Source of the DNA: an uncultured Planctomycetia bacterium
GTDB lineage: Bacteria; Omnitrophota; Gorgyraeia; VGKH01; JBHPFN01
Assembly (NCBI GenBank): GCA_964406665.1
Contig: CAYOSQ010000007.1
Coordinates: 11,364 to 75,363, forward strand
Direction of reading: 5' to 3'
Length of the DNA: 64,000 bases
Program-made: the position numbers and the translations under genes
Shown here: piece after piece, positions 1-64,000 of the stretch
Position numbering within the stretch: position 1 is the first letter of the stretch
Layout: the number at the start of each line of letters is the position of its first letter
The notes under the pieces: model-generated
What the model was told of the DNA's origin: nothing
The model's database searches: none
What the model saw: only the letters and a program-made list of their open reading frames with translations

Positions 1-436
1 TCACTGCTGCTATTTTTGCAATAGCATAAGGTTCGTTAGTTAATTCAAGGCTTCCGGTTAAAAGAGAATCTTCTTTTATCGGCTGAGCAGTAAACTTTGG
101 ATAGATGCAGGATGAACCAAGATTTAAAAGTTTCCTTACTCCATGATTGTATGATGAATTAATAATATTGGCAGCAATTATAAGATTATCATAAATGAAT
201 TCTGCCTTATATGTAATATTTGCCAATATACCTCCAACCTTAGCTGCGGCAAGAAAAACATAATCAGGCTTCTCAACTTCAAAAAACTTATTTACTTCCT
301 GTTGATTCCTTAAGTCTAATTCTGAAGACGTCCTTAAAATCAAGTTATTATAATTATTTAATATAAGTTTATCTTTTATGGTTGAACCTACTAAACCAGC
401 ATGCCCTGCAATATAGATTTTTGAATTTTTTTCCAT
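1..436 (-). CDS. fcl: GDP-L-fucose synthase (GDP-4-keto-6-deoxymannose 3,5-epimerase/4-reductase), C-terminal part; the gene continues past the window start
   Basis: Reverse-strand translation from the ATG at 436 gives [20 protein letters not shown]...[19 protein letters not shown]..., the typical Fcl N-terminus with the glycine-rich NADP site. It lies directly downstream of gmd. It is absent from the ORF track because it runs off the window edge. Confidence 0.8.
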
Positions 437-444
437 CAAATTCT

Positions 445-1599
445 TTAACTCCCCTCTATTATTCCTTCATAAAAAGAAAAGTCATGATCTGTATAGGTGA
501 AACCCTTACTTTCAGATATTCTAATTCCATCTTTTTTAGGTTCTAAACCAATGAGCTTCATATCATAATCAACCATTATTTTAACAAGTTCTTCAAAGTT
601 TATTCTTGGCTCCCAATTAAGCAAGTTCTTTGCTTTTGATGCATCCGCATTAAGATGCTCGGCTTCAGTTGGTCTGAAGTACCTGGGGTCTATTTCGATT
701 AAAGTATCACCTGATTTTAGAACTGAGTTCCATTCCTTATCAATTGATTTGATTATTCCTTTTTCCTTTTCTTCTCGACCTTTCCATTCTATTTCTATGC
801 CTATATAACTAAACGCTGTTTGTAAAAATTCTCTTACCGAATGGCTCTCCCCCGTACCCACAACATAATCATCAGGGTTATCCTGCTGCAGCATAAGCCA
901 CATTGTCTCAACGTACTCCGGGGCAAATCCCCAATCTCTCCTAGCATCAAGATTTCCTAAGTAAATTTTTCTTTGTTTTCCTGCAAGCATATTTGCTATC
1001 GCACGGGTTATTTTCCTTGTAACAAAGGTTTCACCCCTTCTTGGGCTTTCATGATTAAAAAGTATGCCGTTACAGGCAAAAATATTGTAGGCTTCTCGAT
1101 AATTTACAGTCATCCAATAAGCATAAACCTTTGCAATCGCATATGGGCTACGAGGATAAAAAGGAGTTTCCTCATTTTGCGGAGCATCAGCAGCACCAAA
1201 CATCTCTGATGAAGAAGATTGATAAAGCTTTGATTTTATTCCGCTTCTTCTTATCGCTTCAAGAATCCTTGTACACCCTAATCCGGTAATGTTGCCGGTA
1301 AACTCCGGCATATCGAAAGAAACTCTTACATGAGACTGAGCACCAAGATGATAAATCTCATCTGGTCTAATTTTCCAAATGATCTCAGTTATTAATCCAG
1401 GATCAGATAAATCACCATAATGAAGAAACAGTCTTGTGTTTGGTTGATGCGGATCCTTATATATATGATCTATTCTATGTGTATTAAATGTCGAGGCTCT
1501 TCTAATTATACCGTGTACTTCATACTTCTTTGATAAAAGAAATTCAGTTAAGTACGAGCCATCTTGCCCGGTTATACCAGTTATCAACGCTTTTTTCAT
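445..1599 (-). CDS. gmd: GDP-mannose 4,6-dehydratase
   Basis: N-terminus [22 protein letters not shown] and the whole 384 aa are collinear with Gmd (extended SDR; the YxxxK active site sits in ...[10 protein letters not shown]...). Confidence 0.92.
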
Positions 1600-1714
1600 G
1601 CAATCTCCTTGTATGTTGAATTTTTAACAAGCCTTGCGTTACTTGAAAAGCAAACTTTTTCCTTAAGCTACCCTAATAAAATTAACAGGTAAGCAGGCTT
1701 GATAGGATTGACAG

Positions 1715-1728
1715 TAACTTATTGTAAA
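1715..1728. repeat. 14-nt direct repeat TAACTTATTGTAAA, copy 1, in the gmd-protease divergent intergenic region
   Basis: Exact repeat seen in sequence; the second copy is at 1838-1851. Confidence 0.6.
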
Positions 1729-1809
1729 ACAGCTTGTTCTGTATTGCAAGAAGATTTTATGAACTTGTAGATTTATGTCTTTCTCGAGTTTGCCTTGGAC
1801 TCAATTTTC

Positions 1810-1838
1810 TTGCACTAAATATTTAGTTATGATAAACT
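1810..1838 (+). promoter_or_regulatory. Candidate sigma70-type promoter for the protease gene: TTGCAC, 17 nt spacer, TAAACT
   Basis: -35-like TTGCAC at 1810-1815, 17-nt spacer, -10-like TAAACT at 1833-1838, about 40 nt upstream of the ATG at 1879. By-eye motif match only. Confidence 0.25.
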
Positions 1839-1851
1839 AACTTATTGTAAA
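1838..1851. repeat. 14-nt direct repeat TAACTTATTGTAAA, copy 2
   Basis: Exact repeat of 1715-1728, about 120 bp downstream, just upstream of the protease start. Confidence 0.6.
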
Positions 1852-1878
1852 TAAATACGTTAGCAATTCTTAAGAAGA

Positions 1879-2664
1879 ATGATGCCGCGCTCAAAAATAA
1901 TCACAAATACAAAAAAAGTTTTCCTTTCAGCTGTTTTATGCTTTTTCATTTGCACTTCCGCTACTTACGCCCTGGGGAGAGACTCAATTATCCAGGTTAT
2001 TCAAACCTCTATGCCATCTATAGTAGGCATAAGGGCTGATAACGCCAAACTTACTAAATCGCCTAAGCCAGTTGCGGTTAAAGACCCAAAAACCGGTAGG
2101 ATAGCAATTGCCAGGGGAGTTAGGGCGTCGACTTATTCTCGAGAAGGTTCTGGAGTAATTGTTGATAAATCTGGATTGATTTCTACAAATGCACACACTA
2201 TTTCAGGTGCGGACCGAATCATCGTAACGCTACACAACAAAAAAGAATATGAGGTAAAATCAGCCTCAGTTGTTCCGGGCGAAGACGTTGCATTTCTGTA
2301 TATCAACCCTTCTTCTGACCTAACGCCAATTGTTTTTTCTAACTCTGATGAAATAAAAATTGGTGACAAAGCCTATACTGTGGGAAGCTCTGAATTTCTT
2401 GAAGGAACTATTAGCGCAGGTCGTGTAACCGGATTAGGCAGAAATAAACAACTTAAAAACAAAACTATGGCCCCCGTTGCAATCATTCAAACAAGTTTTA
2501 ACGTCTACAAAGGAGATAGCGGAGGACCTCTTCTTGACTACCAGGGAAAATTACTAGGTTTAATTGTTGCAGGAAAAACTAAGACTTCTCACGCGAGCTT
2601 TGCTATCCCATCAAACAAAATCAAATTATATTACGATAATCTCATAAAAGATAAATCCAAATAA
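1879..2664 (+). CDS. Secreted trypsin-like (S1 family) serine protease
   Basis: N-terminal signal peptide. His in TNAHTI, Asp in GEDVAFLY, and the GDSGGPL serine motif are present in order. Confidence 0.8.
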   Translation: MMPRSKIITNTKKVFLSAVLCFFICTSATYALGRDSIIQVIQTSMPSIVGIRADNAKLTKSPKPVAVKDPKTGRIAIARGVRASTYSREGSGVIVDKSGLISTNAHTISGADRIIVTLHNKKEYEVKSASVVPGEDVAFLYINPSSDLTPIVFSNSDEIKIGDKAYTVGSSEFLEGTISAGRVTGLGRNKQLKNKTMAPVAIIQTSFNVYKGDSGGPLLDYQGKLLGLIVAGKTKTSHASFAIPSNKIKLYYDNLIKDKSK

Positions 2665-2746
2665 TGAATTCATATCAACTAAAAGCTTATTATTTATTTG
2701 TTTTAAAACTTAATAAAAATTAGTATAATTAATTAGGGTGATATAA

Positions 2747-3154
2747 ATGATTACGTATAAGATAGAAATGATTGAAGAAGCACTTAAAGAAATCTGTAAA
2801 AAGTTTACTTTAACTAAAAATCTTCAAATCAAAAAAATAAAACTCGAAAAAGAAGATCTACAATACCGGATAACGCTTTTAGATGATTCCCAGCACACAG
2901 TGAAGCAGGAATTATTAAATCAATACATCGAAACCTTAGGCGATAAAGGCGGCTTAGAAATAGCCGGCTGTCTGATGCATTCTATCGAGCAAGAAGAAAG
3001 TGCTTTCTCTTCAGGAGACAGTGATTCTGATGAAACCTGGGACGGAGACATTCAAGATGCTATCGACTATGTTAACAAGCAAAAAAAAGAAGATGGCACT
3101 GAAGATGATGTTGACTACCAGGAAGGAAAAGATGGCGAAGATAAATATTTCTAA
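2747..3154 (+). CDS. Hypothetical small acidic protein (Asp/Glu-rich C-terminus)
   Basis: 135-aa ORF with an AGGGTGA Shine-Dalgarno-like sequence upstream. No recognisable domain. Confidence 0.45.
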   Translation: MITYKIEMIEEALKEICKKFTLTKNLQIKKIKLEKEDLQYRITLLDDSQHTVKQELLNQYIETLGDKGGLEIAGCLMHSIEQEESAFSSGDSDSDETWDGDIQDAIDYVNKQKKEDGTEDDVDYQEGKDGEDKYF

Positions 3155-3160
3155 GATTTA

Positions 3161-5644
3161 TTAATATACCAGTGGTCCCTTTAACCTACGAATACGAAAT
3201 ACTGTTTGCTTCTTAATCACCTTTCTATTCTTCTTTAATTGATTTCTGTTAAGAAAGAGATTCTTCCAAGCCCTGAAAATCGGTCGAATATCTCCATGTG
3301 CACATAACAAAATTCTAAATGTCCACAAACTGCTTGTAGTCAACACGTAGTGCAAAGGTAAATTTAAAACAGCTACCTTGATTCTATTTTCCAAAAAAGT
3401 GGTGAAATATTCACAAGACCCGCTTATCTTTTCATCCTGCTTCTTTTTATGAAGAACTGTCACGCTGGGAAAATATAATATTCTATAACCGGCATCTAAA
3501 ATTCTGTAGGATAAATCAATTTCTTCGTTACCCTTATAAGAAAAGTTTCCATAGACTCCCACTTCCTTAAAAACATCACGGCGCATCGCACAGCCTGCCG
3601 CGATAAACCAAGAGGTTTCAAATTCTTGCCTATGAGATACCATCTTATCTCTCATCGGAAAAGCAGCTTTCTGCAACCTTTTATTAAAATAATCTACAAT
3701 TTTAAAAGCCAAGACTCCAATACTCTCATCATTAATTAATTTATCCACAATTTTGCTTACTGCATCTTTCTCAACAATCTCAACATCATCATCTAAACCT
3801 ATTATGATACCTCCTTTTGATTCATTTATAGCAATATTCCTTCCCGCACTTGCTCCTTTATTAGTATTTTGTCTTAAATATTTAATCTTTTCGTTTTTGA
3901 ATTCTGACTCAAAAAGCTTTTCGGTACCATCTTGAGAACCATTGTCTACTATAATTATTTCATAATTCTCATAGTCCTGCTTTTCAAGTGATAAAAGTAA
4001 TTCACGTAAATATCTTCTGCGGTTAAAAGTGACTATTATAATAGAAACTAGTAGATTTTCTCTGTTTAGATTTACTCTTTTAGCTGAATAGGCTGATCTT
4101 TCAATTCTTTTATCAACAAAAGCATATTCCTTTCCACCCTTTCCCCTTAACTTACCGGCAACCATAGAAAGGACAAATTTGTCTTCGGCATCAAGCTTCA
4201 AAACAAAAATACTAATCAAATATACAATTAAGGTAGAACAAGAAATAATCAAAAGTCTTTTTACTTGAAAAATGTCTTCGCTGATATACTCCTTGATAAA
4301 TCCAAGAAAAACAATACAGACACCAGCAGCAATTAGTCCTTTTAAAAAAGATATTTTGAAAGAATGCATCTTAAGAAAGTGAAAGACTTCAACTAATTGC
4401 ACAAAACTCATTAGCACTATTGAAATTCCGGTTGCAATAGCTGCTCCATGCATCCCGTACTGAGGAATAAGCAAAAAGTTCAATAGAACATTAATTCCGG
4501 CAACAGCAATATCATTAAACAAAATTATTTTATGATGTCCCGACATTATCAACATGTGTCTAGCCGGTCCAATACTACAACGTATAAGTTGCGCAACAAT
4601 CAATATTACCAATACGTAGGAACCCAAAACAAACTTATCTCCAAATAATGCCATGATGTCTCTAGCTAAGAATGCCACAATAATACATGCAGGCAATGTT
4701 AGGAAACTAATCCATTTAGCAGTAATCTTGAATAAGTTTTCCAGTTGTTGACGTTTATTTCTGTTATAAAGATCTGAAATAACAGGTGCAAAAATTGTAA
4801 CAAAAGACCTTAGGAAAATTGTAAGAATAAAGGCAATTTGAACGGCAACCCTATAAATACCAACCTCTACCTCTGTTTTAAAATACCCCAGCATTAAAGC
4901 ATCGGTCCACATAATCAGGAAAAATAAAAAGTCAGAAATGGATAAAGGAAGAGAAAAAGTTATAAGCTTAGAGGTCTCAAATAGAGGCTTAACATCTTTG
5001 GCCACCTTTAATTCTCTATTAATAAGAAATAAAGTTACGACCAAACTTAATACTGCAGAAATTATCCATGCACATATCGCTCCGTAAAGCTTAAATCCAG
5101 CAATGTAGAAAACGCCAATTAAGGATAGATTAACTAAAGGATTGAAGAAATTTCTTACTCCGACGAAATAACGAATTTTCTGAAAACCTCTAGTAACATA
5201 AAGCGCAACTATTAATGATGCTCCAAAAGGTACACCTAAAGAAAAAAGTTTTATAACATTATTTATGCTTATGTTATGGAAAATTCTCTCAGCGATAAAG
5301 CCTGAGCTTAAAAATAATATTGCCCCAATTGCAACTCCTACAATAAATGAAAATGTAATTGATTGAAAAACAACACCCTTAGCCCTCCTATAATCTCCCT
5401 CTCCTAAATACAGGGCAACATATCGAACCGCACCTTCGTGAAGACCAATTCTTGATAAAATCTCAGCAACACCAAAAATTGCAAAACCAAGCGAATAGAT
5501 ACCAAATAGCTCCGCGCCCAAAAATCTAGCAATTATAAGATGTGAAAGACCGTATATTCCGGCACCAAAAAGACTACCAAAGAAACTAATACCTGCCCCC
5601 CTGGCAACTTTTCTTACATCGTTTTCATTAAACTCTATAGTCAT
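3161..5644 (-). CDS. Fusion protein: Wzx-like polysaccharide flippase (MOP superfamily, about 12-14 TM helices) fused to a C-terminal GT2 glycosyltransferase
   Basis: N-terminal ~490 aa are polytopic and hydrophobic, typical of O-unit flippases. The C-terminal ~300 aa carry the GT2 signature ...IIIVTFNRRRYLRELLLSLEKQDYENYEIIIVDNGSQDGT...GLDDD... in one continuous reading frame. Confidence 0.75.
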   Translation of the reverse strand: MTIEFNENDVRKVARGAGISFFGSLFGAGIYGLSHLIIARFLGAELFGIYSLGFAIFGVAEILSRIGLHEGAVRYVALYLGEGDYRRAKGVVFQSITFSFIVGVAIGAILFLSSGFIAERIFHNISINNVIKLFSLGVPFGASLIVALYVTRGFQKIRYFVGVRNFFNPLVNLSLIGVFYIAGFKLYGAICAWIISAVLSLVVTLFLINRELKVAKDVKPLFETSKLITFSLPLSISDFLFFLIMWTDALMLGYFKTEVEVGIYRVAVQIAFILTIFLRSFVTIFAPVISDLYNRNKRQQLENLFKITAKWISFLTLPACIIVAFLARDIMALFGDKFVLGSYVLVILIVAQLIRCSIGPARHMLIMSGHHKIILFNDIAVAGINVLLNFLLIPQYGMHGAAIATGISIVLMSFVQLVEVFHFLKMHSFKISFLKGLIAAGVCIVFLGFIKEYISEDIFQVKRLLIISCSTLIVYLISIFVLKLDAEDKFVLSMVAGKLRGKGGKEYAFVDKRIERSAYSAKRVNLNRENLLVSIIIVTFNRRRYLRELLLSLEKQDYENYEIIIVDNGSQDGTEKLFESEFKNEKIKYLRQNTNKGASAGRNIAINESKGGIIIGLDDDVEIVEKDAVSKIVDKLINDESIGVLAFKIVDYFNKRLQKAAFPMRDKMVSHRQEFETSWFIAAGCAMRRDVFKEVGVYGNFSYKGNEEIDLSYRILDAGYRILYFPSVTVLHKKKQDEKISGSCEYFTTFLENRIKVAVLNLPLHYVLTTSSLWTFRILLCAHGDIRPIFRAWKNLFLNRNQLKKNRKVIKKQTVFRIRRLKGPLVY

Positions 5645-5666
5645 ATATTTTAAGTTTTTTGAAATT

Positions 5667-6581
5667 TTACAGTTTTAGCTTACGTACCATTCTTTTCAAC
5701 CCTAGCATAATATACCTAAAATCGCCATAAAGCAAATACCACATAATCCTTTTAAGCATATAAAATTTTGCTTTGAATTTATTCCTCTTTAGTGAATATT
5801 TCATTAATATCTTTTTATCATCGGCTATTTTCATATCCCAAATATTAGATGTTTTTGTCTGCGGATGACAATGCATAGCGCCCCAGAATTCCGGAATATG
5901 CTTAAACCGTACCTTAGATAAACCTAATCGAAGAAAAAAATCATAATCCATAGAAAAAAACCAATTTTCATCAATATAGCCAACTTTCTCAAAAAGCTCC
6001 CTCTTCCAAAAAGCAGATTCATTCACGATAATATTTCCTTCATGGATCAACGACCCAAGAGAAAAAGGCGTATATTTAAATTCAAAATTGTAATTCTCAT
6101 TTTCATCTACCAAAAGCTTATCTGCGAAGAAAACATCTACAGATGGATTATTTTTATAAATTGAGCCAACTCTATTAAAAACTCCTGGTAGATAAAAATC
6201 GTCTGAATTCTGCCATCCGATTAAATCCCCTGTACATCTTTCGAACCCTTTATTCAACGCATGGGTATGGCACCTATCTGGTTCGCTCACCCAATAAGAA
6301 AGATACTTTTCATATTTTCTAATTATGTCTACTGAACCATCTTTCGAATTACCATCAATTATTATATATTCCAGATTGGGATAGTTTTGATTCAATACAC
6401 TAAGAATTGTTTTCTCCAGATACTTTTCTTGATTAAGCGAAGACGTAACAATAGAAATCTTAGGCCATGATTCACATTTGCCTAAAACTACTCTCTCTTC
6501 AAATAGCGGCTTAGAAAGAAACTCTTGCGTCTTCTCAGCATCATAAGTATTCACCAATCGATTTTTTAAGATAGTTCCCAT
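5667..6581 (-). CDS. Family 2 glycosyltransferase
   Basis: ISIVTSSLNQEKYLEKTILSVLNQNYPNLEYIIIDGNSKDGS ... NSDDFY: GT-A/GT2 DxD architecture. Confidence 0.8.
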   Translation of the reverse strand: MGTILKNRLVNTYDAEKTQEFLSKPLFEERVVLGKCESWPKISIVTSSLNQEKYLEKTILSVLNQNYPNLEYIIIDGNSKDGSVDIIRKYEKYLSYWVSEPDRCHTHALNKGFERCTGDLIGWQNSDDFYLPGVFNRVGSIYKNNPSVDVFFADKLLVDENENYNFEFKYTPFSLGSLIHEGNIIVNESAFWKRELFEKVGYIDENWFFSMDYDFFLRLGLSKVRFKHIPEFWGAMHCHPQTKTSNIWDMKIADDKKILMKYSLKRNKFKAKFYMLKRIMWYLLYGDFRYIMLGLKRMVRKLKL

Positions 6582-6583
6582 AT

Positions 6584-7855
6584 TTATCTTCGCTTCTTCA
6601 ATAACTCTTCATATAACTTAATATAGCGCTCTGCCTCTAAAACCGAAGAAAACTCTTCTTCCACCTTCTGTCTTGTTGTTTGAGATAGCCTTTTCATTCG
6701 ATTAGAATTAGAAAGTACCCAGTTAATACCATGCGCTAAATCTGAAGATTCAAACGGCTTGACAAGATAGCCAGTATATTCATGTTTAATCATGTCGGGA
6801 ATTCCACCAATACTAAAAGCGACACAAGGCGTACCGCACGACATTGCCTCCAGAATTGTATTGGGAAAATTATCCTCGACCGACGGAGCCACAAATACAT
6901 CACATGCCGCATAAAGCAATGCCTTGGAGATCTCATCGTGCAAATAACCCATGGAATAAATTTGAGAAGGCCAGTGACCCTGCATGGGCTTTTGCCATGA
7001 GCCAAAAATAACTAAGCCTGGTAATGGTATCTCGTTTTTTTCTTTTAATATTTCAAGCGCAGATTCTAAATATTTATACCCCTTGCGCGGATCACTTAAA
7101 GGATTTACCGCTCCGAAAAGTAATAATTGTTTATCTTGAGGCAAATTAAGAAGCGTTCTTGCTTGAGCCTTAGGAATTTGCCGATAAGTTGCAGTATCTA
7201 CCCCGTTTGGAATGACCTCTATGCGAGCATTGCCGAATAGAGAACTGCGTCTGACGCAAGTAGCAAGCCAGTTGCTTGGCGATACTATAGTCAATGCAGA
7301 AGTATCCCAGCTACGTTTTTTTTGCTTCAATACCCTATATGAAAGATCACAACTGCATTTACTGCCCAATTGGGGACATTGACCGCATTGTTGCTCAAAA
7401 CCCTTACATGAACCTACATAATGACAGCCACCAGTAAAAGGCCACATGTCGGATAATCTCCACACCGCAGGCTTTCCTAACTGTAAAAGATGGCCGATAG
7501 TTTTTACGCCTAAAAATCCTCCACAAATCCAATACAGAGCAATGATATCAGCTTGTTGTACTTGAGACAACTTTTCTACGGGAAATAGTTGAAGCCAACC
7601 AGGATGCCAAACAACCCTTTTTTGTCTACGGGGCCAAGAAAGCAGTGGAAGAAGATCTAGATAGCCAGCAATCTTACTAAGAAACTTTCCCCTAGTCGAA
7701 GTAAATGCCCATTCTACGGTACTATCATCCGAAAGGCCCTTTTGTACCAATCGCTTGCTATCTATCCCTTTTTCCAAGAGAGCTTGATGTAAATGATGCG
7801 ACTCGCGAGCAGCCCCTCCTTGAAGATCGAATGTGTTAAGATGAACAACGCGCAC
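6584..7855 (-). CDS. GT4-family (GT-B fold) glycosyltransferase with a Cys-rich insertion
   Basis: N-terminal MRVVHLNTFDLQGGAARESHHL and C-terminal ...GTPCVAFSIGGIPDMIK...EEF are GT4-like. There is a 7-Cys insertion WPFTGGCHYVGSCKGFEQQCGQCPQLGSKCSC. Confidence 0.75.
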   Translation of the reverse strand: MRVVHLNTFDLQGGAARESHHLHQALLEKGIDSKRLVQKGLSDDSTVEWAFTSTRGKFLSKIAGYLDLLPLLSWPRRQKRVVWHPGWLQLFPVEKLSQVQQADIIALYWICGGFLGVKTIGHLLQLGKPAVWRLSDMWPFTGGCHYVGSCKGFEQQCGQCPQLGSKCSCDLSYRVLKQKKRSWDTSALTIVSPSNWLATCVRRSSLFGNARIEVIPNGVDTATYRQIPKAQARTLLNLPQDKQLLLFGAVNPLSDPRKGYKYLESALEILKEKNEIPLPGLVIFGSWQKPMQGHWPSQIYSMGYLHDEISKALLYAACDVFVAPSVEDNFPNTILEAMSCGTPCVAFSIGGIPDMIKHEYTGYLVKPFESSDLAHGINWVLSNSNRMKRLSQTTRQKVEEEFSSVLEAERYIKLYEELLKKRR

Positions 7856-9554
7856 TGATAAAACACTCCCTTTTTAAATAATCTGAACTTGAATCACATA
7901 GCGCCCATTCTGCAAATTCATATAAATCCTCAGCATTTTTGAGCTCATCCAACGAATGTATCGTTGGTAGTAAATTATGATCAAGTGGATGCACTCCCTT
8001 TTTCTTATAATTAAATTCTGCCTTGAAGCTTTTCATCTCCCACAGACGTAGATTAAAAATCGCATAAGCATGTTTTTTTGCAAGCATCATTTGCTCTTCT
8101 GTTAGCTGAGAAAATTCATGGATATGTTTTAGTTTATCGAGATATTGCTCTCGAGAATCAGAATCAATAGTAAAGCCAAAACCTGAGTACCTTCCCGTCC
8201 CTGCAGTAAAAACCGGCTTCCCGAAACAAGGAAGCTCCATACCCACAGTTCCTCGGACTGTAATACCGTAATCTGCTAACTCAAACAGCGAAAATGAATT
8301 AATGTCAGTATCTGGATGCAGCAAGAATATGTGTGCAGGCAATTCTCCAACTTTTTCTCTTATTAGAAATACCTCTCTTAATTCTCCGGATATCTTCTCG
8401 CGATTCCTCTTCCACACGTTTCCAGGATGAAGTTTAATTATCCAATTTACATTAGGATTTAAAACAGCCACTTTTACAGTTTCAATAAACCATTCCTCAT
8501 AATCCTCGAAAAGATCATCACCATAAAATAAATTAGCATCCCAAAGTATATGAGAAAACAAGACTGCAGTCTTCTTTTGTGAATCTATTCCTAATTGCGA
8601 GACTATCTCTTGCTTACTCTTCTTTTGTTTTCCTTGTTGATTTCTTCGACTCAAAAACCATATCCCTCCATAACGCTTCTCGAATTCATCAAGTACGGCA
8701 CTCTCCTGTTCCTGGCCCCATGGCATTGTCTTTATTTTCTCAAACGTCGAAGGTGAAAGCGAATTTGGATGCGACCCCATCGATTCCTTGTCAAATCGCT
8801 TGAAGGTCACCGCGTCATCTCGCAGTGGTTGGACAAATTGTATTACATCCATCTGTCTATTAAATGCTAAATCGGATATACCACCATATACCGAACCTTT
8901 TGCTTCGTTAAAAATAAGCATATCAGGATTTATTTCATCTAAAAGCATGCCTGAGGCATAAATTGTTTTTATTTCATCACGCAGCAAAAAACCGAAAAGT
9001 TCATGCAGCTTAGGATGAGCTAAATCAGGTGTTCCGTGCAAACGCCTAGCGAATGAGCTTAAAATCTGTTGACCTAAATGACAATTCTTGAACTTCCATT
9101 GCTTCACTTCTTGAAAGCTTATCTTTTTCTGCAAAAATTCTTCCGCGACACCCTCAACCTCCTCATTCTTCACGCGAGAAATAAAATCTTCTAAATATAC
9201 GAATTTACTTATTCCAAAAGATCGAAAATACTTCTGGGGCCAGACGCAATGCTTATAAGTCACAACAGTTATATCACACCCTCGAAGCTGCAAGGCTTTT
9301 GCAAACGTTGCCTCTTTTTTAACCTGATAGAGAAACTGCGTAAGGCTAACTATGCATACTTTTTTATTTATTAATTGCTCTGGAACTTCTTTAAAAAAAC
9401 TAAACTTCTTTTCAAGAATTGCATAATCGTGAACGATAGCCAATCGATGAAGAATGTTCCAATTGTTTTTAATCAATTGCAACTTTAGCTTCAACCACGG
9501 CATACCTGAAATAAATCTTGATAATCTTTCTCTTGCCCTCTTTATAATCATCAC
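7836..9554 (-). CDS. Capsule_synth-family protein (KpsC/KpsS/LpsZ-like beta-Kdo-transferase family), tentative
   Basis: ...VLFSHILWDANLFYGDD...IIKLHPGN... resembles the conserved KpsC/KpsS core (..fPLQvnxDsQi...lvvKhHPxd). The domain boundaries could not be checked. Confidence 0.4.
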   Translation of the reverse strand: MMIIKRARERLSRFISGMPWLKLKLQLIKNNWNILHRLAIVHDYAILEKKFSFFKEVPEQLINKKVCIVSLTQFLYQVKKEATFAKALQLRGCDITVVTYKHCVWPQKYFRSFGISKFVYLEDFISRVKNEEVEGVAEEFLQKKISFQEVKQWKFKNCHLGQQILSSFARRLHGTPDLAHPKLHELFGFLLRDEIKTIYASGMLLDEINPDMLIFNEAKGSVYGGISDLAFNRQMDVIQFVQPLRDDAVTFKRFDKESMGSHPNSLSPSTFEKIKTMPWGQEQESAVLDEFEKRYGGIWFLSRRNQQGKQKKSKQEIVSQLGIDSQKKTAVLFSHILWDANLFYGDDLFEDYEEWFIETVKVAVLNPNVNWIIKLHPGNVWKRNREKISGELREVFLIREKVGELPAHIFLLHPDTDINSFSLFELADYGITVRGTVGMELPCFGKPVFTAGTGRYSGFGFTIDSDSREQYLDKLKHIHEFSQLTEEQMMLAKKHAYAIFNLRLWEMKSFKAEFNYKKKGVHPLDHNLLPTIHSLDELKNAEDLYEFAEWALCDSSSDYLKRECFISARCSS

Positions 9555-12019
9555 ATAAGCTCCAAAAAATCACTGCTGATTTTCTTTGCAGCTATATTAA
9601 ATTCAAAAAGTTCCTCAAATGTAGCACGACCATTTTCGGCCAAGACTTCCTGCAATTCTTTATTATGCAATAATTCAATAATACTTTCCCCTATTTCTTC
9701 TGGATTACTTGCAGTCAATGCGTTTTTTCTATGTACCATATCTGGCATTCCCAAAGTATTAGCACTATGTGTTACCACAGGGCAGCCTAAGGACCATGCC
9801 GTAACAATACGCGTCCTATTGCCCAAAGGTATAGGATTTGGCACAAACATCAAATCCGCTGATTGCATATCATCCTTTATAGGATTAACCTGCCCCCTTA
9901 AAATTATATCTTTGCGCTGAGCGCATATTTCTTTGAGACAGGGTTCTGTATTAAAAGTGTGTCCAAGAAAATGTACTTCGAACCTGTCTCTCCCTAAATG
10001 TTTATCCAAAAAAGGCAATATAACGCGCACAAAATCATGAATACCCGGGCGATTAGCTGTGCCTCCGGTATTGCCGACATGAATCAATTTGTATTTTCGA
10101 TTAACAGAGTTCTTTTTCTTTCTCTGGTCTCGCCAAGTCCCCCCAGCTAAATCAGCTACCGGACCACGATAATACTTACAGCCTCGACCATCCACACGAC
10201 CAAACCATTCTGCATGATGCTTAGCTATTGCTCCTCGCCTAGCCGTTCTTCTAATCATACACTTCAATCTTCTATTTATCGTAAAATTGTAAACAGCAGT
10301 AATAAGCGCACTTCTTATATTTCTGATTAAACTTTTATTTGGTAAATTAAACCGCCAAGAATACCAGCGTACCAGATGATACGGATCTCCAAAAAAAGCA
10401 AAGATAGGAATATTATCGATATTCTTTAGCGACAATAATCCATCATAACTGCATGCAAAAATTGCTTCTGGGCCCAAGTTTTGAATAAGTTCTTTTACCT
10501 GATCAGACACCAAAAAATAAGGAACCAGTTTATCAAGAATATTTCGAGGCTTGTTATTAGGAAAAATTAAATGAACCTTAGCACCCTGAGATTCTAGGTT
10601 GACAACCAGTTCTTTAATATTTGTTTTAAACTCATCAGAAACAATGCAGCAGATATCAGGTTTTAAGCCTAGACTCAAGAAACCCTTAACAACTTCATAC
10701 GTGGTTATAGAGAAACCCCCAAAGCTCGGATTGGGAATGAAATCTGTCACTACACAAAACGACGTCTTCTTACTTTGATTATTATGCTCAGATGAAGGAA
10801 AAGATTTTTCTTCAAACAAAGAATCGACAATAATTGGGATATTTATTTGTGGGTTAAAGTACTTAATCCATGCTTTTCTACTATTTTCACCAATATTTTT
10901 CATGCATTGAGGATTACCTTTCACTGTTTTTAATCTTACAGATATCTCTTCAGGAGAATCAGAATACATAATATCCCTCTCTGGTACGAGTTCTGGAAGA
11001 CCGCCAGCAACCGAGCTATCTGCAATAACAGGTATTCCATACGATAGTGCTGTTATAATTCTAGTCCTGACCCCAACAGAATATTTCAAAAGCGATAGAA
11101 AAATATCTGCGTTTAAAAACTCTGACTCCAAAGTATCAAGATGCCCAAGAAACTTTAAATCAATATTACTCCATTTTGATTTAACCATGTGCTTCTTCTC
11201 GCATTTTCCTACAAATCGTACTTCAAACTCATAAGGCAGCCGAGATATTACTGGAAAAACTTCTTTATATAAATAATTGAGTGCTTTTCTTCCTGCTGTG
11301 GAATAAAGAGAACCCACGTGTAATGCTATTATTTTATTATCTAAAGAGCCATCTCTATAAGCGGTTTTTGCCTTTACTGGCTCTGGTGTAAAAAATCTAT
11401 AATGACGGCATGGAATCCCATAATTTTGCAACTCCTCGGATTGGTGTAAAGGAAAACTTCCTATTGCGAATCTTTCCCCATTGAAAATACTTAACTCCTT
11501 TTTAAGACGATTATTAACGTTTTTTAAACTCTCTTTACAAATCCACCCCTTCCATGAGCTTGGCTTTAGGAATGAATACGAGCCTCCCAAGGCCATCCTG
11601 TGTTGCAAAGGATCACCTAACATACATACCCGTGGAACCTTTAGTTCAGTTAAAGCTAATGCCCAACCTGCATCCAGCGACAAACAACCGTCTACTTGCT
11701 GCAATTCAAGACAATTTTCCTCTATTGACTGCTTACAGACTTCAAATTGATGAGCTTCTAGAAAATATCGCCATCCAAATATTAATCTTTTTTGCTTGTG
11801 TTCATATACAAAGTGATACTTTAACCCCTTCTCTTCCAAGTTACGCAAGTATTGTAAATCGCTGTGCTTATCTAAGAAATCTTCATTGACTCTAAAAAAA
11901 GCACTAACTTCATAATCATTTCTTACCAAATAGTCACAGGCAAGATAATTAAAAATGCCAGAGCCTCCCTGGGTAGGATCTGGTACTCCTGTTGAAAAGA
12001 ATGCTATCTTTTTTTTCAT
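9551..12019 (-). CDS. Tandem two-domain GT4 glycosyltransferase (WbdA-like architecture)
   Basis: 822 aa. The N-terminal half starts MKKKIAFFSTGVPDPTQGGSGIFNY (GT4 N-domain). The second half restarts with SFCVVTDFIPNPSFGGFSITTYEVVKG (a second GT-B unit). Confidence 0.7.
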   Translation of the reverse strand: MKKKIAFFSTGVPDPTQGGSGIFNYLACDYLVRNDYEVSAFFRVNEDFLDKHSDLQYLRNLEEKGLKYHFVYEHKQKRLIFGWRYFLEAHQFEVCKQSIEENCLELQQVDGCLSLDAGWALALTELKVPRVCMLGDPLQHRMALGGSYSFLKPSSWKGWICKESLKNVNNRLKKELSIFNGERFAIGSFPLHQSEELQNYGIPCRHYRFFTPEPVKAKTAYRDGSLDNKIIALHVGSLYSTAGRKALNYLYKEVFPVISRLPYEFEVRFVGKCEKKHMVKSKWSNIDLKFLGHLDTLESEFLNADIFLSLLKYSVGVRTRIITALSYGIPVIADSSVAGGLPELVPERDIMYSDSPEEISVRLKTVKGNPQCMKNIGENSRKAWIKYFNPQINIPIIVDSLFEEKSFPSSEHNNQSKKTSFCVVTDFIPNPSFGGFSITTYEVVKGFLSLGLKPDICCIVSDEFKTNIKELVVNLESQGAKVHLIFPNNKPRNILDKLVPYFLVSDQVKELIQNLGPEAIFACSYDGLLSLKNIDNIPIFAFFGDPYHLVRWYSWRFNLPNKSLIRNIRSALITAVYNFTINRRLKCMIRRTARRGAIAKHHAEWFGRVDGRGCKYYRGPVADLAGGTWRDQRKKKNSVNRKYKLIHVGNTGGTANRPGIHDFVRVILPFLDKHLGRDRFEVHFLGHTFNTEPCLKEICAQRKDIILRGQVNPIKDDMQSADLMFVPNPIPLGNRTRIVTAWSLGCPVVTHSANTLGMPDMVHRKNALTASNPEEIGESIIELLHNKELQEVLAENGRATFEELFEFNIAAKKISSDFLELM

Positions 12020-12021
12020 TT

Positions 12022-12585
12022 TTAATAATGATCCGGTGGATATAGATGTTTAACACATTCAACGTTTAAACTCATATAAACACCATTGTCAAAATCCTTG
12101 TGCGGCCAATATGCTTTAGAGAAATCATCAACATTTGCATGTTCGGTTTTTCTCCAATCATATTCCACCACGCGCTTAAACCCTGCCTCTATTAAAAGAG
12201 TTTTAAGTCCAGAAAATGCAAACTGCCTGTAGTGGATATTCGTATCGGTCTCTGATCCCCCGTATATCCAGTTTAAAAGATTTTCATAGTCACCTGATCT
12301 TTTATAAACCTCAACAGTGCCTTCCCAATCAGGAACAGCCATTCTTAACACCCCTCCTGGTTTTAATACGCGGTTCCATTCAAGGAGAGTTTTAAATGTC
12401 TTTGGTCTTGGCAAATGCTCTAAAACATGGCAGGCATATATCAGATCCACTGAGTCTTTTTCAAAAGAATCCAGCTTAGAGATATCGCACTTTATGATAT
12501 CAGCACCGGGGACATCTCTAATATCAATATTAGTAAATCCTTTTAGAATCTTATCCCCACAACCTAAATGCAGTTTTTTTGCCAT
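12022..12585 (-). CDS. Class I SAM-dependent methyltransferase (Methyltransf_11/23-like)
   Basis: Motif I LHLGCGDKILKGFTNIDI, an acidic loop, and motif post-I LKPGGVL. Confidence 0.75.
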   Translation of the reverse strand: MAKKLHLGCGDKILKGFTNIDIRDVPGADIIKCDISKLDSFEKDSVDLIYACHVLEHLPRPKTFKTLLEWNRVLKPGGVLRMAVPDWEGTVEVYKRSGDYENLLNWIYGGSETDTNIHYRQFAFSGLKTLLIEAGFKRVVEYDWRKTEHANVDDFSKAYWPHKDFDNGVYMSLNVECVKHLYPPDHY

Positions 12586-12597
12586 TGCTTTCTCCTT

Positions 12598-13710
12598 CTA
12601 TAATTTTTTGAAAACATCTCTCCATATTTTTAAACCATTAACAACGTTGTCAAAAAGCTTGTGGTCTTTTTTAAATTCTTTGCATACTTTCTTTATTTCA
12701 TTAGGAAACTGTTCAGAAATTTCAGAAAAAACTGACTTATAGTTATTCGATGTCATCTTGCAAAAGCTAAGCGCTTTTAAAAAAACATCCGTATGTTCTA
12801 AACCAAATCTCTCATCATCAAAATCTTTAAAATAATTATGAGGATTTCTATCTTGATTTACCAAAGGAGATCCATAAGTAACATAGTCACCAAGAAAGTC
12901 AGAAATGTGCCGCACTACAAAACTTGCCCAGATGTCATCATAGCGCCCTAGATAAGGAAGTAAAAAGTATGCTGGAATTATATCGCGCGATAATGCTGTA
13001 TTCTGAGAATTAAAAGGAGACCATGTGCCAATATCGCAGGCAATTTTATGCTGAAAGTTGTTGCTTTTTTTCGCATCATCAATGGGAAAATTCAAATTAG
13101 TAATTGCATCTACATCAGGCGCACCAAACCAAAGACCGGCATTTACTACAACACGTCCTTCTCGAGAAACAATCGACCTATTGGCAAAGGTTGCTTCAGT
13201 ACGTTTCGATAAAGGAAAACCCCTATGGAAAAAAGGCATTTTAAATTTTCCTGATTCTAACATTTCACATACATTCCACCAACCAGAAGAATTAGAAACA
13301 GCTTGCAGTTTTTGTGCTTCCCCGATATGGCCGTGCAAACCCAGATAGTCAGGTTGATTCAAAAAATTATCATCGTCAATTATTGCAACTATATCCGAAC
13401 CAGATTCATAAGCCATCAATATGGCGATGTTACGGCGCTGCACACAATTCCAGGGAATAAATTTAGCTAGACTTGGCCATCTTTTTAAATAATCCTCCTG
13501 CTCTTGAGGAGAAACAAGCTTACACTCAATATCAAATTTTTTCTCAAGCCCTTTACAAAATGAATAAGCCTCATCAGGTGTTTTTTTATCAGCAGCGATA
13601 ATTACATTTTGAAGATTTCTCTTAAATTTAATTGCATCTTTTATGTACGACTCAAAAAGTAGCGGAACATTTATGGTTGTCGTAACAAGGCTAAACGTTT
13701 TACCTTTCAC
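12598..13710 (-). CDS. Reversibly-glycosylated-polypeptide (RGP / UDP-arabinopyranose mutase, GT75) family homologue
   Basis: Collinear motif matches to plant RGP1 (cited from memory; sequence shown first, RGP1 second). IVAIIDDDNF matches IFTIDDDCF. HRGFPLSKRTEA matches RGYPFSLREGV. AGLWFGAPDVDA matches HGLWLNIPDYDA. GRYDDIWASFVVRHISDFLG matches [20 protein letters not shown]. Confidence 0.6.
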   Translation of the reverse strand: MKGKTFSLVTTTINVPLLFESYIKDAIKFKRNLQNVIIAADKKTPDEAYSFCKGLEKKFDIECKLVSPQEQEDYLKRWPSLAKFIPWNCVQRRNIAILMAYESGSDIVAIIDDDNFLNQPDYLGLHGHIGEAQKLQAVSNSSGWWNVCEMLESGKFKMPFFHRGFPLSKRTEATFANRSIVSREGRVVVNAGLWFGAPDVDAITNLNFPIDDAKKSNNFQHKIACDIGTWSPFNSQNTALSRDIIPAYFLLPYLGRYDDIWASFVVRHISDFLGDYVTYGSPLVNQDRNPHNYFKDFDDERFGLEHTDVFLKALSFCKMTSNNYKSVFSEISEQFPNEIKKVCKEFKKDHKLFDNVVNGLKIWRDVFKKL

Positions 13711-13722
13711 TAAGCATTCCTT

Positions 13723-14487
13723 TCATTTTCTTACAAAATGAACTAATGACGCTATTTGCGCCACCTTATGCACACAGTCAGTATCTTCTAATTCTCTCAT
13801 AAGTCTTCTAATATCATCATGACCAGTAGAATCAACGCGCGCATCAGCAGCATCATGAAACAAAACATGTCCTCCGGGCTTTACTGAAGAAATCCAGTGC
13901 TCGTAATCTTTCTTCACTCCTTCATATGAATGGTCTCCGTCAATAAACAATAAATCGCAACTAATCTTGCTATTATCGTAAGATGTGCTGTCAGCTACAA
14001 TAATCTCTACTTTTTCTCTCATGCCAATTTTCTTTAGAATTTCCTCAAATTCTTCATCATAACTTTTCTCCACCTCTTTTAACATCATCTTCACATGAAG
14101 ATCTAAAGAAATAAGCCTCCCTCTCTGCATTGCTGAGGCGATTAGGAATGACGAACCACCTTTAAAACGACCTATCTCAACACAGGTAGGTGCAGATAAT
14201 GATCTTACCAACTTAAATAGATAACTGGCTTCATCTAAATCCATTCTCAATATTCCCCGATTAAGAGGTGAGGACCAAAACAAAAAACATAGATCTTCAA
14301 ATCCTTTTATTTTCTCAGGAACTTTAATATTCGAAAATCTCACTGCAAGATTATGTTCTCTGCCGAGTGCTTCCATGCATTCATATTTAAATTGGGGAGC
14401 TATCCACGCAAAGACCTTTCTCCCAACTGGATTCAAAAATAATTTCTTTATTGTGTTTTTTATGAATTGCTTCATCTTTTTAGTCAA
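13723..14487 (-). CDS. SAM-dependent O-methyltransferase (TylF/MycF, Methyltransf_24-like)
   Basis: CVEIGRFKGGSSF ... FIDGDHSYEGVKKDYEHW...GGHVLFHDA, the typical TylF/CmcI-type fold signature. Confidence 0.65.
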   Translation of the reverse strand: MTKKMKQFIKNTIKKLFLNPVGRKVFAWIAPQFKYECMEALGREHNLAVRFSNIKVPEKIKGFEDLCFLFWSSPLNRGILRMDLDEASYLFKLVRSLSAPTCVEIGRFKGGSSFLIASAMQRGRLISLDLHVKMMLKEVEKSYDEEFEEILKKIGMREKVEIIVADSTSYDNSKISCDLLFIDGDHSYEGVKKDYEHWISSVKPGGHVLFHDAADARVDSTGHDDIRRLMRELEDTDCVHKVAQIASLVHFVRK

Positions 14488-15185
14488 ATCTTCAAAAAAT
14501 ACTCAGCCATTCTTATGTCTTCTTCCGAATCAATATCAACACTTTCACTTTTCTCCATCAGATATGGAACAATTGAATCACCGTACATGCTTTTTTTGTT
14601 TAAGATGCAATCATACGTAAAAACTAAAACAGCAGGCCCATTTCTAGCAAAGAGTTTCGGTTTATTTTGGCGTAGATTTTCTTTCTCATCAATATCTTTA
14701 ACTGTATAAAGCTTATCATCTTCAACTCTCATCAAGCTATCAGGAACATAGTTATGAGGCACCTCGACAACACTTACAACAGAATCAGCGCCTGAATTTA
14801 TTAACTTCTCTAGCGCCTCACTAATATGCTCAGCTTTTCTAAGTGGAGATGTAGGCTGAAGCAATGCAACATAATCAGGCTGATAATTCTCATTTTCTTT
14901 TAAAAAATTAATAGCGTGTTGCACAACATCAATCATGGGAGCATTATCATCTGAATATTCCCCCGGGCGCTTAAACGGTACATCGATTCCCCGATTCTGG
15001 CAATAGTTAATGATCTTATCGTCATCACTTGAAAGAATGATCTTTGAAAGTATTTTGCTGGACTTTGCAGCATCTATAGTGAATTGAATTAGTGGTTTCC
15101 CGCATAATTCAATCATATTTTTTCCAGGAATACCCTTAGACCCTCCGCGCGCTGGGATAATTGCTAAAATTTCTTTATTTTTCAT
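14484..15185 (-). CDS. neuA: Acylneuraminate (nonulosonate) cytidylyltransferase, CMP-NeuAc synthetase family
   Basis: ILAIIPARGGSKGIPGKN is the P-loop-like CTP site of NeuA/KdsB-type enzymes. Overlaps neuC by 1 nt. Confidence 0.85.
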   Translation of the reverse strand: MKNKEILAIIPARGGSKGIPGKNMIELCGKPLIQFTIDAAKSSKILSKIILSSDDDKIINYCQNRGIDVPFKRPGEYSDDNAPMIDVVQHAINFLKENENYQPDYVALLQPTSPLRKAEHISEALEKLINSGADSVVSVVEVPHNYVPDSLMRVEDDKLYTVKDIDEKENLRQNKPKLFARNGPAVLVFTYDCILNKKSMYGDSIVPYLMEKSESVDIDSEEDIRMAEYFLKI

Positions 15186-16369
15186 CAGTATCTTATCCTT
15201 TTCTGTACAGGAACTTTTGATAAATTCAACTTCTTTAATATTGCAACAATTCTTTTACCTGCACTTCCATCTCCATAGATAAAATCAGGTTTATATTTGC
15301 CATGATTAATCTGTTTTTTTATAGCATCAACAATTTGTTTCTTGTTGTATTTAACATTCTTGACGTTTTTTCCTCTTGATCGACCTTGCTGCCTACTTCC
15401 AATATTAACAGCTGGAACACCAATAATAGCTCCTTCCCTAATAGCGCTGCTAGAATTACCTATAAGACAACTACATTTATCCATCAAATGAATATATACT
15501 TCTGTAGGCAAATTTGTAAACACATGAAGCCAACTGTCAGGCTTGAATTTTTCTCTAAATGATCTAATCTCCTTTGAAGTCTCATCAGAACCTGCATCAG
15601 CGTTTGGCCACAACATGATCGTAGGCATGTTTAAATCTTTCAATGCCATCAAAGTCTCATGCATGTTCTTTCTATTGTCGCCATATTCTGTAGTTACTGG
15701 ATGCTGTGAAACCAAAAGAAACTTCTCCTCTAGAAACCTGAAGTTACCGCCGACACCTTTATGCTTCTTCCAAAATTCTTTTTCTGAAAAGCTTCTTTTT
15801 TTGCTTAAAATATCCTTAACTAAATCAACTCGGGGACACCCAACAGGAAAAACATATTTTTTATCTTCACCCATCTTAATAATTCTTTCTGCAGCTTTTT
15901 TGTTTGCAGGAAAATGTATGTGTGAAAATTTTGTCACAGCATGACGAATACTTTCATCAATTGTTCCAGAAACCTCTCCACCCATTGTGTGAACAATGTG
16001 GATATTCATATATGACGCTGCGACTGCAGTAGCAATAGTTTCAAACCTATCTCCAACAGTAATAACCAAATCGGGTTTATGATTCATGAAAAGTCCCGAC
16101 AACTCAATAATACCTAAACCAGCAGACATGGCCATGGTTTGAGGATTCTCTCCTTCAACAAGAATGTAAAATTTCTCGGTTATCTTGAAGCCGTCTTTTT
16201 CGATTAGATTAACCATCCTGCCATATCTTTCAAGCAAAGCAGAGGCGCCAACGAATATTAACAGCTCAAGATTAGGGCTTTTACGAATTTCTTCCATCAC
16301 AGATTTAATACTTGAATAGTTTGCTCTACTACCGATAACAACAGCTATTTTTTTTCGTTTCTTTCTCAT
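15185..16369 (-). CDS. neuC: UDP-N-acetylglucosamine 2-epimerase, hydrolysing type (NeuC/LegG-like)
   Basis: KIAVVIGSRANYSSIKSVMEEIRK...LELLIFVGASALLERYG ... HTMGGEVSG... is collinear with NeuC. Confidence 0.8.
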   Translation of the reverse strand: MRKKRKKIAVVIGSRANYSSIKSVMEEIRKSPNLELLIFVGASALLERYGRMVNLIEKDGFKITEKFYILVEGENPQTMAMSAGLGIIELSGLFMNHKPDLVITVGDRFETIATAVAASYMNIHIVHTMGGEVSGTIDESIRHAVTKFSHIHFPANKKAAERIIKMGEDKKYVFPVGCPRVDLVKDILSKKRSFSEKEFWKKHKGVGGNFRFLEEKFLLVSQHPVTTEYGDNRKNMHETLMALKDLNMPTIMLWPNADAGSDETSKEIRSFREKFKPDSWLHVFTNLPTEVYIHLMDKCSCLIGNSSSAIREGAIIGVPAVNIGSRQQGRSRGKNVKNVKYNKKQIVDAIKKQINHGKYKPDFIYGDGSAGKRIVAILKKLNLSKVPVQKRIRY

Positions 16370-16381
16370 TTATTATCAAGC

Positions 16382-17392
16382 TCACTTTCTTTCGATAATA
16401 TTCTCTTGTCGGTATGTTTCGATAATTTCAAATCTGGGCTCCTTAATATTTTCCACCTTCTTAAAAACACACCATACGTTCCAATCAGGATCAATAGATT
16501 GCGTCACGCACGATTCTATTCGCTGAAAAAAACCAACGAATTTTCTGAATTGATTAAAACCTCTTTCGCCTAAAAGTACCTGCAGACGATTTTTTATTGA
16601 AGACTTTCTTTGCTGAATAACTTCTTGATTAATCTGACTCGCATCACTTTTTTTTCGCTTTTTTTTAGAGAGAACTAAATTGACAATGTTTTGTTTTCCT
16701 AAAGTAATGCGGAGCAAAGCAGTGACAATGAACTTACGAAAATGATAGAACAAAAAGAATCGAAAAGGAATGATAGCGCCGATCCAGGTTACCTTATATT
16801 TTGTAGGTACGTAAGGAATAGCATGGCCCCTTTTATTCTGCATAATCGCTTTCTCTAAGACAAAACCATTAGCCCTGTAGAAATCGATTAAGAAATTGGG
16901 CGATGGATTTAAATAAAACCTGTTCGTCATATCTCCCAACACTGAAACAACCATAATTTTTCCGCCAATTTTAACCATGCTGGCAGTGTTGAAAAATGCC
17001 TGGATTGCATTCATGGCATAATGCGCTGATACATTAAGCATGAAATCATATTTATTCTCTAGTTCACTAGGAATAGGATAATTTAAATTGAATAAAACGT
17101 CTGCTCGTTTATTTATATCAAGCTCTTCATAAATCTTATACCCATAATGTTGAAACAATTTTGCGCAAAGTCGCTTGCTTGATCTATTTCTCTCTTCTCC
17201 AATTGCAGAATAGTGATTTTTTAGATCATCATCTTTAATGGTATTAATACCGTATTTTTTCAAACAGTTTTTCGTAACATGAAAATCCATAGTTCCAATA
17301 GTCAAAAACTTAAGATCTCTACCTGCAATCTCAGGCCTTATACTGCCTTCTAGTACATTAAAAGCATTAACTAAAGAATTTGCAACACCCAT
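16382..17392 (-). CDS. Hypothetical protein (possibly a Rossmann-like modifying enzyme)
   Basis: 336-aa ORF tightly packed between neuC and neuB. No confident motif. Confidence 0.45.
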   Translation of the reverse strand: MGVANSLVNAFNVLEGSIRPEIAGRDLKFLTIGTMDFHVTKNCLKKYGINTIKDDDLKNHYSAIGEERNRSSKRLCAKLFQHYGYKIYEELDINKRADVLFNLNYPIPSELENKYDFMLNVSAHYAMNAIQAFFNTASMVKIGGKIMVVSVLGDMTNRFYLNPSPNFLIDFYRANGFVLEKAIMQNKRGHAIPYVPTKYKVTWIGAIIPFRFFLFYHFRKFIVTALLRITLGKQNIVNLVLSKKKRKKSDASQINQEVIQQRKSSIKNRLQVLLGERGFNQFRKFVGFFQRIESCVTQSIDPDWNVWCVFKKVENIKEPRFEIIETYRQENIIERK

Positions 17393-17394
17393 AA

Positions 17395-18429
17395 TTACAC
17401 CTTTTTAACCAACATACTGTCTTTAATCTTTGTATTAGCCGAAATATCTATTTTTGTCTCTCTTCCGATAATTTCCCTATATCTATCAGCTCGTATACCA
17501 TCACCGGGCTTTTTGAAAGCCAACTTATCAAAAGTAATTTCCTCGCCTTTTGGAATATCCTGCTTAGCAACAATGCTTTTCTCAAAAACGACCTTAATTC
17601 CTTTTAACTCTTCAACAAGCTGATCTTTATTCACATTTAAGAAATTTTTATCATCAACAACTCCTAAAGCACCATCTTTGACTTCTTCTACAAATTTACT
17701 GAATTCATCAGGAAGCAATGAATGCTTTGCATCAGAACCCTGCAAATTCTGTGATAAAGTAAGGTGCCGCTCAATAACTTCAGCCCCTGAAGTAATTGCT
17801 GCAAATGAGGCATCGTTTTTGAGCGTGTGATCAGAAAACCCAACTCGACAACCATATCGCTGCTTCATTTCAGGCATTATGTTTATCCCAACCTTATTTT
17901 CTGGGCACGGATACAGCGAGGTACACTGCATTACTGTTAAATCTACACATCCGCTGCTTCGTAATGTTTCTACAGCATTATCTATCTCTTTCCATGAGCT
18001 CATTCCGGATGAAAGTAAAACAGGCTTCCCTAATGGGCCGATTTTCTCCAACAATGGTAAATTTGTAACTTCTCCTGATGGTATTTTATATCTCTCAACC
18101 CCAACATCTTCTAATAAATCAACGGCTTCAAGAGAAAAAACTGACGACATAAATTCAATATTGCGCTTCTGTGAATACTCCCTTAGCTCTTTCCATTCTT
18201 CTGCTGTAAAAGCTGTCCGCTCAAGATAATTTTTACGGCTTTCCTGTGCATAAAAACTTGGCGTAGGAGCATCGGGTAAACTTTCAGCATCAAAAATATG
18301 TGTTTGAAACTTAACCGCATCTGCTCCACACTCAGCAGCAGTTTTTACAAAATCTTTGGCTGACTCTACTGAACCATTATGTAGATTACCAACCTCAGCA
18401 ATTATAAAGATACTATTTTTCTCAGCCAT
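17395..18429 (-). CDS. neuB: N-acetylneuraminate (nonulosonate) synthase
   Basis: IFIIAEVGNLHNGSVESAKDFVKTAAECGADAVKFQTH is the NeuB TIM-barrel signature. The C-terminal SAF-like domain ...KQDIPKGEEITFDKLAFKKPG... is present. Confidence 0.9.
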   Translation of the reverse strand: MAEKNSIFIIAEVGNLHNGSVESAKDFVKTAAECGADAVKFQTHIFDAESLPDAPTPSFYAQESRKNYLERTAFTAEEWKELREYSQKRNIEFMSSVFSLEAVDLLEDVGVERYKIPSGEVTNLPLLEKIGPLGKPVLLSSGMSSWKEIDNAVETLRSSGCVDLTVMQCTSLYPCPENKVGINIMPEMKQRYGCRVGFSDHTLKNDASFAAITSGAEVIERHLTLSQNLQGSDAKHSLLPDEFSKFVEEVKDGALGVVDDKNFLNVNKDQLVEELKGIKVVFEKSIVAKQDIPKGEEITFDKLAFKKPGDGIRADRYREIIGRETKIDISANTKIKDSMLVKKV

Positions 18430-19741
18430 TTTTCACACAAAAATTACGTTTTTTAGACTTCTGTGAATATTGTTCCATATAAACGGGAGATAACTTAGCT
18501 CCTGATTGCTTAATCCATGCATAGTTAGACAAGTTAGACACCGGGAGATTATCTTTTTCAATGGAATATGGATGCTCTAAATCTACAATAAACTGTCTTA
18601 CCGCGCTATCGATTTCTTGTGCACTATTACTTTCTAAAGTCGCATTCTCAAATACATATTTGTAAAGATGTTCAGAAAGAAGCTTTTCAACCTCAATCAG
18701 TTCTCCCTGAGAATCTCTCAATGTTTTATAGTATATCCACGAATATGGCTGTCCATACCCAAAAGGAAACGCATTCAAGATTAAGCGTGGAATTCTATTA
18801 ACTCCGGAAAGCCAAACTCCGCCTCCACTATCACCAACAAAAATATCAGCTTCAGTAGCAGCAAAAAGATAGAAGAAATCCCTGTCAACATGAATAACCT
18901 TATAATCAATGAGTTTACCACCAAATTTATTTATGAATTTATCATCAACCTCTACATCTCCAGTAAGCAGAACCTGATATCCTTGACTATTGAGAAATTC
19001 AATCGCGGGAACATAATCCATAAGATCAGAACCAGCTCGTGATGAAGAAGTAATATCATGGGCATCTTTATTTTTTTGCCTTAAATACAAACAGCATAAT
19101 TTGTGATTTTCAATTCCATTTTTTGCTAAAAAATCCTTTATCTTTTTGCGTATTTTTTTACAATTATTTTCTGGTAAAAAGACTCTACCAGAAGAATCGT
19201 TTTTCATTAGATTAAAATATCCTATAACCCATCGGCAGGTTATTTCATAACCTGCCCCATTCAACGACTCAGGTAAAACAGAGTTATCTTTATGCAAAAT
19301 TATTTTATACATATCTAACATATAATTAATCTTTGCCTTTTTATTCAAAAATCGAGTATATTTCAAGAATAACCTATGTATATTTGACTTATACCAATCT
19401 GACACTGGAAACGCCCTAGCAATTCCCCTTAGTCGAATACCAAAATTCAACGGGAAAAAGACAATGCGCACATCTTTCCACATCAGAGAAATTTTTCTAT
19501 TGTGCCGTCCGCACTCTGAAAAAATTACAAAAATATTATTCTTTTTTGGATATAGCCTTCTTAATATATCTGGCGCGGTAACAGTATGCCCAAAACCACC
19601 TTCCGGCATAATAGTAATAGAATCTGCTTTAACTATCTTCGGAATAACTATAAAACCTTTAACAATAGAATACAAAAAGCAAAAAATTGTATTTACTATT
19701 TTAAGAAAAAATATGATTATAGACTTAATAAATCTTTTCAT
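18422..19741 (-). CDS. Putative GT-B-fold glycosyltransferase of an uncharacterised family, with an N-terminal TM anchor
   Basis: N-terminal TM segment, then a glycine-rich ...TIMPEGGFGHTV... and a later ...FVGDSGGGVWLSG... reminiscent of GT-B nucleotide-sugar sites. Its position beside neuB makes a nonulosonate transferase possible but unproven. Confidence 0.35.
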   Translation of the reverse strand: MKRFIKSIIIFFLKIVNTIFCFLYSIVKGFIVIPKIVKADSITIMPEGGFGHTVTAPDILRRLYPKKNNIFVIFSECGRHNRKISLMWKDVRIVFFPLNFGIRLRGIARAFPVSDWYKSNIHRLFLKYTRFLNKKAKINYMLDMYKIILHKDNSVLPESLNGAGYEITCRWVIGYFNLMKNDSSGRVFLPENNCKKIRKKIKDFLAKNGIENHKLCCLYLRQKNKDAHDITSSSRAGSDLMDYVPAIEFLNSQGYQVLLTGDVEVDDKFINKFGGKLIDYKVIHVDRDFFYLFAATEADIFVGDSGGGVWLSGVNRIPRLILNAFPFGYGQPYSWIYYKTLRDSQGELIEVEKLLSEHLYKYVFENATLESNSAQEIDSAVRQFIVDLEHPYSIEKDNLPVSNLSNYAWIKQSGAKLSPVYMEQYSQKSKKRNFCVKNG

Positions 19742-19748
19742 ATCCTTA

Positions 19749-20681
19749 TCAACTTTTAACTGCCTTAATGATTTCTTTTAAATCAATGACATCCATACAA
19801 TGCTTTTTTTGTTTACACTTAAAAGAATAACAAGGTAAACACTTATACATAGTTTTAGGCTTTATAACTATCCCTCTGCCGTAGAGATATACTTCTTTTT
19901 CATCAGTCGCACCAAAAAGGGTAATCACTTTCTTCTTAAATGCTAATGCCAAATGCAGGCCTAAGCTATCACTTGTTACAATAGTCTTACAAGAATTAAT
20001 CCAATCCATATAATCGTAGAGATTGTCCATTCCTTTTTGCCAAGAAACAGATAATTTATCTTTTTTTAGAAGTTTTTCTAGTTCTTTCCACTTTTTTGCG
20101 TTCATAGCTTTTGTAGGCCATTTCGAACCAACATAATAGTTAAAACCAACATCATACTTATTCTTTGTCTTTGGCTTATACCCGAGAGAATACTCTTGCT
20201 CTTTCCACTTCCCTCCGATCATTTCAACAATAATCTTCTGCCAGATGTTTCTTTGCCCTTTGGAAGCTTTTTCTGTAATGTATTCCTTAGCCACCATAGA
20301 CTGCATATAAGTATCATAAATACCTGTCTGAGAATTGAATCTAAAACCAATCCTTTCCCAAGCATCAATCATATCTGTTAATGCGCAAACGCCATCAATC
20401 TTTTCCAAATTGATAACAATGTCATATTTCTCACGCATAAGCACATAAGGAATAAACTCATCCCAGACTAAAAGCCTATCAATATGCTTATTGTTATTAA
20501 CTAAAGGAACTGCTTCGTTAGAGATAAGCCAGGTAATGTGCGAATTAGGGAACCTTTTCTTCAAAGGCTCTAAGATTACTGTACAGCGCACTACGTCGCC
20601 TAAGCTTACCACTTTGGTCATTTCCTGATCAAGAGTCTCAGAATAACCCATCTTTATTATTAATATTTTTTTATGTTCCAT
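19749..20681 (-). CDS. GT9-family glycosyltransferase (ADP-heptose:LPS heptosyltransferase-like)
   Basis: ILIIKMGYSETLDQEMTKVVSLGDVVRCTVILEPLKKRFPNSHITWL and VTSDSLGLHLALAFKKKVITLFGATD match RfaC/RfaF-type GT9. The true start is probably the internal Met MEHKK at 20681; the track ORF extends to 20729. Confidence 0.7.
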   Translation of the reverse strand: MEHKKILIIKMGYSETLDQEMTKVVSLGDVVRCTVILEPLKKRFPNSHITWLISNEAVPLVNNNKHIDRLLVWDEFIPYVLMREKYDIVINLEKIDGVCALTDMIDAWERIGFRFNSQTGIYDTYMQSMVAKEYITEKASKGQRNIWQKIIVEMIGGKWKEQEYSLGYKPKTKNKYDVGFNYYVGSKWPTKAMNAKKWKELEKLLKKDKLSVSWQKGMDNLYDYMDWINSCKTIVTSDSLGLHLALAFKKKVITLFGATDEKEVYLYGRGIVIKPKTMYKCLPCYSFKCKQKKHCMDVIDLKEIIKAVKS

Positions 20682-20685
20682 CTTA

Positions 20686-21624
20686 TTACCCTTTCCTGAA
20701 GATATAGTTCTCTTGTTTATCGTATTCACTTGGTGTTTTAGTTTTTTCCGAAGCTACAATTGCAAATCCTTTACTCTTTAAAATCTCCATAACTTTTTTA
20801 TGTTCTTTGAGATTATCAAAAAGTTCTATGTATATCTCCTGGACATAATTAAGTGTTTTACTTAAACCTTCGGTTACCATAAGTTCATTTGTATCAACAT
20901 CAATTTTTAACTTTGTAGGATAGGGTAGCTTAAATAATTTAATCATATCATCTATATTCATGCAAAAAGTATCCAGCTTAAACATATCTTTTTCATTAAT
21001 GTTAAATAATGGTTTTCTACCAACAGTATTTAAAGCTCCTCCTTTAGAAAATTCCCGTATATAAAAAGGTTTTAAAGCTGTAGTATCATCACAAGCTATG
21101 GGTACCGGAGTAATTAAATCATTCATTCTGTTTTTATAAATATTTGAATAAAGTGTTTGTAGATTGTTTATTTCTGGTTCGAATGCATACACCTTTACAC
21201 CCTTTGTTTTAGCAGCGTATAATGAATAACCACCTATGTTAGCTCCCACATCAAAGAAAATATCATCTTTTTTAAAAGAATCTATCCATTCAACCATAAG
21301 CTTTTCTTCCGTAAGCAAAGTTTGCGCCCTCCAAACCAACCTACCGTGCCCTGTGGAAAAGATAAGCTTTTCATTATTTGGTAACTTAACTTTTATTACC
21401 GGATCAAGCATTTGTTGAATTTCAACATATAAACGATTATTGCTGTTAAGCCTAAACATGACAATAATAACTTTTGCTAAAGTTCTTATAAATTTCACTA
21501 AAAAGCTAGGTTTATATCCATATTTTCCATCTTTTTTACTATCCGGTGATGGATATAGTAAATTATTTAACTTATCCTTAAAAGTCATAGCAAACCTTTC
21601 TTTTATTCTAGAATTCCTGACCAA
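20686..21624 (-). CDS. FkbM-family methyltransferase
   Basis: FFDVGANIGGYSLYAAKTKGVKVYAFEPEINN is the FkbM (Methyltransf_21) signature. Confidence 0.75.
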   Translation of the reverse strand: MVRNSRIKERFAMTFKDKLNNLLYPSPDSKKDGKYGYKPSFLVKFIRTLAKVIIVMFRLNSNNRLYVEIQQMLDPVIKVKLPNNEKLIFSTGHGRLVWRAQTLLTEEKLMVEWIDSFKKDDIFFDVGANIGGYSLYAAKTKGVKVYAFEPEINNLQTLYSNIYKNRMNDLITPVPIACDDTTALKPFYIREFSKGGALNTVGRKPLFNINEKDMFKLDTFCMNIDDMIKLFKLPYPTKLKIDVDTNELMVTEGLSKTLNYVQEIYIELFDNLKEHKKVMEILKSKGFAIVASEKTKTPSEYDKQENYIFRKG

Positions 21625-22448
21625 GGCAAAACAACAGAAATGTCTTTAGTATCCTTAAGCTTATGCTTAATTTCTGCCTGAATATCTTTATTATTGCTGC
21701 ACACCACAATAACGTCCCCATTTTTAAAATTTTCCACTCTTGGCAAGCGAAAGATTTTCTCGAACTTTCCTTTATAGCTATCGTCAAAATAGAAACAAAT
21801 TCCTCTATCTAAATTATTTCCTTGAACGAGCTCCTTAAATAAAGCCTGAAAATAATAAGAAACACCATAAAAAATGATTCGCTTGCCTTCAGAAGCCTTC
21901 TCACTTACTTTTTTTATAATTTCAGCTTTATTTATTTTAAACTTATCGAATAATGGTTTAACGTCAATTCTATCGCTGCCAGATTTCAGACTCTGTTTAT
22001 CTTTTCTAGCTAACACTCTTAAGAAATTTTTAGTATCACTATAGCAAATCTTAAAACCTTCTAAAGTATCTGATAAAGAACTAAGGTTAAAAAAGCTTAC
22101 GTGCTCAGGAGAAAAGTCTTCAACAAGAAATTCAAGAGAGTTATTCAAATATGGAATTTCGATAAAAAGTAATCCGTCATCATGCAATATTTCTTTTGCT
22201 TCAGCAATGATATTCTTCGAATTCTTCAAATGCTCTAAAGTATGATCTAAAATAATCAAATCGAATTTATAATCAAAAATGTCTTCTCTAAATTGTTTCT
22301 TTATTGTTGGTACTGATACATCGATATTCGCAGGATCAACACCCAAAATTTCCACAGAAGGATTCTTTTCCTTAATCATATACAAAATATCACCGCGGTT
22401 TGAGCCAATTTCTAAGATTTTAATATTTTTTTTTAGGCAACTTTCCAA
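21603..22448 (-). CDS. C-methyltransferase-like protein, SAM-binding plus C-terminal domain; the 3-prime fragment of a gene split by an A9 tract
   Basis: KILEIGSNRGDILYMIKEKNPSVEILGVDP...IILDHTLEHL is class I MT motif I/II, as in TylC3/NovU-type sugar C-methyltransferases. The ORF has no ATG; the track start is a TTG. Confidence 0.6.
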   Translation of the reverse strand: MESCLKKNIKILEIGSNRGDILYMIKEKNPSVEILGVDPANIDVSVPTIKKQFREDIFDYKFDLIILDHTLEHLKNSKNIIAEAKEILHDDGLLFIEIPYLNNSLEFLVEDFSPEHVSFFNLSSLSDTLEGFKICYSDTKNFLRVLARKDKQSLKSGSDRIDVKPLFDKFKINKAEIIKKVSEKASEGKRIIFYGVSYYFQALFKELVQGNNLDRGICFYFDDSYKGKFEKIFRLPRVENFKNGDVIVVCSNNKDIQAEIKHKLKDTKDISVVLPWSGILE

Positions 22449-22725
22449 TAATTAAATTAACTTTATCAATATTTTCTCTACTTCTTCTGGGAAACTCGAA
22501 TAAATCACTTTTTCTAAATTCTGCATAAACCTTTTTAATTATTTCATCATATTGCTTAGAATAAGCACTCCCCTGAAATACATAACCACAATCTTTACAC
22601 TGACTAATTAAAAACATCATGCTTCTTTCACTATTGGAAAAATACGCGCTTTCACTAGAATACACTTCCTCTAAATTAGAGCTTTCACACAGCGGACAGA
22701 TTGTACCTACTTTATTTTTTTTCAT
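22420..22725 (-). CDS. Zinc-ribbon N-terminal module (CPLC...CKDC) of the same C-methyltransferase-like gene; the 5-prime fragment
   Basis: C-x2-C ... C-x2-C Zn-ribbon, as found N-terminal to sugar C-methyltransferases. It ends in ...LPKKKY at an A9 run (22426-22434 on the + strand). Deleting one A fuses it in frame to 21603-22448. Confidence 0.5.
   Translation of the reverse strand: MKKNKVGTICPLCESSNLEEVYSSESAYFSNSERSMMFLISQCKDCGYVFQGSAYSKQYDEIIKKVYAEFRKSDLFEFPRRSRENIDKVNLIIGKLPKKKY
22426..22434. repeat. Homopolymeric T9/A9 tract at the junction of the two C-methyltransferase fragments
   Basis: Nine consecutive T (+ strand) seen directly. A -1 change restores a single ORF. Confidence 0.8.
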
Positions 22726-22728
22726 TGC

Positions 22729-23835
22729 TTAGATATATTCCATCAATTTCATACAATCCTTAACAATAATGTCCATATTGTCATAGTGGTATTTACCCAT
22801 CCTGCCAATGGAATAACAATCTTCTGGTAACAAAGCAAGATACTTATTGGCTTTTCTTATTTCCGATTTAAGTGGATAAGGATAAAGCTTGTTACCGAAA
22901 GATGGAAATTCAACCACTATTAATGTATCTGGAGATTTATATCCGGTCAAAAGCTTATATTCCATAACCCTTGTATAGGGCTCATCACCTGCATAATGCA
23001 AATAGTAATACGGCTCCGGGGTAACCTGCTTACAAGGTAAGATTATCTTTAAGAAGTCTCTACCGATATATTTAAGCTCACCGAATTTATAATCAAACAC
23101 CAGATCTATCGATGCTGAAGAAACAACAATATCAGCCGAAAACCACTTCCCCTTAACTAAAACTCTCTTTTTCTTTAAATTGAATTTCTCTACATAAGAA
23201 TTATAAATCACCTTACAACCTTCAACACATCTATCAAAATAAGAGTTATACCCATCAAGCTCAACTGGATAGGCAATAATCTTCTTCTTATCAAAGCATT
23301 GCTTAGAGCCCTGCTTTAATGCAACGCCTTTTGGAGAGAAAGAAAATTCATCTATGCTTCTGTTGTCTTTCATTTGCCACATCTTTTCAGAATATTTATG
23401 TATAAATTTATCATAAAGCGTTTTTCCCACAGAACGGATCCAGTAATCTTCAAAGTTTTTTGCAGATTTGATATCCTTTCTCTTTAGAAGCTCTCTATAA
23501 ACCCTATCTTTATCTGGCATACCATTAATCTCAGCTTTGTGAATTGGATATGTATAAAACTTGTTATCATCAGATACATAAGTTAAACAATGGTGTTTAA
23601 GTTTGCGTAACTTCAAAAATTTACTGAAATAATCCCAAACATACATCTCCTTCAGATCAATCAGAAGATGGCGTGGTCCGTAAGTGAAAGGATGACCATG
23701 ATAGAAGTACGTTCTACACCCTCCTCCTAGCTCATGACTTGCCTCCACAATTGTTACGTTAAAACCTTTTTGCTTTAACATATATGCGGCAGTGCAACCG
23801 GCAAATCCACCGCCAACTACCAAAGCTTTTTTCAT
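22729..23835 (-). CDS. glf: UDP-galactopyranose mutase
   Basis: MKKALVVGGGFAGCTAAYMLKQKGFNVTIVEASHELGGG (FAD site) and FDYKFGELKYIGRDF ... GRMGKYHYDNMDIIV are collinear with E. coli Glf. Confidence 0.85.
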   Translation of the reverse strand: MKKALVVGGGFAGCTAAYMLKQKGFNVTIVEASHELGGGCRTYFYHGHPFTYGPRHLLIDLKEMYVWDYFSKFLKLRKLKHHCLTYVSDDNKFYTYPIHKAEINGMPDKDRVYRELLKRKDIKSAKNFEDYWIRSVGKTLYDKFIHKYSEKMWQMKDNRSIDEFSFSPKGVALKQGSKQCFDKKKIIAYPVELDGYNSYFDRCVEGCKVIYNSYVEKFNLKKKRVLVKGKWFSADIVVSSASIDLVFDYKFGELKYIGRDFLKIILPCKQVTPEPYYYLHYAGDEPYTRVMEYKLLTGYKSPDTLIVVEFPSFGNKLYPYPLKSEIRKANKYLALLPEDCYSIGRMGKYHYDNMDIIVKDCMKLMEYI

Positions 23836-23866
23836 ACCCCTAACTCCTTAAGATTAATTTAAATCC

Positions 23867-23898
23867 AGATTGTTATATAACATGTTATATAACAATCT
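23867..23898. promoter_or_regulatory. 32-bp perfect palindrome AGATTGTTATATAACATGTTATATAACAATCT in the only sizeable gap (61 nt) of the long operon
   Basis: Reverse complement verified by hand; it is identical on both strands. It lies between the stop of the FkbM MT (23897) and the glf start (23835), about 30 nt upstream of the glf AAGGAG SD. Confidence 0.5.
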
Positions 23899-24850
23899 AT
23901 CCGGAAAACTTTTCATAAAACTTATTTGATTTAGGGAATTCCTCATCAAATAAATTCTTATATGTTGAATAAACCTCATTCTTATTTGTAGATGGAAGAG
24001 ATAGCATATATTTAAATAAAAACGCGATCTTTTCTTTTAATTTCTTAAATAACGGATCGTTTTTAAAACCATCAAATTTAACTTTTTTCTGATCTTTTGC
24101 TCGCTGCATTAAATAAATCGCAATATCAGTTGCATTATTATTCATAAGAAACAACCCCAGCAAAACAACGTTCTCTGCAATTTTTGTGCTATTTTGCTTA
24201 AAAATAATCTCCGGATCTCTGATCCACACTGTCTCACACCCAATTAGTTGTCCATATTTATTCGGAAGGGTGAACTTGCTTAATGCGTGGCCTCGTCCAT
24301 CATAGTTTAGGTTTATTAATTCGAATTTATGCTCTTTTAAGAAATTATGAATGTCTCCAAATAAAGGTGCACCTATATATACCGGAAGAAAATATGTCTC
24401 CAGCCTAATACCCAATACAGTTGAGTCGAGAACGCTTTCTGCTCCTTTTAGAACCTCTAATTCTGTTCCCTCTGTATCGATTTTTAAAAAATGAATATCT
24501 TTATTATGAAATATCGAATCAATTGTTTTAACTGCTACTTTCTTCTCCGAAACAATATCGGCTTCATTTACCATAAACATTTTCTTTTTTCTTAAGGCAG
24601 AATCATTGCTCAAGATTGAGCTTAAGCCATTATGAGCTCTTTGCTTAAAGTTCACCTTACCATCAGAGCTATAGAGCCCCTGGGAATAAACTTCAATATT
24701 CCTATTATCCGCATATTTTTTCCTTAAACGCAAAGCTTCTTTAAAATCCATTTCAAATAGATGAAAATTAGCAATGTCACACAGCTCTTTCCATGTTGGA
24801 TGCAACCCGTAACGCGCTCCCACATCAATAACATTACATTTTAATTTCAT
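23897..24850 (-). CDS. FkbM-family methyltransferase
   Basis: NVIDVGARYGLHPTWKE ... FkbM-type motif. 317 aa. Confidence 0.7.
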   Translation of the reverse strand: MKLKCNVIDVGARYGLHPTWKELCDIANFHLFEMDFKEALRLRKKYADNRNIEVYSQGLYSSDGKVNFKQRAHNGLSSILSNDSALRKKKMFMVNEADIVSEKKVAVKTIDSIFHNKDIHFLKIDTEGTELEVLKGAESVLDSTVLGIRLETYFLPVYIGAPLFGDIHNFLKEHKFELINLNYDGRGHALSKFTLPNKYGQLIGCETVWIRDPEIIFKQNSTKIAENVVLLGLFLMNNNATDIAIYLMQRAKDQKKVKFDGFKNDPLFKKLKEKIAFLFKYMLSLPSTNKNEVYSTYKNLFDEEFPKSNKFYEKFSG

Positions 24851-25929
24851 TTTTTGACTTCCTTTCTTGATTTAACATAGCAAAATTTACAGGCGCCTGG
24901 AATATTCATATCTAGATGTTTTTTTCTAAAATCTTTATATTGCTTAGAATTCCAAATTGATTTCAAATCACCCAACTTACCTAAACAAAAAATGTCAGGA
25001 TTACCTATCATGCAACAAGGTACAACCTTTTTATCCGAAGAAATAAAAGATCTCTCAAACGGCCAGGGACAAATGTTGTCTTTCGAATATTTTGTGGTAA
25101 TATCCCAAAATGATAAGTTTATATTTTCCTGGGCTGCCTGGTCTAACAAACTATCGATGTCTGATTGAGTGACGGCATTTGAAATGCGCTTAATTTTATT
25201 TTTCTTATCCCACTCTTTACTTCCCCATGCGCTTACATCTAAACTTATGGTTAATCTTTTGAATCCCAGTTTTTTCGCAAAAGTTGGGAATTTATGAAGC
25301 TCTTTAAAATTATCCTTTTGCAAGAGAGCCCACATTCTCGTTTTGTCAGTCCCAAATTTGTCGCAATACTCATTTATAAGCTTGCAGTTTTCTACAACAC
25401 GCTTAAAACGTGCGCCTTTTCTAATATTCTCATAAACGGATTTCGTGGTCCCATCTATGGAAATCTGCACTTCTCCATTAATAAAATCAACTATCTTCTT
25501 ATAATAGTCATTCTTATGGATTACAGTTGCATTTGTAGTAGTCCTAACCCAGATATCTTTCGCACTTGCATACTTAACCATCTCAATAAAATCGTCCTGC
25601 AGAAATGGCTCTCCCAGACCCTGAAGCTTAAGCTCGAAAACTCCTACTTGGTCATCAATAATTCTTTTGAAATCATCAAAACTAAGATCTGAGGCCCTCT
25701 TTTTTGATTTAAATGTTGATACCTGGCACATATCACAGCTTAAATTACACCTACTAACGTTCTCTATATCTAACTTAACAGGTAAATAATTAGGCTCTAT
25801 TGAGGTTTTCGAATTCTTGAATTTTTTATAGTTCTCATAACGCCCAGGGAACCTTTCAAAGCCCCGCTCTAAAGTTTCATTATAGGCAGCAAGGTCCGCC
25901 GAAGGTTTAGGAAATTTAAGCTTTTTCAT
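24847..25929 (-). CDS. Radical SAM enzyme with a C-terminal SPASM/twitch-like Cys cluster
   Basis: CNLSCDMC (CxxxCxxC), GLGEPFL glycine-rich SAM motif, and C-terminal CPWP...CCMIGNPDIFCLGKLGD...ACKFC. Confidence 0.8.
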   Translation of the reverse strand: MKKLKFPKPSADLAAYNETLERGFERFPGRYENYKKFKNSKTSIEPNYLPVKLDIENVSRCNLSCDMCQVSTFKSKKRASDLSFDDFKRIIDDQVGVFELKLQGLGEPFLQDDFIEMVKYASAKDIWVRTTTNATVIHKNDYYKKIVDFINGEVQISIDGTTKSVYENIRKGARFKRVVENCKLINEYCDKFGTDKTRMWALLQKDNFKELHKFPTFAKKLGFKRLTISLDVSAWGSKEWDKKNKIKRISNAVTQSDIDSLLDQAAQENINLSFWDITTKYSKDNICPWPFERSFISSDKKVVPCCMIGNPDIFCLGKLGDLKSIWNSKQYKDFRKKHLDMNIPGACKFCYVKSRKEVKK

Positions 25930-26731
25930 ACTCTATCCTTTGCCTAACCCAAGTTCTCAAAACTTCCTCTGAATTATTGGGGAAAAAATTGTATTTTTTT
26001 TGTGCCTTTTTAATCGATAAGTTAAAAAAGTTTCTATGCCTTTCTTCAATTAGTAGCTTAGACGGAGAATTAAGCTTGTCTTTAACAATTTCAATTACTT
26101 CTTTCAATGTTTTGTCTTTATTCGATGCTAAATTAATTACGTCAAATTTTTCTTTCAAATACAAATTACTTACGAACCTAAATATATCCTCTATTGATAT
26201 AAAATTGTTAAAGATTCTATCTGAATTAAATATCTCAACGTGTTCTTCTTTTAATAACTTTAAGAAACTTCTAGAAAGCAAGTTTGTTTCATTTTTAAAA
26301 CTTAGTATTGCAGGAAAGCGCAAACATAAACAATCCAATTCACTACTCTCTAGCATATCCTCACCTAAAAGCTTAAGCGCGCCATACAAACAAGGAGTCA
26401 AGCCGATATCATCTTCACATACGTTTTCCTTATCAATATCTCCATAAACTGAAGCTGCAGAGAAAAAAATCAGTTCTTTTATTTTATTCTTTTCAGCAAA
26501 ATTAATTACTTTCTTAAGAAAAGCTATGTTAGATTCATGCATTTCTGAATCAGTGGCAGGTGGCGATTTAGCTGCTAAATGTAAAATTCTTTTAGCACTT
26601 ACATCTTGATTCAAATCTAACGGTGCGATATCTGCCCCAGAATCTTTAAACAGCTTATACAAAACGGAGCCTACGCCACCAAGATGCCCTGTCATTAATA
26701 TTTTTTCCATTTGCTTACTCCTTTTAAACAA
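25916..26731 (-). CDS. NAD(P)-dependent epimerase/reductase (short extended-SDR, RmlD-like)
   Basis: ILMTGHLGGVGSVL (Rossmann), SAASVYG, LYGALK (YxxxK). Confidence 0.6.
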   Translation of the reverse strand: MFKRSKQMEKILMTGHLGGVGSVLYKLFKDSGADIAPLDLNQDVSAKRILHLAAKSPPATDSEMHESNIAFLKKVINFAEKNKIKELIFFSAASVYGDIDKENVCEDDIGLTPCLYGALKLLGEDMLESSELDCLCLRFPAILSFKNETNLLSRSFLKLLKEEHVEIFNSDRIFNNFISIEDIFRFVSNLYLKEKFDVINLASNKDKTLKEVIEIVKDKLNSPSKLLIEERHRNFFNLSIKKAQKKYNFFPNNSEEVLRTWVRQRIEYEKA

Positions 26732-27845
26732 AATCTAAATGCTCTCTGTCAGCATTTAGATATTCTAAAATCATCCTGTTTTTTGCATCTGCCACACAAT
26801 GATGATTACAAACCAAAGTTGGATTAATCTTAAAAAACTTGTCTTTACTACTAAACCAAAAATCCTTAAACCTTTTATCCTTTATTGTTCCTATTAAACC
26901 ATCTGCAAGATTATATGCCTTATCCTGACAAGGATAAATATTTAAATCTGCCCCTATAACCGGTAAGATTTGCAAATACGGGCACCATTTATACTTCTTT
27001 TCAAATCCATCTTCAAGCTCATGATATGAATCATAAATCTCAAAAGAATCATCTGCGAATTCTTCACTTGCTCGATTAATTTGACATTTTATAAGATCCA
27101 AAAGAGACTTGTGATACTTTTTATTTTTTTCCGCAGAATTACTGATAACACACGGGGAAACTTTAACGCTGTCAATTTTAATTTTTTTTAGCTTTTCAAT
27201 AAAATCAAATATGTGATTAGCATTATATTTATCAACTATAATCACTACACCTAAATAGCAGTTTCCTTTAATTCTTTTAAAATCTTCCATGTTTTTCATT
27301 ATCTTGGGAAACTCATCTTTCTTCACTCCTCTGTATTCTGCATAGCTTTCTTCATCCCAACCATCCATTGAAACCCTAAGCCAAGTAGCATTCTTGGCAA
27401 ATATTTCGGCAATTTCCCCTTCAAGCAAAGAACCATTGGTAAGCGCAGAAAATTTAATTGATGTCTTAGATAGCTTTTTTATAGTTTCTAGAATATGTGG
27501 ATAGCAAAACGGCTCTCCCCCTCCGCTAAAAGTAACTGCTTTAACTCCCATTTCAACTAAATCATCAATAATTTCAAACATTTTATCTCTAGGGATAAAA
27601 TCTTTCTTAGACATATCCTGTCCGAGTTGAAGATCATCTGTCTTATAAGCACAATAACTACAGTTATGCTGACACGTATTAGTAGGCTTTATCCTGATGT
27701 GTAGTGGTGATAATATTTTTGAATTTTCTTTTACAAGAGAATCAAGCTTGTCTTTGAAATGAAATATCTTAAGCTTCGTATAGAGAATTTTCTTATTTTT
27801 CATTTTATTCAAAATATATAAACTCAAAATCTCCGCTGTAGTCAA
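26724..27845 (-). CDS. Radical SAM enzyme (SPASM-like C-terminus)
   Basis: CQHNCSYC (CxxxCxxC), FSGGGEPF, and C-terminal CPY...YPCQD...CNHHC. Confidence 0.8.
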   Translation of the reverse strand: MTTAEILSLYILNKMKNKKILYTKLKIFHFKDKLDSLVKENSKILSPLHIRIKPTNTCQHNCSYCAYKTDDLQLGQDMSKKDFIPRDKMFEIIDDLVEMGVKAVTFSGGGEPFCYPHILETIKKLSKTSIKFSALTNGSLLEGEIAEIFAKNATWLRVSMDGWDEESYAEYRGVKKDEFPKIMKNMEDFKRIKGNCYLGVVIIVDKYNANHIFDFIEKLKKIKIDSVKVSPCVISNSAEKNKKYHKSLLDLIKCQINRASEEFADDSFEIYDSYHELEDGFEKKYKWCPYLQILPVIGADLNIYPCQDKAYNLADGLIGTIKDKRFKDFWFSSKDKFFKINPTLVCNHHCVADAKNRMILEYLNADREHLDFV

Positions 27846-28467
27846 ATTCCTTCAACAGCCACTCCCACTCTTGTTTGCCGAAGAAAGACTCACAAGTAAG
27901 CGCCCAACACTGAAGGTTAAAAAGCTCGGTTTCGTTTCTGAAGCTTTCCACAACTACGTATTTATTCTTTCCGACTCTCTCCATTTCACCAATTGCCTTT
28001 TTTAAATCGAAGATCGCCAAATTATGCAATGTCGTAATCGAAATCACCAAATCGAACTCATTATCGTCAAACGCATATTTATCCTGCGCCCTATGCTGAA
28101 AAAGATTCGACCTCACCTCTTCTTTAGCATTCTCTAGCGCATACCCTGAAATATCTATTCCTTTTACAGTACAATTTGACAACAATTGAGTAAATTCGTA
28201 TAAAAGATGTGCCTTACCACAACCTACGTCAAGAATCTTAGCGTTATCTTTCAATCCATAGACATCAATTAATTTTTCGGCAACGACCTTCCATCTGCCG
28301 TCATATCTATACCCTCCATATCCAAATCGCCTATTTCCATCCCAGTAATCCTGGCCATATTCTTTTGCCACTTTCATACAATGTACCTTTTTATCCTGCA
28401 TTCTGTCGATATAATCTCTTTTTGTTTTTTTATGAAGTGGCGTAACAATATTCATTAACTTACCCAT
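27805..28467 (-). CDS. Class I SAM-dependent methyltransferase
   Basis: ILDVGCGKAHLLYEF motif I. The start is probably the internal Met MGKLMNIV at 28467 (the track ORF extends to 28545 and overlaps the transketolase gene). Confidence 0.7.
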   Translation of the reverse strand: MGKLMNIVTPLHKKTKRDYIDRMQDKKVHCMKVAKEYGQDYWDGNRRFGYGGYRYDGRWKVVAEKLIDVYGLKDNAKILDVGCGKAHLLYEFTQLLSNCTVKGIDISGYALENAKEEVRSNLFQHRAQDKYAFDDNEFDLVISITTLHNLAIFDLKKAIGEMERVGKNKYVVVESFRNETELFNLQCWALTCESFFGKQEWEWLLKEFDYSGDFEFIYFE

Positions 28468-28474
28468 GACTACC

Positions 28475-29389
28475 TCACTTTGTGATTTTCTCGATATAGA
28501 TAGAAATCTCTTCAGCTGAAATTCCGAAATAATCGCGCATTCCATTTAGATCTTTGATTTCATGAATGAATTTATTTCTGATTCCCAGATTATGAAGCTT
28601 CCATTTAGGATTTCTCTTTAAGTATTCTTGAGCAATTATTGAACCTAAGCCACAAGTTAAATAATGTTCTTCAACAACAACCAAATTTTTTACATCTCTG
28701 CAAAGAAAAAAAAGTTTATCAAAATCAAGTGGCATGATCATTGGATTAGATATAAGTTTTGGCTTAATGCCTTTTTTAATCAATATGTCTCTAGCCTTTA
28801 TCACTTCTATACCGATTGAGCCATGAAAAACAATAGCTACGTCCTCTCCATCATTTATCAACTGTGGCTGAGATATATCAAACTTAGAATCTTTATGGAT
28901 ATTTGGTTCGCCTTTTTTTGCCAACCTTACATATAGTGGAGTTTCGCAGTTAAGTGAAAACTCTGCAGCTAATTTTGATTCTATAAGGTCTGCTGGAGAA
29001 ATCACAGCAAGGTTCGGCAATGTCTGAGCAATGCCCAAATCTTCTATAGAATAATGCGTCATCCCCTGCAATGGATAAGTTATGCCGCTTCCAATTCCCG
29101 TTAAGGTGACCGCAAGTCTCTGATAACAGATATCATTTCTGATTTGCTCATAGCATCTATACAATAAGAATGGAATTATGTTATAGGCATACACTTTAAA
29201 TCCAGCCAGCGAAAGACCAGCAGAGAAACTAATCATGTTTTGCTCGGCAATACCTAAATTAAGAAAATTATCAGCGCAACCTTCTTTCAATTCATCAAAC
29301 ACGCCTAAGCCCGCATCACCGCTGATTATAAACATATCTTTGCGTTTTTTTGCGTTATTTAAAACAGTATTGACGAATGCATTTCTCAT
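28475..29389 (-). CDS. Transketolase, C-terminal (pyrimidine-binding) subunit
   Basis: ...GDAGLGVFDELKEGCADNFLNLGIAEQNMISFSAGLSLAGFKVYAY... is collinear with split-transketolase B subunits. Confidence 0.85.
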   Translation of the reverse strand: MRNAFVNTVLNNAKKRKDMFIISGDAGLGVFDELKEGCADNFLNLGIAEQNMISFSAGLSLAGFKVYAYNIIPFLLYRCYEQIRNDICYQRLAVTLTGIGSGITYPLQGMTHYSIEDLGIAQTLPNLAVISPADLIESKLAAEFSLNCETPLYVRLAKKGEPNIHKDSKFDISQPQLINDGEDVAIVFHGSIGIEVIKARDILIKKGIKPKLISNPMIMPLDFDKLFFLCRDVKNLVVVEEHYLTCGLGSIIAQEYLKRNPKWKLHNLGIRNKFIHEIKDLNGMRDYFGISAEEISIYIEKITK

Positions 29390-30171
29390 GATAACTCTTT
29401 TAAGGCCTGCTTTTTATGCTCATCTCTTACAATATAATAATGCCAGATGAGTTCATTCTCCATAAAAGAAACACCCTTACCCTTAACTGTACAGGCTAAA
29501 ATTATTTTTGGCTTTCCCTGTGAATCCTTTTTTAAAGCACTTTCTATAGCAGCGTGATCATGGCCGTCAACCTCTTCAACATACCAGCCAAACGCTTCCC
29601 ACTTAGCCTTTAAAGGCTCAAAATAGCATATTTCCTTTGCCCTGCCATAACCTTGTAAGTTGTTATAATCCATGATTGCTGTAAAATTATCTATTTTTAA
29701 CTGTGCAGCAAACAATGCCCCCTCCCAAATAGAACCTTCCTGAGATTCACCGTCACCGATAACTGCAAATACCTTCCTGTCTAAATTATCTTTCTTAAAC
29801 CCATACGCCATACCTAAGCCAATATTAAAACCATGACCCAAAGAGCCTGTTGACACTTCAATACCTTTGGCTGTAAATCTATCTAAATGGGCAGGCAGCG
29901 TTCCATCATTCTTCAGATAGCCATCCAAAAACTTTCTTTCCATGAGGCCGCGCTCTACCAAAGTCGTATACAATGCCATATCTGCATGACCTTTACTCAA
30001 GACAAAAATATCCCTTTTATCCCAATCATCAAATTTTAATATCCTATAATATAGAACTGTCAGAATATCGACGCAAGAAAGACAGGAACCAACATGTGGA
30101 CACTTAGATCTATGCGCAAGTTCAATGATCTCTTTTCTTATATTATTCGCAATTATTTTTAATTCTTCCAT
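29386..30171 (-). CDS. Transketolase, N-terminal (thiamine-diphosphate-binding) subunit
   Basis: ...SKGHADMALYTTL..., GSLGHGFNIGLGMAY, and GDGESQEGSIWEGALFA ThDP motifs. Confidence 0.85.
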   Translation of the reverse strand: MEELKIIANNIRKEIIELAHRSKCPHVGSCLSCVDILTVLYYRILKFDDWDKRDIFVLSKGHADMALYTTLVERGLMERKFLDGYLKNDGTLPAHLDRFTAKGIEVSTGSLGHGFNIGLGMAYGFKKDNLDRKVFAVIGDGESQEGSIWEGALFAAQLKIDNFTAIMDYNNLQGYGRAKEICYFEPLKAKWEAFGWYVEEVDGHDHAAIESALKKDSQGKPKIILACTVKGKGVSFMENELIWHYYIVRDEHKKQALKELS

Positions 30172-30173
30172 AG

Positions 30174-31235
30174 TTAAATAAAGTTTACATGCTCAACTTC
30201 AGGATGTTTAAGTTCCCATAAAAAACTATTAATCTGATGATGCCTGCAGTTAGGCTGACACATTTTTTTATCATAAGTTTTATTGATATAGTCAATAGTC
30301 TTCCGCCTTTTACTCCACACCTGTGAAAATGATTTTTCAAAAATATTTCCCAGAGATGTTTTTTTGTCATGCTGATAAGAAAAACATGTATAAACTTCTC
30401 CATCTTCACGGATATAAATGATAAACGGAAGACCATAGCACTCTTTATAAAACCTATCTTTGGAAATATTACTTCTACTTCTGACGATAAAAGAAAAACT
30501 CTCATCGGATAAAGATTCTGCTGACCTACTTAAAGATTTAATAAAATCATCAGTTAACCAATCATTATTTAAACCAGATTGATTTTTGCTATGTCCATAA
30601 AAATACTTTACAACAAAATAATCAACACCTGCTTTCTTCATTGTCTTAGCACAATCAACTACAAAATCTTTATTATCATCTAAAATAATATATTGTATGC
30701 CTATAGTAATGTCTGCATTTAGTTCATTTTTTTTAACTCTTAGTTTCTGAATATTATTTAAAACTAAAGAATAGTCTTCCTTTTTTGCTTTATGAACCTT
30801 TGCATAATTTTCGGCGTTTCCTGAATTAAATGAAAACCTTATCCAGGTAAGAGATTTTGCCAAAATACCAAGATCATCTTCTTTAAGCAAAGCTCCGTTA
30901 GTGCTTAAGGCTACGTCGATGCCTTTCTCTTTAGCATATGCAATTGATGGAACAGTCTCTTGGTTTATCAGGGGCTCACCAGTACCGGCAAAAACCATTG
31001 ATTTAATACCTGAATCTTTTAACTCATCAATCAAAGTTTTCATTCTGCCTTGTTTAAACATCCCCTTATGGCCTAAATATTCATAATGGCAAAAAATGCA
31101 GCCGTGATTACAATTTGCAGATGGTGAAATTTCTGCATAAATAGGCTTTATGTTTTTTCCGGACAAAAAATCAACAAGTGCTTGCGGGTGATACAAAAGC
31201 TTATGTCCGTCTAGCTCGAATTTAGCCACTAACAA
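30174..31235 (-). CDS. Radical SAM enzyme (SPASM-like C-terminus)
   Basis: CNHGCIFC (CxxxCxxC), FAGTGEPL, and C-terminal C...C...CQPNC. Confidence 0.8.
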   Translation of the reverse strand: MLVAKFELDGHKLLYHPQALVDFLSGKNIKPIYAEISPSANCNHGCIFCHYEYLGHKGMFKQGRMKTLIDELKDSGIKSMVFAGTGEPLINQETVPSIAYAKEKGIDVALSTNGALLKEDDLGILAKSLTWIRFSFNSGNAENYAKVHKAKKEDYSLVLNNIQKLRVKKNELNADITIGIQYIILDDNKDFVVDCAKTMKKAGVDYFVVKYFYGHSKNQSGLNNDWLTDDFIKSLSRSAESLSDESFSFIVRSRSNISKDRFYKECYGLPFIIYIREDGEVYTCFSYQHDKKTSLGNIFEKSFSQVWSKRRKTIDYINKTYDKKMCQPNCRHHQINSFLWELKHPEVEHVNFI

Positions 31236-32127
31236 CCTCTTTCTCAGACTCAGATAGATCGCGGATATTTTTAATTTCTACTGAAGTATGTCCGAATATC
31301 TGCAAACGGTTAGTCTTGACCTTTATATCACAAGGGTTACAGTGACCAAACAGATAACAAGGCCGATAAATGTCCTCTATTTGAAAATTCTCATCAAGAA
31401 TATGTCCGATGGGTTGCCTTTTAGAATAAAGGTCTGAATGGCATCGGTAAATGTTCCCTGCAGGACCAACGATGAGTTCCGTTGTTTTGCATTCGCAGAA
31501 TTTATTTATCTCTTCGCTTACTGCTAAAGGATATTTATATGTACCGTGCCATTTTTTACCATCATACCCAAGATATTCTTTTGTCCTAAAATCTATACCG
31601 AGCTTTTTACAGCGCCCTTGTATATCTCTTATATGCTCAGCATTTTCTGGTGTCATCACAGAATATAATCCTACATAAAATCCTGCATCTGCCAACCGCA
31701 GAATTTTTTTGATAATTTCTTCGATATCATTTTGTCCTGGATGATAGCTTGCTCTGATTGCGGCATATTTTGCTTCACGGGTAAACTTCGAAGGCGGGAT
31801 ATTCTTGATAAACTCATCAACCTCAAACATCAAATTAGTAAGTAGATCCAGCTTTATGTTATCTCTAATACCATTAACTATCTCATAAAATCCTGGATGA
31901 ATCGTTGGTTCTCCGCCTTGAAAAGTCACCGGTAAATCTTCCCTGTTAATCTGTATTCTATTTATCGCATCAATCCACTCTTTAGCAATTAATGATGCGC
32001 GAGTTATTTCATTTCTCGGTGATTTTAAATCTTTATAATTAATACAATAATCACAAGATAAATTACAGTTAAGCGTTAAAAACATTGCAACATAATTATA
32101 GTGTTTTGGGATAGGAATAGGTTTCAT
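31222..32127 (-). CDS. Radical SAM enzyme
   Basis: CNLSCDYC (CxxxCxxC), FQGGEPT. Confidence 0.8.
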   Translation of the reverse strand: MKPIPIPKHYNYVAMFLTLNCNLSCDYCINYKDLKSPRNEITRASLIAKEWIDAINRIQINREDLPVTFQGGEPTIHPGFYEIVNGIRDNIKLDLLTNLMFEVDEFIKNIPPSKFTREAKYAAIRASYHPGQNDIEEIIKKILRLADAGFYVGLYSVMTPENAEHIRDIQGRCKKLGIDFRTKEYLGYDGKKWHGTYKYPLAVSEEINKFCECKTTELIVGPAGNIYRCHSDLYSKRQPIGHILDENFQIEDIYRPCYLFGHCNPCDIKVKTNRLQIFGHTSVEIKNIRDLSESEKEVVSG

Positions 32128-32129
32128 TT

Positions 32130-33773
32130 TTATAACTGTAAATACTTATTAGCAAATTTTCTAACAGATTCTCTGTGAGATACTGCAATTATAGTTAACT
32201 CAGGATAATTCTTACGGATTTCCACAAAAATTTTCTCTTCAGTGATTTCGTCTATATTTGCTGTTGCTTCATCTAGAATTAACACGCTTGGATTGTATAG
32301 CAAGGCCCGAGCAAGAGAAATGCGTTGCTTCTGCCCCGCTGAAATCCCTTCTCCTGATTCTCCAAGCTTATAGGATAATCCACCATCCAATTCATGTATA
32401 AATGTACAGCAGGAAATATTTAGCACCTTTTCAAGATCATTGCTTGCCAAATCTTTATTTCTTACTCCGTAAAAAAGATTTTCTCTAACAGTGCTGTCGA
32501 TGAGAAATGGATCTGTCCCGGAATATCCAACATTGCTTCTAAAAACTTCCCGGCTCCACAAAGACAAGTCAACATTATTCCATTTAATATCTCCGCTAAG
32601 TTTCTCCACAATTCCTAAGATCGTCATAAGAAATGTTGTCTTTCCTTTTCCGGATTCTCCCTTAACCAGCAAAAAATCACCTTTATTAATTTCGAGATTA
32701 ACATCTTTAAGCAGTTCTGCGTTTCGTCCAATGCTTAGATCTTTAACGCTAAGACTTTCAGGAACGCCTCTATATGATTTAAGGTCTTCTCTAGCTTCGT
32801 TTTCAGTCTTATCTGAAAACATTTCTGAATACTCTAGAAAATTTGTTAAAAATGGATAACAAAACTGAACATGGCCAAAAGACCTAGCGAGTTGAGAAAT
32901 AGCTTGAGGCAATCTAATCAATAAATATATAAATGTAATAAGAGTACCACTTTCGACGTAATTTTCTCTGTGGTTACCCCAAATAGTAAATATCACTATT
33001 AACACCCCGGCAAAAAGTGGCCAAGTATTATTAACTGAAATCCCAACTGCATACTTTATAAACTGCTTGTAAATAGTATTGTTAACAGTATTTAGATTAC
33101 TTAGTTCTCGATTATTTGTTCCAACTATTCTTAAAAAATAAATATTGCGTAAATCCCGTAATATATTTAAAGAAAACATTTTAAGGTTTTTATGGAAACT
33201 TCCTGCATAAGACTGGTAAGCACTTTTTAGAATAATTGTCGGGAAGATCATGACCGCTACTGCAACTAAGGCAACAAGTGTAAGGTTTGCAGAAATAACT
33301 GCCATCCCCACTAGAATAGTAAGCATTAGGAAAAAAGCGCTGATCATTTGGCAAAAAGATGAAACAAAATTGCCTACCTTGGGAGTGAGATTAGTTGTTA
33401 TATGACTAACTTCTGCAACAGAAAGATAACTATTTTCTGCATCAGTCCCTAAAATTGCAAGTCCTAGCATTCTCCTTACTCTGGAGCTAAAAGTTTCATA
33501 TGAAAAATCCGGCAGGAAACTGGCTAAAAAATAAAAACAAAAACGCACTACTGCAACAGAGGCAAGAAAAACTGTTGGCATTGTAGCAAAAGGCAGCAAA
33601 ATACTTGGGATGTTCTTTGATTGAATCAAATCAAAGCTAACTAAAAAGTTTTGCAGAGCAAAACCAAAAATCATCTCGATAAGGCCTAAGAAAAACCCTA
33701 AGAATATCGTGGTAATAAAAAGAAAAAATACCTTTTTGCCAAATAATCTTTTAACTTTTTCAAAAAAAGTCAT
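32130..33773 (-). CDS. ABC exporter, fused permease plus ATPase half-transporter
   Basis: N-terminal ~6 TM helices. Walker A GESGKGKTT, signature ISAGQKQRISLARAL, Walker B ILDEATANID. Confidence 0.85.
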   Translation of the reverse strand: MTFFEKVKRLFGKKVFFLFITTIFLGFFLGLIEMIFGFALQNFLVSFDLIQSKNIPSILLPFATMPTVFLASVAVVRFCFYFLASFLPDFSYETFSSRVRRMLGLAILGTDAENSYLSVAEVSHITTNLTPKVGNFVSSFCQMISAFFLMLTILVGMAVISANLTLVALVAVAVMIFPTIILKSAYQSYAGSFHKNLKMFSLNILRDLRNIYFLRIVGTNNRELSNLNTVNNTIYKQFIKYAVGISVNNTWPLFAGVLIVIFTIWGNHRENYVESGTLITFIYLLIRLPQAISQLARSFGHVQFCYPFLTNFLEYSEMFSDKTENEAREDLKSYRGVPESLSVKDLSIGRNAELLKDVNLEINKGDFLLVKGESGKGKTTFLMTILGIVEKLSGDIKWNNVDLSLWSREVFRSNVGYSGTDPFLIDSTVRENLFYGVRNKDLASNDLEKVLNISCCTFIHELDGGLSYKLGESGEGISAGQKQRISLARALLYNPSVLILDEATANIDEITEEKIFVEIRKNYPELTIIAVSHRESVRKFANKYLQL

Positions 33774-33786
33774 CTTTTACAACCTA

Positions 33787-34299
33787 TTAGTACCCAATTA
33801 GTTTTCGGAGGGAATTAATGTTTTTTGTTGTCTTAGCCACTTTATTTATAAGATTATCCAAATCTTTAATGTTTTCTTGATATGCCTTTAATTCATTCTT
33901 TTGTTCTACACTAAGAGCGACCATATCAAGAGTAGCTAGCTTTGCCTTAACCTCATCCAACGAACCCCTACCCTCATCAAGAATACCAGAAAAGATTTCT
34001 ACAGAATGATTAATCACAAAGTTCATAATATCCCTGTTAGCTTCGTAATGGTCTTTGCGGTTTTCCTGCACCCAAACCCTTTTAGCTGCTCCCCATTTCT
34101 CTAAACGCCTAATATTTATGCTAACATTACCCTTGCTCATCCTACAAACCCTACCTAGTTGATCTAAGTCTAGAGCACTCTTGCTAAAATAAAGAGCAGC
34201 GTAAAGCTGCCCAATAGATTTATTCAAACCTATCTTGTTGGTCAGATAGCCGAATCTAAAAATTAGTTCTTCTTGTAAACTTGCAATCTCTTTATTCAT
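33787..34299 (-). CDS. GbsR/MarR-type HTH transcriptional regulator, first gene of the long minus-strand array
   Basis: ...LGRVCRMSKGNVSINIRRLEKWGAAKRVWVQENRKDHYEA... matches the GbsR-family wing/HTH pattern (GdRrdyYeA). Confidence 0.55.
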   Translation of the reverse strand: MNKEIASLQEELIFRFGYLTNKIGLNKSIGQLYAALYFSKSALDLDQLGRVCRMSKGNVSINIRRLEKWGAAKRVWVQENRKDHYEANRDIMNFVINHSVEIFSGILDEGRGSLDEVKAKLATLDMVALSVEQKNELKAYQENIKDLDNLINKVAKTTKNINSLRKLIGY

Positions 34300-34436
34300 A
34301 GATATTAATAGTGTTCAAAATTATTAAAACACCAGATATGTCTTCTTCCAGTCATTTTTTATGCTTTTTCTTATCATGTTTTCCTCCCGATTATCCATTA
34401 AGAAGGATGGCAAAGAGTATCCTTAGGTTCGTTTTA

Positions 34437-35009
34437 TCAAATAGTATCAGTTTTCTTAATTTGACTTAATGCGCATGGATTTGTACACCCCGGGTTAAAG
34501 CAATGCAGATCAATGTCAATGTTTTCACTCAATATTTTGATGTAATTAAACTTAGGGGGCACGTTATCTTTTTGCTCAAATGGACCCAGTTTTGTCTCGG
34601 TGTAAAGAACATAATCCGTTAAGGGAATCCAAAGGTGATATTTCCCGGCAGGATTCATATAAACAAAATTTTCTTGAGGGGTAAGTAAAGTTTTTTTGAG
34701 GAGATCCCCATTATCATCAAACATGAGGGCAAGCATTTCTCCTTCAATCATTTGCAGAAATTCATCTTTCTCAATATGTTTGTGTGGTTTTCTACATTTT
34801 CTATCTTTATATTCTAAGATTACCATCGCGTGTAATAATTTATCACAACTCTGATGCATGCAAAATCTTATATTCGCATTATTACCATTGCGAGAAATGA
34901 GTTTCATTTTCTCAATATTTTTCCGATGAAACACAGCAGGCTCACTATCTACAAAATAAGTGATTGATTTCGCCTTTATTTCTTTGAAATTATCAATTTT
35001 TTCATTCAT
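34437..35009 (-). CDS. Cupin-fold protein (possibly WbuC-like) with a Cys-rich tail
   Basis: Small beta-rich ORF with HxH-type residues (IRFCMHQS...HAMVI...PHKH) and C-terminal HCFNPGCTNPC. The family call is weak. Confidence 0.3.
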   Translation of the reverse strand: MNEKIDNFKEIKAKSITYFVDSEPAVFHRKNIEKMKLISRNGNNANIRFCMHQSCDKLLHAMVILEYKDRKCRKPHKHIEKDEFLQMIEGEMLALMFDDNGDLLKKTLLTPQENFVYMNPAGKYHLWIPLTDYVLYTETKLGPFEQKDNVPPKFNYIKILSENIDIDLHCFNPGCTNPCALSQIKKTDTI

Positions 35010-35073
35010 TTTTTAGAATATAAATATTTTTTTATAAATTTTTCAAAAATAGACAGTTTTGACTCCATTTTCT

Positions 35074-35106
35074 AGCGTTTAGTTTGTTCAAAACAATTTA
35101 AACGCT
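35074..35106. other. Imperfect 33-nt hairpin (AGCGTTTAGTTTGTT-caaa-ACAATTTAAACGCT) followed by ATTTTTGG
   Basis: Seen in sequence; 2 mismatches in a 15-bp stem. It lies between the GT87 stop and the cupin start. Possible operator or terminator-like element. Confidence 0.3.
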
Positions 35107-35179
35107 ATTTTTGGATTATACAACACTCACCACATGCTGTCAATGACAATTTAAGGGTATGATATTATGATTTAAGCGC

Positions 35180-36595
35180 TTAGGTAGGTAGTTTTAATGA
35201 TTGTTTCATTCGAATGGATTCGTAAAGATTCTTTCTTAACATAAGTAAAAGCCCAATAAACAATGCTAAGCCAGCTATTACATATTTGTGAACAAGAAGA
35301 GTTCCTCCTCCGGGTAATATTTTTACAAAGACGCTATCAGTAATCGCAGCAATTGTAAAGCCAGATAAGCAAATTAACGCTCCTAAAATGTTCTCTTCTT
35401 TCTTGCGCTGCAGAATCTCCTTTAAAACATAAGCAAAACCAGGTATAAACCAAATGGTATTCATTACCCAGGTTCTAACCCCTGATAAAACTATAACAAC
35501 TAATACAATCTGCCAGAATAGGAACTCTTGGGCATTGGACCATTCAAACCTAGCCTCGAAACTTTTAAATAAATTAAGAAAAACAACAATAATAAATGTA
35601 GCTAAAATTAAAAAGGATAAAAAAGTATCTTTATGGTCAGCAAATTTAGTTCGATTGAACATAATATATAGCCTTCTACCTAATTTAGTCCCTTTTATAG
35701 CTTTTACAAGCGTAGCATTATGAGAAAACCTTAAAGTTGAAGAACTATAATAAACTCCGTCTTTTACGGTCTTTCCAGCCGGTGTATTAGTGTACTTTAA
35801 ATATAAAGGAACAATCATCATAGGCAACATCATATTCATAGTCCCTTCTTCTTGAAACTGAGATATTCTCGGAAGATGCTTTGAAAAATAGTCGAGATTT
35901 AAAGTTCTACAAGAGAAAAATGAAACTATCACAAGTATGCCTATGCCAATAGCATATCCAGAAAGAACCCTCCATTTTCTCCTCAACATTAAAAAAGGAA
36001 CTAAAAATAAACAATAGGGTTTGAAAAATGTTGCCAGCGAGATTAATCCTCCGGAAAGATACTCTCCCTTATTCTGCTTAAGCATAAACATCATAGCTAG
36101 CATTATCAACAATAAGTTTATGGCATCAATTTGTCCTCTTTCAATTTCCGCCAGAAAAGGAAAAAATAAACAAATAAAGATACCGCAACTCAAAAGTACT
36201 TCAGCGGACAATTCTAACTTTATTATGTTACAAGCGATAATCAACGAAGAAATAACAGATAGAATAAGTATCGATATCCAAACCCACTTAGCAACTTTGT
36301 AAGGAAGCAAGGCTAATGGTCTTGTTAAAAAAGCAACAAGTGGAGTATAGGTAAATCTGCTGTGTTTATAAATTGCTACTCCATCCCAAATAGGTGGATC
36401 TCTGCGGATATGGTTTTTGTAAGGAGATAATCCGCTATTCATTGACTCAGCAGCCGTATAAGAAGCTGAGAAATCCATCTGCAGGCTTTCATTGCCAAAC
36501 TCAACAACATAGCTTATAAAGCGCACAGAAACACAAATGAAAATAATAGATAAAATAATTCTTATAGCTAGTTTACGAGATATTTTTCTTTGCAT
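35180..36595 (-). CDS. GT87/DUF2029-family integral-membrane (GT-C) glycosyltransferase
   Basis: MDFSASYTAA...SPYKNH...FTYTPLVAFLTRPLALLPYKVAKWVW matches the DUF2029 N-terminal signature (DF..Y...G..PY....FtYPP..a.l..PlalLp). Polytopic. Confidence 0.65.
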   Translation of the reverse strand: MQRKISRKLAIRIILSIIFICVSVRFISYVVEFGNESLQMDFSASYTAAESMNSGLSPYKNHIRRDPPIWDGVAIYKHSRFTYTPLVAFLTRPLALLPYKVAKWVWISILILSVISSLIIACNIIKLELSAEVLLSCGIFICLFFPFLAEIERGQIDAINLLLIMLAMMFMLKQNKGEYLSGGLISLATFFKPYCLFLVPFLMLRRKWRVLSGYAIGIGILVIVSFFSCRTLNLDYFSKHLPRISQFQEEGTMNMMLPMMIVPLYLKYTNTPAGKTVKDGVYYSSSTLRFSHNATLVKAIKGTKLGRRLYIMFNRTKFADHKDTFLSFLILATFIIVVFLNLFKSFEARFEWSNAQEFLFWQIVLVVIVLSGVRTWVMNTIWFIPGFAYVLKEILQRKKEENILGALICLSGFTIAAITDSVFVKILPGGGTLLVHKYVIAGLALFIGLLLMLRKNLYESIRMKQSLKLPT

Positions 36596-36708
36596 ATTTA
36601 CAAATTACCATATGTGCATACCAATGTCAACGAAAGACAATTTTCATAAACATAATTGCCCTTGTGATTTATAAATAATTATGCTATAACTTTGTTCTAA
36701 GGAGGAAC

Positions 36709-37476
36709 GTGATGATTTATTTTATTTTACCGATTTATAACGAGGCAAGAAATCTTAGAGAGCTAATTAATGAAATCAGGCAGCTTCTGCTTGGGCAAGA
36801 ATGTAAGATCGTAGCCGTAAATGATGGAAGCACTGATTCTTCCCTTGATGTGTTAAACGAATTAGGCGATAAAGACTTATTGATAGAAAGCCAAAGAATA
36901 AATATGAACATCGGGGCTGTTTTTTCTGCAGGCATCTTACGCATACTTCAAGAGTCAACAAACCCTAATGATATTGTTATCATAATGGAAAGTGATCAAA
37001 CTAGCTCTCTTGATGAGATAAATGACCTTCTACATGAAATTAATAAAAACAACAAAGATGTGGTTGTCGCTTCAAGGTACAAAAAAGGTGGTGGCTATGC
37101 TCATTTTCCTATTTTGAGAAATCTGTTTAGCCATTGTGCAAACAAACTATTAAGCAGCATCTTTCCCATAAATGACGTAAAGGATTATACTATCTTTTTC
37201 CGTGCATACAGAATAAGCGCTCTTAAGAAAGCTGTTAATTATTTCGGAAAATTTGGATTAATTCAGTCCCGGGGATTTGCCGCCAATGCAGAGCTACTTA
37301 TCAAACTGTCTTTTTTTACTAACCAAATTACAGAAGTCCCTTTTGTTTATGATTACTCTAAGAAAAAAGGTAGAAGTAAAATAAGGATACTAAGCACCAT
37401 CAATGAAACTATAATGCTCATCGGATATCTGAAAGAAATATACCGCAAACTGGAAAAATTCAGAGACATTAAATAA
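36709..37476 (+). CDS. Dpm1-like GT2 polyprenyl-phosphate sugar synthase
   Basis: IYFILPIYNEARNLRELINEIRQ ... VAVNDGSTDSS... ...SDQTSSLDEI... is collinear with Dpm1/Ppm1 type. AAGGAGG SD at 36694-36700. The track start is a GTG; an ATG follows at 36712. Confidence 0.8.
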   Translation: MMIYFILPIYNEARNLRELINEIRQLLLGQECKIVAVNDGSTDSSLDVLNELGDKDLLIESQRINMNIGAVFSAGILRILQESTNPNDIVIIMESDQTSSLDEINDLLHEINKNNKDVVVASRYKKGGGYAHFPILRNLFSHCANKLLSSIFPINDVKDYTIFFRAYRISALKKAVNYFGKFGLIQSRGFAANAELLIKLSFFTNQITEVPFVYDYSKKKGRSKIRILSTINETIMLIGYLKEIYRKLEKFRDIK

Positions 37477-37477
37477 G

Positions 37478-37494
37478 TGTATTTTTTAAAAATA
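37478..37494. terminator. AT-rich palindrome GTATTTTTTAAAAATAC between convergent genes
   Basis: Seen in sequence between the + gene stop (37476) and the - gene stop (37513). Weak stem (A/T only). Confidence 0.25.
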
Positions 37495-37512
37495 CTTCCG
37501 CAGCAAAAAATA

Positions 37513-38922
37513 CTATTTTCTCAAAAAAACTTCGAGGGCACGATTGGCGAAAGTCTTGAAAGACTCAGGGATAAACTGCCGTATTGCTGTCAAATAAACA
37601 AAACAGCTATCAAAAAAAAGCACAAAAAGCGCTTTAGGGAAGCTAGTTTTTCTTAATACTTTAAATCTAAAAGTAATCTTTTCCCAATAAATTATTGCAG
37701 AAGAAATCTGTGGATACTTAAGCAACGAAGAAAACTGATGAGAATACGGCAAAATTTTACTATCCAGCCATTGATTATCTATGCATAGTTTATACAAGGC
37801 TGTGCCAGGATAGGGCTGGAAAATAGAAACCTGTAAAAAATTTGGCCCTACCTCCCTGTTTAAATCAATTGTCTCCTTTATCTCAGCTGTAGTCTCATAT
37901 GGCAGACCGACAATATTATAAGAATATGTCGGTAATCCTACATCGTGGCAGGTTTTAAATGCATTTTTTATCTGCTTATTAGAAACGTTCCTATTTAAAA
38001 CCTCTTTTCTGATTTTCTCAGAGCCACTCTCTATTCCTATGCAAACATTGGTACATCCGCTTCCCTTCAAATATTCACAAAGCTTAGGCGTAACCATTTC
38101 TGTTCTTGTGCTACATGAGTAAGTAAGATTAAAATCCTTGGGCAATTGCTGGCTGAACTCTTTAACCCAATTAATCGGAATAGCAAAAAGATCATCATGA
38201 AAAAACAACCTCTTGATTCCATACTTTTCTTTAAGCTCTTTAATTTCCTTAATTACATTTTTAACTGAACGCTTACGTATTAATTTACCTTTATCCTCAT
38301 ACAACTTGTGAAGATAAGAATTAATACAATAAGAACAATCATATGGGCAACCTCGCGAAGACATAATGTCCGCACCGCCGTTCCTCGATTTTATGTAACG
38401 CTCAATCTGAAAAATCTCTCTATCAGGAAATGGAATTGAATCAAGATCTGCAATAGGTGCATCTGCATCGTTGCGAATTATCTTCCCATTATCTTTTAAC
38501 CACAAGCCCTTTATATCAACAATCTGTTTTTTAGACTCAAGCCTATTACACAGCTCCAGCAAAGGCTTCTCCCCTTCTCCGATACAAACAATATCAACTG
38601 ACTTCTTAGCGATTACGCTTTCTGGCGCAACAGTTGGATGAACTCCACCAAAGATTATTTTTACCTCATTACCGAATTTATGCTTGATTTTCTCAGCAAT
38701 TTTTATTGAACGGTTAAATTCCCCCGTCCGCACTGAAAAAGCAACTATTTGAGGCTGAAACTTATCGATCTCCCTAATGGCAGTCTGAGAATTTCCTCCC
38801 CAGGTATAATCAACCAAGGCAGTTTTATGACCAGAATTCTTAATATATGCAGAAAGATATGCGATACCTAAAGAAATATTTTCCTGCCGCATAAAATTAG
38901 GATAAACAAATAATACCTTCAT
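37513..38922 (-). CDS. B12-binding radical SAM enzyme (class B rSAM)
   Basis: MKVLFVYPNF...LGIAYLSAYIKNSGHKTALVD (cobalamin-binding Rossmann), then SSRGCPYDCSYC (CxxxCxxC). Confidence 0.8.
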   Translation of the reverse strand: MKVLFVYPNFMRQENISLGIAYLSAYIKNSGHKTALVDYTWGGNSQTAIREIDKFQPQIVAFSVRTGEFNRSIKIAEKIKHKFGNEVKIIFGGVHPTVAPESVIAKKSVDIVCIGEGEKPLLELCNRLESKKQIVDIKGLWLKDNGKIIRNDADAPIADLDSIPFPDREIFQIERYIKSRNGGADIMSSRGCPYDCSYCINSYLHKLYEDKGKLIRKRSVKNVIKEIKELKEKYGIKRLFFHDDLFAIPINWVKEFSQQLPKDFNLTYSCSTRTEMVTPKLCEYLKGSGCTNVCIGIESGSEKIRKEVLNRNVSNKQIKNAFKTCHDVGLPTYSYNIVGLPYETTAEIKETIDLNREVGPNFLQVSIFQPYPGTALYKLCIDNQWLDSKILPYSHQFSSLLKYPQISSAIIYWEKITFRFKVLRKTSFPKALFVLFFDSCFVYLTAIRQFIPESFKTFANRALEVFLRK

Positions 38923-39054
38923 AATTTCAAAAGTACCTTTCAATGAAATAGTTACAGGTATATTGTATAGCTCTGTAAGAAAAATATCAAGCTAAGCTAC
39001 GATTATCTATTTTTTTGTTGCCAGCTTAACATTTATAGTATATGATTTGATAAT

Positions 39055-41142
39055 ATGATTATATCGCTTGCAGTATTTTTAGTTATTATCATCGGCCTTG
39101 GTTCTATAGCAAGAATTGCTGGCTGGTCCAAAGAAGATGCCCTTGAGAAATTTTTTATTACTTCTGGAATTGGATTACTTGCGATTCCTGTTGTAGGAGT
39201 CATATTCAACCTTCTAGGCATACCGATTGATTTCAAAAATTTTATCTATCTTGCTTTAACAATCCTTATCTTCTCTGTAATAATAGAGTTAATCCGCAAA
39301 TCTTCCAGATCCAGCATAAAAAATCTTATAAAAGAATTAATCTCCCTTCCCAATATTGCGCTATTAGTTATTTTTGGTATAGCCCTTTATATGTATTTAA
39401 AAGGAAGTTTTTCATATGAATGGTTTGAAGATTATGATCCCTGGCTTTATGCAGCCTCTACGAAATTCATTGCGCTTGAGAAAACTTTTAATTCTTCATT
39501 CTGGTCTCGAGTTTCCCAGCCGTATCCTCAGGGATTCCAAATCATCTTGGCAATTTTGCATCAGACCAATTCCAGCTTAAGCTGGACAATGAAATTTTTT
39601 AACGCAATAATTGTCTCCCTAAGCTACCCTATGTTTTATTATCTTTCTAAAAAACTAGTTCCGGGAAAATGGCCTTCCATAATCGGCACTGCTGCCCTTT
39701 TGTCTATGCCTGCTTGGTTAACTCATTTTATTTTCCCTTTCAGCCTTAGCATGACATCAATCCCGATTTTCTTTTATGCGCTTATTAAAAGTGAAGAAAA
39801 CAATAAATGGTTTACAATTGCACTCATTTCATTTATATCCATATGGTTCATTCACTTTTATTCAAGCTTTGTTATAACAATTATGTTATTTCTTTACTGG
39901 TTAAATAAATCGTTCTGTGAAAATAAATTTAATAAATCTATAATCTGGTTAACAATTTCAGGGATGGTTGTAAGTCTCTCAATTTTCTGGCTGCCTTCTC
40001 TTTATAAATTTAAGGATGAAATTCTCATAGATCAAAAAGTTCCTGCAGGATTACACGTATTTATCAATCCCATTAAATCGCTTATTGAAACCGGATACTG
40101 GATTAATGTTTTATCATTTATTTTATTTTTTATAATTATCATCTCAACACAAAAATTCTGGAGACGCGCCCTGAGCAGAATTACTTCTAAGTTTAATTTT
40201 AAATATACTAAAGCAACAATCTTTACAATTGCAATATCTTTAACAATGGTTGTGTTGTTGTGGCCGAAAAAGTTCATGCGCGTGCTTGGTTCAGGATCCA
40301 TGCCATATACCCTTGAACATTTTCTTTCTCTGAATACCGAACGCAACCTTATCCAAAATCCGTTTGGAATAGGAGCTGTTTCAATGGCTCTAGCTGCAGT
40401 TGGCTTTATTTACTGTATTGTCATAATAGCCAAGCTATTCTCGAAAGAAAAACAATTCACTGCACTAATATTTGTTTGGAGTATCTTTACTTTTTTAGGC
40501 GTAAGCAGTGCGAGATTTTCCTTAAACCTTATGCCTTTTAGAATGTGGTCATTCTTCGCGTTTTCTGTAGCTCTGCTTGTAGCTTTATGTTATAATCTAA
40601 TAACCAACAAAATAAAACAGCCGATACTGAAAATTTGCCTAACTGTTCTTTTGATAATTGGGTTTTCCTTCACATGGTTTCCTATAAAATACAAGCTAAA
40701 CAGCAATAGATGGAAAGAAGGTTGGCTAACCACCATTCAAGCTATTAATCTATATGTTTGGGTAGGTGAAAACTTACCCAAAAATTCCAAGGTGTACTCA
40801 CTGGGAACAAACCAATGTGTCCCCATAGTCTTTGATATGATTTCTTACCCTTGGGATTACGAAGTAAAAAATTATATAAATAAAGATATTGAGAATTCGC
40901 CATCGGATAATTATGAATTTCTTAAAGCCAAAGGCTATGAATACGTTATCGTTGATGTTTCTAGCTCCTTGTATCATTTTAACTACACTCATTACGAGCT
41001 TCCTGAAGGTGTAAAAAACGTACTCTTTATCAAAAATCTAAAATTGCTAAACTTCAAAAAAGCAATTATGCGACAGATGGATAATAAATTTGAACTCATC
41101 AAAGAATTCGGCGATACCGGAGCAATTTTTAAAATACTATAA
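39055..41142 (+). CDS. Polytopic GT-C membrane protein; degenerate STT3/PglB-family paralogue
   Basis: EL1-like EDYDPWLYAASTKF...W...YPQG resembles STT3 efDPYfnYraTrF...W...YPlG. The C-terminal NLPKNSKVYS-LGTNQ-CVPI sits at the ntPedAKVmS-WWDYG-yqI position. NYEFLKAKGYEYVIVD resembles AYkIMRsLDVDYVLV. The DxD and WWDYG acidic residues are missing. Confidence 0.45.
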   Translation: MIISLAVFLVIIIGLGSIARIAGWSKEDALEKFFITSGIGLLAIPVVGVIFNLLGIPIDFKNFIYLALTILIFSVIIELIRKSSRSSIKNLIKELISLPNIALLVIFGIALYMYLKGSFSYEWFEDYDPWLYAASTKFIALEKTFNSSFWSRVSQPYPQGFQIILAILHQTNSSLSWTMKFFNAIIVSLSYPMFYYLSKKLVPGKWPSIIGTAALLSMPAWLTHFIFPFSLSMTSIPIFFYALIKSEENNKWFTIALISFISIWFIHFYSSFVITIMLFLYWLNKSFCENKFNKSIIWLTISGMVVSLSIFWLPSLYKFKDEILIDQKVPAGLHVFINPIKSLIETGYWINVLSFILFFIIIISTQKFWRRALSRITSKFNFKYTKATIFTIAISLTMVVLLWPKKFMRVLGSGSMPYTLEHFLSLNTERNLIQNPFGIGAVSMALAAVGFIYCIVIIAKLFSKEKQFTALIFVWSIFTFLGVSSARFSLNLMPFRMWSFFAFSVALLVALCYNLITNKIKQPILKICLTVLLIIGFSFTWFPIKYKLNSNRWKEGWLTTIQAINLYVWVGENLPKNSKVYSLGTNQCVPIVFDMISYPWDYEVKNYINKDIENSPSDNYEFLKAKGYEYVIVDVSSSLYHFNYTHYELPEGVKNVLFIKNLKLLNFKKAIMRQMDNKFELIKEFGDTGAIFKIL

Positions 41143-41144
41143 AA

Positions 41145-42008
41145 ATGCCCAAAGTTAGCATTATTCTCCCAGCATTCAACGAAGAAAAATCAATAGGACC
41201 GCTTATCCGTCAAATCCAAACAATTATTAAAGAGGATTATGAAATTTTAGTTGTTGATGACGGCTCTACTGATAAAACTTTCTCGCAGGCACAAAAAGCA
41301 GGTGCTCGAGTACTTAAACACCCTTACCAACTAGGTAATGGCGCTGCAGTAAAAACCGGCATGAGAAATGCCGTTGGGGACATTTTCCTTCTTTTGGATG
41401 CAGATGGCCAGCACGATCCCAAATACATACCAGAAATTCTAAGCTTGATGGAAGAATACGACATGGTTGTAACTGCTCGCACAAAATGGACTGATGCTCC
41501 CTTGCATCGTAAATTTGCAAATGTAATTTATAATGCCCTTGCTTCTTATTTATCAAAGACTAAGATTCTTGATCTAACGTCTGGATTCAGGGCTATAAAA
41601 GCAAAAATTGCTAGAAATTTTATTTATTTACTGCCGAATACATTTTCTTATCCCTCCACTCTTACTATGGCTATATGCAAAACCGGCCATAGCTTGACTT
41701 ATGTTCCGGCAAAGCTAAAACCGAGAATCGGAAAAAGTAAAATAAACCTAATTTCCGACGGCGTTAGATTTATATTAATAATAATGAAGATTGCAACTCT
41801 CTTTAATCCCATGAGAATATTCTTCCCAACTAGCCTTGCTATTTCTGCCATGGGAATAGGCCATGCTGCCTATAAAATATTCGTACGCCACGAGCAATAT
41901 ACCGGCCTTTCTTTATTGTTTATTACTACTGGTATTATGGTATTTCTCTTAGGGCTTATTGCAGAACAAATTACTCAGCTTCGCCTTGAAAGAAGCGAAG
42001 GTAACTAA
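41145..42008 (+). CDS. GtrB/Dpm1-like GT2 polyprenyl-phosphate glycosyltransferase with C-terminal TM helices
   Basis: VSIILPAFNEEKSIGPLIRQIQ...ILVVDDGSTDKT...LLLDADGQHDP..., then two C-terminal hydrophobic helices. Confidence 0.8.
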   Translation: MPKVSIILPAFNEEKSIGPLIRQIQTIIKEDYEILVVDDGSTDKTFSQAQKAGARVLKHPYQLGNGAAVKTGMRNAVGDIFLLLDADGQHDPKYIPEILSLMEEYDMVVTARTKWTDAPLHRKFANVIYNALASYLSKTKILDLTSGFRAIKAKIARNFIYLLPNTFSYPSTLTMAICKTGHSLTYVPAKLKPRIGKSKINLISDGVRFILIIMKIATLFNPMRIFFPTSLAISAMGIGHAAYKIFVRHEQYTGLSLLFITTGIMVFLLGLIAEQITQLRLERSEGN

Positions 42009-42030
42009 ACTATCCTCATTCACCCTTAAC

Positions 42031-43128
42031 ATGATCCACGTTTTTATTGGAACAAAAGCTCAATTCATAAAAGTAGCGCCAATTCTAAAAGAACTAGATA
42101 ACCGCACTATTTCCTACAGATTAATCGACAGTTGCCAGCATAGTGATATCACAAAAGATCTAAGAAAAATATTCTCGATAAAAAATCCGGATGCATTTTT
42201 AGATGAAAAATTTACTAACATAAATTCTCTTCCTAAAGCTTTTCTCTGGGTTTCGAAAATAATCTTTAGAATTATTTTTTTAAAAAATAAGCTCAGAAAC
42301 AGTCTCTTTGGGGAAAATCCTTACGGTGTATGTTTAATTCACGGAGACACTCTCTCTACTCTTTTAGGTTTAATCATTGCTAAATCCTGCGGATTAAAGG
42401 TTGCTCACCTTGAAGCGGGGTTAAGAAGCTTTGACCTTTTTAACCCTTTTCCTGAAGAAATCATCAGGATCATTTGCATGAAGTTTGCTGACTACCTTTT
42501 TACCCCCTCACAATGGGCAGAAGATAACTTAATCAAAATGAATATAAGAGGAGAAATATTTAATGTAGGAGAAAACACAATTATTGATTCTATGGGGCTT
42601 ATGCTACCGCAAAAAAAGGATTTTAAATTTTCTGATATGAAGCCATATGCGATTATGAGTATTCATCGATTCGAAAACATTTATTCTTCTAAAAGACTTA
42701 AGCTTATCATCAATCTTGCACTTCAAATTTCTAATAAGTTAAATTTATTTTTTATTATGCATCAACCCACACAAAAAAAATTAGAGCGCTCAGGAGCTAT
42801 AAATCGCATAAAAAAAGAAAAGATCTATAATTATCCACTGACAAGCTATGATAATTTTATACTCATCCTAAAAAATGCTGAATTTATTATTACGGATGGC
42901 GGAAGCATCCAAGAAGAAAGCTATGCCCTTGATATCCCCTGTTTGTTAATGAGAAAAAAGACAGAGCGACAAGATGGTATTAGCGAAAATGTATGTCTTT
43001 CTAAATTCGATTCAAAAATAATTGATAATTTTTTAAAAGATTATAAAAGTTTTAGGAGTTTAAAATCTCAAAACGATGAAAGTCCTTCGAAAAAAATCGT
43101 AGATATAATTAGCGGCTTTCCTTCTTAA
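42031..43128 (+). CDS. UDP-N-acetylglucosamine 2-epimerase (WecB/Epimerase_2 family)
   Basis: MIHVFIGTKAQFIKVAPILKEL, HLEAGLRSFD, PFPEEIIRIICMKFADYLFTPSQ. The start was taken at the MIHVF Met; the track ORF starts at 41959. Confidence 0.75.
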   Translation: MIHVFIGTKAQFIKVAPILKELDNRTISYRLIDSCQHSDITKDLRKIFSIKNPDAFLDEKFTNINSLPKAFLWVSKIIFRIIFLKNKLRNSLFGENPYGVCLIHGDTLSTLLGLIIAKSCGLKVAHLEAGLRSFDLFNPFPEEIIRIICMKFADYLFTPSQWAEDNLIKMNIRGEIFNVGENTIIDSMGLMLPQKKDFKFSDMKPYAIMSIHRFENIYSSKRLKLIINLALQISNKLNLFFIMHQPTQKKLERSGAINRIKKEKIYNYPLTSYDNFILILKNAEFIITDGGSIQEESYALDIPCLLMRKKTERQDGISENVCLSKFDSKIIDNFLKDYKSFRSLKSQNDESPSKKIVDIISGFPS

Positions 43129-44116
43129 AACTAAAAGACTTAAAATTATCTAACCAGCCTTTTAAAATTCCTAGATAAAACATAATCAGATATTTCCATA
43201 ACAAAGGCGTAACAATCAGAATGTCTTTCTTTTTTTCTATTATGGAAAAGACTGCAAAAAAATAAATTAATAAAAAAGCTAAAAATGCCGAGGCAAGATA
43301 CATAGGTTGCCCAAAAGCTGCATAGGCGATAAAAAATAATATAGTAACAGGCAAAAGCGCAGCTATGCGGTAAAGCATATTACGCTTAATATAAAAATCA
43401 AAAAATGTTACACCCCTTTTTAAAACCCAGGATGAGAGCTCTTTCGAATCTTCGCGTTGAGAATAATGAATTTTTATATTTCTATGCTTAAGTATTTTAA
43501 TATTCTCGCGAAAAACGATATTTTCTATCAAGGCTATATCATCATTGGTGTTTTTAGTAAAAACTTCGGGAATTGATCTGAAAAATAAATCTTTTTCTAT
43601 AAAAAGGCATGTTGTTCCTTTGGGGATTCTACGAAAATTATTTTTAGTAATAAACACTTGTCCTTCCTTTTCATTAAGAGGAAAATACGGATAATAGTAT
43701 CTTCTTCTTATTAAAAAGAATAGCCGCTCAGTAGGAGTCATTGTTTTCTCTAATTCCAGCTGCCTACCTGCAATAAGCGGAGAATATCCTAAGCTCCAAT
43801 ACTGCTTTAAAATATCCTCGCTAGCTTCAACTTTTGCATCTATAAATAAAATAGTATTATAACTTGCTTGCTCAGCTCCAGTTTTTCGAGCAATAATTTT
43901 TCCGCAGTTTTTTGTCAAACGGATTATTCTTACAGGATAATTGCTTACAACTTCCGCAGAATTATCTGAAGAGCCATCATCTACAACAATTATCTCATAA
44001 TCATTGCTTAAACTAGCACCGCTAAGCTTAAGCAAGGCATCTAGACATTTTCCAATGAATTTTGATTCATTGTAAATAGGTACTACTATCGATATTCTTT
44101 CATGAGTTGGATTCAT
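43109..44116 (-). CDS. GT2 glycosyltransferase with C-terminal membrane helices
   Basis: ISIVVPIYNESKFIGKCLDALLK...IIVVDDGSSDNS...FIDAKVE, then hydrophobic C-terminal helices. Confidence 0.75.
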   Translation of the reverse strand: MNPTHERISIVVPIYNESKFIGKCLDALLKLSGASLSNDYEIIVVDDGSSDNSAEVVSNYPVRIIRLTKNCGKIIARKTGAEQASYNTILFIDAKVEASEDILKQYWSLGYSPLIAGRQLELEKTMTPTERLFFLIRRRYYYPYFPLNEKEGQVFITKNNFRRIPKGTTCLFIEKDLFFRSIPEVFTKNTNDDIALIENIVFRENIKILKHRNIKIHYSQREDSKELSSWVLKRGVTFFDFYIKRNMLYRIAALLPVTILFFIAYAAFGQPMYLASAFLAFLLIYFFAVFSIIEKKKDILIVTPLLWKYLIMFYLGILKGWLDNFKSFSFKKESR

Positions 44117-44134
44117 AAGATTAATTTCCTAAAA

Positions 44135-45967
44135 TTATTTTTTTAAAAGCTTTCTATTTATTCTCAAAACATACAGAGCTTTCATCTTTTCATCTATGTA
44201 TCCTGCATACTTTTTGTTTCTATCCAGCTCTTTTAATTGATTTAAATACTTACCTACCTTATCAAAATCTCCCTCCTGCCAATAGAATTCAGTAAGTTGA
44301 AAAACTAATCGAATAGTTGCTTCTCCGTGTGGCAATATCTCAAGCAAATGCTCGAATACGGATATTACCGCTTCCGTGGTATTTTCTACAGGATTATAAT
44401 ACTCAATGGCTGTAAGACCATTAACGTAAATATGTTTAAAATTATCTTCATTAAAATTTTCTTTATTATTTATAATTTCTTTATAAATTCCTTTTGAAGC
44501 AAATGCAAAGAATAATTTTTGATTAGGAATATTAAAACCGGCAAGTTTTCTTGCAGCTAGTATCAAGTTTCGATTACTGGTAGTTAACAGAGGAGAATAT
44601 TTCAATTCTTCATCATTGAAATAAAAGTACTCACCGTGCCAATCCGGAGTGAACCCACCATCAATTAAGGTTTCCATAATCAAAGCATCGCCTCTTTTTA
44701 CGCGCTCTTTTAGAGCAGCGTAGAAATCTCTCCAGGACCTATCCGCTGGGGCCAACTTTCTAGATTCAGCTCTAGCATTAAAAATATTATTCCCAACTAA
44801 TAGCAGCAGGCCTAATGTAATTATAGTCATAAAAGAATTTTTCATCCTTTTACTCTTTACTTTTCTCTCAATAATTTCTAAAAAGTCTTTTAAGCCAATT
44901 ACTACAACAAAAAACATAATAGGAATATAGGTTAGCACGTACCGTGGCTTAAAATCAGCTCCTTTAGTAGCAAGCCCAAACATAAACCAGCAAATAACAG
45001 GATAAATCAACATCACAAGCAATAAAGTCGTCTTTATCTGGGCAGTTTTTTTATCAAAAGAAGCCTCGCGCCTCTGTAATATTGAAGTTAGTAGAATTAC
45101 CGGAACTGCCAGAAATAATAAATATTTATAGTTTCCTATCAAGTCATAAAAAAGAAAATAATTTGAAGCTGAATATTCATTGATCAATCCAGCAGCCCTC
45201 TCCATCCATTGATCAAAGGGATTAAACCAAGCAGTGGATGAATTCTTTATGCGAGAAAAGATAGGATAAAATAATCCCAATGCTGCGAAATAGGGAATAA
45301 TGTCGCAACAGACTCTTTCGTGAATTTTCTGTTTTACAAAAAATAGCCCCAAAAACGCAGAAGTCACTCCAAAAACAAAAAGCATAACTATGGGCTGAAA
45401 ACCAATTGAACAAAGAAGGATAAATTGAGAAATTGTAAAGACTACACCATTCTTTACATTTTTTTCTTTGACAAAAGTATAATAAGAAAAAATAAACAAG
45501 ATAACACAAAAAACTGATACAGAATAAGGTCTTCCCTCAGCAGAATAGCGAATTAGCCAGGGATTAAAACAAATCAGCAAAAAACCAAAGAAAGCTATTA
45601 TTTTTCCGTAGTATTTCAATATGCAGAGAAAAAACAAAAAACAAGTAAAAGCACCAAAGAAAACTGCATGGATGCGAACCCCCATCTCATTTAAACCAAT
45701 AAAAGAGATGCCTATTGCTTCAAGATAATAATCTAAAGGAGGTTGCTGTTGAGATGCCGCCAAATCAATAATATTTGAAGTTATTATTTCTGCGGAAGGA
45801 TTCTGATTTTTAAATGTATCATCAAGCCAAATGCTTCTTGAACAGTACATCGCCTGTCGATCTTCATCCATCCAAATACTTCTAAAGGAAATCTCCCCCA
45901 GCCTTACAATAAAGGCTATAAAAAAAAGTACAACTATTAAAAGAATTAGAGAAAATTTATTATTCAT
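44135..45967 (-). CDS. PMT_2/ArnT-like GT-C glycosyltransferase fused to a C-terminal TPR-containing soluble domain (TMTC-like architecture)
   Basis: WMDEDRQAMY...QQPPLDYYL...GLNEMGVRIHAVFFGAFT is the PMT_2 (GT39/GT83) N-terminal signature. About 11 TM helices, then ~250 aa of helical repeats. Confidence 0.6.
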   Translation of the reverse strand: MNNKFSLILLIVVLFFIAFIVRLGEISFRSIWMDEDRQAMYCSRSIWLDDTFKNQNPSAEIITSNIIDLAASQQQPPLDYYLEAIGISFIGLNEMGVRIHAVFFGAFTCFLFFLCILKYYGKIIAFFGFLLICFNPWLIRYSAEGRPYSVSVFCVILFIFSYYTFVKEKNVKNGVVFTISQFILLCSIGFQPIVMLFVFGVTSAFLGLFFVKQKIHERVCCDIIPYFAALGLFYPIFSRIKNSSTAWFNPFDQWMERAAGLINEYSASNYFLFYDLIGNYKYLLFLAVPVILLTSILQRREASFDKKTAQIKTTLLLVMLIYPVICWFMFGLATKGADFKPRYVLTYIPIMFFVVVIGLKDFLEIIERKVKSKRMKNSFMTIITLGLLLLVGNNIFNARAESRKLAPADRSWRDFYAALKERVKRGDALIMETLIDGGFTPDWHGEYFYFNDEELKYSPLLTTSNRNLILAARKLAGFNIPNQKLFFAFASKGIYKEIINNKENFNEDNFKHIYVNGLTAIEYYNPVENTTEAVISVFEHLLEILPHGEATIRLVFQLTEFYWQEGDFDKVGKYLNQLKELDRNKKYAGYIDEKMKALYVLRINRKLLKK

Positions 45968-46124
45968 AATAACTAAGAATTACCGATGATGATTTTTTCA
46001 TTTCTGTATTTATTTTACCTTACCGCATATATGTGTCAATCTTATAATCGTTTAAGTTATAACTTGTTAATTTGCTTGTTCTTAAACTAGCCTAATGATA
46101 CAATATCCGAAAAGGAGGCAAAAA

Positions 46125-46649
46125 ATGAAACTATTAAAAATAATAATTGTCATCTCTTTTTGTGCTATTATCTTTCTACCTGCATCAACATTTGCACAAA
46201 AAAAGCAATACAAATTCTTTGACGGTGAAGATTGGACATATATAGATAGGCTAGAAATACCTGGAGAAACTAAGGTAAAAATTAAGGCACTGGTGTTAAG
46301 ACCAATGTATGAAACTACATTTTTGATGGGAAGTCCTGCGGTTGAAACTTCTGGGCCGATCATTGATTTTCTTCCTGATCTAGATAAGTTTTACGAACAC
46401 AAAGAAAACAAACCACTCCCCCTTCTCTTTGCATTAAAAATAATTGAAGCGCAAAGACGTGGAGCCTCAATACCAACAACTCAAAAACTTAGAAGTTCAA
46501 TGATTATTAAGCTAGTTAATGCAGGCGTAATAGATCCTGCCCGCATAAAGAAACTTTATGGAGAAAAAACTACAGAACCACCCCAAGAAAAACCTGGAAA
46601 AGAAGAATCTGAGGAGAAAAAAGGATTTTTCGGATTATTCAACCGGTAG
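46125..46649 (+). CDS. Secreted hypothetical protein
   Basis: Strong AAGGAGG SD 8 nt before the ATG at 46125. Signal peptide MKLLKIIIVISFCAIIFLPASTFA. The track ORF starts further upstream at 46095. Confidence 0.5.
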   Translation: MKLLKIIIVISFCAIIFLPASTFAQKKQYKFFDGEDWTYIDRLEIPGETKVKIKALVLRPMYETTFLMGSPAVETSGPIIDFLPDLDKFYEHKENKPLPLLFALKIIEAQRRGASIPTTQKLRSSMIIKLVNAGVIDPARIKKLYGEKTTEPPQEKPGKEESEEKKGFFGLFNR

Positions 46650-46672
46650 GAATTAATAATTTCTGTTTTGGA

Positions 46673-47854
46673 TTACTGACTTCTAATACCGTATTCTTCC
46701 ACAATGAATCTTTTCCATTTATCTTCGAACTTATCAAAGTTGTCCCCAAAAACCTTCTCTAGCGCACTCTCTGCAGACATGCCCATTCCCAGATATTCCA
46801 ATATATTTTTGAGCCCGCTATTTCCAACTCTTTTTACAATAAAATCTACAAGTAGATAAGACTCGATATACATAAGGGTTACCATGTTCATATCTTTCAT
46901 ATGCGAAAAATCCTGAGGTATCTGCCTTATAGGCCTTATACCAAAATGAGAAATATATTTTTTTATTAAATCCCTATCTCTCATTTCTACAAAATCTTCC
47001 GCTTTGCTTGCAATTCCTTCATTAAGCCATAATGGACAGTTACCTTTAGTTATTTCATGCACGAGTGCATGCGCATATTCATGATAAACAATTTTTATAA
47101 CATCCTGATCAGTATACTTAAATTTATTTACAGGAATTCTTAACTTTCCATCAAAAATAGCCATTGTCCAATGAGGCCTTCGATGTAACAATTGGTCATA
47201 ATTATTCTCTGAATACAATATTGCGATAACTTTATTAGCAGGATATTGATCAAGAAACATCCCTACCCTTCCATATCCTTCTTCAAGATATGTTCTAATA
47301 TAGGATAATTTATTTACTGGCAGATCGCTAGAATAAGCTATCACGAAATGCATTGTTTCATATTTACCAAAACTCTTCTCGACCTTCTCTTCGCCGCTTA
47401 CTTTATCTAGAAGTTCCCTTAAACCTTTAAGTTCTGGCTTTAAGGCATAGGCTTTACTTAGATATACTTTTGCCTTTTTCATATCCTGAATCCTATAATA
47501 GGCCTGGCCGATATTGTAAAGAGTAAATGGATTACCTTGGTCAAAATTGAGAGCTTGCTCAAACTTCTCAATTGCCAGCCCTGGATTACCATTATTCATA
47601 AGATAAAATGCATAGTTGTTGTAAGCAATTGAAAGGTTCTTTTTAATATTATTATTGGCAGGACTATAAAGATGGGCAGTCTTTAAATCATTTATTGCAC
47701 CTTGGTAATTATTGTTTCTGAGCTTGTTCAGGCCACTTTCATTATATTTGTAAGCCGCCTCATCTGAGCAAAACGCAAGCTTAACAAACAATAAAAAAGC
47801 TAGTAAAACCATAAAGGGTATGATTCTGCGAAAAGTTTTTTTTGTCATCAACAA
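46673..47854 (-). CDS. TPR-repeat protein with a C-terminal Peptidase_MA-like HExxH domain
   Basis: N-terminal signal/TM, TPR-like repeats, then YHEYAHALVHE...PLWLNEGIASKAE (the HExxH...P.W..EG.A pattern of the Peptidase_MA_2 family). Confidence 0.45.
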   Translation of the reverse strand: MLMTKKTFRRIIPFMVLLAFLLFVKLAFCSDEAAYKYNESGLNKLRNNNYQGAINDLKTAHLYSPANNNIKKNLSIAYNNYAFYLMNNGNPGLAIEKFEQALNFDQGNPFTLYNIGQAYYRIQDMKKAKVYLSKAYALKPELKGLRELLDKVSGEEKVEKSFGKYETMHFVIAYSSDLPVNKLSYIRTYLEEGYGRVGMFLDQYPANKVIAILYSENNYDQLLHRRPHWTMAIFDGKLRIPVNKFKYTDQDVIKIVYHEYAHALVHEITKGNCPLWLNEGIASKAEDFVEMRDRDLIKKYISHFGIRPIRQIPQDFSHMKDMNMVTLMYIESYLLVDFIVKRVGNSGLKNILEYLGMGMSAESALEKVFGDNFDKFEDKWKRFIVEEYGIRSQ

Positions 47855-47926
47855 TCATTATAGGCTTAATTGTATGGCTGTCAATAAAACTAACCGTGTT
47901 TTAAATTTTAAAAAGATAAGATGTAA

Positions 47927-47956
47927 TTGACCTATCTATGAACCTAATGGTATAAT
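47927..47956 (+). promoter_or_regulatory. Near-consensus sigma70-type promoter: TTGACC, 18 nt spacer, TATAAT
   Basis: TTGACC at 47927-47932 and TATAAT at 47951-47956, seen directly. The -10 ends 1 nt before the ATG at 47958. Confidence 0.4.
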
Positions 47957-47957
47957 T

Positions 47958-49313
47958 ATGCAAAATAATAAGAGAATTTATCATAAAATGTCAAAAAGAT
48001 CTAATTACTATCTCAAAGAAATTGAAAATTATATAAATTTCCTGATCCCACCCCATTCTTCTGTATTAATGTTGGGTTGTGGATGCGGTGAAATCTTAGG
48101 CTCGCTTAAACCCTCTCGAGGATTAGGCATTGACTGCGAAATCAAAAACATAGACGCCGCAAGAAAAAGCTTCCCCTCTCTTGAATTTCAAGCTGGCATA
48201 AATGAGCTAAAAAATATTCATGAGAAATTTGATTATATCCTAATCTATGACATCCCTAATGATATAGATTCGCTTAAGAAAACTTTAAAAATACTAGAAA
48301 GTTGCTCCCTGTCAGATTCTCGAATTATAATAATCCATGATAAGAAAAAAACCTGCCCTGAATGTAATGCTAAGAATAAAGTTTCTACTCTTAAGTGGAG
48401 TGCTATTAAAGGTGCTATTTCACAAGAATCAATCGAACCCATTAAAGAAGCCCATAGAACTCTCATTTGCAAATATATTCCACTTATTTCAGTGCTTTTC
48501 AATAAAATAATCATAAACCTACCGATTTTCTGGAGATTTTCTTTAATTAATATTCTAGTAGCCAAACCTACTAAAACCAGAAAACCCCAAAAAGATGTAT
48601 CCTGCTCTGTCATAATTCCCTGCCGTAACGAAAAAGGTAATATTGAACCTGCAATTAAAAGAACTCCCAAGATGGGTAGTCATACAGAATTTATCTTTAT
48701 AGAAGGACATTCTCAAGACGGTACGCTTGAAGAATGCTACAGAGTGCAAAAGGCTTATCCAGAAAAAGATATAAAAGTATTCGTACAAGACAACGTAGGC
48801 AAGCGAGATGCAGTATACAAGGGCTTCGCTAATGCGAAAGGCGATATTTATATAATACTTGATGCAGATTTAACAGTTTTACCAGAAGACCTGTCTAAAT
48901 TTTTCAACGCTATCGCCTCAGGAAAAGGAGAATTCATAAATGGCTCAAGGTTAGTTTTAAAAATGGAAAAAGAAGCAATGCGAAAACTAAATTGGCTGGC
49001 TAATAAATTTTTTGGCTTTATGTTCTCCTATTTGCTCTCACAAAAACTCACTGATACATTATGTGGAACAAAAGTTTTGTGGAAAGATGATTTTCAAAGA
49101 ATAGTCGCTGGCAGATGCTATTTTGGTAACTTTGACCCCTTTGGTGATTTTGACCTAATACTCGGATCTGCAAAATTAAATCTAAAATTTGTTGAAATCC
49201 CCATCAGGTATCAAGCTAGAAAATATGGCTCTACTCAGATATCGAGATTTAGGCATGGGCTACTGCTTCTTAAAATGACAATATTTGCCATGAGAAAAAT
49301 AAAATTTATTTAG
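47958..49313 (+). CDS. Fusion: class I SAM methyltransferase (N-terminal) plus GT2 polyprenyl-phosphate glycosyltransferase (C-terminal)
   Basis: VLMLGCGCGEILGSL (MT motif I), then CSVIIPCRNEKGNIEPAIKR ... ILDADLT (GT2 DxD). The real start may be the Met at 47988, given the promoter position. Confidence 0.7.
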   Translation: MQNNKRIYHKMSKRSNYYLKEIENYINFLIPPHSSVLMLGCGCGEILGSLKPSRGLGIDCEIKNIDAARKSFPSLEFQAGINELKNIHEKFDYILIYDIPNDIDSLKKTLKILESCSLSDSRIIIIHDKKKTCPECNAKNKVSTLKWSAIKGAISQESIEPIKEAHRTLICKYIPLISVLFNKIIINLPIFWRFSLINILVAKPTKTRKPQKDVSCSVIIPCRNEKGNIEPAIKRTPKMGSHTEFIFIEGHSQDGTLEECYRVQKAYPEKDIKVFVQDNVGKRDAVYKGFANAKGDIYIILDADLTVLPEDLSKFFNAIASGKGEFINGSRLVLKMEKEAMRKLNWLANKFFGFMFSYLLSQKLTDTLCGTKVLWKDDFQRIVAGRCYFGNFDPFGDFDLILGSAKLNLKFVEIPIRYQARKYGSTQISRFRHGLLLLKMTIFAMRKIKFI

Positions 49314-49323
49314 AGAGGCTATT

Positions 49324-50814
49324 TTGGGAAAAGGTAAAAAAGCAAAATTAGAATTAGAGAAAAGAAATGTAATCATTGTTATTGCAATAATCTTTGCAGT
49401 TGGGCTATTTTACTTCTTTACTTTAAGAGAAGGCCACAACTGGGGTGGAGATTTTGCCATGTATATCCATCATGCTAAGAATATTGCAGAGGGCTTAAAC
49501 TATAGGGAAACCGGATATATATTTAACCCTCTAAACCCGATTGCCCCTAAAACCTTTCCTCCTGTTTTCCCTCTTTTGCTGTCGCCGATTTATTTAATAT
49601 TCGGCTTAAATTTAGCCGTAATGAAAGTCGAGGTAGTTTTATTCTTCCTAGCATCAGTTTTTTTAATGTTTCAAATATTCAAGGATGATCTACCGTTTAA
49701 ATATATTATCCCTCTTATTATTCTAATAAGCCTTCATCCATTCTTCTGGTCTTTCAGGAATAACGTCATTTCTGATTTTCCGTTTTTATTTTTTGTATAT
49801 TTAAGCATCTTTTTAATCCACAGAAAGCGACCCAAGGATAAATCCAAGAAATTTCAATTCCTAAATGCTGTCTTAACTGGATTTGCTGTATACTTAGCCT
49901 GCGGAACAAGAAGTATAGGCATTGTATTAATTCCCACTTTGATTTTAAGCGAGATTTCTCGATATAGAAAAATAACTAAGTTTTCAGTAATTTCCACACT
50001 CACCACAATTCTATTTTTGCTATTACAAACAATCTTCTTTTACAGCGCACGGGGAAATCTGGAGTTCTTCTTCTTAAGCAAAAAAGTTGTATTATTTAAT
50101 ATTTCGATGTATTCAAAGATAGCTTTCTTGTTCTGGAATAACGGATATATCCAACCTTTGAGCTTAGGACTATTAATCTTAATGTGCATTTTAGCTGCAG
50201 CCTCTTACATAACCAGAACCAGAAAAAAAATCACTGCATTGGAAATATTTCCTTTCTTTTACTCAATTCCAATTATTGTTTGGCCATACTTTGATGGCCC
50301 AAGATTTATTTTCCCGCTTATTCCTCTCTTCTTATTCTATGCTTTTACTGGACTTTACAGAATTATCTTAAATCGCAAGAAAAAAATCGAGAAAATTGCA
50401 TTTATCACAGTTTTCTCTTTATGTTTTTTAACTTATTTTCTTCAATACACAAAGATGGATTTCGGCAAAATACATGAAGGAATAGCTAAAAAGGAGAGCG
50501 TCGAACTCTTTAACTACATCAAAAAATCTTCTGAAAAAGACGATGTTTTCATCTTCGTAAAGCCGCGAGTATTATCTTTTTATACCGAAAGAAAAACCGC
50601 AATTTATCCTATAGTAAAAAATGATACTGAATTCTGGAAATATCTTTTGCAAATAAAAGCTAGTTATTTAATTGTTAACAAAAACTTTCCTAATGATTTG
50701 AGAATACTTTTACCATTTGTTTTAAAATTCAAAAGCTATTTAAGCAACGTATTTTCTAATGATGACTTTATTCTACTCAAAATCCAGTGGAACTTATTAC
50801 CCTACAATAAGTAA
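49324..50814 (+). CDS. PMT_2/ArnT-like GT-C membrane glycosyltransferase
   Basis: GGDFAMYIHHAKNIAEG...TFPPVFPLLLSPIYLIFGLNLAVMK is the PMT_2-type N-terminal loop. About 11-12 TM helices. Confidence 0.6.
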   Translation: MGKGKKAKLELEKRNVIIVIAIIFAVGLFYFFTLREGHNWGGDFAMYIHHAKNIAEGLNYRETGYIFNPLNPIAPKTFPPVFPLLLSPIYLIFGLNLAVMKVEVVLFFLASVFLMFQIFKDDLPFKYIIPLIILISLHPFFWSFRNNVISDFPFLFFVYLSIFLIHRKRPKDKSKKFQFLNAVLTGFAVYLACGTRSIGIVLIPTLILSEISRYRKITKFSVISTLTTILFLLLQTIFFYSARGNLEFFFLSKKVVLFNISMYSKIAFLFWNNGYIQPLSLGLLILMCILAAASYITRTRKKITALEIFPFFYSIPIIVWPYFDGPRFIFPLIPLFLFYAFTGLYRIILNRKKKIEKIAFITVFSLCFLTYFLQYTKMDFGKIHEGIAKKESVELFNYIKKSSEKDDVFIFVKPRVLSFYTERKTAIYPIVKNDTEFWKYLLQIKASYLIVNKNFPNDLRILLPFVLKFKSYLSNVFSNDDFILLKIQWNLLPYNK

Positions 50815-50874
50815 CTACGGTATTTCCAGAACGCTCAATCATAAACAAAATTGATAAATAAACAGTAACTCTGC

Positions 50875-50891
50875 AGTAAATGGCATTTACT
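50875..50891 (+). terminator. Weak hairpin AGTAAAT-ggc-ATTTACT followed by TTGTTATC
   Basis: Seen in sequence 60 nt downstream of the 49324-50814 stop. AT-only stem, so it is weak. Confidence 0.25.
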
Positions 50892-50939
50892 TTGTTATCA
50901 AATTGAATTATAATAATCTAAGAAAAGAATTCAAATAAT

Positions 50940-53111
50940 ATGAAAATAATCATTTTTTCACTTATAGGTCTGTTTTTAGTTTTTCTTCTGCTAATATCTC
51001 TTCTTTTAAGCATAGATCGCCTTAGTTCGAGAAAATCAACAAAATCATCAATACCAAAAAAGATAACAAGAAAAACATCAAAAGCTAAAAAGATATTTTT
51101 CAACAGCTTGTTTATCTTGTTGCTGTCTTTTATTTCAATTGCGCTTGTTTATACATCTTACAATATTAATTCAATGGTTTCCAAAAAGAGTTCCACTTCA
51201 GACAAAAAAAAGACTGTTCTAGATAAAAGTATTCAAGGTGGGGTTTTAGAAAATAGCTCTGGTAGAGACTATTCTATCGATACAAAAACCGCATCTTCAA
51301 AAATATCAAAAGAAACAAGCAGTAAAGAAAGTGGCTCTTTAACCACATCTGAACAAAAATACTCACGAGGCCAAAGCGAAACTGCCGAATCAACTTTTTT
51401 AATGGATATCCCCTCAAGCACTCAAGAATCATCCACTTTGACAACTTTTTCTGACACTTTTACACCAACTACTTCAGAATTTGATTCTTCAACTTTTTTG
51501 AACATTATGTCTTCATCCTTTTCGAAAAATAAAGATGAAAAAGAATCAAAGCCTATTGCTTACTTAAAAGGTGCAAAGCCTGGTGAAATATTTATCACTG
51601 CTTTTTACGATCAAATGAAAAATGGTAAATTCACAAAATCTGAAAAGATAGGTTTTTCTCAATCTGAAAATAACCTTTGCAACAATATAAATATAGCCAT
51701 AAACCTGCCTAGCTTAAGAAAATCCCAACTAACACAACTTCCCTTTACTATCAATGGTTCAATTGTACCCCAAACTTCTAAAGATTTACCCTTAGAATTA
51801 AATAAAAAGGGAATTTTAAAACCTTTAAAAGATTTTAAAAAAAGTGAGTTTGATTATACGATAAAAAACTGCATAGGATCACCCAGTATCGTCCTAGAGA
51901 GAAAAAAGACAGAATGGTTAACGAAAGAGATAAAAAACATACCTGAGGAACTAATTGGGTTTTTAAAAGCAGTAAAAGAAAAAAATAGTTTTGTAAAACT
52001 TGCCACTGTAGCATCTATATTGAATTCCTATTTCGGATATCAGGCTTCTCTTGAACCAATTGAACTACCTAAAAACAATACCTGGGGAAATCTTTTAACA
52101 GAAAAAATAGCTCTTAATGAAAAGCTGCTTTGCGACTGCGATGTATTATCAACCTATTCTTACATTTTTCTTCAATATTTGGATTTCAACCCAATCTTAC
52201 TTATTGGTTATTTTAACAGCCCTAAACATAGCGAATCTCTAATGGCTGAGGAACTACATGCAACTCTATTGATTGAATCAGATGGTAAATGGATTATATT
52301 TGAGCCAACACTGTTCGTTCATAATTTTACTTTTGAAATTATCAAAAAGAAATTAAAAATTATCGGACCAGTTTTTAAAGGCATTCTTTCTACTGATTTA
52401 ACCGAAAGAGGTATTGATCCAGAATCGTCCATGTCTTATATAATTGAGAATTCTGAAATCGGCTATTTCAGAATTCCTGAAAGCATATCAGAAGACCTGG
52501 AAGAAATTAATCATCAATCTCAAGCAGAAATTAAGCTCGCTAAATTGATTATAGAAATATTGTCTTTTAAGGATAATAAGTCTAAAAATTATAATGATAG
52601 CGGAGACACCACTTTTCCTATAATGTTATTAGTTCAATCTTCTATTGTAATGTATTTTTTGAGCATTATTTTAATTAAGCTATTCGCCGCACTCAAAGGT
52701 TTTAGAAGAATTGTATTCCCTATAGATAAACCATTCTTTTACATCTATCATTTGTTGCTTTTTGCTGTTTTTGTGAGCATATTAAGCCGTTCTCTTGCAG
52801 GCGAAGCTTCAGCCTATTGGAGCAAATCAACAACCGCTAACTTCTTAGGAATCACTTTTTGCCTATCTGCTGGTATAAGTAGTGCTATATTAATGATCGT
52901 CTTTCTATTTTCTGATAAAACTGAAACTATGTACAGCAATAAACTTATCCAATCCATCAATGACAGATCGTACCTTATCGTTGGATTACTATTCACTATT
53001 TCTGCCTTACTCTACTCTCCAAGCAATATTGTCTTTATAAGTTCGCTTTTAATAATAGTTCTATTTATTGTAGAAATAAAAAAAATATGCGATAATCTAA
53101 AGATAGTTTGA
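50940..53111 (+). CDS. Membrane-anchored transglutaminase-like protein with an S/T-rich linker and C-terminal TM helices
   Basis: N-terminal TM, then a ~120-aa Ser/Thr-rich low-complexity region. Transglutaminase-like core: Cys in LLCDCDVLSTYSY, His in ELHATLLIE, acid in GKWIIFEPT. Four or more C-terminal TM helices follow. Confidence 0.55.
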   Translation: MKIIIFSLIGLFLVFLLLISLLLSIDRLSSRKSTKSSIPKKITRKTSKAKKIFFNSLFILLLSFISIALVYTSYNINSMVSKKSSTSDKKKTVLDKSIQGGVLENSSGRDYSIDTKTASSKISKETSSKESGSLTTSEQKYSRGQSETAESTFLMDIPSSTQESSTLTTFSDTFTPTTSEFDSSTFLNIMSSSFSKNKDEKESKPIAYLKGAKPGEIFITAFYDQMKNGKFTKSEKIGFSQSENNLCNNINIAINLPSLRKSQLTQLPFTINGSIVPQTSKDLPLELNKKGILKPLKDFKKSEFDYTIKNCIGSPSIVLERKKTEWLTKEIKNIPEELIGFLKAVKEKNSFVKLATVASILNSYFGYQASLEPIELPKNNTWGNLLTEKIALNEKLLCDCDVLSTYSYIFLQYLDFNPILLIGYFNSPKHSESLMAEELHATLLIESDGKWIIFEPTLFVHNFTFEIIKKKLKIIGPVFKGILSTDLTERGIDPESSMSYIIENSEIGYFRIPESISEDLEEINHQSQAEIKLAKLIIEILSFKDNKSKNYNDSGDTTFPIMLLVQSSIVMYFLSIILIKLFAALKGFRRIVFPIDKPFFYIYHLLLFAVFVSILSRSLAGEASAYWSKSTTANFLGITFCLSAGISSAILMIVFLFSDKTETMYSNKLIQSINDRSYLIVGLLFTISALLYSPSNIVFISSLLIIVLFIVEIKKICDNLKIV

Positions 53112-53123
53112 TTTTAAAATCGC

Positions 53124-54410
53124 ATGAAAATGAAAAACTTAATTCACATACTTTTTATTTCTATTGCTACCATATCTTTTTTAACTATGCAGCCTTGTCC
53201 TTTTTTAATAGCTTTAGGAGATACGAAACCTGCCATAGAGGAAGAAATTCCCGATTACTATATGCCCTACTTGGAGTTTTTAGAAGAAGTTTACAATAAA
53301 ATGGACCAATATTACTATAAGCCTATTTCAAAAGATGTTTACGATACTTATGTGGAAAAGTACAAAAGATCTGTTTTGAGTAAGATCGGAAAACATGATA
53401 AAAAAATTAATAGAATTGCTCATATTGGAGCAGGTCTTATGGTTAACCATTTAAAGGATAGAAAAGAAGATAACTTTACTAATTTTATTCCACCAAAAGA
53501 GGCTAAAGAATATGCAAAGAAAGTATACGGCTATGAAAACGGCATAGGAATAACTGGAACTGTAACCGAAAAAGGATATAAGATTACTCATGTACAAATA
53601 AGGTCAGATGCCTATAAAAAAGGCATATCTTCAGAAGATATTGTTCTTAAAATTAATGATTTTGATATCTTATCGCTAAGCGAAGAAGATTTAAATAATT
53701 ATCTTTTCCCCCCACTAGAAACAATAATTAAACTGGAAATTCTTTCATACAAAGAAGAAAAAACTAAGATATATAAAGTTGTCTGCGAAGAATATTTTAA
53801 AGAAACAATTACCAATATTTCTACCAACACACCTAGAGTTTTTTGCTTAAAAATTCATACATTCAACAGAAAAACTTCCGATGATTTTAAGGAATACATT
53901 AAAGATTTTACAAAAAAAGATATCGATTTACTTATCATTGATCTAACAGATAATCCTGGAGGCCCCCCTTTGGCAGTACATGAGCTTTCTGGAATATTCT
54001 TCCCTCCCGAAACCAAGCTGGTTTACTACAAAAAAAGGGAGGCTGAAAAGTTTGGCTTAATATCGCCGGAATCAAATATCCACTATGATGGAAAGGTTGC
54101 AATTTTAGTAAATAAAATGAGTGGGAGCGCTTCTGAAATTCTTGCCGGTACAATGAAAGCCTACAAAAGAGCTATTGTCGTGGGAAAAGAATCAACGGCA
54201 GGAAGAGCATTTCTTAAAAGCACCTTCAATTTTGAAGATGGCTCTATGCTCGCCATGGTAACCGGTTTTGCCTATCTTGCCGATGGAACTAAATTCGGCA
54301 TGGAAGGTGTCTCTCCAAATGTAAAAGTACCAATGGATGCAGATAACATGTTATTATATATTATTGATAAATACAAAGAAAACGCCTTAGCCAAACCAAG
54401 CCTTCAATAA
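53124..54410 (+). CDS. S41-family C-terminal processing (tail-specific) peptidase
   Basis: A PDZ-like segment, then DLTDNPGGPPLAVHELSGIFF and KMSGSASEILAGTMKAYKRAIVVGKESTAGRAF (the Ser/Lys dyad region). Confidence 0.85.
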   Translation: MKMKNLIHILFISIATISFLTMQPCPFLIALGDTKPAIEEEIPDYYMPYLEFLEEVYNKMDQYYYKPISKDVYDTYVEKYKRSVLSKIGKHDKKINRIAHIGAGLMVNHLKDRKEDNFTNFIPPKEAKEYAKKVYGYENGIGITGTVTEKGYKITHVQIRSDAYKKGISSEDIVLKINDFDILSLSEEDLNNYLFPPLETIIKLEILSYKEEKTKIYKVVCEEYFKETITNISTNTPRVFCLKIHTFNRKTSDDFKEYIKDFTKKDIDLLIIDLTDNPGGPPLAVHELSGIFFPPETKLVYYKKREAEKFGLISPESNIHYDGKVAILVNKMSGSASEILAGTMKAYKRAIVVGKESTAGRAFLKSTFNFEDGSMLAMVTGFAYLADGTKFGMEGVSPNVKVPMDADNMLLYIIDKYKENALAKPSLQ

Positions 54411-54414
54411 AATT

Positions 54415-56883
54415 ATGTCTTGTTTTAAAAAATTGAACAATAAATTCCTGACTTATCTGCTGATTTCAATAACTGTAATCACCATTGGGCTACATTTTAG
54501 ACTTTATCCTATCACCATCAATTTAAACAGACAAAATCTTTCTGCTTCGAGGATTGCTCTCTTCATAAATATAAAGAAAACTCTAGCCAGAAAAATTAAT
54601 GCTGCTTTCCCAAACCTTCCACAAGAAAACAAAAATGTTTTGATAAATAAAGGATTTGAAAGTTTTACAAAAAAGGATCCTGAAAAATTAAAAGCCTTGA
54701 TAGATGAATTCAAATCAAAAAATGAGAATTCATTATATAGATACTTTCTTCTTGGCTCTGATTCCTATTATTTCTATTATCTAACAAAAGAGATAGTTTC
54801 CCACGGAGCCATATCCAAACAAATAAAAAACGGAAGTTACTTTGATGTTCTTATGAGTGCACCTGGCGGCCATTGGAGGAAAATTGAAGCTCACCCCTAT
54901 TTCGGTTTTTCCATCTACAAACTATTCACTGTTTTTTCTAAAGATTTTTCTCTTCTCTGGGCTTTATCTATTGTTCCTTTAATACTTTTTACTGTCTCGG
55001 CCTTAATTTTTATTTTAATTTGTTTAAATCTAAAGATTGATAAAATTAACATTCTTTTCAGCTCTTTATTCTTTTGTCTTTCTCCAATCTTCATTCAACG
55101 CAGTTCTTTTGGTTGGTACGATAGTGACCCATACAATATTCTATTCTTGTGCCTTGCGCTTTTTATAATTCTTAAGTTAGTAAAAAATGAAACTCATATC
55201 TTCTGGTCCCTTTCCTTGGGTTTTGTTACAGGACTATATTCATTATTTTGGCAGGGCTGGGTTTTGCTACCTGCTCTGTCTTTTTCATCTATGTTTTTTG
55301 TTTTAATCATAAAGGTTATCGAAAAACAAAAATTTACAATATTATTAAAAAAAATCGGGCTATTTTCTGCAAGTTTTCTTATTTTTGCAATAATTATACT
55401 TTCTCCTAAAGGCTTCGCAAATTCTGCTTCCGATATTTCAAGCATCATCTTTGGTTTTTTTCAGCTAAATTCAAATTTATGGCCTGATATCTTCTTAACC
55501 GTCGGAGAACTAAAGTCGCCCAATGCTTTAAAGATTATTCACACATTAGGTGGCTATGTGTTTATCGGAGTTGCTGTTTTGGGTTTTATCTTATTATGCT
55601 TTGGAAGAATCAAAAATTCAGATAAAGGACAGAGTATTGTAATAGTAGTTTCGACAATTTTATGTTTATTATTAACCAGAAACGCTGAACGCTTTGTCCT
55701 CTTTTTATTAGTTCCTATTTCAATTTGTTTTGCGCTAGGAATTAATGAGATCTGGAGGGCTGTAAATACGCAGTACTCAAAAATATCCAAGTTGAGAAAA
55801 AATCATTGTAACTGTGCAGCGACTTTTACATTATCCCTACTTTTGATTTCTCCCTTTATTTACGGCCATGCAACATCTCTTTCTCAAGTCCCTCTTTTTA
55901 ACATCGTATGGAAAGATTCACTTGAAAAAATAAAGAACAAGACTGATAAATCAGCAGTAGTCAATTCCTGGTGGCCTCCTGGACACTTCATTAAAGCTAT
56001 TGCTGAAAGAAGAGTAACTTTTGACGGTGCAACAATCAACACTCCTCAGGCATACTGGATGGCTAATTTCTTTTTATCAAATAGTGAAGAAGAAGCTTTA
56101 GGCATACTAAGAATGTTAAATACCAGCAGCAATGAAGCAACTGAATTTATGATTGATAAAAGAATTCCTCTTCAGAAAGCAATACCTTTATTAAAAGAAA
56201 TAATTGTAAAAAGTAAGCAATCTGCCAAGGATACCCTGAAAAACTATTTAGATGATAAAGATATAGAGCGTATTTTAATATTAACTCATTCAAGCCCCCC
56301 TCCTTCCTATTGCCTTATTTATAATGAAATGGTGGAGAACGCTCTTGGTCTTCGGTTCGTCAAAAATTGGAATTTCAATAAAGCATTTAATATTAAGAAG
56401 GAGCGGTATGCCGCTTTAAAAAAGGGAAAGTTCTTCTGGAGGGGAACCAAAGACTATATAGGAGAGGCTTGGTCTGTTTCTGGTGGTCCAACATACATCG
56501 GAGAAGAATCTTACGAAATCTCCACTAATAATAATTCAATTCGATTTGCTAACGGAGTAATCCTAGATAAAGAATTAATGATTGCTAAAATCGATAGGCT
56601 TGAAGACAAAATATCCGGGGTTCCCCATTCCTTGCTTTATGTAAAAAATAATAAACTAATAGAGAAAAAACTTGAAAATCCGACTATTAAGCTTTCTGTC
56701 TTAATTATTCCTCATTCTAATAACAGTCAAAGTTCAATTGTTGCTCCCGCTGAAGTTCTAAAATCTATTCTTTTTAGGCTTTATTATCTTGATGGGCTGG
56801 GATTAAAAAGGTTTGAAAAGGTTATTCAAGAAGAAAACCCTTTGCTTAAAACAAGGATTTTTGTCTTTAAAATTATCTGGTAA
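54415..56883 (+). CDS. STT3/PglB/AglB-family oligosaccharyltransferase homologue with WWPPG in place of WWDYG
   Basis: EL1 GSDSYYFYYLTKEIVSHGAISKQIKNGSYFDVLMSAPGG resembles STT3 fDPYFNYRtTRFlaeeGfykfhNWFDDrAWYPlG. RSSFGWYDSDPYNILF resembles RSvAGsYDNEgIAIF. The C-terminal soluble domain NKTDKSAVVNSWWPPGHFIKAIAERRVTFDGATIN...NFFLSNSEEEALGILRML resembles NTpEdAkVmSWWDYGYQI..mANRTtLVDNNTWNN...SSnEeaAYkIMR.L. About 13 TM helices. Confidence 0.6.
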   Translation: MSCFKKLNNKFLTYLLISITVITIGLHFRLYPITINLNRQNLSASRIALFINIKKTLARKINAAFPNLPQENKNVLINKGFESFTKKDPEKLKALIDEFKSKNENSLYRYFLLGSDSYYFYYLTKEIVSHGAISKQIKNGSYFDVLMSAPGGHWRKIEAHPYFGFSIYKLFTVFSKDFSLLWALSIVPLILFTVSALIFILICLNLKIDKINILFSSLFFCLSPIFIQRSSFGWYDSDPYNILFLCLALFIILKLVKNETHIFWSLSLGFVTGLYSLFWQGWVLLPALSFSSMFFVLIIKVIEKQKFTILLKKIGLFSASFLIFAIIILSPKGFANSASDISSIIFGFFQLNSNLWPDIFLTVGELKSPNALKIIHTLGGYVFIGVAVLGFILLCFGRIKNSDKGQSIVIVVSTILCLLLTRNAERFVLFLLVPISICFALGINEIWRAVNTQYSKISKLRKNHCNCAATFTLSLLLISPFIYGHATSLSQVPLFNIVWKDSLEKIKNKTDKSAVVNSWWPPGHFIKAIAERRVTFDGATINTPQAYWMANFFLSNSEEEALGILRMLNTSSNEATEFMIDKRIPLQKAIPLLKEIIVKSKQSAKDTLKNYLDDKDIERILILTHSSPPPSYCLIYNEMVENALGLRFVKNWNFNKAFNIKKERYAALKKGKFFWRGTKDYIGEAWSVSGGPTYIGEESYEISTNNNSIRFANGVILDKELMIAKIDRLEDKISGVPHSLLYVKNNKLIEKKLENPTIKLSVLIIPHSNNSQSSIVAPAEVLKSILFRLYYLDGLGLKRFEKVIQEENPLLKTRIFVFKIIW

Positions 56884-56887
56884 GAAA

Positions 56888-57820
56888 CTATTCAAAAACT
56901 GGTCTCACTTGCCCTTGAATCTGCACCTTTCCAGTACCCCCAACTTTAACCCTAGTGGTAACAGTACCTGTACCTGACTGTCTAACTGTGTTATCATCGG
57001 GAGTTTCAACTCCATCGTCTACCATTTGGGTCTTTATCGTAAGCTTACCTTTTCCTGAAACCTGAGATGTAGGCTGACCCGTAGATAAATCAACAGTTTG
57101 TGGATCACCATTCGCAGGTTGAGCCTTAGGTCTATTATCATATTCTTTGATTGCATTTGTTACATTCAAACCACCACCACTACTATGCTTTCTCATAATC
57201 TTTTCTAACTGAGTGGCTAAAAATTCCTCTCTTATCTCTCTTAGTCTTGTCACAGAATCTAAAGCTGCATAATTATCACCCATTAATAAGTAGGTCAAAC
57301 CATTAAGGTAAAGCAGCTTTTCAAATTTGGGTCTTTGCTTCTCGGCTTTTAAAAAATACTCATTAGCTTTATAAGCATCTTTTTTATCAATAAGATAAAG
57401 CAATCCTAAATTAAAGTTTAAATAAAAATAATTAGTGTCAAATTTCAAACCTTTTTTGAAAATTTCAATTGCAGCATCTTTATCATTAAGTTTATTTAGA
57501 GTTGAACCAATATAGTTATAAACTTCCACTTGTGCTGGATTAATAGAAATTGATTTATTAAAATTTTCTAACGCTTTTTCCTCAAAGCCTTTCTTCTGAG
57601 AATAAATACTCCCCAGCAGATTATAAGCATAAAAAAAACTAGGGGCAATTTTTATAACATCATGACAAATTAATTCTACTTGCTCATACTCTCCTGCTTC
57701 AAATAATTCCTGTGCTTGTTTCATCAACGTGTAAACCGAATCATTCTGGGCAAATACAATCCCATCTTTAAAAAAAGTGAACATAAAAATAAGAATAATT
57801 ACGATCAGAGACTTCTTCAT
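56888..57820 (-). CDS. Secreted TPR-repeat protein with a Gly/Thr/Val-rich C-terminal tail; last gene of the T2SS-like operon
   Basis: Signal peptide MKKSLIVIILIFMFTFFKDGIVFAQ, several TPR-like units, and a ~90-aa low-complexity C-terminus. Confidence 0.55.
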   Translation of the reverse strand: MKKSLIVIILIFMFTFFKDGIVFAQNDSVYTLMKQAQELFEAGEYEQVELICHDVIKIAPSFFYAYNLLGSIYSQKKGFEEKALENFNKSISINPAQVEVYNYIGSTLNKLNDKDAAIEIFKKGLKFDTNYFYLNFNLGLLYLIDKKDAYKANEYFLKAEKQRPKFEKLLYLNGLTYLLMGDNYAALDSVTRLREIREEFLATQLEKIMRKHSSGGGLNVTNAIKEYDNRPKAQPANGDPQTVDLSTGQPTSQVSGKGKLTIKTQMVDDGVETPDDNTVRQSGTGTVTTRVKVGGTGKVQIQGQVRPVFE

Positions 57821-57829
57821 CTTTAAACC

Positions 57830-58444
57830 TTATTCCATTTCTTCTTCTGATATCTCTTCTTCTACGGCAATTTCAGGAACAGATCCATCAGGCATAATAA
57901 TTATCTTCTCAACTGTCAAAGCACATTTTGCTTCATAATCATCTCGGTTTTTAGGAGAGATTTCAAAAGAGGCTACTCGCATTGGCTTTTGAGAATCTTC
58001 GATTGAATAAATAAAATCTGTAAGTGCCTCCATTTTGCCGGAGCATTCAATTGATAAGGTACTACGAATAAAACCCTTTTTTAATTCAGAATAAACAGGA
58101 TTAATATTAGTAAGTGCCACATTGGAGGATTTTGCCAGCTTTTCCACCTCGCTTAAAAAAAATGCTGTTCTTTGATCTTGAGTAGAGTCTAAATTAGCAT
58201 AAAAATCTCCGTGTAATTCATCTTCACCAATAATTTTATCTTTATATTGTAGAATCATCAGATTCTTTTCAATTAGTTTCGTCTGAGAATCAATTCTTTC
58301 CTCAAGCAAATTTGATTCTCGTGAAATAGGACCAACAACTAATCTGTCAAACAAAGCCAAACACACAAGGCCTCCCGCAATATACAGAATCTTTTTTTCT
58401 TTTGGTGAAAGTCCAGAAATGAATGCTTTTAGCATATTAGCCAT
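57830..58444 (-). CDS. GspM/PilO-like bitopic inner-membrane protein
   Basis: Short cytoplasmic N-terminus, single TM (ILYIAGGLVCLALF), a coiled segment, then a ~120-aa periplasmic domain. The position after the gspL-like gene is typical. Confidence 0.45.
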   Translation of the reverse strand: MANMLKAFISGLSPKEKKILYIAGGLVCLALFDRLVVGPISRESNLLEERIDSQTKLIEKNLMILQYKDKIIGEDELHGDFYANLDSTQDQRTAFFLSEVEKLAKSSNVALTNINPVYSELKKGFIRSTLSIECSGKMEALTDFIYSIEDSQKPMRVASFEISPKNRDDYEAKCALTVEKIIIMPDGSVPEIAVEEEISEEEME

Positions 58445-58445
58445 A

Positions 58446-59909
58446 TTAAGACCTCTGTTCTATAAGCAACGATAAACCAAAATCAGCAAGCTCTTTTCCC
58501 TGCAACATTCTACTTTTAGTAAAATCTACTTTTACATTTTTAAACGACTTGTTGTTTTCTAAATCTGTTACTAAAGAAAAAACCATCGACATTGAATCGG
58601 CGGTTCCTGTAAGCATAACAGAACCATCTTCTCGCAATCCTATGCTGCTTAGATATACCTCATCAGGCATTGCACTGTAAAGTTCAGTCAACACATAAAG
58701 AGACACACCTTTTTTATCTAAAAATCTTTTTATGGTACCTGTCCTTTTTCTAATTTCCTTAAGATCTTGAACTTCCTCATTTTTTTCTGAATATCTAGAA
58801 AGTAAATTCTTTAAATATATTTTCTTAAAAATCATACCTGTCAATAGAAGAGCGCAAAGAATTACAAGTACAGCCATGGCCGACATACCCATGATCGTCA
58901 CTTCTTTTGCCTTAGCTTTCAAAGCTTGATTAATCTTAACATCTTCAGGAATAAGATTAAGTTTACTTTGCTGAAACGCAAATGAAGCAGCAATAATATC
59001 TAAAAAAGAACTATCTTTATTTCCGGAAAGCGCTTCAGAAATGTCCTTATTCGTAGCAAAAATCTTTGAATATGGGATTACGTCCACTCCGGTACCAGCT
59101 ACCCCTTTTACTTCTTCTGTAAAGCTAGATACACAATCAGTCGCACCAACTACAAAAAAGTGAGCTGGCAAAGAATCCATGTTTTCCGATTGGTAAGATT
59201 CTACAGACTTTTTTATCTCATCAAGGATTTTTTGCTTGTTTGTTTGAAGATCAGCAGTAATTTCTGCTGCTCCTATAGGAATTGATCTTGTGTAAACAAC
59301 AACACCTTTATTGCTAATTATAAAATCAATATTATATTTATCTACATGAATTAAACCTAAGGTTTTATCTCTCAACTCCTTTGGCTGTATGCTGCAACAC
59401 AATTGGGAAATTGGCTCTGAAGTTAAAAAAGCAGTATTAGCCTTAAATCCTGCTTTTTTTATAGTTTCGTACCGGCCTGAGACTACGTCTCTTTTAACTA
59501 AAACTAGCAATATCTTTGTATATCTTTCGTGGAATACACCAATATTCATGTAATCCATTACGATTTCATCACGAGAATATGGCGTATGCCTACCAGCTTG
59601 CAAATCAATAATTTCTTTTATTTCCTTCTTATCGATTGAAGGGATTTCTATATTTTTAGTTATTGCAAAGTGTGACGGTATAACATTAACTGTTTCGCAT
59701 TTTTTGATATGATGCTTAGCCGCAAACTCCTTTATTTTCTCAGGAATCTTTTCATCAGCATCACTGGAAATTTCTGAAGCAAAAACCCCTACTATCTCTT
59801 GCTTTTCTTTACTAATCTTAACAAAGGCCAGCTTAAGACATTTCTCAGCAATTTCTATTACAAAAAAATCTTTATAGGCAGTAGCAATATTTTTTTCCGC
59901 TGGAACCAT
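58446..59909 (-). CDS. GspL-like protein: PilM-like actin-fold cytoplasmic domain, one TM, and a PilN-like periplasmic domain
   Basis: 487 aa. The N-terminal ~330 aa has a PilM-like two-subdomain pattern. TM helix MGMSAMAVLVILCALLLTGMIF, then a ~120-aa C-terminal domain. Same architecture as T2SS GspL. Confidence 0.6.
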   Translation of the reverse strand: MVPAEKNIATAYKDFFVIEIAEKCLKLAFVKISKEKQEIVGVFASEISSDADEKIPEKIKEFAAKHHIKKCETVNVIPSHFAITKNIEIPSIDKKEIKEIIDLQAGRHTPYSRDEIVMDYMNIGVFHERYTKILLVLVKRDVVSGRYETIKKAGFKANTAFLTSEPISQLCCSIQPKELRDKTLGLIHVDKYNIDFIISNKGVVVYTRSIPIGAAEITADLQTNKQKILDEIKKSVESYQSENMDSLPAHFFVVGATDCVSSFTEEVKGVAGTGVDVIPYSKIFATNKDISEALSGNKDSSFLDIIAASFAFQQSKLNLIPEDVKINQALKAKAKEVTIMGMSAMAVLVILCALLLTGMIFKKIYLKNLLSRYSEKNEEVQDLKEIRKRTGTIKRFLDKKGVSLYVLTELYSAMPDEVYLSSIGLREDGSVMLTGTADSMSMVFSLVTDLENNKSFKNVKVDFTKSRMLQGKELADFGLSLLIEQRS

Positions 59910-59913
59910 TTTA

Positions 59914-60981
59914 TTAAAATTCCTCCGAATTTACGTATTGATATCCCCAGTATTTTATCTTTCCACCTCTGTCAAAAACACAAATAATCCTTGCCTGCAA
60001 ATCATCATCATCCAATGAACCTCTACAATGTGCAGTAAAGGTACTTGAGCTTATATCTAAGTTTCCTTCTTCTATTACCTTATCTAAATCTTCCTTCTCC
60101 TTATCAGATAAATCGTAATAGCTGGATAGCTCACTTTCAATATCAACAAGGGAGCTAAAAATGTTATCGTCAAAAGTCCCCTCAGTCATATCTGGACCAG
60201 AACGGAAATTTGCAATTTTATACACCAAAGTATCCGATAAACCTAGAGAAAATAATGTTGTTTTTGAAGCAGTGTTGATATTAACCTTTCCGTTACTAAA
60301 AACAGTTATATGGTCTCTAATCTTTAAAAAAACGTCCTTGCTTAAGCCCTTGATAAGAAGCAATTCCTCCAAATTCTTTAATTCAACATTACTCGGATGA
60401 TATTCGTATCCGGAATTAGAATAATCTACGCGTTCACTCAGATTTCTTTCATCATTATTCAGAATATCATCACCATCGCGCCAATCAATAAGCGAACTAA
60501 CTACCTGGGAAACTATAACAGGATCAAAAATACCCAAAGACGAAAATAGCCTTTCAATCATTTCTTTTGATGCGAAATTAATGTTAATTTTCCTTTCTTC
60601 ATCTACAACACCATATTTTCTTTCCTTTCGCCCAGTAACGTTATTAAAATATGTATAAGAAACAGAAAACCTACCATTGGAAAGCTTGACATTTCTAAAT
60701 GCACCCAAATTATGCGCCCAAAAATCATTTAATGAATCACTATCAAAGGTTAAGTCTCTTTTTTTCTCTGCTCTAACCATATTGATGCTTTTTAACATAC
60801 CAGAGTAAACTATGCTGTACAATTTATCTCTAGCTTCAATCTTTTTTCTTACAAGGATTTCCTGTCTAACCATAGAACCTGAATAAATTGCAATTATGCT
60901 AAGAAATAATAGTGTCCATAAAGCCAAAATCAAAGCACTACCATTATCAGCTAAGGTTAATTTAGTTTTAGAATTAAACAT
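59914..60981 (-). CDS. GspK-like minor pseudopilin
   Basis: N-terminal hydrophobic segment GSALILALWTLLFLSIIAIY without Glu5. Two helix-hairpin-helix-like INxNTAS motifs (ININFASKEM, VNINTASKTTLFSLGLS) characteristic of GspK. Confidence 0.6.
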   Translation of the reverse strand: MFNSKTKLTLADNGSALILALWTLLFLSIIAIYSGSMVRQEILVRKKIEARDKLYSIVYSGMLKSINMVRAEKKRDLTFDSDSLNDFWAHNLGAFRNVKLSNGRFSVSYTYFNNVTGRKERKYGVVDEERKININFASKEMIERLFSSLGIFDPVIVSQVVSSLIDWRDGDDILNNDERNLSERVDYSNSGYEYHPSNVELKNLEELLLIKGLSKDVFLKIRDHITVFSNGKVNINTASKTTLFSLGLSDTLVYKIANFRSGPDMTEGTFDDNIFSSLVDIESELSSYYDLSDKEKEDLDKVIEEGNLDISSSTFTAHCRGSLDDDDLQARIICVFDRGGKIKYWGYQYVNSEEF

Positions 60982-60993
60982 GTTTTATGCTCA

Positions 60994-61605
60994 TTAAACG
61001 CTAATTGGAATTTCTATAACTTTAGTAAAACTTTCCGTTGAATCACTGTTATTTCTTATTTTTATATTAATCTCAACAGCTATAGGTAATTGATCGCTTA
61101 AAGTATATTTTTTTTCAAAACCACCACCTACACCCCCTGACACAAAAAAAGCAAACGTAGCTTCCTCTACGTTAGCTAAACTAGAAAGATCGACTTCAGG
61201 ACTAGTAAATCCATATTTATACATTTTTCTTCTTATCTCTTTTCTCTCAGGAATATAAACATACTCTATCCGACTAATTGCATCATCCTGAAATAATAAA
61301 GCTGATTGGGCATTTTCGGAAACAACTAAATATTCAGGATTATGAACCAGAAAAGAAACAGAAAAAGAGCTTCCGTTAAAATCTGAAGAAGCAATATCGC
61401 AATAATTCCTTAAATCAGAAGATACCTTATCAAAAAAAATCAACACTTCTCCATCTGGACGATTAGCTTCTATCCATTTCCAAACTGTTATACCGCTAGT
61501 AAAAGTTTTATATATTCCTAAACCCACAAAAGTCATTATGGATGCAACTAATAAAATCTCTACTAAGGTTATCCCTTTTTTTCTTAAAACTTTCTTTCGC
61601 ATCAT
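60994..61605 (-). CDS. GspJ-like minor pseudopilin
   Basis: Class III signal KKG|ITLVEILLVASIMTFVGLGIY. 203 aa. Confidence 0.55.
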   Translation of the reverse strand: MMRKKVLRKKGITLVEILLVASIMTFVGLGIYKTFTSGITVWKWIEANRPDGEVLIFFDKVSSDLRNYCDIASSDFNGSSFSVSFLVHNPEYLVVSENAQSALLFQDDAISRIEYVYIPERKEIRRKMYKYGFTSPEVDLSSLANVEEATFAFFVSGGVGGGFEKKYTLSDQLPIAVEINIKIRNNSDSTESFTKVIEIPISV

Positions 61606-61608
61606 AGC

Positions 61609-62001
61609 CTATAAACGTTTTATGTATAATTGCTTACTGATAGATACCTCTTTTCTCTCCTCATTCCAAGAGGCGGTTATATCTAAGCTATACAAATCCG
61701 GGAAATCTCTGATCTTTTTTACTCTTAGCTTAAAATCAATCTCAGGATTATGCCCTTCGACAACGTTAGACAAAAACTCATTAGAAATATCTTTGGTTTT
61801 AAGAGTCCTTTTTATATCCCATATTTTTTCTTCTATCTTTAATTGCGCTTGAAATCTGTTTTCTAAATGCTTCAAAGCAGCCATAGAGCCAAAAAGAATC
61901 CTAAAAATACTAGTAATGCCAAATGCCAAAACAGCCATGGCAACTAAGATTTCAAGAAGCATAAATGCTCTTTTTCTTTTAAAAAAATATTTTCTTAGCA
62001 A
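61609..62001 (-). CDS. GspI-like minor pseudopilin
   Basis: Prepilin-like N-terminus KRKRAFMLLEILVAMAVLAFGI (Ala at the -1 position). 130 aa. Confidence 0.5.
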   Translation of the reverse strand: MLRKYFFKRKRAFMLLEILVAMAVLAFGITSIFRILFGSMAALKHLENRFQAQLKIEEKIWDIKRTLKTKDISNEFLSNVVEGHNPEIDFKLRVKKIRDFPDLYSLDITASWNEERKEVSISKQLYIKRL

Positions 62002-62005
62002 ATAA

Positions 62006-62455
62006 TTACTCCCAATTTACTATGTTACTGTCATCATCAGATCCGGTACGCCCCAAAGAATAAAGATCATAATCATTTCCGTGAGCTCCAGGATATTTAT
62101 AAATATACTCATTGCCCCAGGGATCTCTTACGATCCCACCCTCAATGTATGGACCATTCCAATTCTTAGGCCTAGGCTCTGTGGATGGCCTTGAAAACAA
62201 AGACTTTAACCCTTGGCTTGTTGTCGGATATCTTCCATTATCTAATTCATAAAGCCTTAAAGCAGTTGGTATGTTTACCTTAATATCAGCTAGAGCAATA
62301 GACTCTTTAGCTTGCTCAGACCTACCCGTAAGCCGAGGCACCACCATTGCTGCTAAAGCACTGATAATAACTACAACGAGTAATATTTCAATAATTGTAA
62401 AACCTAAGCTTTCCCTAAATGATCTTGGTCTAAAAGAAAAATTATTAAGAAACAC
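62006..62455 (-). CDS. gspG: Type II secretion major pseudopilin GspG
   Basis: Leader ...RESLG|FTIIEILLVVVIISALAAMVVP (G-1, F+1, E+5). C-terminal NWNGPYIEGG...DPWGNEYIY...YDLYSLGRTGSDDD calcium-site region, typical of GspG. Confidence 0.85.
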   Translation of the reverse strand: MFLNNFSFRPRSFRESLGFTIIEILLVVVIISALAAMVVPRLTGRSEQAKESIALADIKVNIPTALRLYELDNGRYPTTSQGLKSLFSRPSTEPRPKNWNGPYIEGGIVRDPWGNEYIYKYPGAHGNDYDLYSLGRTGSDDDSNIVNWE

Positions 62456-62469
62456 TAGCTTCCTCCTTA

Positions 62470-63684
62470 TTAAAGACGCATAAAGTTTAACTGGAAAATC
62501 GGCAAAAGCACAGCACTTACTATAAAACCAACAACCAAACCAATAATTAATACCATGGCTGGCTCTAAAAGCGTTGTTAAAGTTTTCACAGCATCTTCAC
62601 AATCAGTTTTAAAAGACTCTGCGATATTCGATAAAGCTTCGTAAAGCTTTCCGGATTCTTCGCCTACGCTTATTATGTTATATATAAACGGCGGAAATAA
62701 TTTAGATTTTTTGAGAGCACTACTTAATGTCCCGCCCCCCTCTAACTCTTGGAGACTTTTTGTTAAATTATCCTTTATCACAAATTCGTTGACTATCGGC
62801 AAAGATATGTCTATAGCCTTAATAATCGGTATGCCACTATGTAGTGACATTTCTAAAGCTCTAGCAAAACGGGCGAATTCAGATTTAAAAATCAATTGAC
62901 CAAAAATTGGAATTTTTAACTTTAGATTAGAAATATATGATTTAAAAACATCGTTACTCATTGCCCGTTTAAAAATCAATAAAAATAGCAGCATAAACAG
63001 AGCGATCCAAGGAAGGTTGCTTCTTAAAAAATCACTTATCATTATCAAAATTCTCGTCGGCAAAGGTAGCTCAACGTTTAAATTTGTAAACAAAGGAATA
63101 ATCTTTGGCATAACATTTGTAAAAATAAATATAATTGAGCCAATGCCTACAAGCAAAATAAGAATAGGGTATGCTAACGCGGACTTAATTTTTGATTGAA
63201 GCTCAAGTTGTTTATAGTAATAATCAGAAATTCGAAGAAGTGCTTGATCAACACCTCCACTATCTTCTCCAGCTTTTATCATCGCGATAAAAAAAGATGA
63301 GAAGACCTTTGGATAACTCTTAAGGCTCACAGAGAAAGGATGGCCTTTTTTTACTTTTTCTCCAATGTCTAATAAAATCGTAGAAAAATATTTGTCATTT
63401 GTTTGTTCAGCAAGAATGCGTAAGGCTTTCAATATGGGAATGCCTGACTTCAAAAGATTTGAAAGTTGCCGAGAAAAAATTACAAGATTTTTCAAATTAA
63501 CACCCAATAACTTCTTCCAGCTCTTTCTAACTACAGCATCCTTCTCCTGCTCTTCTTCAATGCTGATAGCCACATAACCTTTCTTTGCCAAAAGATCAAC
63601 TATCTCTTGAGAACTATTAGCGCTAATAGACCCCTCAATGATTTGATCCGGACCGCTTTTAGCTTTATAAATATAATTTTTCAT
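62470..63684 (-). CDS. gspF: GspF/PilC-family inner-membrane platform protein
   Basis: 404 aa with two repeated T2SF domains, each ending in a TM pair. ...SGIPILKALRILAEQ... and ...SGIPIIKAIDISLPIV... are the paired conserved motifs. Confidence 0.85.
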   Translation of the reverse strand: MKNYIYKAKSGPDQIIEGSISANSSQEIVDLLAKKGYVAISIEEEQEKDAVVRKSWKKLLGVNLKNLVIFSRQLSNLLKSGIPILKALRILAEQTNDKYFSTILLDIGEKVKKGHPFSVSLKSYPKVFSSFFIAMIKAGEDSGGVDQALLRISDYYYKQLELQSKIKSALAYPILILLVGIGSIIFIFTNVMPKIIPLFTNLNVELPLPTRILIMISDFLRSNLPWIALFMLLFLLIFKRAMSNDVFKSYISNLKLKIPIFGQLIFKSEFARFARALEMSLHSGIPIIKAIDISLPIVNEFVIKDNLTKSLQELEGGGTLSSALKKSKLFPPFIYNIISVGEESGKLYEALSNIAESFKTDCEDAVKTLTTLLEPAMVLIIGLVVGFIVSAVLLPIFQLNFMRL

Positions 63685-63690
63685 AATCTT

Positions 63691-64000
63691 CTACTCGAAC
63701 ATTTTTATATCCAACACTTTTTGTTTTGCAGCTTCTTTTTTTGTAAATTTATCTATTCGCTTTCTATCAGCTCCTGCAATATCAAGAAAACAAACTGCAA
63801 CATAAAAACATCTTGGTAAATCCTTCTCCACCCTGACAACTTTTGCCAAGCATTGAATGGATTCTTTATCCGACGGTAAATCAATCTTCAACTCTAAGAT
63901 TGAGTCCTCTGGTGTCAAATAGCGTGACTCAAAAACTAAACCACCGGCACTAATATTAGTTGAGCTGGAAAATACATTCTTGAAATCTTTATCTTTAATT
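63691..64000 (-). CDS. PilZ-domain protein, C-terminal part; the ORF continues past the window end
   Basis: The reading frame is open to the window edge. ...STNISAGGLVFESRYLTPEDSILELKIDLPSDKESIQCLAKVVRVEK...YVAVCFLDI fits a PilZ beta-barrel pattern. The track ORF started at an internal TTG. Confidence 0.5.
   Translation of the reverse strand, partial: IKDKDFKNVFSSSTNISAGGLVFESRYLTPEDSILELKIDLPSDKESIQCLAKVVRVEKDLPRCFYVAVCFLDIAGADRKRIDKFTKKEAAKQKVLDIKMFE

What the first reader, a model, noticed from the sequence alone, without database searches (positions are those of the whole stretch)
39055..41142. Second, catalytically degenerate STT3-like paralogue paired with a GtrB-like synthase
The 695-aa membrane protein has an STT3-like EL1 block (EDYDPWLYAASTKF...FWS...YPQG against efDPYFNYRATRF...WFDD..WYPlG). 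Its C-terminal region is NLPKNSKVYS-LGTNQ-CVPI ... NYEFLKAKGYEYVIVD, where STT3 has ntPedAKVmS-WWDYG-YQI ... AYkIMRsLDVDYVLV. So the scaffold is retained, but the WWDYG motif and the DxD-type acidic pair are absent. A pseudo-OST paralogue next to a polyprenyl-P-sugar synthase (41145-42008) is unusual. It may be a non-catalytic partner or a transferase with a different chemistry.
Basis: partly seen in the sequence, partly recalled or inferred. Interest (0 to 1): 0.7.

Follow-up and report, generated by a model that had tools for sequence, protein, structure and literature searches.

The report
STT3-shaped glycosyltransferase without the OST motifs
This gene encodes a membrane sugar-transferase that is predicted to keep the overall shape of the N-glycosylation enzyme STT3/AglB but has swapped its signature motifs for its own strictly conserved set. 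It sits next to the enzyme that makes its likely lipid-linked sugar donor, so it is most likely an active, uncharacterised enzyme family and not a dead copy.

Summary

WWDYG is absent family-wide (1-2 of 165 sequences), and so is the STT3 EL2 DxD pair. "Catalytically degenerate" is not supported. The family has 757 representatives at 50% clustering. Most of the 80 genome loci examined are labelled DPANN archaea; the target sits in an Omnitrophota clade. The family keeps D128 (100%), K180 (100%), R496 (98%), H224 (96%), K545 (96%) and E125 (94%), which hydropathy and charge-based topology places on the outer membrane face.

A GtrB/DPMS/ArnC-type polyprenyl-phosphate sugar synthase starts 2 nt after the stop codon. 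A full-length one lies within 10 kb in 44 of 84 related loci, and within 1.5 kb in 23.

Best reading: an active GT-C that transfers one sugar from a polyprenyl-monophosphate donor, a prokaryotic parallel to eukaryotic DPY19. Acceptor and sugar are unknown. It is a new variant of a known kind, of moderate interest.

The parts
39055..41142 (+). 695-aa GT-C glycosyltransferase of an unannotated family. It has an STT3/AglB-like predicted architecture and lacks the WWDYG and EL2 DxD motifs.
39055..39294 (+). Family-specific N-terminal extension of three TM helices (aa 1-80), ahead of the canonical GT-C TM1 (aa 95-113). Conserved residues G16, E31, G40, P57.
   Evidence: Secondary structure of the model, hydropathy and positive-inside analysis, conservation. 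Function unknown.
39409..39444 (+). EL1 acidic block FSYEWFEDYDPW (aa 119-130; family consensus F-x-Y-P-Y-L-E-D-D-D-P-W). D128 is the putative catalytic Asp. E125 and D126 are accessory acids.
   Evidence: D128 in 165/165, E125 in 156/165, D126 in 140/165. hhalign places D128 on the invariant EL1 Asp (D116) of the window's STT3 family.
39709..39732 (+). P-A-W-L-T-H-F-I motif (aa 219-226) with H224, at the inferred outer end of a TM helix. It occupies the place where STT3 has R229 followed by its DxD loop, which is deleted here.
   Evidence: P219 163/165, H224 160/165, F225 159/165, and no conserved acid at 225-234. hhalign puts the STT3 D236-x-D238 in a gap.
40264..40374 (+). EL5-like external loop (aa 404-440): Y418, H422 (Asp in 85% of the family), F423, N431, N-P-x-G-x-G (435-440).
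   Evidence: Conservation counts. Outer-face placement inferred from topology.
40534..40548 (+). P-F-R-x-W motif (aa 494-498). R496 and W498 are candidate ligands of the donor phosphate.
   Evidence: R496 98%, W498 98%. The role is inferred by analogy with Arg471 and Trp262 of DPY19 (PMC10154233).
40675..41142 (+). C-terminal extracytoplasmic alpha/beta domain (aa 541-695) with the OST/DPY19 core fold. The loop after the first strand reads LGTNQ where STT3 has WWDYG. The family's own conserved residues are K545, W553, D594, W600, Y630.
41145..42008 (+). 287-aa GT2 polyprenyl-phosphate sugar synthase (GtrB/DPM1/ArnC/AglJ type) with C-terminal TM helices. Its start is 2 nt after the stop codon of the GT-C gene.
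   Evidence: PF00535 1e-29. NCBIfam: AglJ 1e-36, PpgS 1e-23, Dol-P-hexose transferase, PgfS, ArnC. PDB: DPMS 5mlz 3e-17, ArnC about 1e-15, GtrB 5ekp full length. A full-length homolog lies within 10 kb in 44 of 84 unique family loci, and within 1.5 kb in 23.
42031..43128 (+). WecB-type non-hydrolysing UDP-GlcNAc 2-epimerase and third gene of the operon. The probable ATG is 22 nt after the GT2 stop; the ORF list starts it at an upstream TTG, 41959.
   Evidence: PF02350 2e-52, TIGR00236 2e-50. In the same position in L001. Found within 10 kb in 10 of 86 loci. Whether it feeds the synthase is inferred.
54415..56883 (+). Context: the genome's real STT3-family OST (822 aa), 13 kb downstream. It keeps the EL1 Asp, DxD, TVGE and Arg, but has WWPPG instead of WWDYG.
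   Evidence: PF02516 4e-20. Family alignment A2. Synteny with the target gene in L001/L087 and L002/L088 and in L012. L008 holds a partial copy about 4 kb downstream, cut by the contig end.

Best explanation
The gene encodes an active, inverting GT-C glycosyltransferase. It belongs to an old, unannotated family that shares the STT3/AglB/PglB architecture: the TM core and the C-terminal core domain. Its active site has been re-tooled.

Proposed mechanism:
1. The co-transcribed GT2 loads one sugar from a nucleotide sugar onto polyprenyl phosphate at the cytoplasmic face. The sugar may be a HexNAc, and ManNAc is possible given the adjacent WecB epimerase.
2. The lipid-linked sugar is flipped by an unidentified flippase.
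3. The GT-C then transfers that single sugar to an extracytoplasmic acceptor, either a protein side chain or a surface glycan. D128 (with E125 and D126) in external loop 1 acts as catalytic base or metal ligand. R496, W498, K180, H224 and K545 bind the phosphate leaving group.

Shown here: the predicted fold, the motif losses, the family-wide conservation, the synthase identity and the gene linkage. Inferred: activity, the monophosphate donor, residue roles, and the sugar. Unknown: the acceptor.

For: Active-site conservation in 165 diverse members: D128 100%, K180 100%, R496 98%, W498 98%, H224 96%, K545 96%, E125 94%. The topology analysis places these on the outer face.

Donor: the adjacent GT2 is closest to DPMS, ArnC, GtrB, AglJ and PpgS. 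Full-length homologs lie within 10 kb in 44 of 84 unique loci, and 23 of those lie within 1.5 kb. Under uniform placement the expectation is 15%, so p is about 9e-9.

Precedent: DPY19 has an STT3-like module and luminal domain, uses Dol-P-Man, needs no metal, and relies on an EL1 carboxylate plus an Arg/Trp phosphate clamp (PMC10154233).
Against: - There is no biochemical evidence.
- I could not inspect model coordinates, so the spatial clustering of the conserved residues is inferred from topology only.
- No GtrA-type flippase was found next to the operon.
- About half of the related loci show no full-length synthase within 10 kb, although many of those are short contigs.
- The family keeps an EL1 acidic cluster and a mostly acidic EL5 position (D422 in 85%, His in this protein). 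That would also fit a metal-dependent enzyme using a diphosphate donor.
Confidence: 0.7

Rival explanations
1. It is a genuine oligosaccharyltransferase. It would transfer a glycan from a polyprenyl-diphosphate carrier to protein, but with a non-canonical acceptor signature, which would explain the missing WWDYG.
Against: The EL2 DxD metal ligands are deleted. No Pfam STT3 or STT3-PglB_core model matches any of 28 members. The conserved partner is a monophosphate-sugar synthase. Genomes carrying it also have a bona fide STT3/AglB.
Confidence: 0.12
2. It is a catalytically dead pseudo-OST that serves as a structural or regulatory partner of the real STT3.
For: It lacks WWDYG and the EL2 DxD. 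It is syntenic with an STT3 in four Omnitrophota contigs that include the window, and a fifth holds a partial copy.
Against: Charged and polar residues at active-site-type positions are almost invariant across 165 divergent members. An STT3 lies within 10 kb in only 6 of 86 loci, whereas 66 of 86 have a GT2 that hits the synthase and 46 have a full-length synthase-type one. The family is large (757 representatives) and mostly archaeal, which does not fit a lineage-specific decayed duplicate.
Confidence: 0.05
3. It is a generic ArnT/PMT/GtrII-like glycan- or lipid-modifying GT-C, and the STT3 resemblance is only superfamily-level.
Against: The C-terminal domain specifically matches the OST/DPY19 core domain. 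The profile score against the genome's GT39-like family (42, 38% probability) is lower than against its STT3 family (67, 94%). The target itself has no PMT_2 hit. This rival differs from the best explanation mainly in ancestry and acceptor, not in chemistry.
Confidence: 0.13

Closest known systems
STT3 / AglB / PglB oligosaccharyltransferase catalytic subunits (CAZy GT66; Pfam PF02516 and PF21436), especially the short archaeal AglB-S type
   Different: No Pfam or NCBIfam STT3 match. No WWDYG (LGTNQ in its place; 1-2 of 165 members have WWD). The EL2 DxD loop is deleted. The EL5 TIXE/SVSE motif is not recognisable. There are three extra N-terminal TM helices. The partner gene makes a monophosphate-linked sugar, not a diphosphate-linked oligosaccharide.
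DPY19 tryptophan C-mannosyltransferase (eukaryotic GT-C; PDB 7zlg, 7zli; PMC10154233)
   Different: No detectable sequence relationship. DPY19 is eukaryotic, and this family is found in DPANN archaea and Omnitrophota. The EL1 motif here is an E-D-x-D cluster instead of a single Glu. The acceptor here is unknown, and there is nothing to suggest C-glycosylation.
Three-component extracytoplasmic glycosylation systems: GtrA/GtrB/Gtr-type, ArnC/ArnT, CsbB/YfhO, PgfS/PgfM, PpgS/Rv3779, AglD/AglS (PMC11127046, PMC12041528)
   Same: A GT2 polyprenyl-phosphate sugar synthase gene sits beside a GT-C gene, and the GT-C has an acidic motif in EL1. The linkage is conserved across the family.
   Different: The GT-C here is of STT3/AglB architecture, not the ArnT/PMT/YfhO type. 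No GtrA-type flippase gene is adjacent. Most members are archaeal.

Membership tests
STT3/AglB/PglB oligosaccharyltransferase (GT66) | GT-C fold with an STT3-type TM arrangement | tested here: met
STT3/AglB/PglB oligosaccharyltransferase (GT66) | C-terminal extracytoplasmic core (CC) domain | tested here: met
STT3/AglB/PglB oligosaccharyltransferase (GT66) | Match to the family's sequence models (Pfam PF02516 or PF21436; TIGR04154) | tested here: not met
   No hit at E<=0.1 for the target, and none at E<=1 for the 28 family members scanned.
STT3/AglB/PglB oligosaccharyltransferase (GT66) | Catalytic Asp in external loop 1 | tested here: met
   D128 is invariant (165/165) and aligns with the invariant D116 of the genome's STT3 family.
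STT3/AglB/PglB oligosaccharyltransferase (GT66) | Second acidic motif DxD/DxE in EL2 (metal ligands) | tested here: not met
   STT3 D236-x-D238 falls in an alignment gap. No conserved acid at aa 225-234.
STT3/AglB/PglB oligosaccharyltransferase (GT66) | EL5 TIXE/SVSE glutamate | tested here: inconclusive
   The motif is not aligned by hhalign. The family has D422 in 85% and E in 5% of members, but this protein has His.
STT3/AglB/PglB oligosaccharyltransferase (GT66) | WWDYG motif in the C-terminal domain | tested here: not met
   The equivalent loop reads LGTNQ. WWD occurs in 1-2 of 165 family members.
STT3/AglB/PglB oligosaccharyltransferase (GT66) | Transfers an oligosaccharide from a polyprenyl-diphosphate carrier to Asn in N-x-S/T | not testable with these tools
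   Needs biochemistry. The gene context points to a monophosphate donor instead.
Three-component polyprenyl-P-sugar dependent GT-C systems (Gtr/Arn/YfhO type) | GT-C enzyme with an acidic motif in the first external loop | tested here: met
   E125-D126-x-D128 in EL1. GT-C fold.
Three-component polyprenyl-P-sugar dependent GT-C systems (Gtr/Arn/YfhO type) | Genetically linked GT2 polyprenyl-phosphate glycosyltransferase with C-terminal TM helices | tested here: met
   Adjacent gene 41145-42008. Matches DPMS, ArnC, GtrB, AglJ and PpgS. Linkage is conserved.
Three-component polyprenyl-P-sugar dependent GT-C systems (Gtr/Arn/YfhO type) | Dedicated small flippase (GtrA family or equivalent) | tested here: not met
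   No GtrA-like Pfam hit among the small ORFs near the operon. One archaeal relative (L004) has a GtrA_DPMS_TM fusion beside the pair. A distant or unrelated flippase is not excluded.
DPY19 C-mannosyltransferases (GT98) | Sequence membership (Pfam Dpy19) and a WxxW acceptor | tested here: not met
   No Pfam hit. The similarity is structural only. The acceptor is not testable.
PMT_2 / GT39 / GT83 (ArnT, PMT-like) | Match to the PMT_2 or PMT models | tested here: inconclusive
   The target has no hit. One of the 28 aligned members hits at 3.6e-5, and P0073, one of ten further representatives scanned, hits at 1.5e-7, above the cutoff. hhalign against the genome's GT39-like family is only 38% probable.

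The most novel reading that the evidence does not exclude
The family is an ancient offshoot of archaeal AglB that was converted from an oligosaccharyltransferase into a single-sugar protein glycosyltransferase. It would use polyprenyl-P-HexNAc, for example polyprenyl-P-ManNAc, which to my knowledge has not been described as a donor. That would make it a prokaryotic counterpart of DPY19, installing a protein modification not yet described in DPANN archaea. It would also have been exchanged across domains with Omnitrophota bacteria, together with a WWPPG-type STT3.
Probability: 0.25. Interest if true: 0.75.

Novelty: new variant of a known kind. Interest (0 to 1): 0.55.

Why it matters
If the reading is right, the OST scaffold has been repurposed in prokaryotes for monophosphate-donor, single-sugar transfer, as DPY19 did in eukaryotes. 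That bears on how N-glycosylation machinery diversified. It would also put a name on about 750 sequence clusters that have no annotation. They come largely from DPANN archaea and Omnitrophota, ultra-small and probably host-dependent organisms whose surface glycans are likely central to cell-cell attachment.

The family also gives a clean set of testable residues: D128, E125, K180, H224, R496 and K545. The three-gene operon (GT-C, synthase, epimerase) could be reconstituted heterologously.

Tried and rejected
- Pairwise BLASTP of the target against the window's STT3 and against the 723-aa ORF gave only chance TM matches.
- phmmer and profile hmmsearch against PDB sequences gave nothing except Sec61-gamma noise at E about 0.2.
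- The Pfam T4_MRH hit (E 0.008, below cutoff) was dismissed as chance.
- The protein comparison profile mode crashed, so I ran hhalign myself.
- Full-length hhalign was misleading. The C-terminal part of the target profile scored about 140 against anything, including reversed profiles. I split the profiles into TM and C-terminal parts and used reversed-profile controls.
- Model coordinates are not exposed, so I could not measure active-site geometry.
- I looked for a GtrA-type flippase near the operon and found none.
- Literature searches for WWDYG-less STT3-like families, AglB in DPANN, Omnitrophota STT3 and 'WWPPG' found no description of this family.

Full report
**1. The observation**

ORF 39055-41142 (+) is real and encodes 695 aa.

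It heads a tight three-gene operon:
- The GT2 gene 41145-42008 starts 2 nt after the stop codon.
- A WecB-type UDP-GlcNAc 2-epimerase follows, with a probable ATG at 42031.
- The operon lies between a divergent B12-binding radical SAM gene (37513-38943) and a convergent GT2 (43109-44116).

The "first" STT3 implied by the title is 54415-56883 (822 aa, PF02516 4e-20). The window as a whole (about 34% GC) is a dense glycan-biosynthesis island with at least five GT-C-type genes.

**2. Sequence methods do not see an STT3**

- The target has no Pfam or NCBIfam family.
- BLASTP against the window's STT3 gives only chance TM matches.
- Neither phmmer nor a family profile finds any PDB sequence.
- Of the 28 aligned family members, none hits an STT3 model and one hits PMT_2 weakly. 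A further representative, P0073, also hits PMT_2, above the cutoff.

**3. The family**

The word-indexed search found 30 relatives, the named ones from Candidatus Omnitrophota. An exhaustive profile search found 757 cluster representatives at E<=1e-3, 427 of them at <=1e-30.

In one genome per species, 199 genomes encode a relative. Of the best 80 loci, 74 are labelled archaeal: Woesearchaeota, Nanoarchaeota/Nanoarchaeia, one Altiarchaeota, plus third-party assemblies labelled 'uncultured Methanosarcinales'. Six are labelled bacterial: Omnitrophota, or 'uncultured Planctomycetia' in third-party assemblies. The bacterial ones include the target's closest relatives (40-61% identity).

This is a sizeable family without Pfam or NCBIfam annotation. 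Among the best 80 genome loci it is mostly DPANN-archaeal, and it includes an Omnitrophota clade. That distribution implies inter-domain transfer.

**4. Structure**

The AF2 model built from the family alignment is confident (pLDDT 86.4, pTM 0.89).

| Search | Ranking |
|---|---|
| Foldseek vs PDB | human STT3A 2.8e-10; C. elegans DPY19 2.4e-8; STT3B 3.2e-8; AglB 5e-7; AftA 1.6e-4; ArnT 1.2e-3 |

The claim that "the scaffold is retained", including the OST core domain, is therefore supported by predicted structure.

**5. Profile-profile comparison**

Full-length hhalign was contaminated by an artefact: the C-terminal part of the target profile scored about 140 against anything, including reversed profiles. 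I split the domains and used reversed-profile controls.

| Comparison | Score | Probability |
|---|---|---|
| Target TM vs the genome's STT3 TM (337 co-linear columns) | 67 | 94% |
| Reversed-profile controls | about 20 | <1% |
| Target C-domain vs STT3 C-domain | 12 | equals controls |
| Target TM vs the window's GT39/PMT_2-like family | 42 | 38% |
| STT3 TM vs that same GT39/PMT_2-like family | 76 | 96% |

All three families sit at superfamily distance. The target leans toward STT3 but is not a recent paralogue.

In the TM alignment:
- D128 sits on the invariant EL1 Asp (D116) of the STT3 family.
- P219 and H224 sit on P224 and R229.
- The STT3 D236-x-D238 falls in a gap.
- The TVGE motif falls in an unaligned insert.

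**6. Not degenerate**

In an alignment of 165 diverse members:

| Conservation | Residues |
|---|---|
| 100% | D128, K180 |
| 99% | G117, W553, G440 |
| 98% | R496, W498, P219, G438 |
| 96% | H224, Q170, K545, Y157, Y241 |
| 95% | Y418 |
| 94% | E125 |

- EL1 reads E125-D126-x-D128, with D126 in 85% of members.
- Position 422 in the EL5-like loop is Asp in 85% and Glu in 5% of members. It is His in this protein and its clade.
- D594 (83%) and W600 (91%) mark the C-domain.
- WWD occurs in 1-2 of 165 C-domains, and no acid is conserved after H224.

Hydropathy, the positive-inside rule and the model's helices give an N-out topology with three extra N-terminal TMs. EL1, H224, the 404-440 loop, R496, K545 and the C-domain all lie on the outer face. 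This is the pattern of a functional active site that has been re-tooled. It is not the pattern of a pseudoenzyme.

**7. Donor**

The adjacent GT2 is closest to P. furiosus DPMS (3e-17), ArnC (about 1e-15) and GtrB (full length, 1e-13) among solved structures. Among NCBIfam models it is closest to AglJ, PpgS, Dol-P-hexose transferase, PgfS and ArnC. All of these are polyprenyl-phosphate sugar synthases.

In 86 related loci (84 unique), 66 have a GT2 that hits this synthase within 10 kb. In 44 unique loci that GT2 is a full-length synthase-type protein, including the C-terminal TM region. In 23 of those it lies within 1.5 kb, often divergently transcribed. Uniform placement predicts 15%, so p is about 9e-9. 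Many loci without one are short contigs.

An STT3 or AglB lies within 10 kb in only 6 of 86 loci.

The WecB epimerase is adjacent here and in the closest relative (L001), and within 10 kb in 10 of 86 loci. It hints at a ManNAc or HexNAc sugar, but that remains an inference.

No GtrA-type flippase was found next to the operon.

**8.

In Omnitrophota the two genes are syntenic. The STT3 lies 13-15 kb downstream in the window, in GCA_042567325.1 (L001/L087) and in Ga0164318_10000035 (L002/L088). It lies 9 kb downstream in L012. L008 holds a partial copy about 4 kb downstream, cut by the contig end.

In archaea, only L018 and L019 (canonical AglB with WWDFG about 1.1 kb away) and L041 show linkage within 10 kb.

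**9. Mechanism and comparison**

The best precedent is DPY19 (PMC10154233):
- Its variable module and luminal domain resemble STT3.
- It uses Dol-P-Man and is metal-independent.
- It lacks the OST metal ligands.
- It uses an EL1 carboxylate (Glu71) and an Arg471/Trp262 phosphate clamp.

The family here shows the same logic: an EL1 carboxylate cluster, an invariant R496-x-W498, additional Lys and His residues, and a linked monophosphate-sugar synthase.

I therefore propose an active inverting GT-C that transfers one sugar from polyprenyl-P-sugar to an extracytoplasmic acceptor (confidence 0.7). The acceptor, protein or glycan, cannot be decided here. Retention of the OST/DPY19-type core domain makes a peptide acceptor plausible (about 0.25-0.3).

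Rivals:
- A true OST with an unusual sequon (0.12).
- A generic ArnT/PMT-like glycan modifier whose STT3 resemblance is only superfamily-level (0.13). This rival overlaps with the best explanation in chemistry.
- A dead pseudo-OST partner (0.05).

**10. Novelty**

No Pfam or NCBIfam model and no paper in the searchable library describe the family.

The kind of system is known: a GT-C plus a polyprenyl-P-sugar synthase. An STT3-architecture enzyme stripped of OST motifs, widespread in DPANN archaea and shared with Omnitrophota, is a new variant of it.

Interest is moderate (0.55). The result would interest specialists in glycosylation evolution, but everything here is computational, and the acceptor is unknown.

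Noticed in passing
window 54415-56883 (+): The genome's real STT3 keeps every catalytic motif (EL1 D116, D236-x-D238, TVGE E365, R426) but has WWPPG instead of WWDYG. In its family alignment, 26 of 28 members have WW[P/C/S]PG. Only the two most distant (about 992 aa) have WWDFG. The Asp of WWD reads the +2 Ser/Thr of the sequon, so this Omnitrophota OST clade may have a different acceptor rule. No paper in the library contains 'WWPPG'.
   Followed up: partly
window 50940-56883 (+); L087, L088: There is a conserved gene triad: an unknown 711-723-aa protein with no Pfam hit (50940-53111), then an S41 peptidase with PDZ (53124-54410), then the STT3. TPR and PilM/PilN genes follow on the opposite strand in both relatives; the window's own downstream ORFs were not scanned. 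The triad is in the same order in three Omnitrophota contigs.
   Followed up: partly
window 37513-38943 (-): A B12-binding radical SAM gene (best NCBIfam HpnJ, 6e-55, below cutoff) is the divergent neighbour of the target. A homolog lies within 10 kb of the family gene in 25 of 86 loci, including many DPANN archaea, and within 3 kb in 11. This may be a functional link, for example sugar or lipid methylation.
   Followed up: partly
family loci L007-L086: Taxonomic split: 74 of the best 80 loci are labelled archaeal (mainly DPANN) and 6 bacterial (Omnitrophota and relatives). The bacterial proteins are about 690-700 aa and carry an insertion of roughly 80 aa (aa 320-405 of the target, extra helices, lower pLDDT) that most archaeal members of about 610 aa lack. 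This suggests inter-domain transfer.
   Followed up: partly
window 40846-40857 (aa 598-601 of the target): Most archaeal family members carry C-x-W-C here (89 of 165), a possible disulfide or metal site in the C-domain. The target clade has Y-P-W-D instead.
   Followed up: no
window 3161-5644 (-): An 827-aa fusion of a Wzx/MOP-type flippase domain (Polysacc_synt, aa 14-338) with a GT2 domain (aa 534-735).
   Followed up: no
window 35180-36595 (-), 44135-45967 (-), 49324-50814 (+): Three further GT-C-type genes lie within 15 kb of the target: GT87, a GT39/PMT_2-like gene, and an LA_3751/PMT_2-like gene. Several radical SAM/SPASM genes (30174-32127) and an ABC exporter (32130-33773) are also nearby. 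This is an unusually dense extracytoplasmic glycosylation island.
   Followed up: no
L018 3205-6291, L019 11008-14103: Two loci labelled Methanosarcinales encode a canonical 1030-aa AglB (WWDFG). It scores 1e-188 against the Omnitrophota STT3 profile and lies about 1.1 kb from the family gene, with a GT2 in between. The Omnitrophota STT3 therefore also has close archaeal relatives.
   Followed up: no

Follow-up and report, generated by a model that had tools for sequence, protein, structure and literature searches.

The close spacing of three genes in an Omnitrophota genome raises the question of whether a membrane transglutaminase-like protein (g1), an S41 peptidase (g2) and an STT3-like glycosyltransferase (g3) form a coordinated unit of envelope-protein processing and glycosylation, as the initial annotation had proposed, and which of the three belong to its conserved core. 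The stretch analysed, here called the window, comprises the full 64,000 nt taken from contig CAYOSQ010000007.1 (GCA_964406665.1); its relevant features are collected in Table 1.

Table 1. Positions of the genes and motifs discussed, numbered from the first nucleotide of the window
Feature	Position	Strand	Description
Peptidase_MA_2 + TPR protein	46673..47854	-	Pfam; neighbourhood gene conserved among relatives, in most other genomes inside T2SS-like cluster
Methyltransferase-GT2 fusion	47958..49313	+	Pfam/NCBIfam; resembles AglJ/ArnC-type polyprenyl-phosphate sugar transferases
GT-C-like multi-TM protein	49324..50814	+	weak PMT_2 match; LA_3751/LA_3752 family
g1	50940..53111	+	ORF, 723 aa; 7-TM membrane protein with transglutaminase-like (TgpA-like) domain
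g1 catalytic core (predicted)	52125..52310	+	LLCDCDVLS (Cys400), ELHATLL (His440), IFEPT (Glu455)
g2	53124..54410	+	ORF, 428 aa; S41 peptidase
g3	54415..56883	+	ORF, 822 aa; STT3-family GT-C glycosyltransferase
Secreted TPR protein	56888..57820	-	convergent with g3, stop codons 4 nt apart; 3' end of T2SS-like cluster
T2SS-like cluster	57830..63684	-	Pfam annotation of homologous loci
GspM-like	57830-58444	-	
PilM-PilN/GspL-like	58446-59909	-	
GspK	59914-60981	-	
Minor pseudopilins	60994-61605, 61609-62001	-	
GspG-like major pseudopilin	62006-62455	-	
GspF	62470-63684	-	

Structure of the locus and of its three products

The gene structure, like the domain identities and motif states that follow, is established directly. 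Read from the sequence, the g1/g2 junction consists of a TGA stop, 12 nt and an ATG, and the g2/g3 junction of a TAA stop, 4 nt and an ATG, in agreement with the ORF coordinates and with the three + strand genes and gaps of 12 and 4 nt first described. The junctions are tighter in relatives (+8/-11 nt in locus L001; -17/-4 nt in L004). A promoter/terminator scan found no + strand terminator-like site within 45.5-58.5 kb, and none was seen between the three genes. A promoter-like site is present at 50886-50914, in the 125-nt gap upstream of g1; since promoter-like matches occurred at chance frequency (48 observed vs 53 +/- 8 expected), the scan says nothing on internal promoters. We consider that g1, g2 and g3 probably constitute a conserved operon, with co-transcription inferred, and by predicted topology the catalytic domains of all three products lie on the periplasmic side.

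The membrane anchor, Ser/Thr-rich linker, Cys-His-acid core and C-terminal helices originally ascribed to g1 were all recovered. Two TM helices are found at the N-terminus (about 1-31 and 49-76) and five at the C-terminus (558-722). Residues 81-165 are disordered in the AF2 model, and Ser+Thr make up 39% of the linker (residues 75-205), peaking at 50% over 60 aa, compared with 14% for the remaining periplasmic part. The remainder of the periplasmic part (about 205-470) is modelled as a beta-sandwich followed by a transglutaminase-like (TgpA-like) domain, in which Cys400 stands at the N-terminus of helix 400-413 and the strands bearing the His and the acid come next; C400 and H440 are invariant across 36 homologues, and position 455, Glu in the window, has Asp as its family consensus. 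In direct searches g1 gave no match to Pfam PF01841, even at E up to 10, and sub-threshold noise alone against Pfam/NCBIfam (DUF2141), while its profile retrieved TM-helix noise alone from the PDB (e.g. somatostatin receptor). We nonetheless assign it to the transglutaminase-like group because PF01841 is matched by 12/36 of its relatives (best 7e-6), because the AF2 model built from 36 sequences is confident (pLDDT 77.8 overall, above 90 over residues 200-470; a model from 5 sequences, pLDDT 45, was set aside in its favour), and because the best Foldseek match of the periplasmic domain is TgpA (6g49/6g4h, E 5.6e-8, probability 1.0). On these grounds the domain belongs to the transglutaminase-like superfamily, with its papain-like Cys-His-Asp fold.

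TgpA (PA2873), an inner-membrane protein of Pseudomonas aeruginosa with a domain in the periplasm that acts as a transglutaminase in vitro (PMC3507681), also resembles g1 in flanking a periplasmic Cys-His-Asp/Glu domain with membrane segments. The target TM-score is 0.55-0.61 at about 11% identity. However, g1 has two TM helices before the domain and five after it, together with the disordered linker; Pfam finds no match in it to DUF3488, the N-terminal 5-TM domain of TgpA; and its partners are the S41 and STT3-like genes, whereas those of TgpA are MoxR/DUF58 (PMC3507681). Given these differences of architecture and operon, we rejected g1 as a TgpA orthologue.

The family to which the g1-type domain belongs is small, with only about 56 cluster representatives, some of them inside giant proteins; one relative (P0067) also carries a peptidoglycan-binding LysM domain. 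Distant relatives were located through a single metagenome scan and lie among unrelated housekeeping genes, and a search with the 36-sequence profile returned the same 5 proteins as before and none further. A protein identical to g1 is present in NCBI, JGI and ENA records. The C-terminal 5-TM block corresponds to a truncated PEMT/ICMT-like block: Pfam PEMT is matched by the distant relatives P0053, P0060 and P0062 (best 30.9 bits), and g1 aligns to their TM helices, stopping before the conserved C-terminal segment H..EE..RY(L/I) and lacking SRNP. An active PEMT/ICMT methyltransferase was rejected, since the catalytic tail is missing.

The product of g2 matches Pfam Peptidase_S41 at 118 bits (cut-off 24) and PDZ weakly, carries an N-terminal signal sequence or anchor (about residues 6-29) and aligns to the CtpA and CtpB structures over about 290 residues. 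In common with CtpA, CtpB and Prc, which rely on Ser-Lys(-Gln) catalysis, it has the S41 domain, a PDZ-like segment, the serine of G-S-x-x-E and TPR genes nearby; its nucleophile, Ser335 (SG-S-ASE; G-S-A-S-E), falls in the catalytic Ser column and is invariant. It departs from them in having a fused transglutaminase-like partner in one lineage and at the canonical Lys position (T-F/Y-G-K-G, TFGKG in these enzymes, about 25 residues past the Ser), which is Arg361 in g2 and R/F/K/M/Y/Q/G/S/A within its clade. Lys365, four residues beyond and aligned with CtpB Gln338, is invariant in the clade; the general-base Lys appears to have been relocated by four residues. Considering that the canonical Lys is not conserved and that the second-best PDB match is IRBP, a non-catalytic S41 homologue, g2 could be a pseudoenzyme. 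The designation of g2 as a C-terminal processing peptidase is thus upheld as regards the S41 domain and the nucleophilic Ser, but not as regards the canonical Lys or the prc subfamily model TIGR00225, for which it scores below the trusted cut-off (153.7 vs 218.6 bits).

For g3, Pfam STT3 (PF02516) is matched at 73.1 bits (cut-off 24.5), and a profile of its clade retrieves human STT3A (1e-19), AglB (2e-17) and PglB (1e-9) from the PDB; the NCBIfam model archaeo_STT3 is matched at 58 bits (cut-off 450). With these enzymes g3 shares the multi-TM N-terminal domain, the large periplasmic C-terminal domain and the proximity of glycan-assembly genes. D116 (EL1), R229, D236-x-D238 and E365 (TVGE) are invariant in 25 relatives and are the equivalents of PglB D56, R147, D154, D156 and E319 (for their roles see PMC7226087), the seven-residue spacing from R229 to D236 being that of R147 to D154. 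The WWDxG motif is where g3 and PglB/AglB/STT3 part: in the latter its Asp hydrogen-bonds the +2 Ser/Thr hydroxyl of the sequon, whereas WW[P/C/S]PG takes its place in 23/23 members of the g3 clade, with both Trp invariant, and the outgroup P0034/P0035 keeps WWDFG. In g3 itself WWPPG (residues 519-523, nt 55969-55983) aligns to WWDYG of STT3A and AglB; VDNNT of STT3A has FDGAT as its counterpart in the alignment, with D537 invariant, which does not imply equivalence to the DK or MxxI motif that contacts the +2 residue. The protein is accordingly STT3-like, as first described, by domain, profile and catalytic residues, but not a canonical member of the family.

Protease-STT3 pairing and the genomic neighbourhood

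Synteny, gene fusion and neighbourhood are likewise matters of direct observation. The order g1-S41-STT3, far from being lost in relatives, is found again, the genes overlapping or lying very close together, in about 10 diverged genomes or contigs of Omnitrophota (loci L001, L004/L009, L010, L011, L012, L015, L017, L018 (g1 match weak or partial), L044, L091 and L092), at 34-50% identity to the window for STT3 and 24-37% for g1. In one lineage, represented by two independently assembled contigs, g1 and the S41 peptidase are fused into a single protein of 1081 aa (P0004); the linker of this fusion is the S41 signal-anchor helix, which fits a cytoplasmic C-terminus of g1.

The more general association is that of protease and glycosyltransferase. 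Members of the g3-type STT3 clade occur in no fewer than 198 species-level genomes, nearly all of which carry the label Omnitrophota. Among 80 GTDB species genomes, 73 had usable upstream sequence, and in 62 of these 73 the gene immediately preceding the STT3-like gene, on the same strand, encodes a secreted serine protease, a pairing that sets the clade apart from known oligosaccharyltransferases (OSTs). The protease is of the S1 type in 48 (Trypsin_2, 80-98 bits) and of the S41 type in 14; since its type tracks the STT3 tree, an ancient non-orthologous replacement within a retained pair is indicated. In a sister clade S41 lies downstream, in the order STT3-small ORF-GT2-GspK-S41. The g1 gene is absent from 5/13 S41-type loci whose upstream sequence is long enough to tell, S1-type loci lack it throughout, and the STT3-like gene occurs without it in more than 60 genomes; because it is missing from so many S41-type loci, we consider that the core function can do without it. 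What is conserved as the core is the pair of a secreted serine protease and an STT3-like gene, g1 is a clade-specific accessory, and the g1-S41-STT3 triad is one lineage's version of this phylum-wide pair. Hence, of the coordinated envelope processing and glycosylation unit originally proposed, the coupling gains from synteny, from the fusion and from the predicted shared periplasmic side, whereas g1 falls outside the core.

Upstream, at 35-51 kb, lie glycan genes (GT87, three GT2, UDP-GlcNAc 2-epimerase, PMT_2-like GT-C genes and the AglJ/ArnC-like GT2) which, judged by their annotation, may supply a donor. The upstream GT2 and GT-C genes were rejected as fixed operon members; they adjoin g1 in the closest relatives only.

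Downstream, the T2SS-like cluster continues in relatives past the equivalent of the window end with a GspE-PilZ ATPase, and neither a secretin GspD nor an A24 prepilin peptidase was found among the called genes of loci L001-L007. At least two T2SS-cluster genes lie within 6 kb downstream of STT3 in 51/65 loci, and a homologue of the TPR protein converges on STT3 within 400 nt of its end in 39/65; the association persists despite rearrangement in four loci (L006, L007, L053 and L079). Since the cluster converges on the operon, 14/65 loci have none within 6 kb, and at least 6 of these retain the S1-STT3 pair, the link to secretion is weaker than that to the protease; being on the opposite strand, the cluster is not co-transcribed with the operon. 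GT-C enzymes are encoded beside filament genes elsewhere, archaeal AglB acting on archaellins and type IV pilins and TfpW of P. aeruginosa on pilin (PMC2952790, PMC6098224, bioRxiv 10.1101/2020.04.19.049825). By analogy g3 would likewise be a polyprenol-dependent GT-C next to a type IV filament-family cluster, but here that cluster is T2SS-like (GspE/F/G/K/L/M-like), convergent and not in one operon with it, and a protease partner is not part of the AglB and TfpW systems. A preprint on giant genes (10.1101/2023.11.21.568195) describes T2SS-like loci near such genes and mentions neither STT3 nor transglutaminase. That a T2SS-like cluster adjoins the protease-STT3 pair is a connection which the initial annotation had not drawn.

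Proposed function and alternatives

The explanation that we favour, with odds somewhat better than even, is that of a conserved envelope operon with a protease plus STT3 core, a TgpA-like accessory and clients linked to the T2SS-like system. We suggest that g3 probably takes a glycan from a polyprenyl-linked donor, which the enzymes of the neighbouring glycosyltransferase island would assemble, and attaches it to an amide acceptor of an exported protein, and that it would do so through the usual D/R/DxD/E metal site. The protease encoded directly upstream of STT3 would act with g3, in the window as an S41 enzyme with an apparently shifted general-base Lys. In the window's clade g1, as a TgpA-like transglutaminase or cysteine hydrolase, would have been added before the protease and is probably its physical partner, given that a fused form exists. 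The likely clients belong to the T2SS-like pseudopilus system encoded next to the operon, either as its components or as its cargo. On this explanation acceptor reading by g3 is altered, as suggested by the replacement of the Asp of WWD by Pro. What we say of catalytic competence, of glycosylation at Asn, of the succession of proteolytic and glycosylation steps and of the substrates is inferred from these motifs and gene arrangements.

A bolder version, which we hold to be improbable, would see here an undescribed phylum-wide system, in which a WWD-less STT3 has a periplasmic serine protease as its obligatory partner, joined in one clade by a TgpA-like transamidase, and follows a rule other than N-x-S/T in the maturation of a pseudopilus or its cargo. 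Glycosylation might then be coupled to proteolysis, for example if cleavage were needed before a site could be recognized or exposed.

Without the Asp of WWD, the enzyme might also have ceased to glycosylate proteins. In that case g3 would ligate or polymerise glycan onto lipid or polysaccharide and g1 would edit that glycan as a periplasmic amidase/transglutaminase similar to WbmE, a transglutaminase-like enzyme of the periplasm which, according to work cited in PMC3507681, modifies O-antigen. The uniform WW[P/C/S]PG of the clade (all 23 members) against WWDFG in the outgroup and the position of the operon at the edge of a large glycan-synthesis island are in keeping with such a role. Yet the carboxamide-clamping D116 and E365 and both Trp are invariant, the large periplasmic C-terminal domain typical of peptide-binding OSTs has been retained, and an obligate protease partner points to a protein substrate; we think a non-protein acceptor rather unlikely.

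We give a similarly low probability to envelope or cell-wall remodelling, whereby the S41 peptidase and a TPR adaptor would control g1 as a papain-fold hydrolase or cross-linker, and g3 would modify an envelope polymer rather than proteins. S41 peptidases with TPR adaptors do govern hydrolases (Prc-NlpI acting on MepS, CtpA-LbcA on peptidoglycan hydrolases), TPR proteins flank the operon on both sides, the LysM domain of P0067 accompanies a g1-type domain, and TgpA is essential in P. aeruginosa, with a presumed envelope role (PMC3507681). Against this, the cytoplasmic C-terminus predicted for g1 would be ill placed for attack by a C-terminal processing protease in the periplasm, most genomes have an S1 protease and no g1, and the TPR protein downstream accompanies the T2SS-like cluster rather than the protease.

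The linker of g1 had itself been put forward as a glycosylation substrate, which would make g1 enzyme and substrate at once and the operon self-contained. It is disordered, Ser/Thr-rich and, by prediction, located in the periplasm together with the C-terminal domain of g3. By comparison with 35 homologues, however, the richness in Ser/Thr is peculiar to the window's g1 and is not conserved: the homologous linkers, 52-162 aa long across the family, contain 6-27% Ser+Thr, with one exception, a 13-residue fragment at 38%. Moreover, what STT3, PglB and AglB activate is the carboxamide of Asn, placed between the D and E that g3 has kept, and not Ser/Thr (PMC7226087), while N-x-S/T occurs just once in the linker; for O-glycosylation the PMT_2-like GT-C upstream of g1 would be the more natural candidate; and the STT3-like gene, as noted, mostly does without g1. 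The proposal is unsupported and, in our judgement, very unlikely. Least credible of all is that these are independent housekeeping envelope genes, adjacent through shared gene order, for although the closest relatives are collinear with the window over all 20 kb of the neighbourhood, which makes part of the synteny a matter of common descent, the g1::S41 fusion exists, protease-STT3 adjacency is phylum-wide despite the swap of protease family and the rearrangement of flanks, and the S1-STT3 pair persists in loci without the T2SS neighbourhood.

Returning to the envelope operon with a protease-STT3 core, its interest lies in a distinct STT3 clade that keeps the catalytic machinery, replaces the sequon-reading residue and in nearly every case has a secreted serine protease as its partner. 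If active, g3 would provide a new acceptor specificity, of interest for glycoengineering, and a further case in which proteolysis and glycosylation are coupled at the envelope of a bacterium. To our knowledge, Campylobacterota and some Desulfobacterota are the only bacteria in which STT3-type N-glycosylation has been characterised, and Omnitrophota lie outside the bacterial groups with a characterised PglB; a literature search found no relevant paper linking Omnitrophota to oligosaccharyltransferase, STT3 or PglB. Omnitrophota are ultra-small bacteria, for members of which predatory or host-dependent lifestyles have been proposed, and together with the adjacency of the T2SS-like cluster this offers a definite starting point in the search for substrates. 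The S41 general-base Lys, apparently moved by four residues, and the small TgpA-like domain family can each be tested separately.

Conservation of the protease–STT3 pair

The genes for a transglutaminase-like membrane protein (g1), an S41 peptidase (g2) and an STT3-like protein (g3) are packed as an operon in an organism that the names given to homologues mark as Candidatus Omnitrophota. The initial annotation had described three plus-strand ORFs spaced 12 and 4 nt apart, and coordinates and junctions are exactly as claimed: read directly, the sequence runs from a TGA stop through 12 nt to the ATG of g2, and from a TAA stop through 4 nt to the ATG of g3, whose own stop codon lies 4 nt from that of a convergent TPR gene. 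No terminator-like hairpin, one of the features named there that could separate the genes, was found on the plus strand between 45.5 and 58.5 kb of the window. Since promoter-like hexamer pairs occur at chance frequency (48 against 53 ± 8 expected), they carry no information on internal promoters of the triad; one such site, with a 10/12 match, lies inside the 125-nt gap 5' of g1.

The order g1–S41–STT3 is kept across substantial divergence, as a synteny check in relatives established. Three close relatives (STT3 identity 45–50%) retain it, either as separate genes with gaps of +8/−11 nt and −17/−4 nt or with g1 and the S41 peptidase fused into a single 1081-aa protein, a fusion present in two separate assemblies. 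In the fused protein the two halves are connected by the signal-anchor helix of S41, with RRLLRK just ahead of it, consistent with a C-terminus of g1 in the cytoplasm and an S41 domain in the periplasm.

When one GTDB genome per species was scanned, an STT3-like gene turned up in 198 genomes; 80 of these loci, nearly all labelled Omnitrophota, were retrieved and their six-frame ORFs scored with the window proteins and family HMMs, 73 having enough upstream sequence. A window-type S41 gene adjoins the STT3-like gene on the same strand in 14 of the 73, and a trypsin-like (S1) protease takes its place directly upstream in 48. The trypsin-like proteins are secreted, 220–260 aa long, score 80–98 bits against Pfam Trypsin_2 and have His, Asp and the GDSGGP Ser all intact. 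Neither type abuts upstream in 11 loci (S1 fragments occur in two of them); one of the 11, L053, has S41 downstream in the order STT3–small ORF–GT2–GspK–S41, which recurs in L079 (without usable upstream sequence), L006 and L007. A neighbour-joining tree built from the STT3-like proteins groups the S41-upstream loci into a single clade, with the S41-downstream loci in a clade next to it; the S1 loci make up the other large clade. Since protease type tracks the STT3 tree, the pairing appears to be ancient and the protease family to have been exchanged, S1 versus S41 upstream of the STT3-like gene being, by sequence comparison, a non-orthologous replacement. The protease–STT3 pair is conserved phylum-wide, and this generalised form, a protease with an STT3 that lacks WWD, is of more interest than the triad alone. 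The g1 gene is confined to the S41-upstream clade, where 8 of the 14 species loci have it (the match being weak or partial in one), as do L001, L002/L003, L091 and L092, and the order is always g1–S41–STT3; more remote relatives of g1 that end in a PEMT-like tail occupy unrelated housekeeping contexts.

Coordinates of features (window positions unless a homologous locus is named)
Feature	Position	Strand	Remark
g1	50940–53111	+	ORF, 723 aa
g1 C-terminal TM helices	52611–53108		residues 558–723
g2	53124–54410	+	ORF, 428 aa
TAGRAFLKS motif of g2	54195–54221	+	residues 358–366; holds Arg361 and Lys365
g3	54415–56883	+	ORF, 822 aa
WWPPG motif of g3	55969–55983	+	residues 519–523; replaces WWDxG
Promoter-like site 5' of g1	50886–50914
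T2SS-like cluster incl. TPR gene	56888–63684	−	convergent with g3
Glycan-island section	35180–45967		includes GT87 GT-C and 610-aa PMT_2-like GT-C
695-aa protein	39055–41142		in glycan island; no Pfam match
184-aa secreted protein	46095–46649	+	no family match
Peptidase_MA_2 + TPR gene	46673–47854	−
Divergent promoter-like sites	47857–47990		back to back, near-consensus
Trypsin-like gene, L037	9077–9898		abuts STT3-like gene upstream (series L020–L088)
Trypsin-like gene, L069	9283–9975		abuts STT3-like gene upstream (series L020–L088)

Determinants within the three products

The assignment of g3 as STT3-like is borne out by Pfam STT3 (73 bits) and by matches of its clade profile in the PDB to human STT3A (1e-19), A. 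fulgidus AglB (2e-17) and C. lari PglB (1e-9). Residues D116, R229, D236, D238 and E365 are invariant among 25 relatives, and the R-x6-D-x-D spacing is that of PglB R147/D154/D156; the equivalent residues of known enzymes bind metal and clamp the acceptor carboxamide (PMC7226087). In its catalytic core g3 is like PglB, AglB and STT3 and looks catalytically competent, but it departs from them at WWD: the WWDxG position reads WW[P/C/S]PG in 23 of 23 clade members, and WWDFG in the outgroup proteins P0034 and P0035 (26% identical). The WWD Asp normally hydrogen-bonds the +2 Ser/Thr hydroxyl (PMC7226087). Considering that the catalytic residues are kept and this Asp is gone, we suggest that g3 must read its acceptor differently.

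The g2 product is homologous to the S41 peptidases and, as annotated, a relative of the C-terminal processing peptidases (Pfam Peptidase_S41, 118 bits; weak PDZ match), but it lacks the canonical Lys and scores below the NCBIfam prc cut-off. In alignment with the CtpA and CtpB structures, Ser335 (SG-S-ASE) matches the nucleophile and Arg361 occupies the general-base Lys position of TFGKG. Across 20 window-type S41 orthologues the nucleophile Ser is invariant and the canonical Lys column reads R/F/K/M/Y/Q/G/S/A, while Lys365 (xLK), four residues further on, is invariant in every complete orthologue. We tentatively take its position to be that of CtpB Gln338, the third member of the CtpB catalytic triad. 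A second S41 type, in the sister clade, has the canonical TxGKASVQ. We infer that the general base of g2 has been relocated rather than that the enzyme is dead; a pseudoprotease is still conceivable, the second-best PDB relative being the non-catalytic IRBP.

The g1 sequence gave no match in Pfam, NCBIfam or the PDB, and among 1.84 billion cluster representatives, searched exhaustively with a profile, only 56 relatives were found. Its proposed transglutaminase-like Cys–His–acid core nevertheless holds up. Y367, W382, C400 and H440 are invariant in a 36-sequence alignment; beyond the His strand its consensus reads IFDPT, against IFEPT in the window, and 12 of the 36 match PF01841 Transglut_core (best E 7e-6). 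In an AlphaFold2 model built from this alignment (mean pLDDT 77.8; >90 over residues about 200–470), Cys400 lies at a helix N-terminus with His and acid on the strands that follow, and Foldseek against the PDB gave just two matches with E <0.001, both to the periplasmic domain of P. aeruginosa TgpA (6g49 and 6g4h; E 5.6e-8 and 1.1e-7, probability 1.0, target TM-score 0.55–0.61). According to the model, then, g1 is membrane-bound and carries a domain of transglutaminase fold resembling that of TgpA. TgpA itself is an essential protein of the inner membrane, and its periplasmic domain acts in vitro as a transglutaminase that does not depend on Ca (PMC3507681); g1 shares the fold but differs in architecture and in operon. 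Its predicted order is two N-terminal TM helices joined by a Lys/Arg-rich loop, a disordered linker (pLDDT <50 over residues 81–165), the periplasmic domain and five C-terminal TM helices. The latter align with the PEMT/ICMT-like methyltransferase domain of three distant g1 relatives (P0053, P0060 and P0062, from L093 and L094). Since both the PEMT/ICMT catalytic C-terminal segment (H..EE..RYL) and the SRNP motif are absent from g1 in this alignment, the five-helix block looks like a degenerate methyltransferase remnant, now a membrane anchor. The periplasmic domain (profile positions about 187–446) is found within giant proteins of 1,100–7,500 aa as well (P0066–P0077), of which P0067 (1,343 aa) combines it with a LysM and a methyltransferase domain.

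Neighbourhood and a possible mechanism

Downstream of g3, the type II secretion (T2SS)-like cluster comprises the TPR protein, GspM-like, PilM–PilN/GspL-like, GspK, two minor pseudopilins, a GspG-like major pseudopilin carrying DPWGNEYIY, and GspF; in relatives it goes on, past the window limit, to a GspE–PilZ ATPase and a V/A-type ATPase-like subunit. Most genomes (homologous loci L001–L088) have it convergent with the STT3-like gene. Neither secretin nor prepilin peptidase was found in the annotated flanks of L001–L007. Of 65 species loci whose downstream sequence extends for 2.5 kb or more, 51 carry two or more cluster genes no further than 6 kb from the STT3-like stop codon, and the association persists despite rearrangement in the S41-downstream clade, in which GspK separates the STT3-like gene from S41. 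The other 14 of the 65 have lost it, three of them (L029, L053, L079) keeping rearranged T2SS genes nearby. Since the S1–STT3 pair outlasts this loss in at least six of the 14, the protease link is tighter than the T2SS link.

Upstream lies a glycan-assembly island encoding GT87, three GT2, a B12/radical-SAM enzyme, UDP-GlcNAc 2-epimerase, two PMT_2-like GT-C proteins and a methyltransferase–GT2 fusion resembling polyprenyl-phosphate sugar synthases. Its last two genes adjoin g1 in the closest relatives only and so are probably no fixed part of the operon.

We consider it quite probable that g1, g2 and g3 form a functional unit, and lean, with modest confidence, towards a periplasmic protease/STT3-like glycosylation unit with g1 as accessory and T2SS-like clients. 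The catalytic domains of all three products are predicted to face the periplasm. The STT3-like enzyme would take a lipid-linked glycan that the neighbouring glycosyltransferases build and, under an altered recognition rule, pass it to an amide acceptor of an exported protein; the serine protease would process the same clients or control the transferase; and the TgpA-like g1 would be a clade-specific accessory tethered to the protease, its fold fitting cross-linking, cleavage or deamidation. The clients would belong to the adjacent T2SS-like machine, as parts of it or as its cargo, although that this machine supplies the substrates is a tentative proposal. Known GT-C enzymes encoded beside type IV filament genes include archaeal AglB, whose targets are archaellins and pilins (PMC2952790, PMC6098224), and TfpW of P. 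aeruginosa (bioRxiv 10.1101/2020.04.19.049825); a GT-C beside such genes is shared with both, whereas an obligate protease partner is absent from these known systems. No account of an Omnitrophota STT3 system came up in full-text searches; a preprint on giant Omnitrophota genes (10.1101/2023.11.21.568195) notes T2SS-like loci and mentions neither STT3 nor transglutaminase.

Two other functions seem unlikely, and equally so: a cell-wall remodelling module of the Prc–NlpI/CtpA–LbcA type, and action of g3 on a non-protein acceptor with WbmE-like glycan editing. The initial annotation had also offered the Ser/Thr-rich linker of g1 as a substrate of the STT3-like enzyme. The linker is indeed present (39% Ser+Thr over residues 75–205), but the corresponding segment in 35 homologues is 52–162 aa long with 6–27% Ser+Thr, except for a 13-residue fragment (38%); what is conserved, as judged from the alignment, is a variable spacer rather than Ser/Thr richness. 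This non-conservation and STT3 chemistry both contradict the proposal, which we hold to be very improbable. Mere neighbourhood, with no coupling among the three genes, is less probable still.

Additional observations concern the flanks. The Peptidase_MA_2 + TPR gene is a constant neighbourhood member. In most other genomes it forms part of the T2SS-like cluster, with the minor pseudopilins on one side and GspF on the other; in the window's clade it is upstream of the operon. The 184-aa secreted protein, a candidate substrate or alternative accessory, recurs near the operon in L001 and L011, and in L051 and L055 two copies stand directly upstream of S41–STT3, at g1's usual place. Finally, the divergent promoter-like sites match at 12/12 on the minus strand and at 11/12, with an extended −10 TG, on the plus strand; since the plus-strand −10 box ends 1 nt before the annotated ATG at 47958, the methyltransferase–GT2 gene may start at ATG 47988 or be leaderless.
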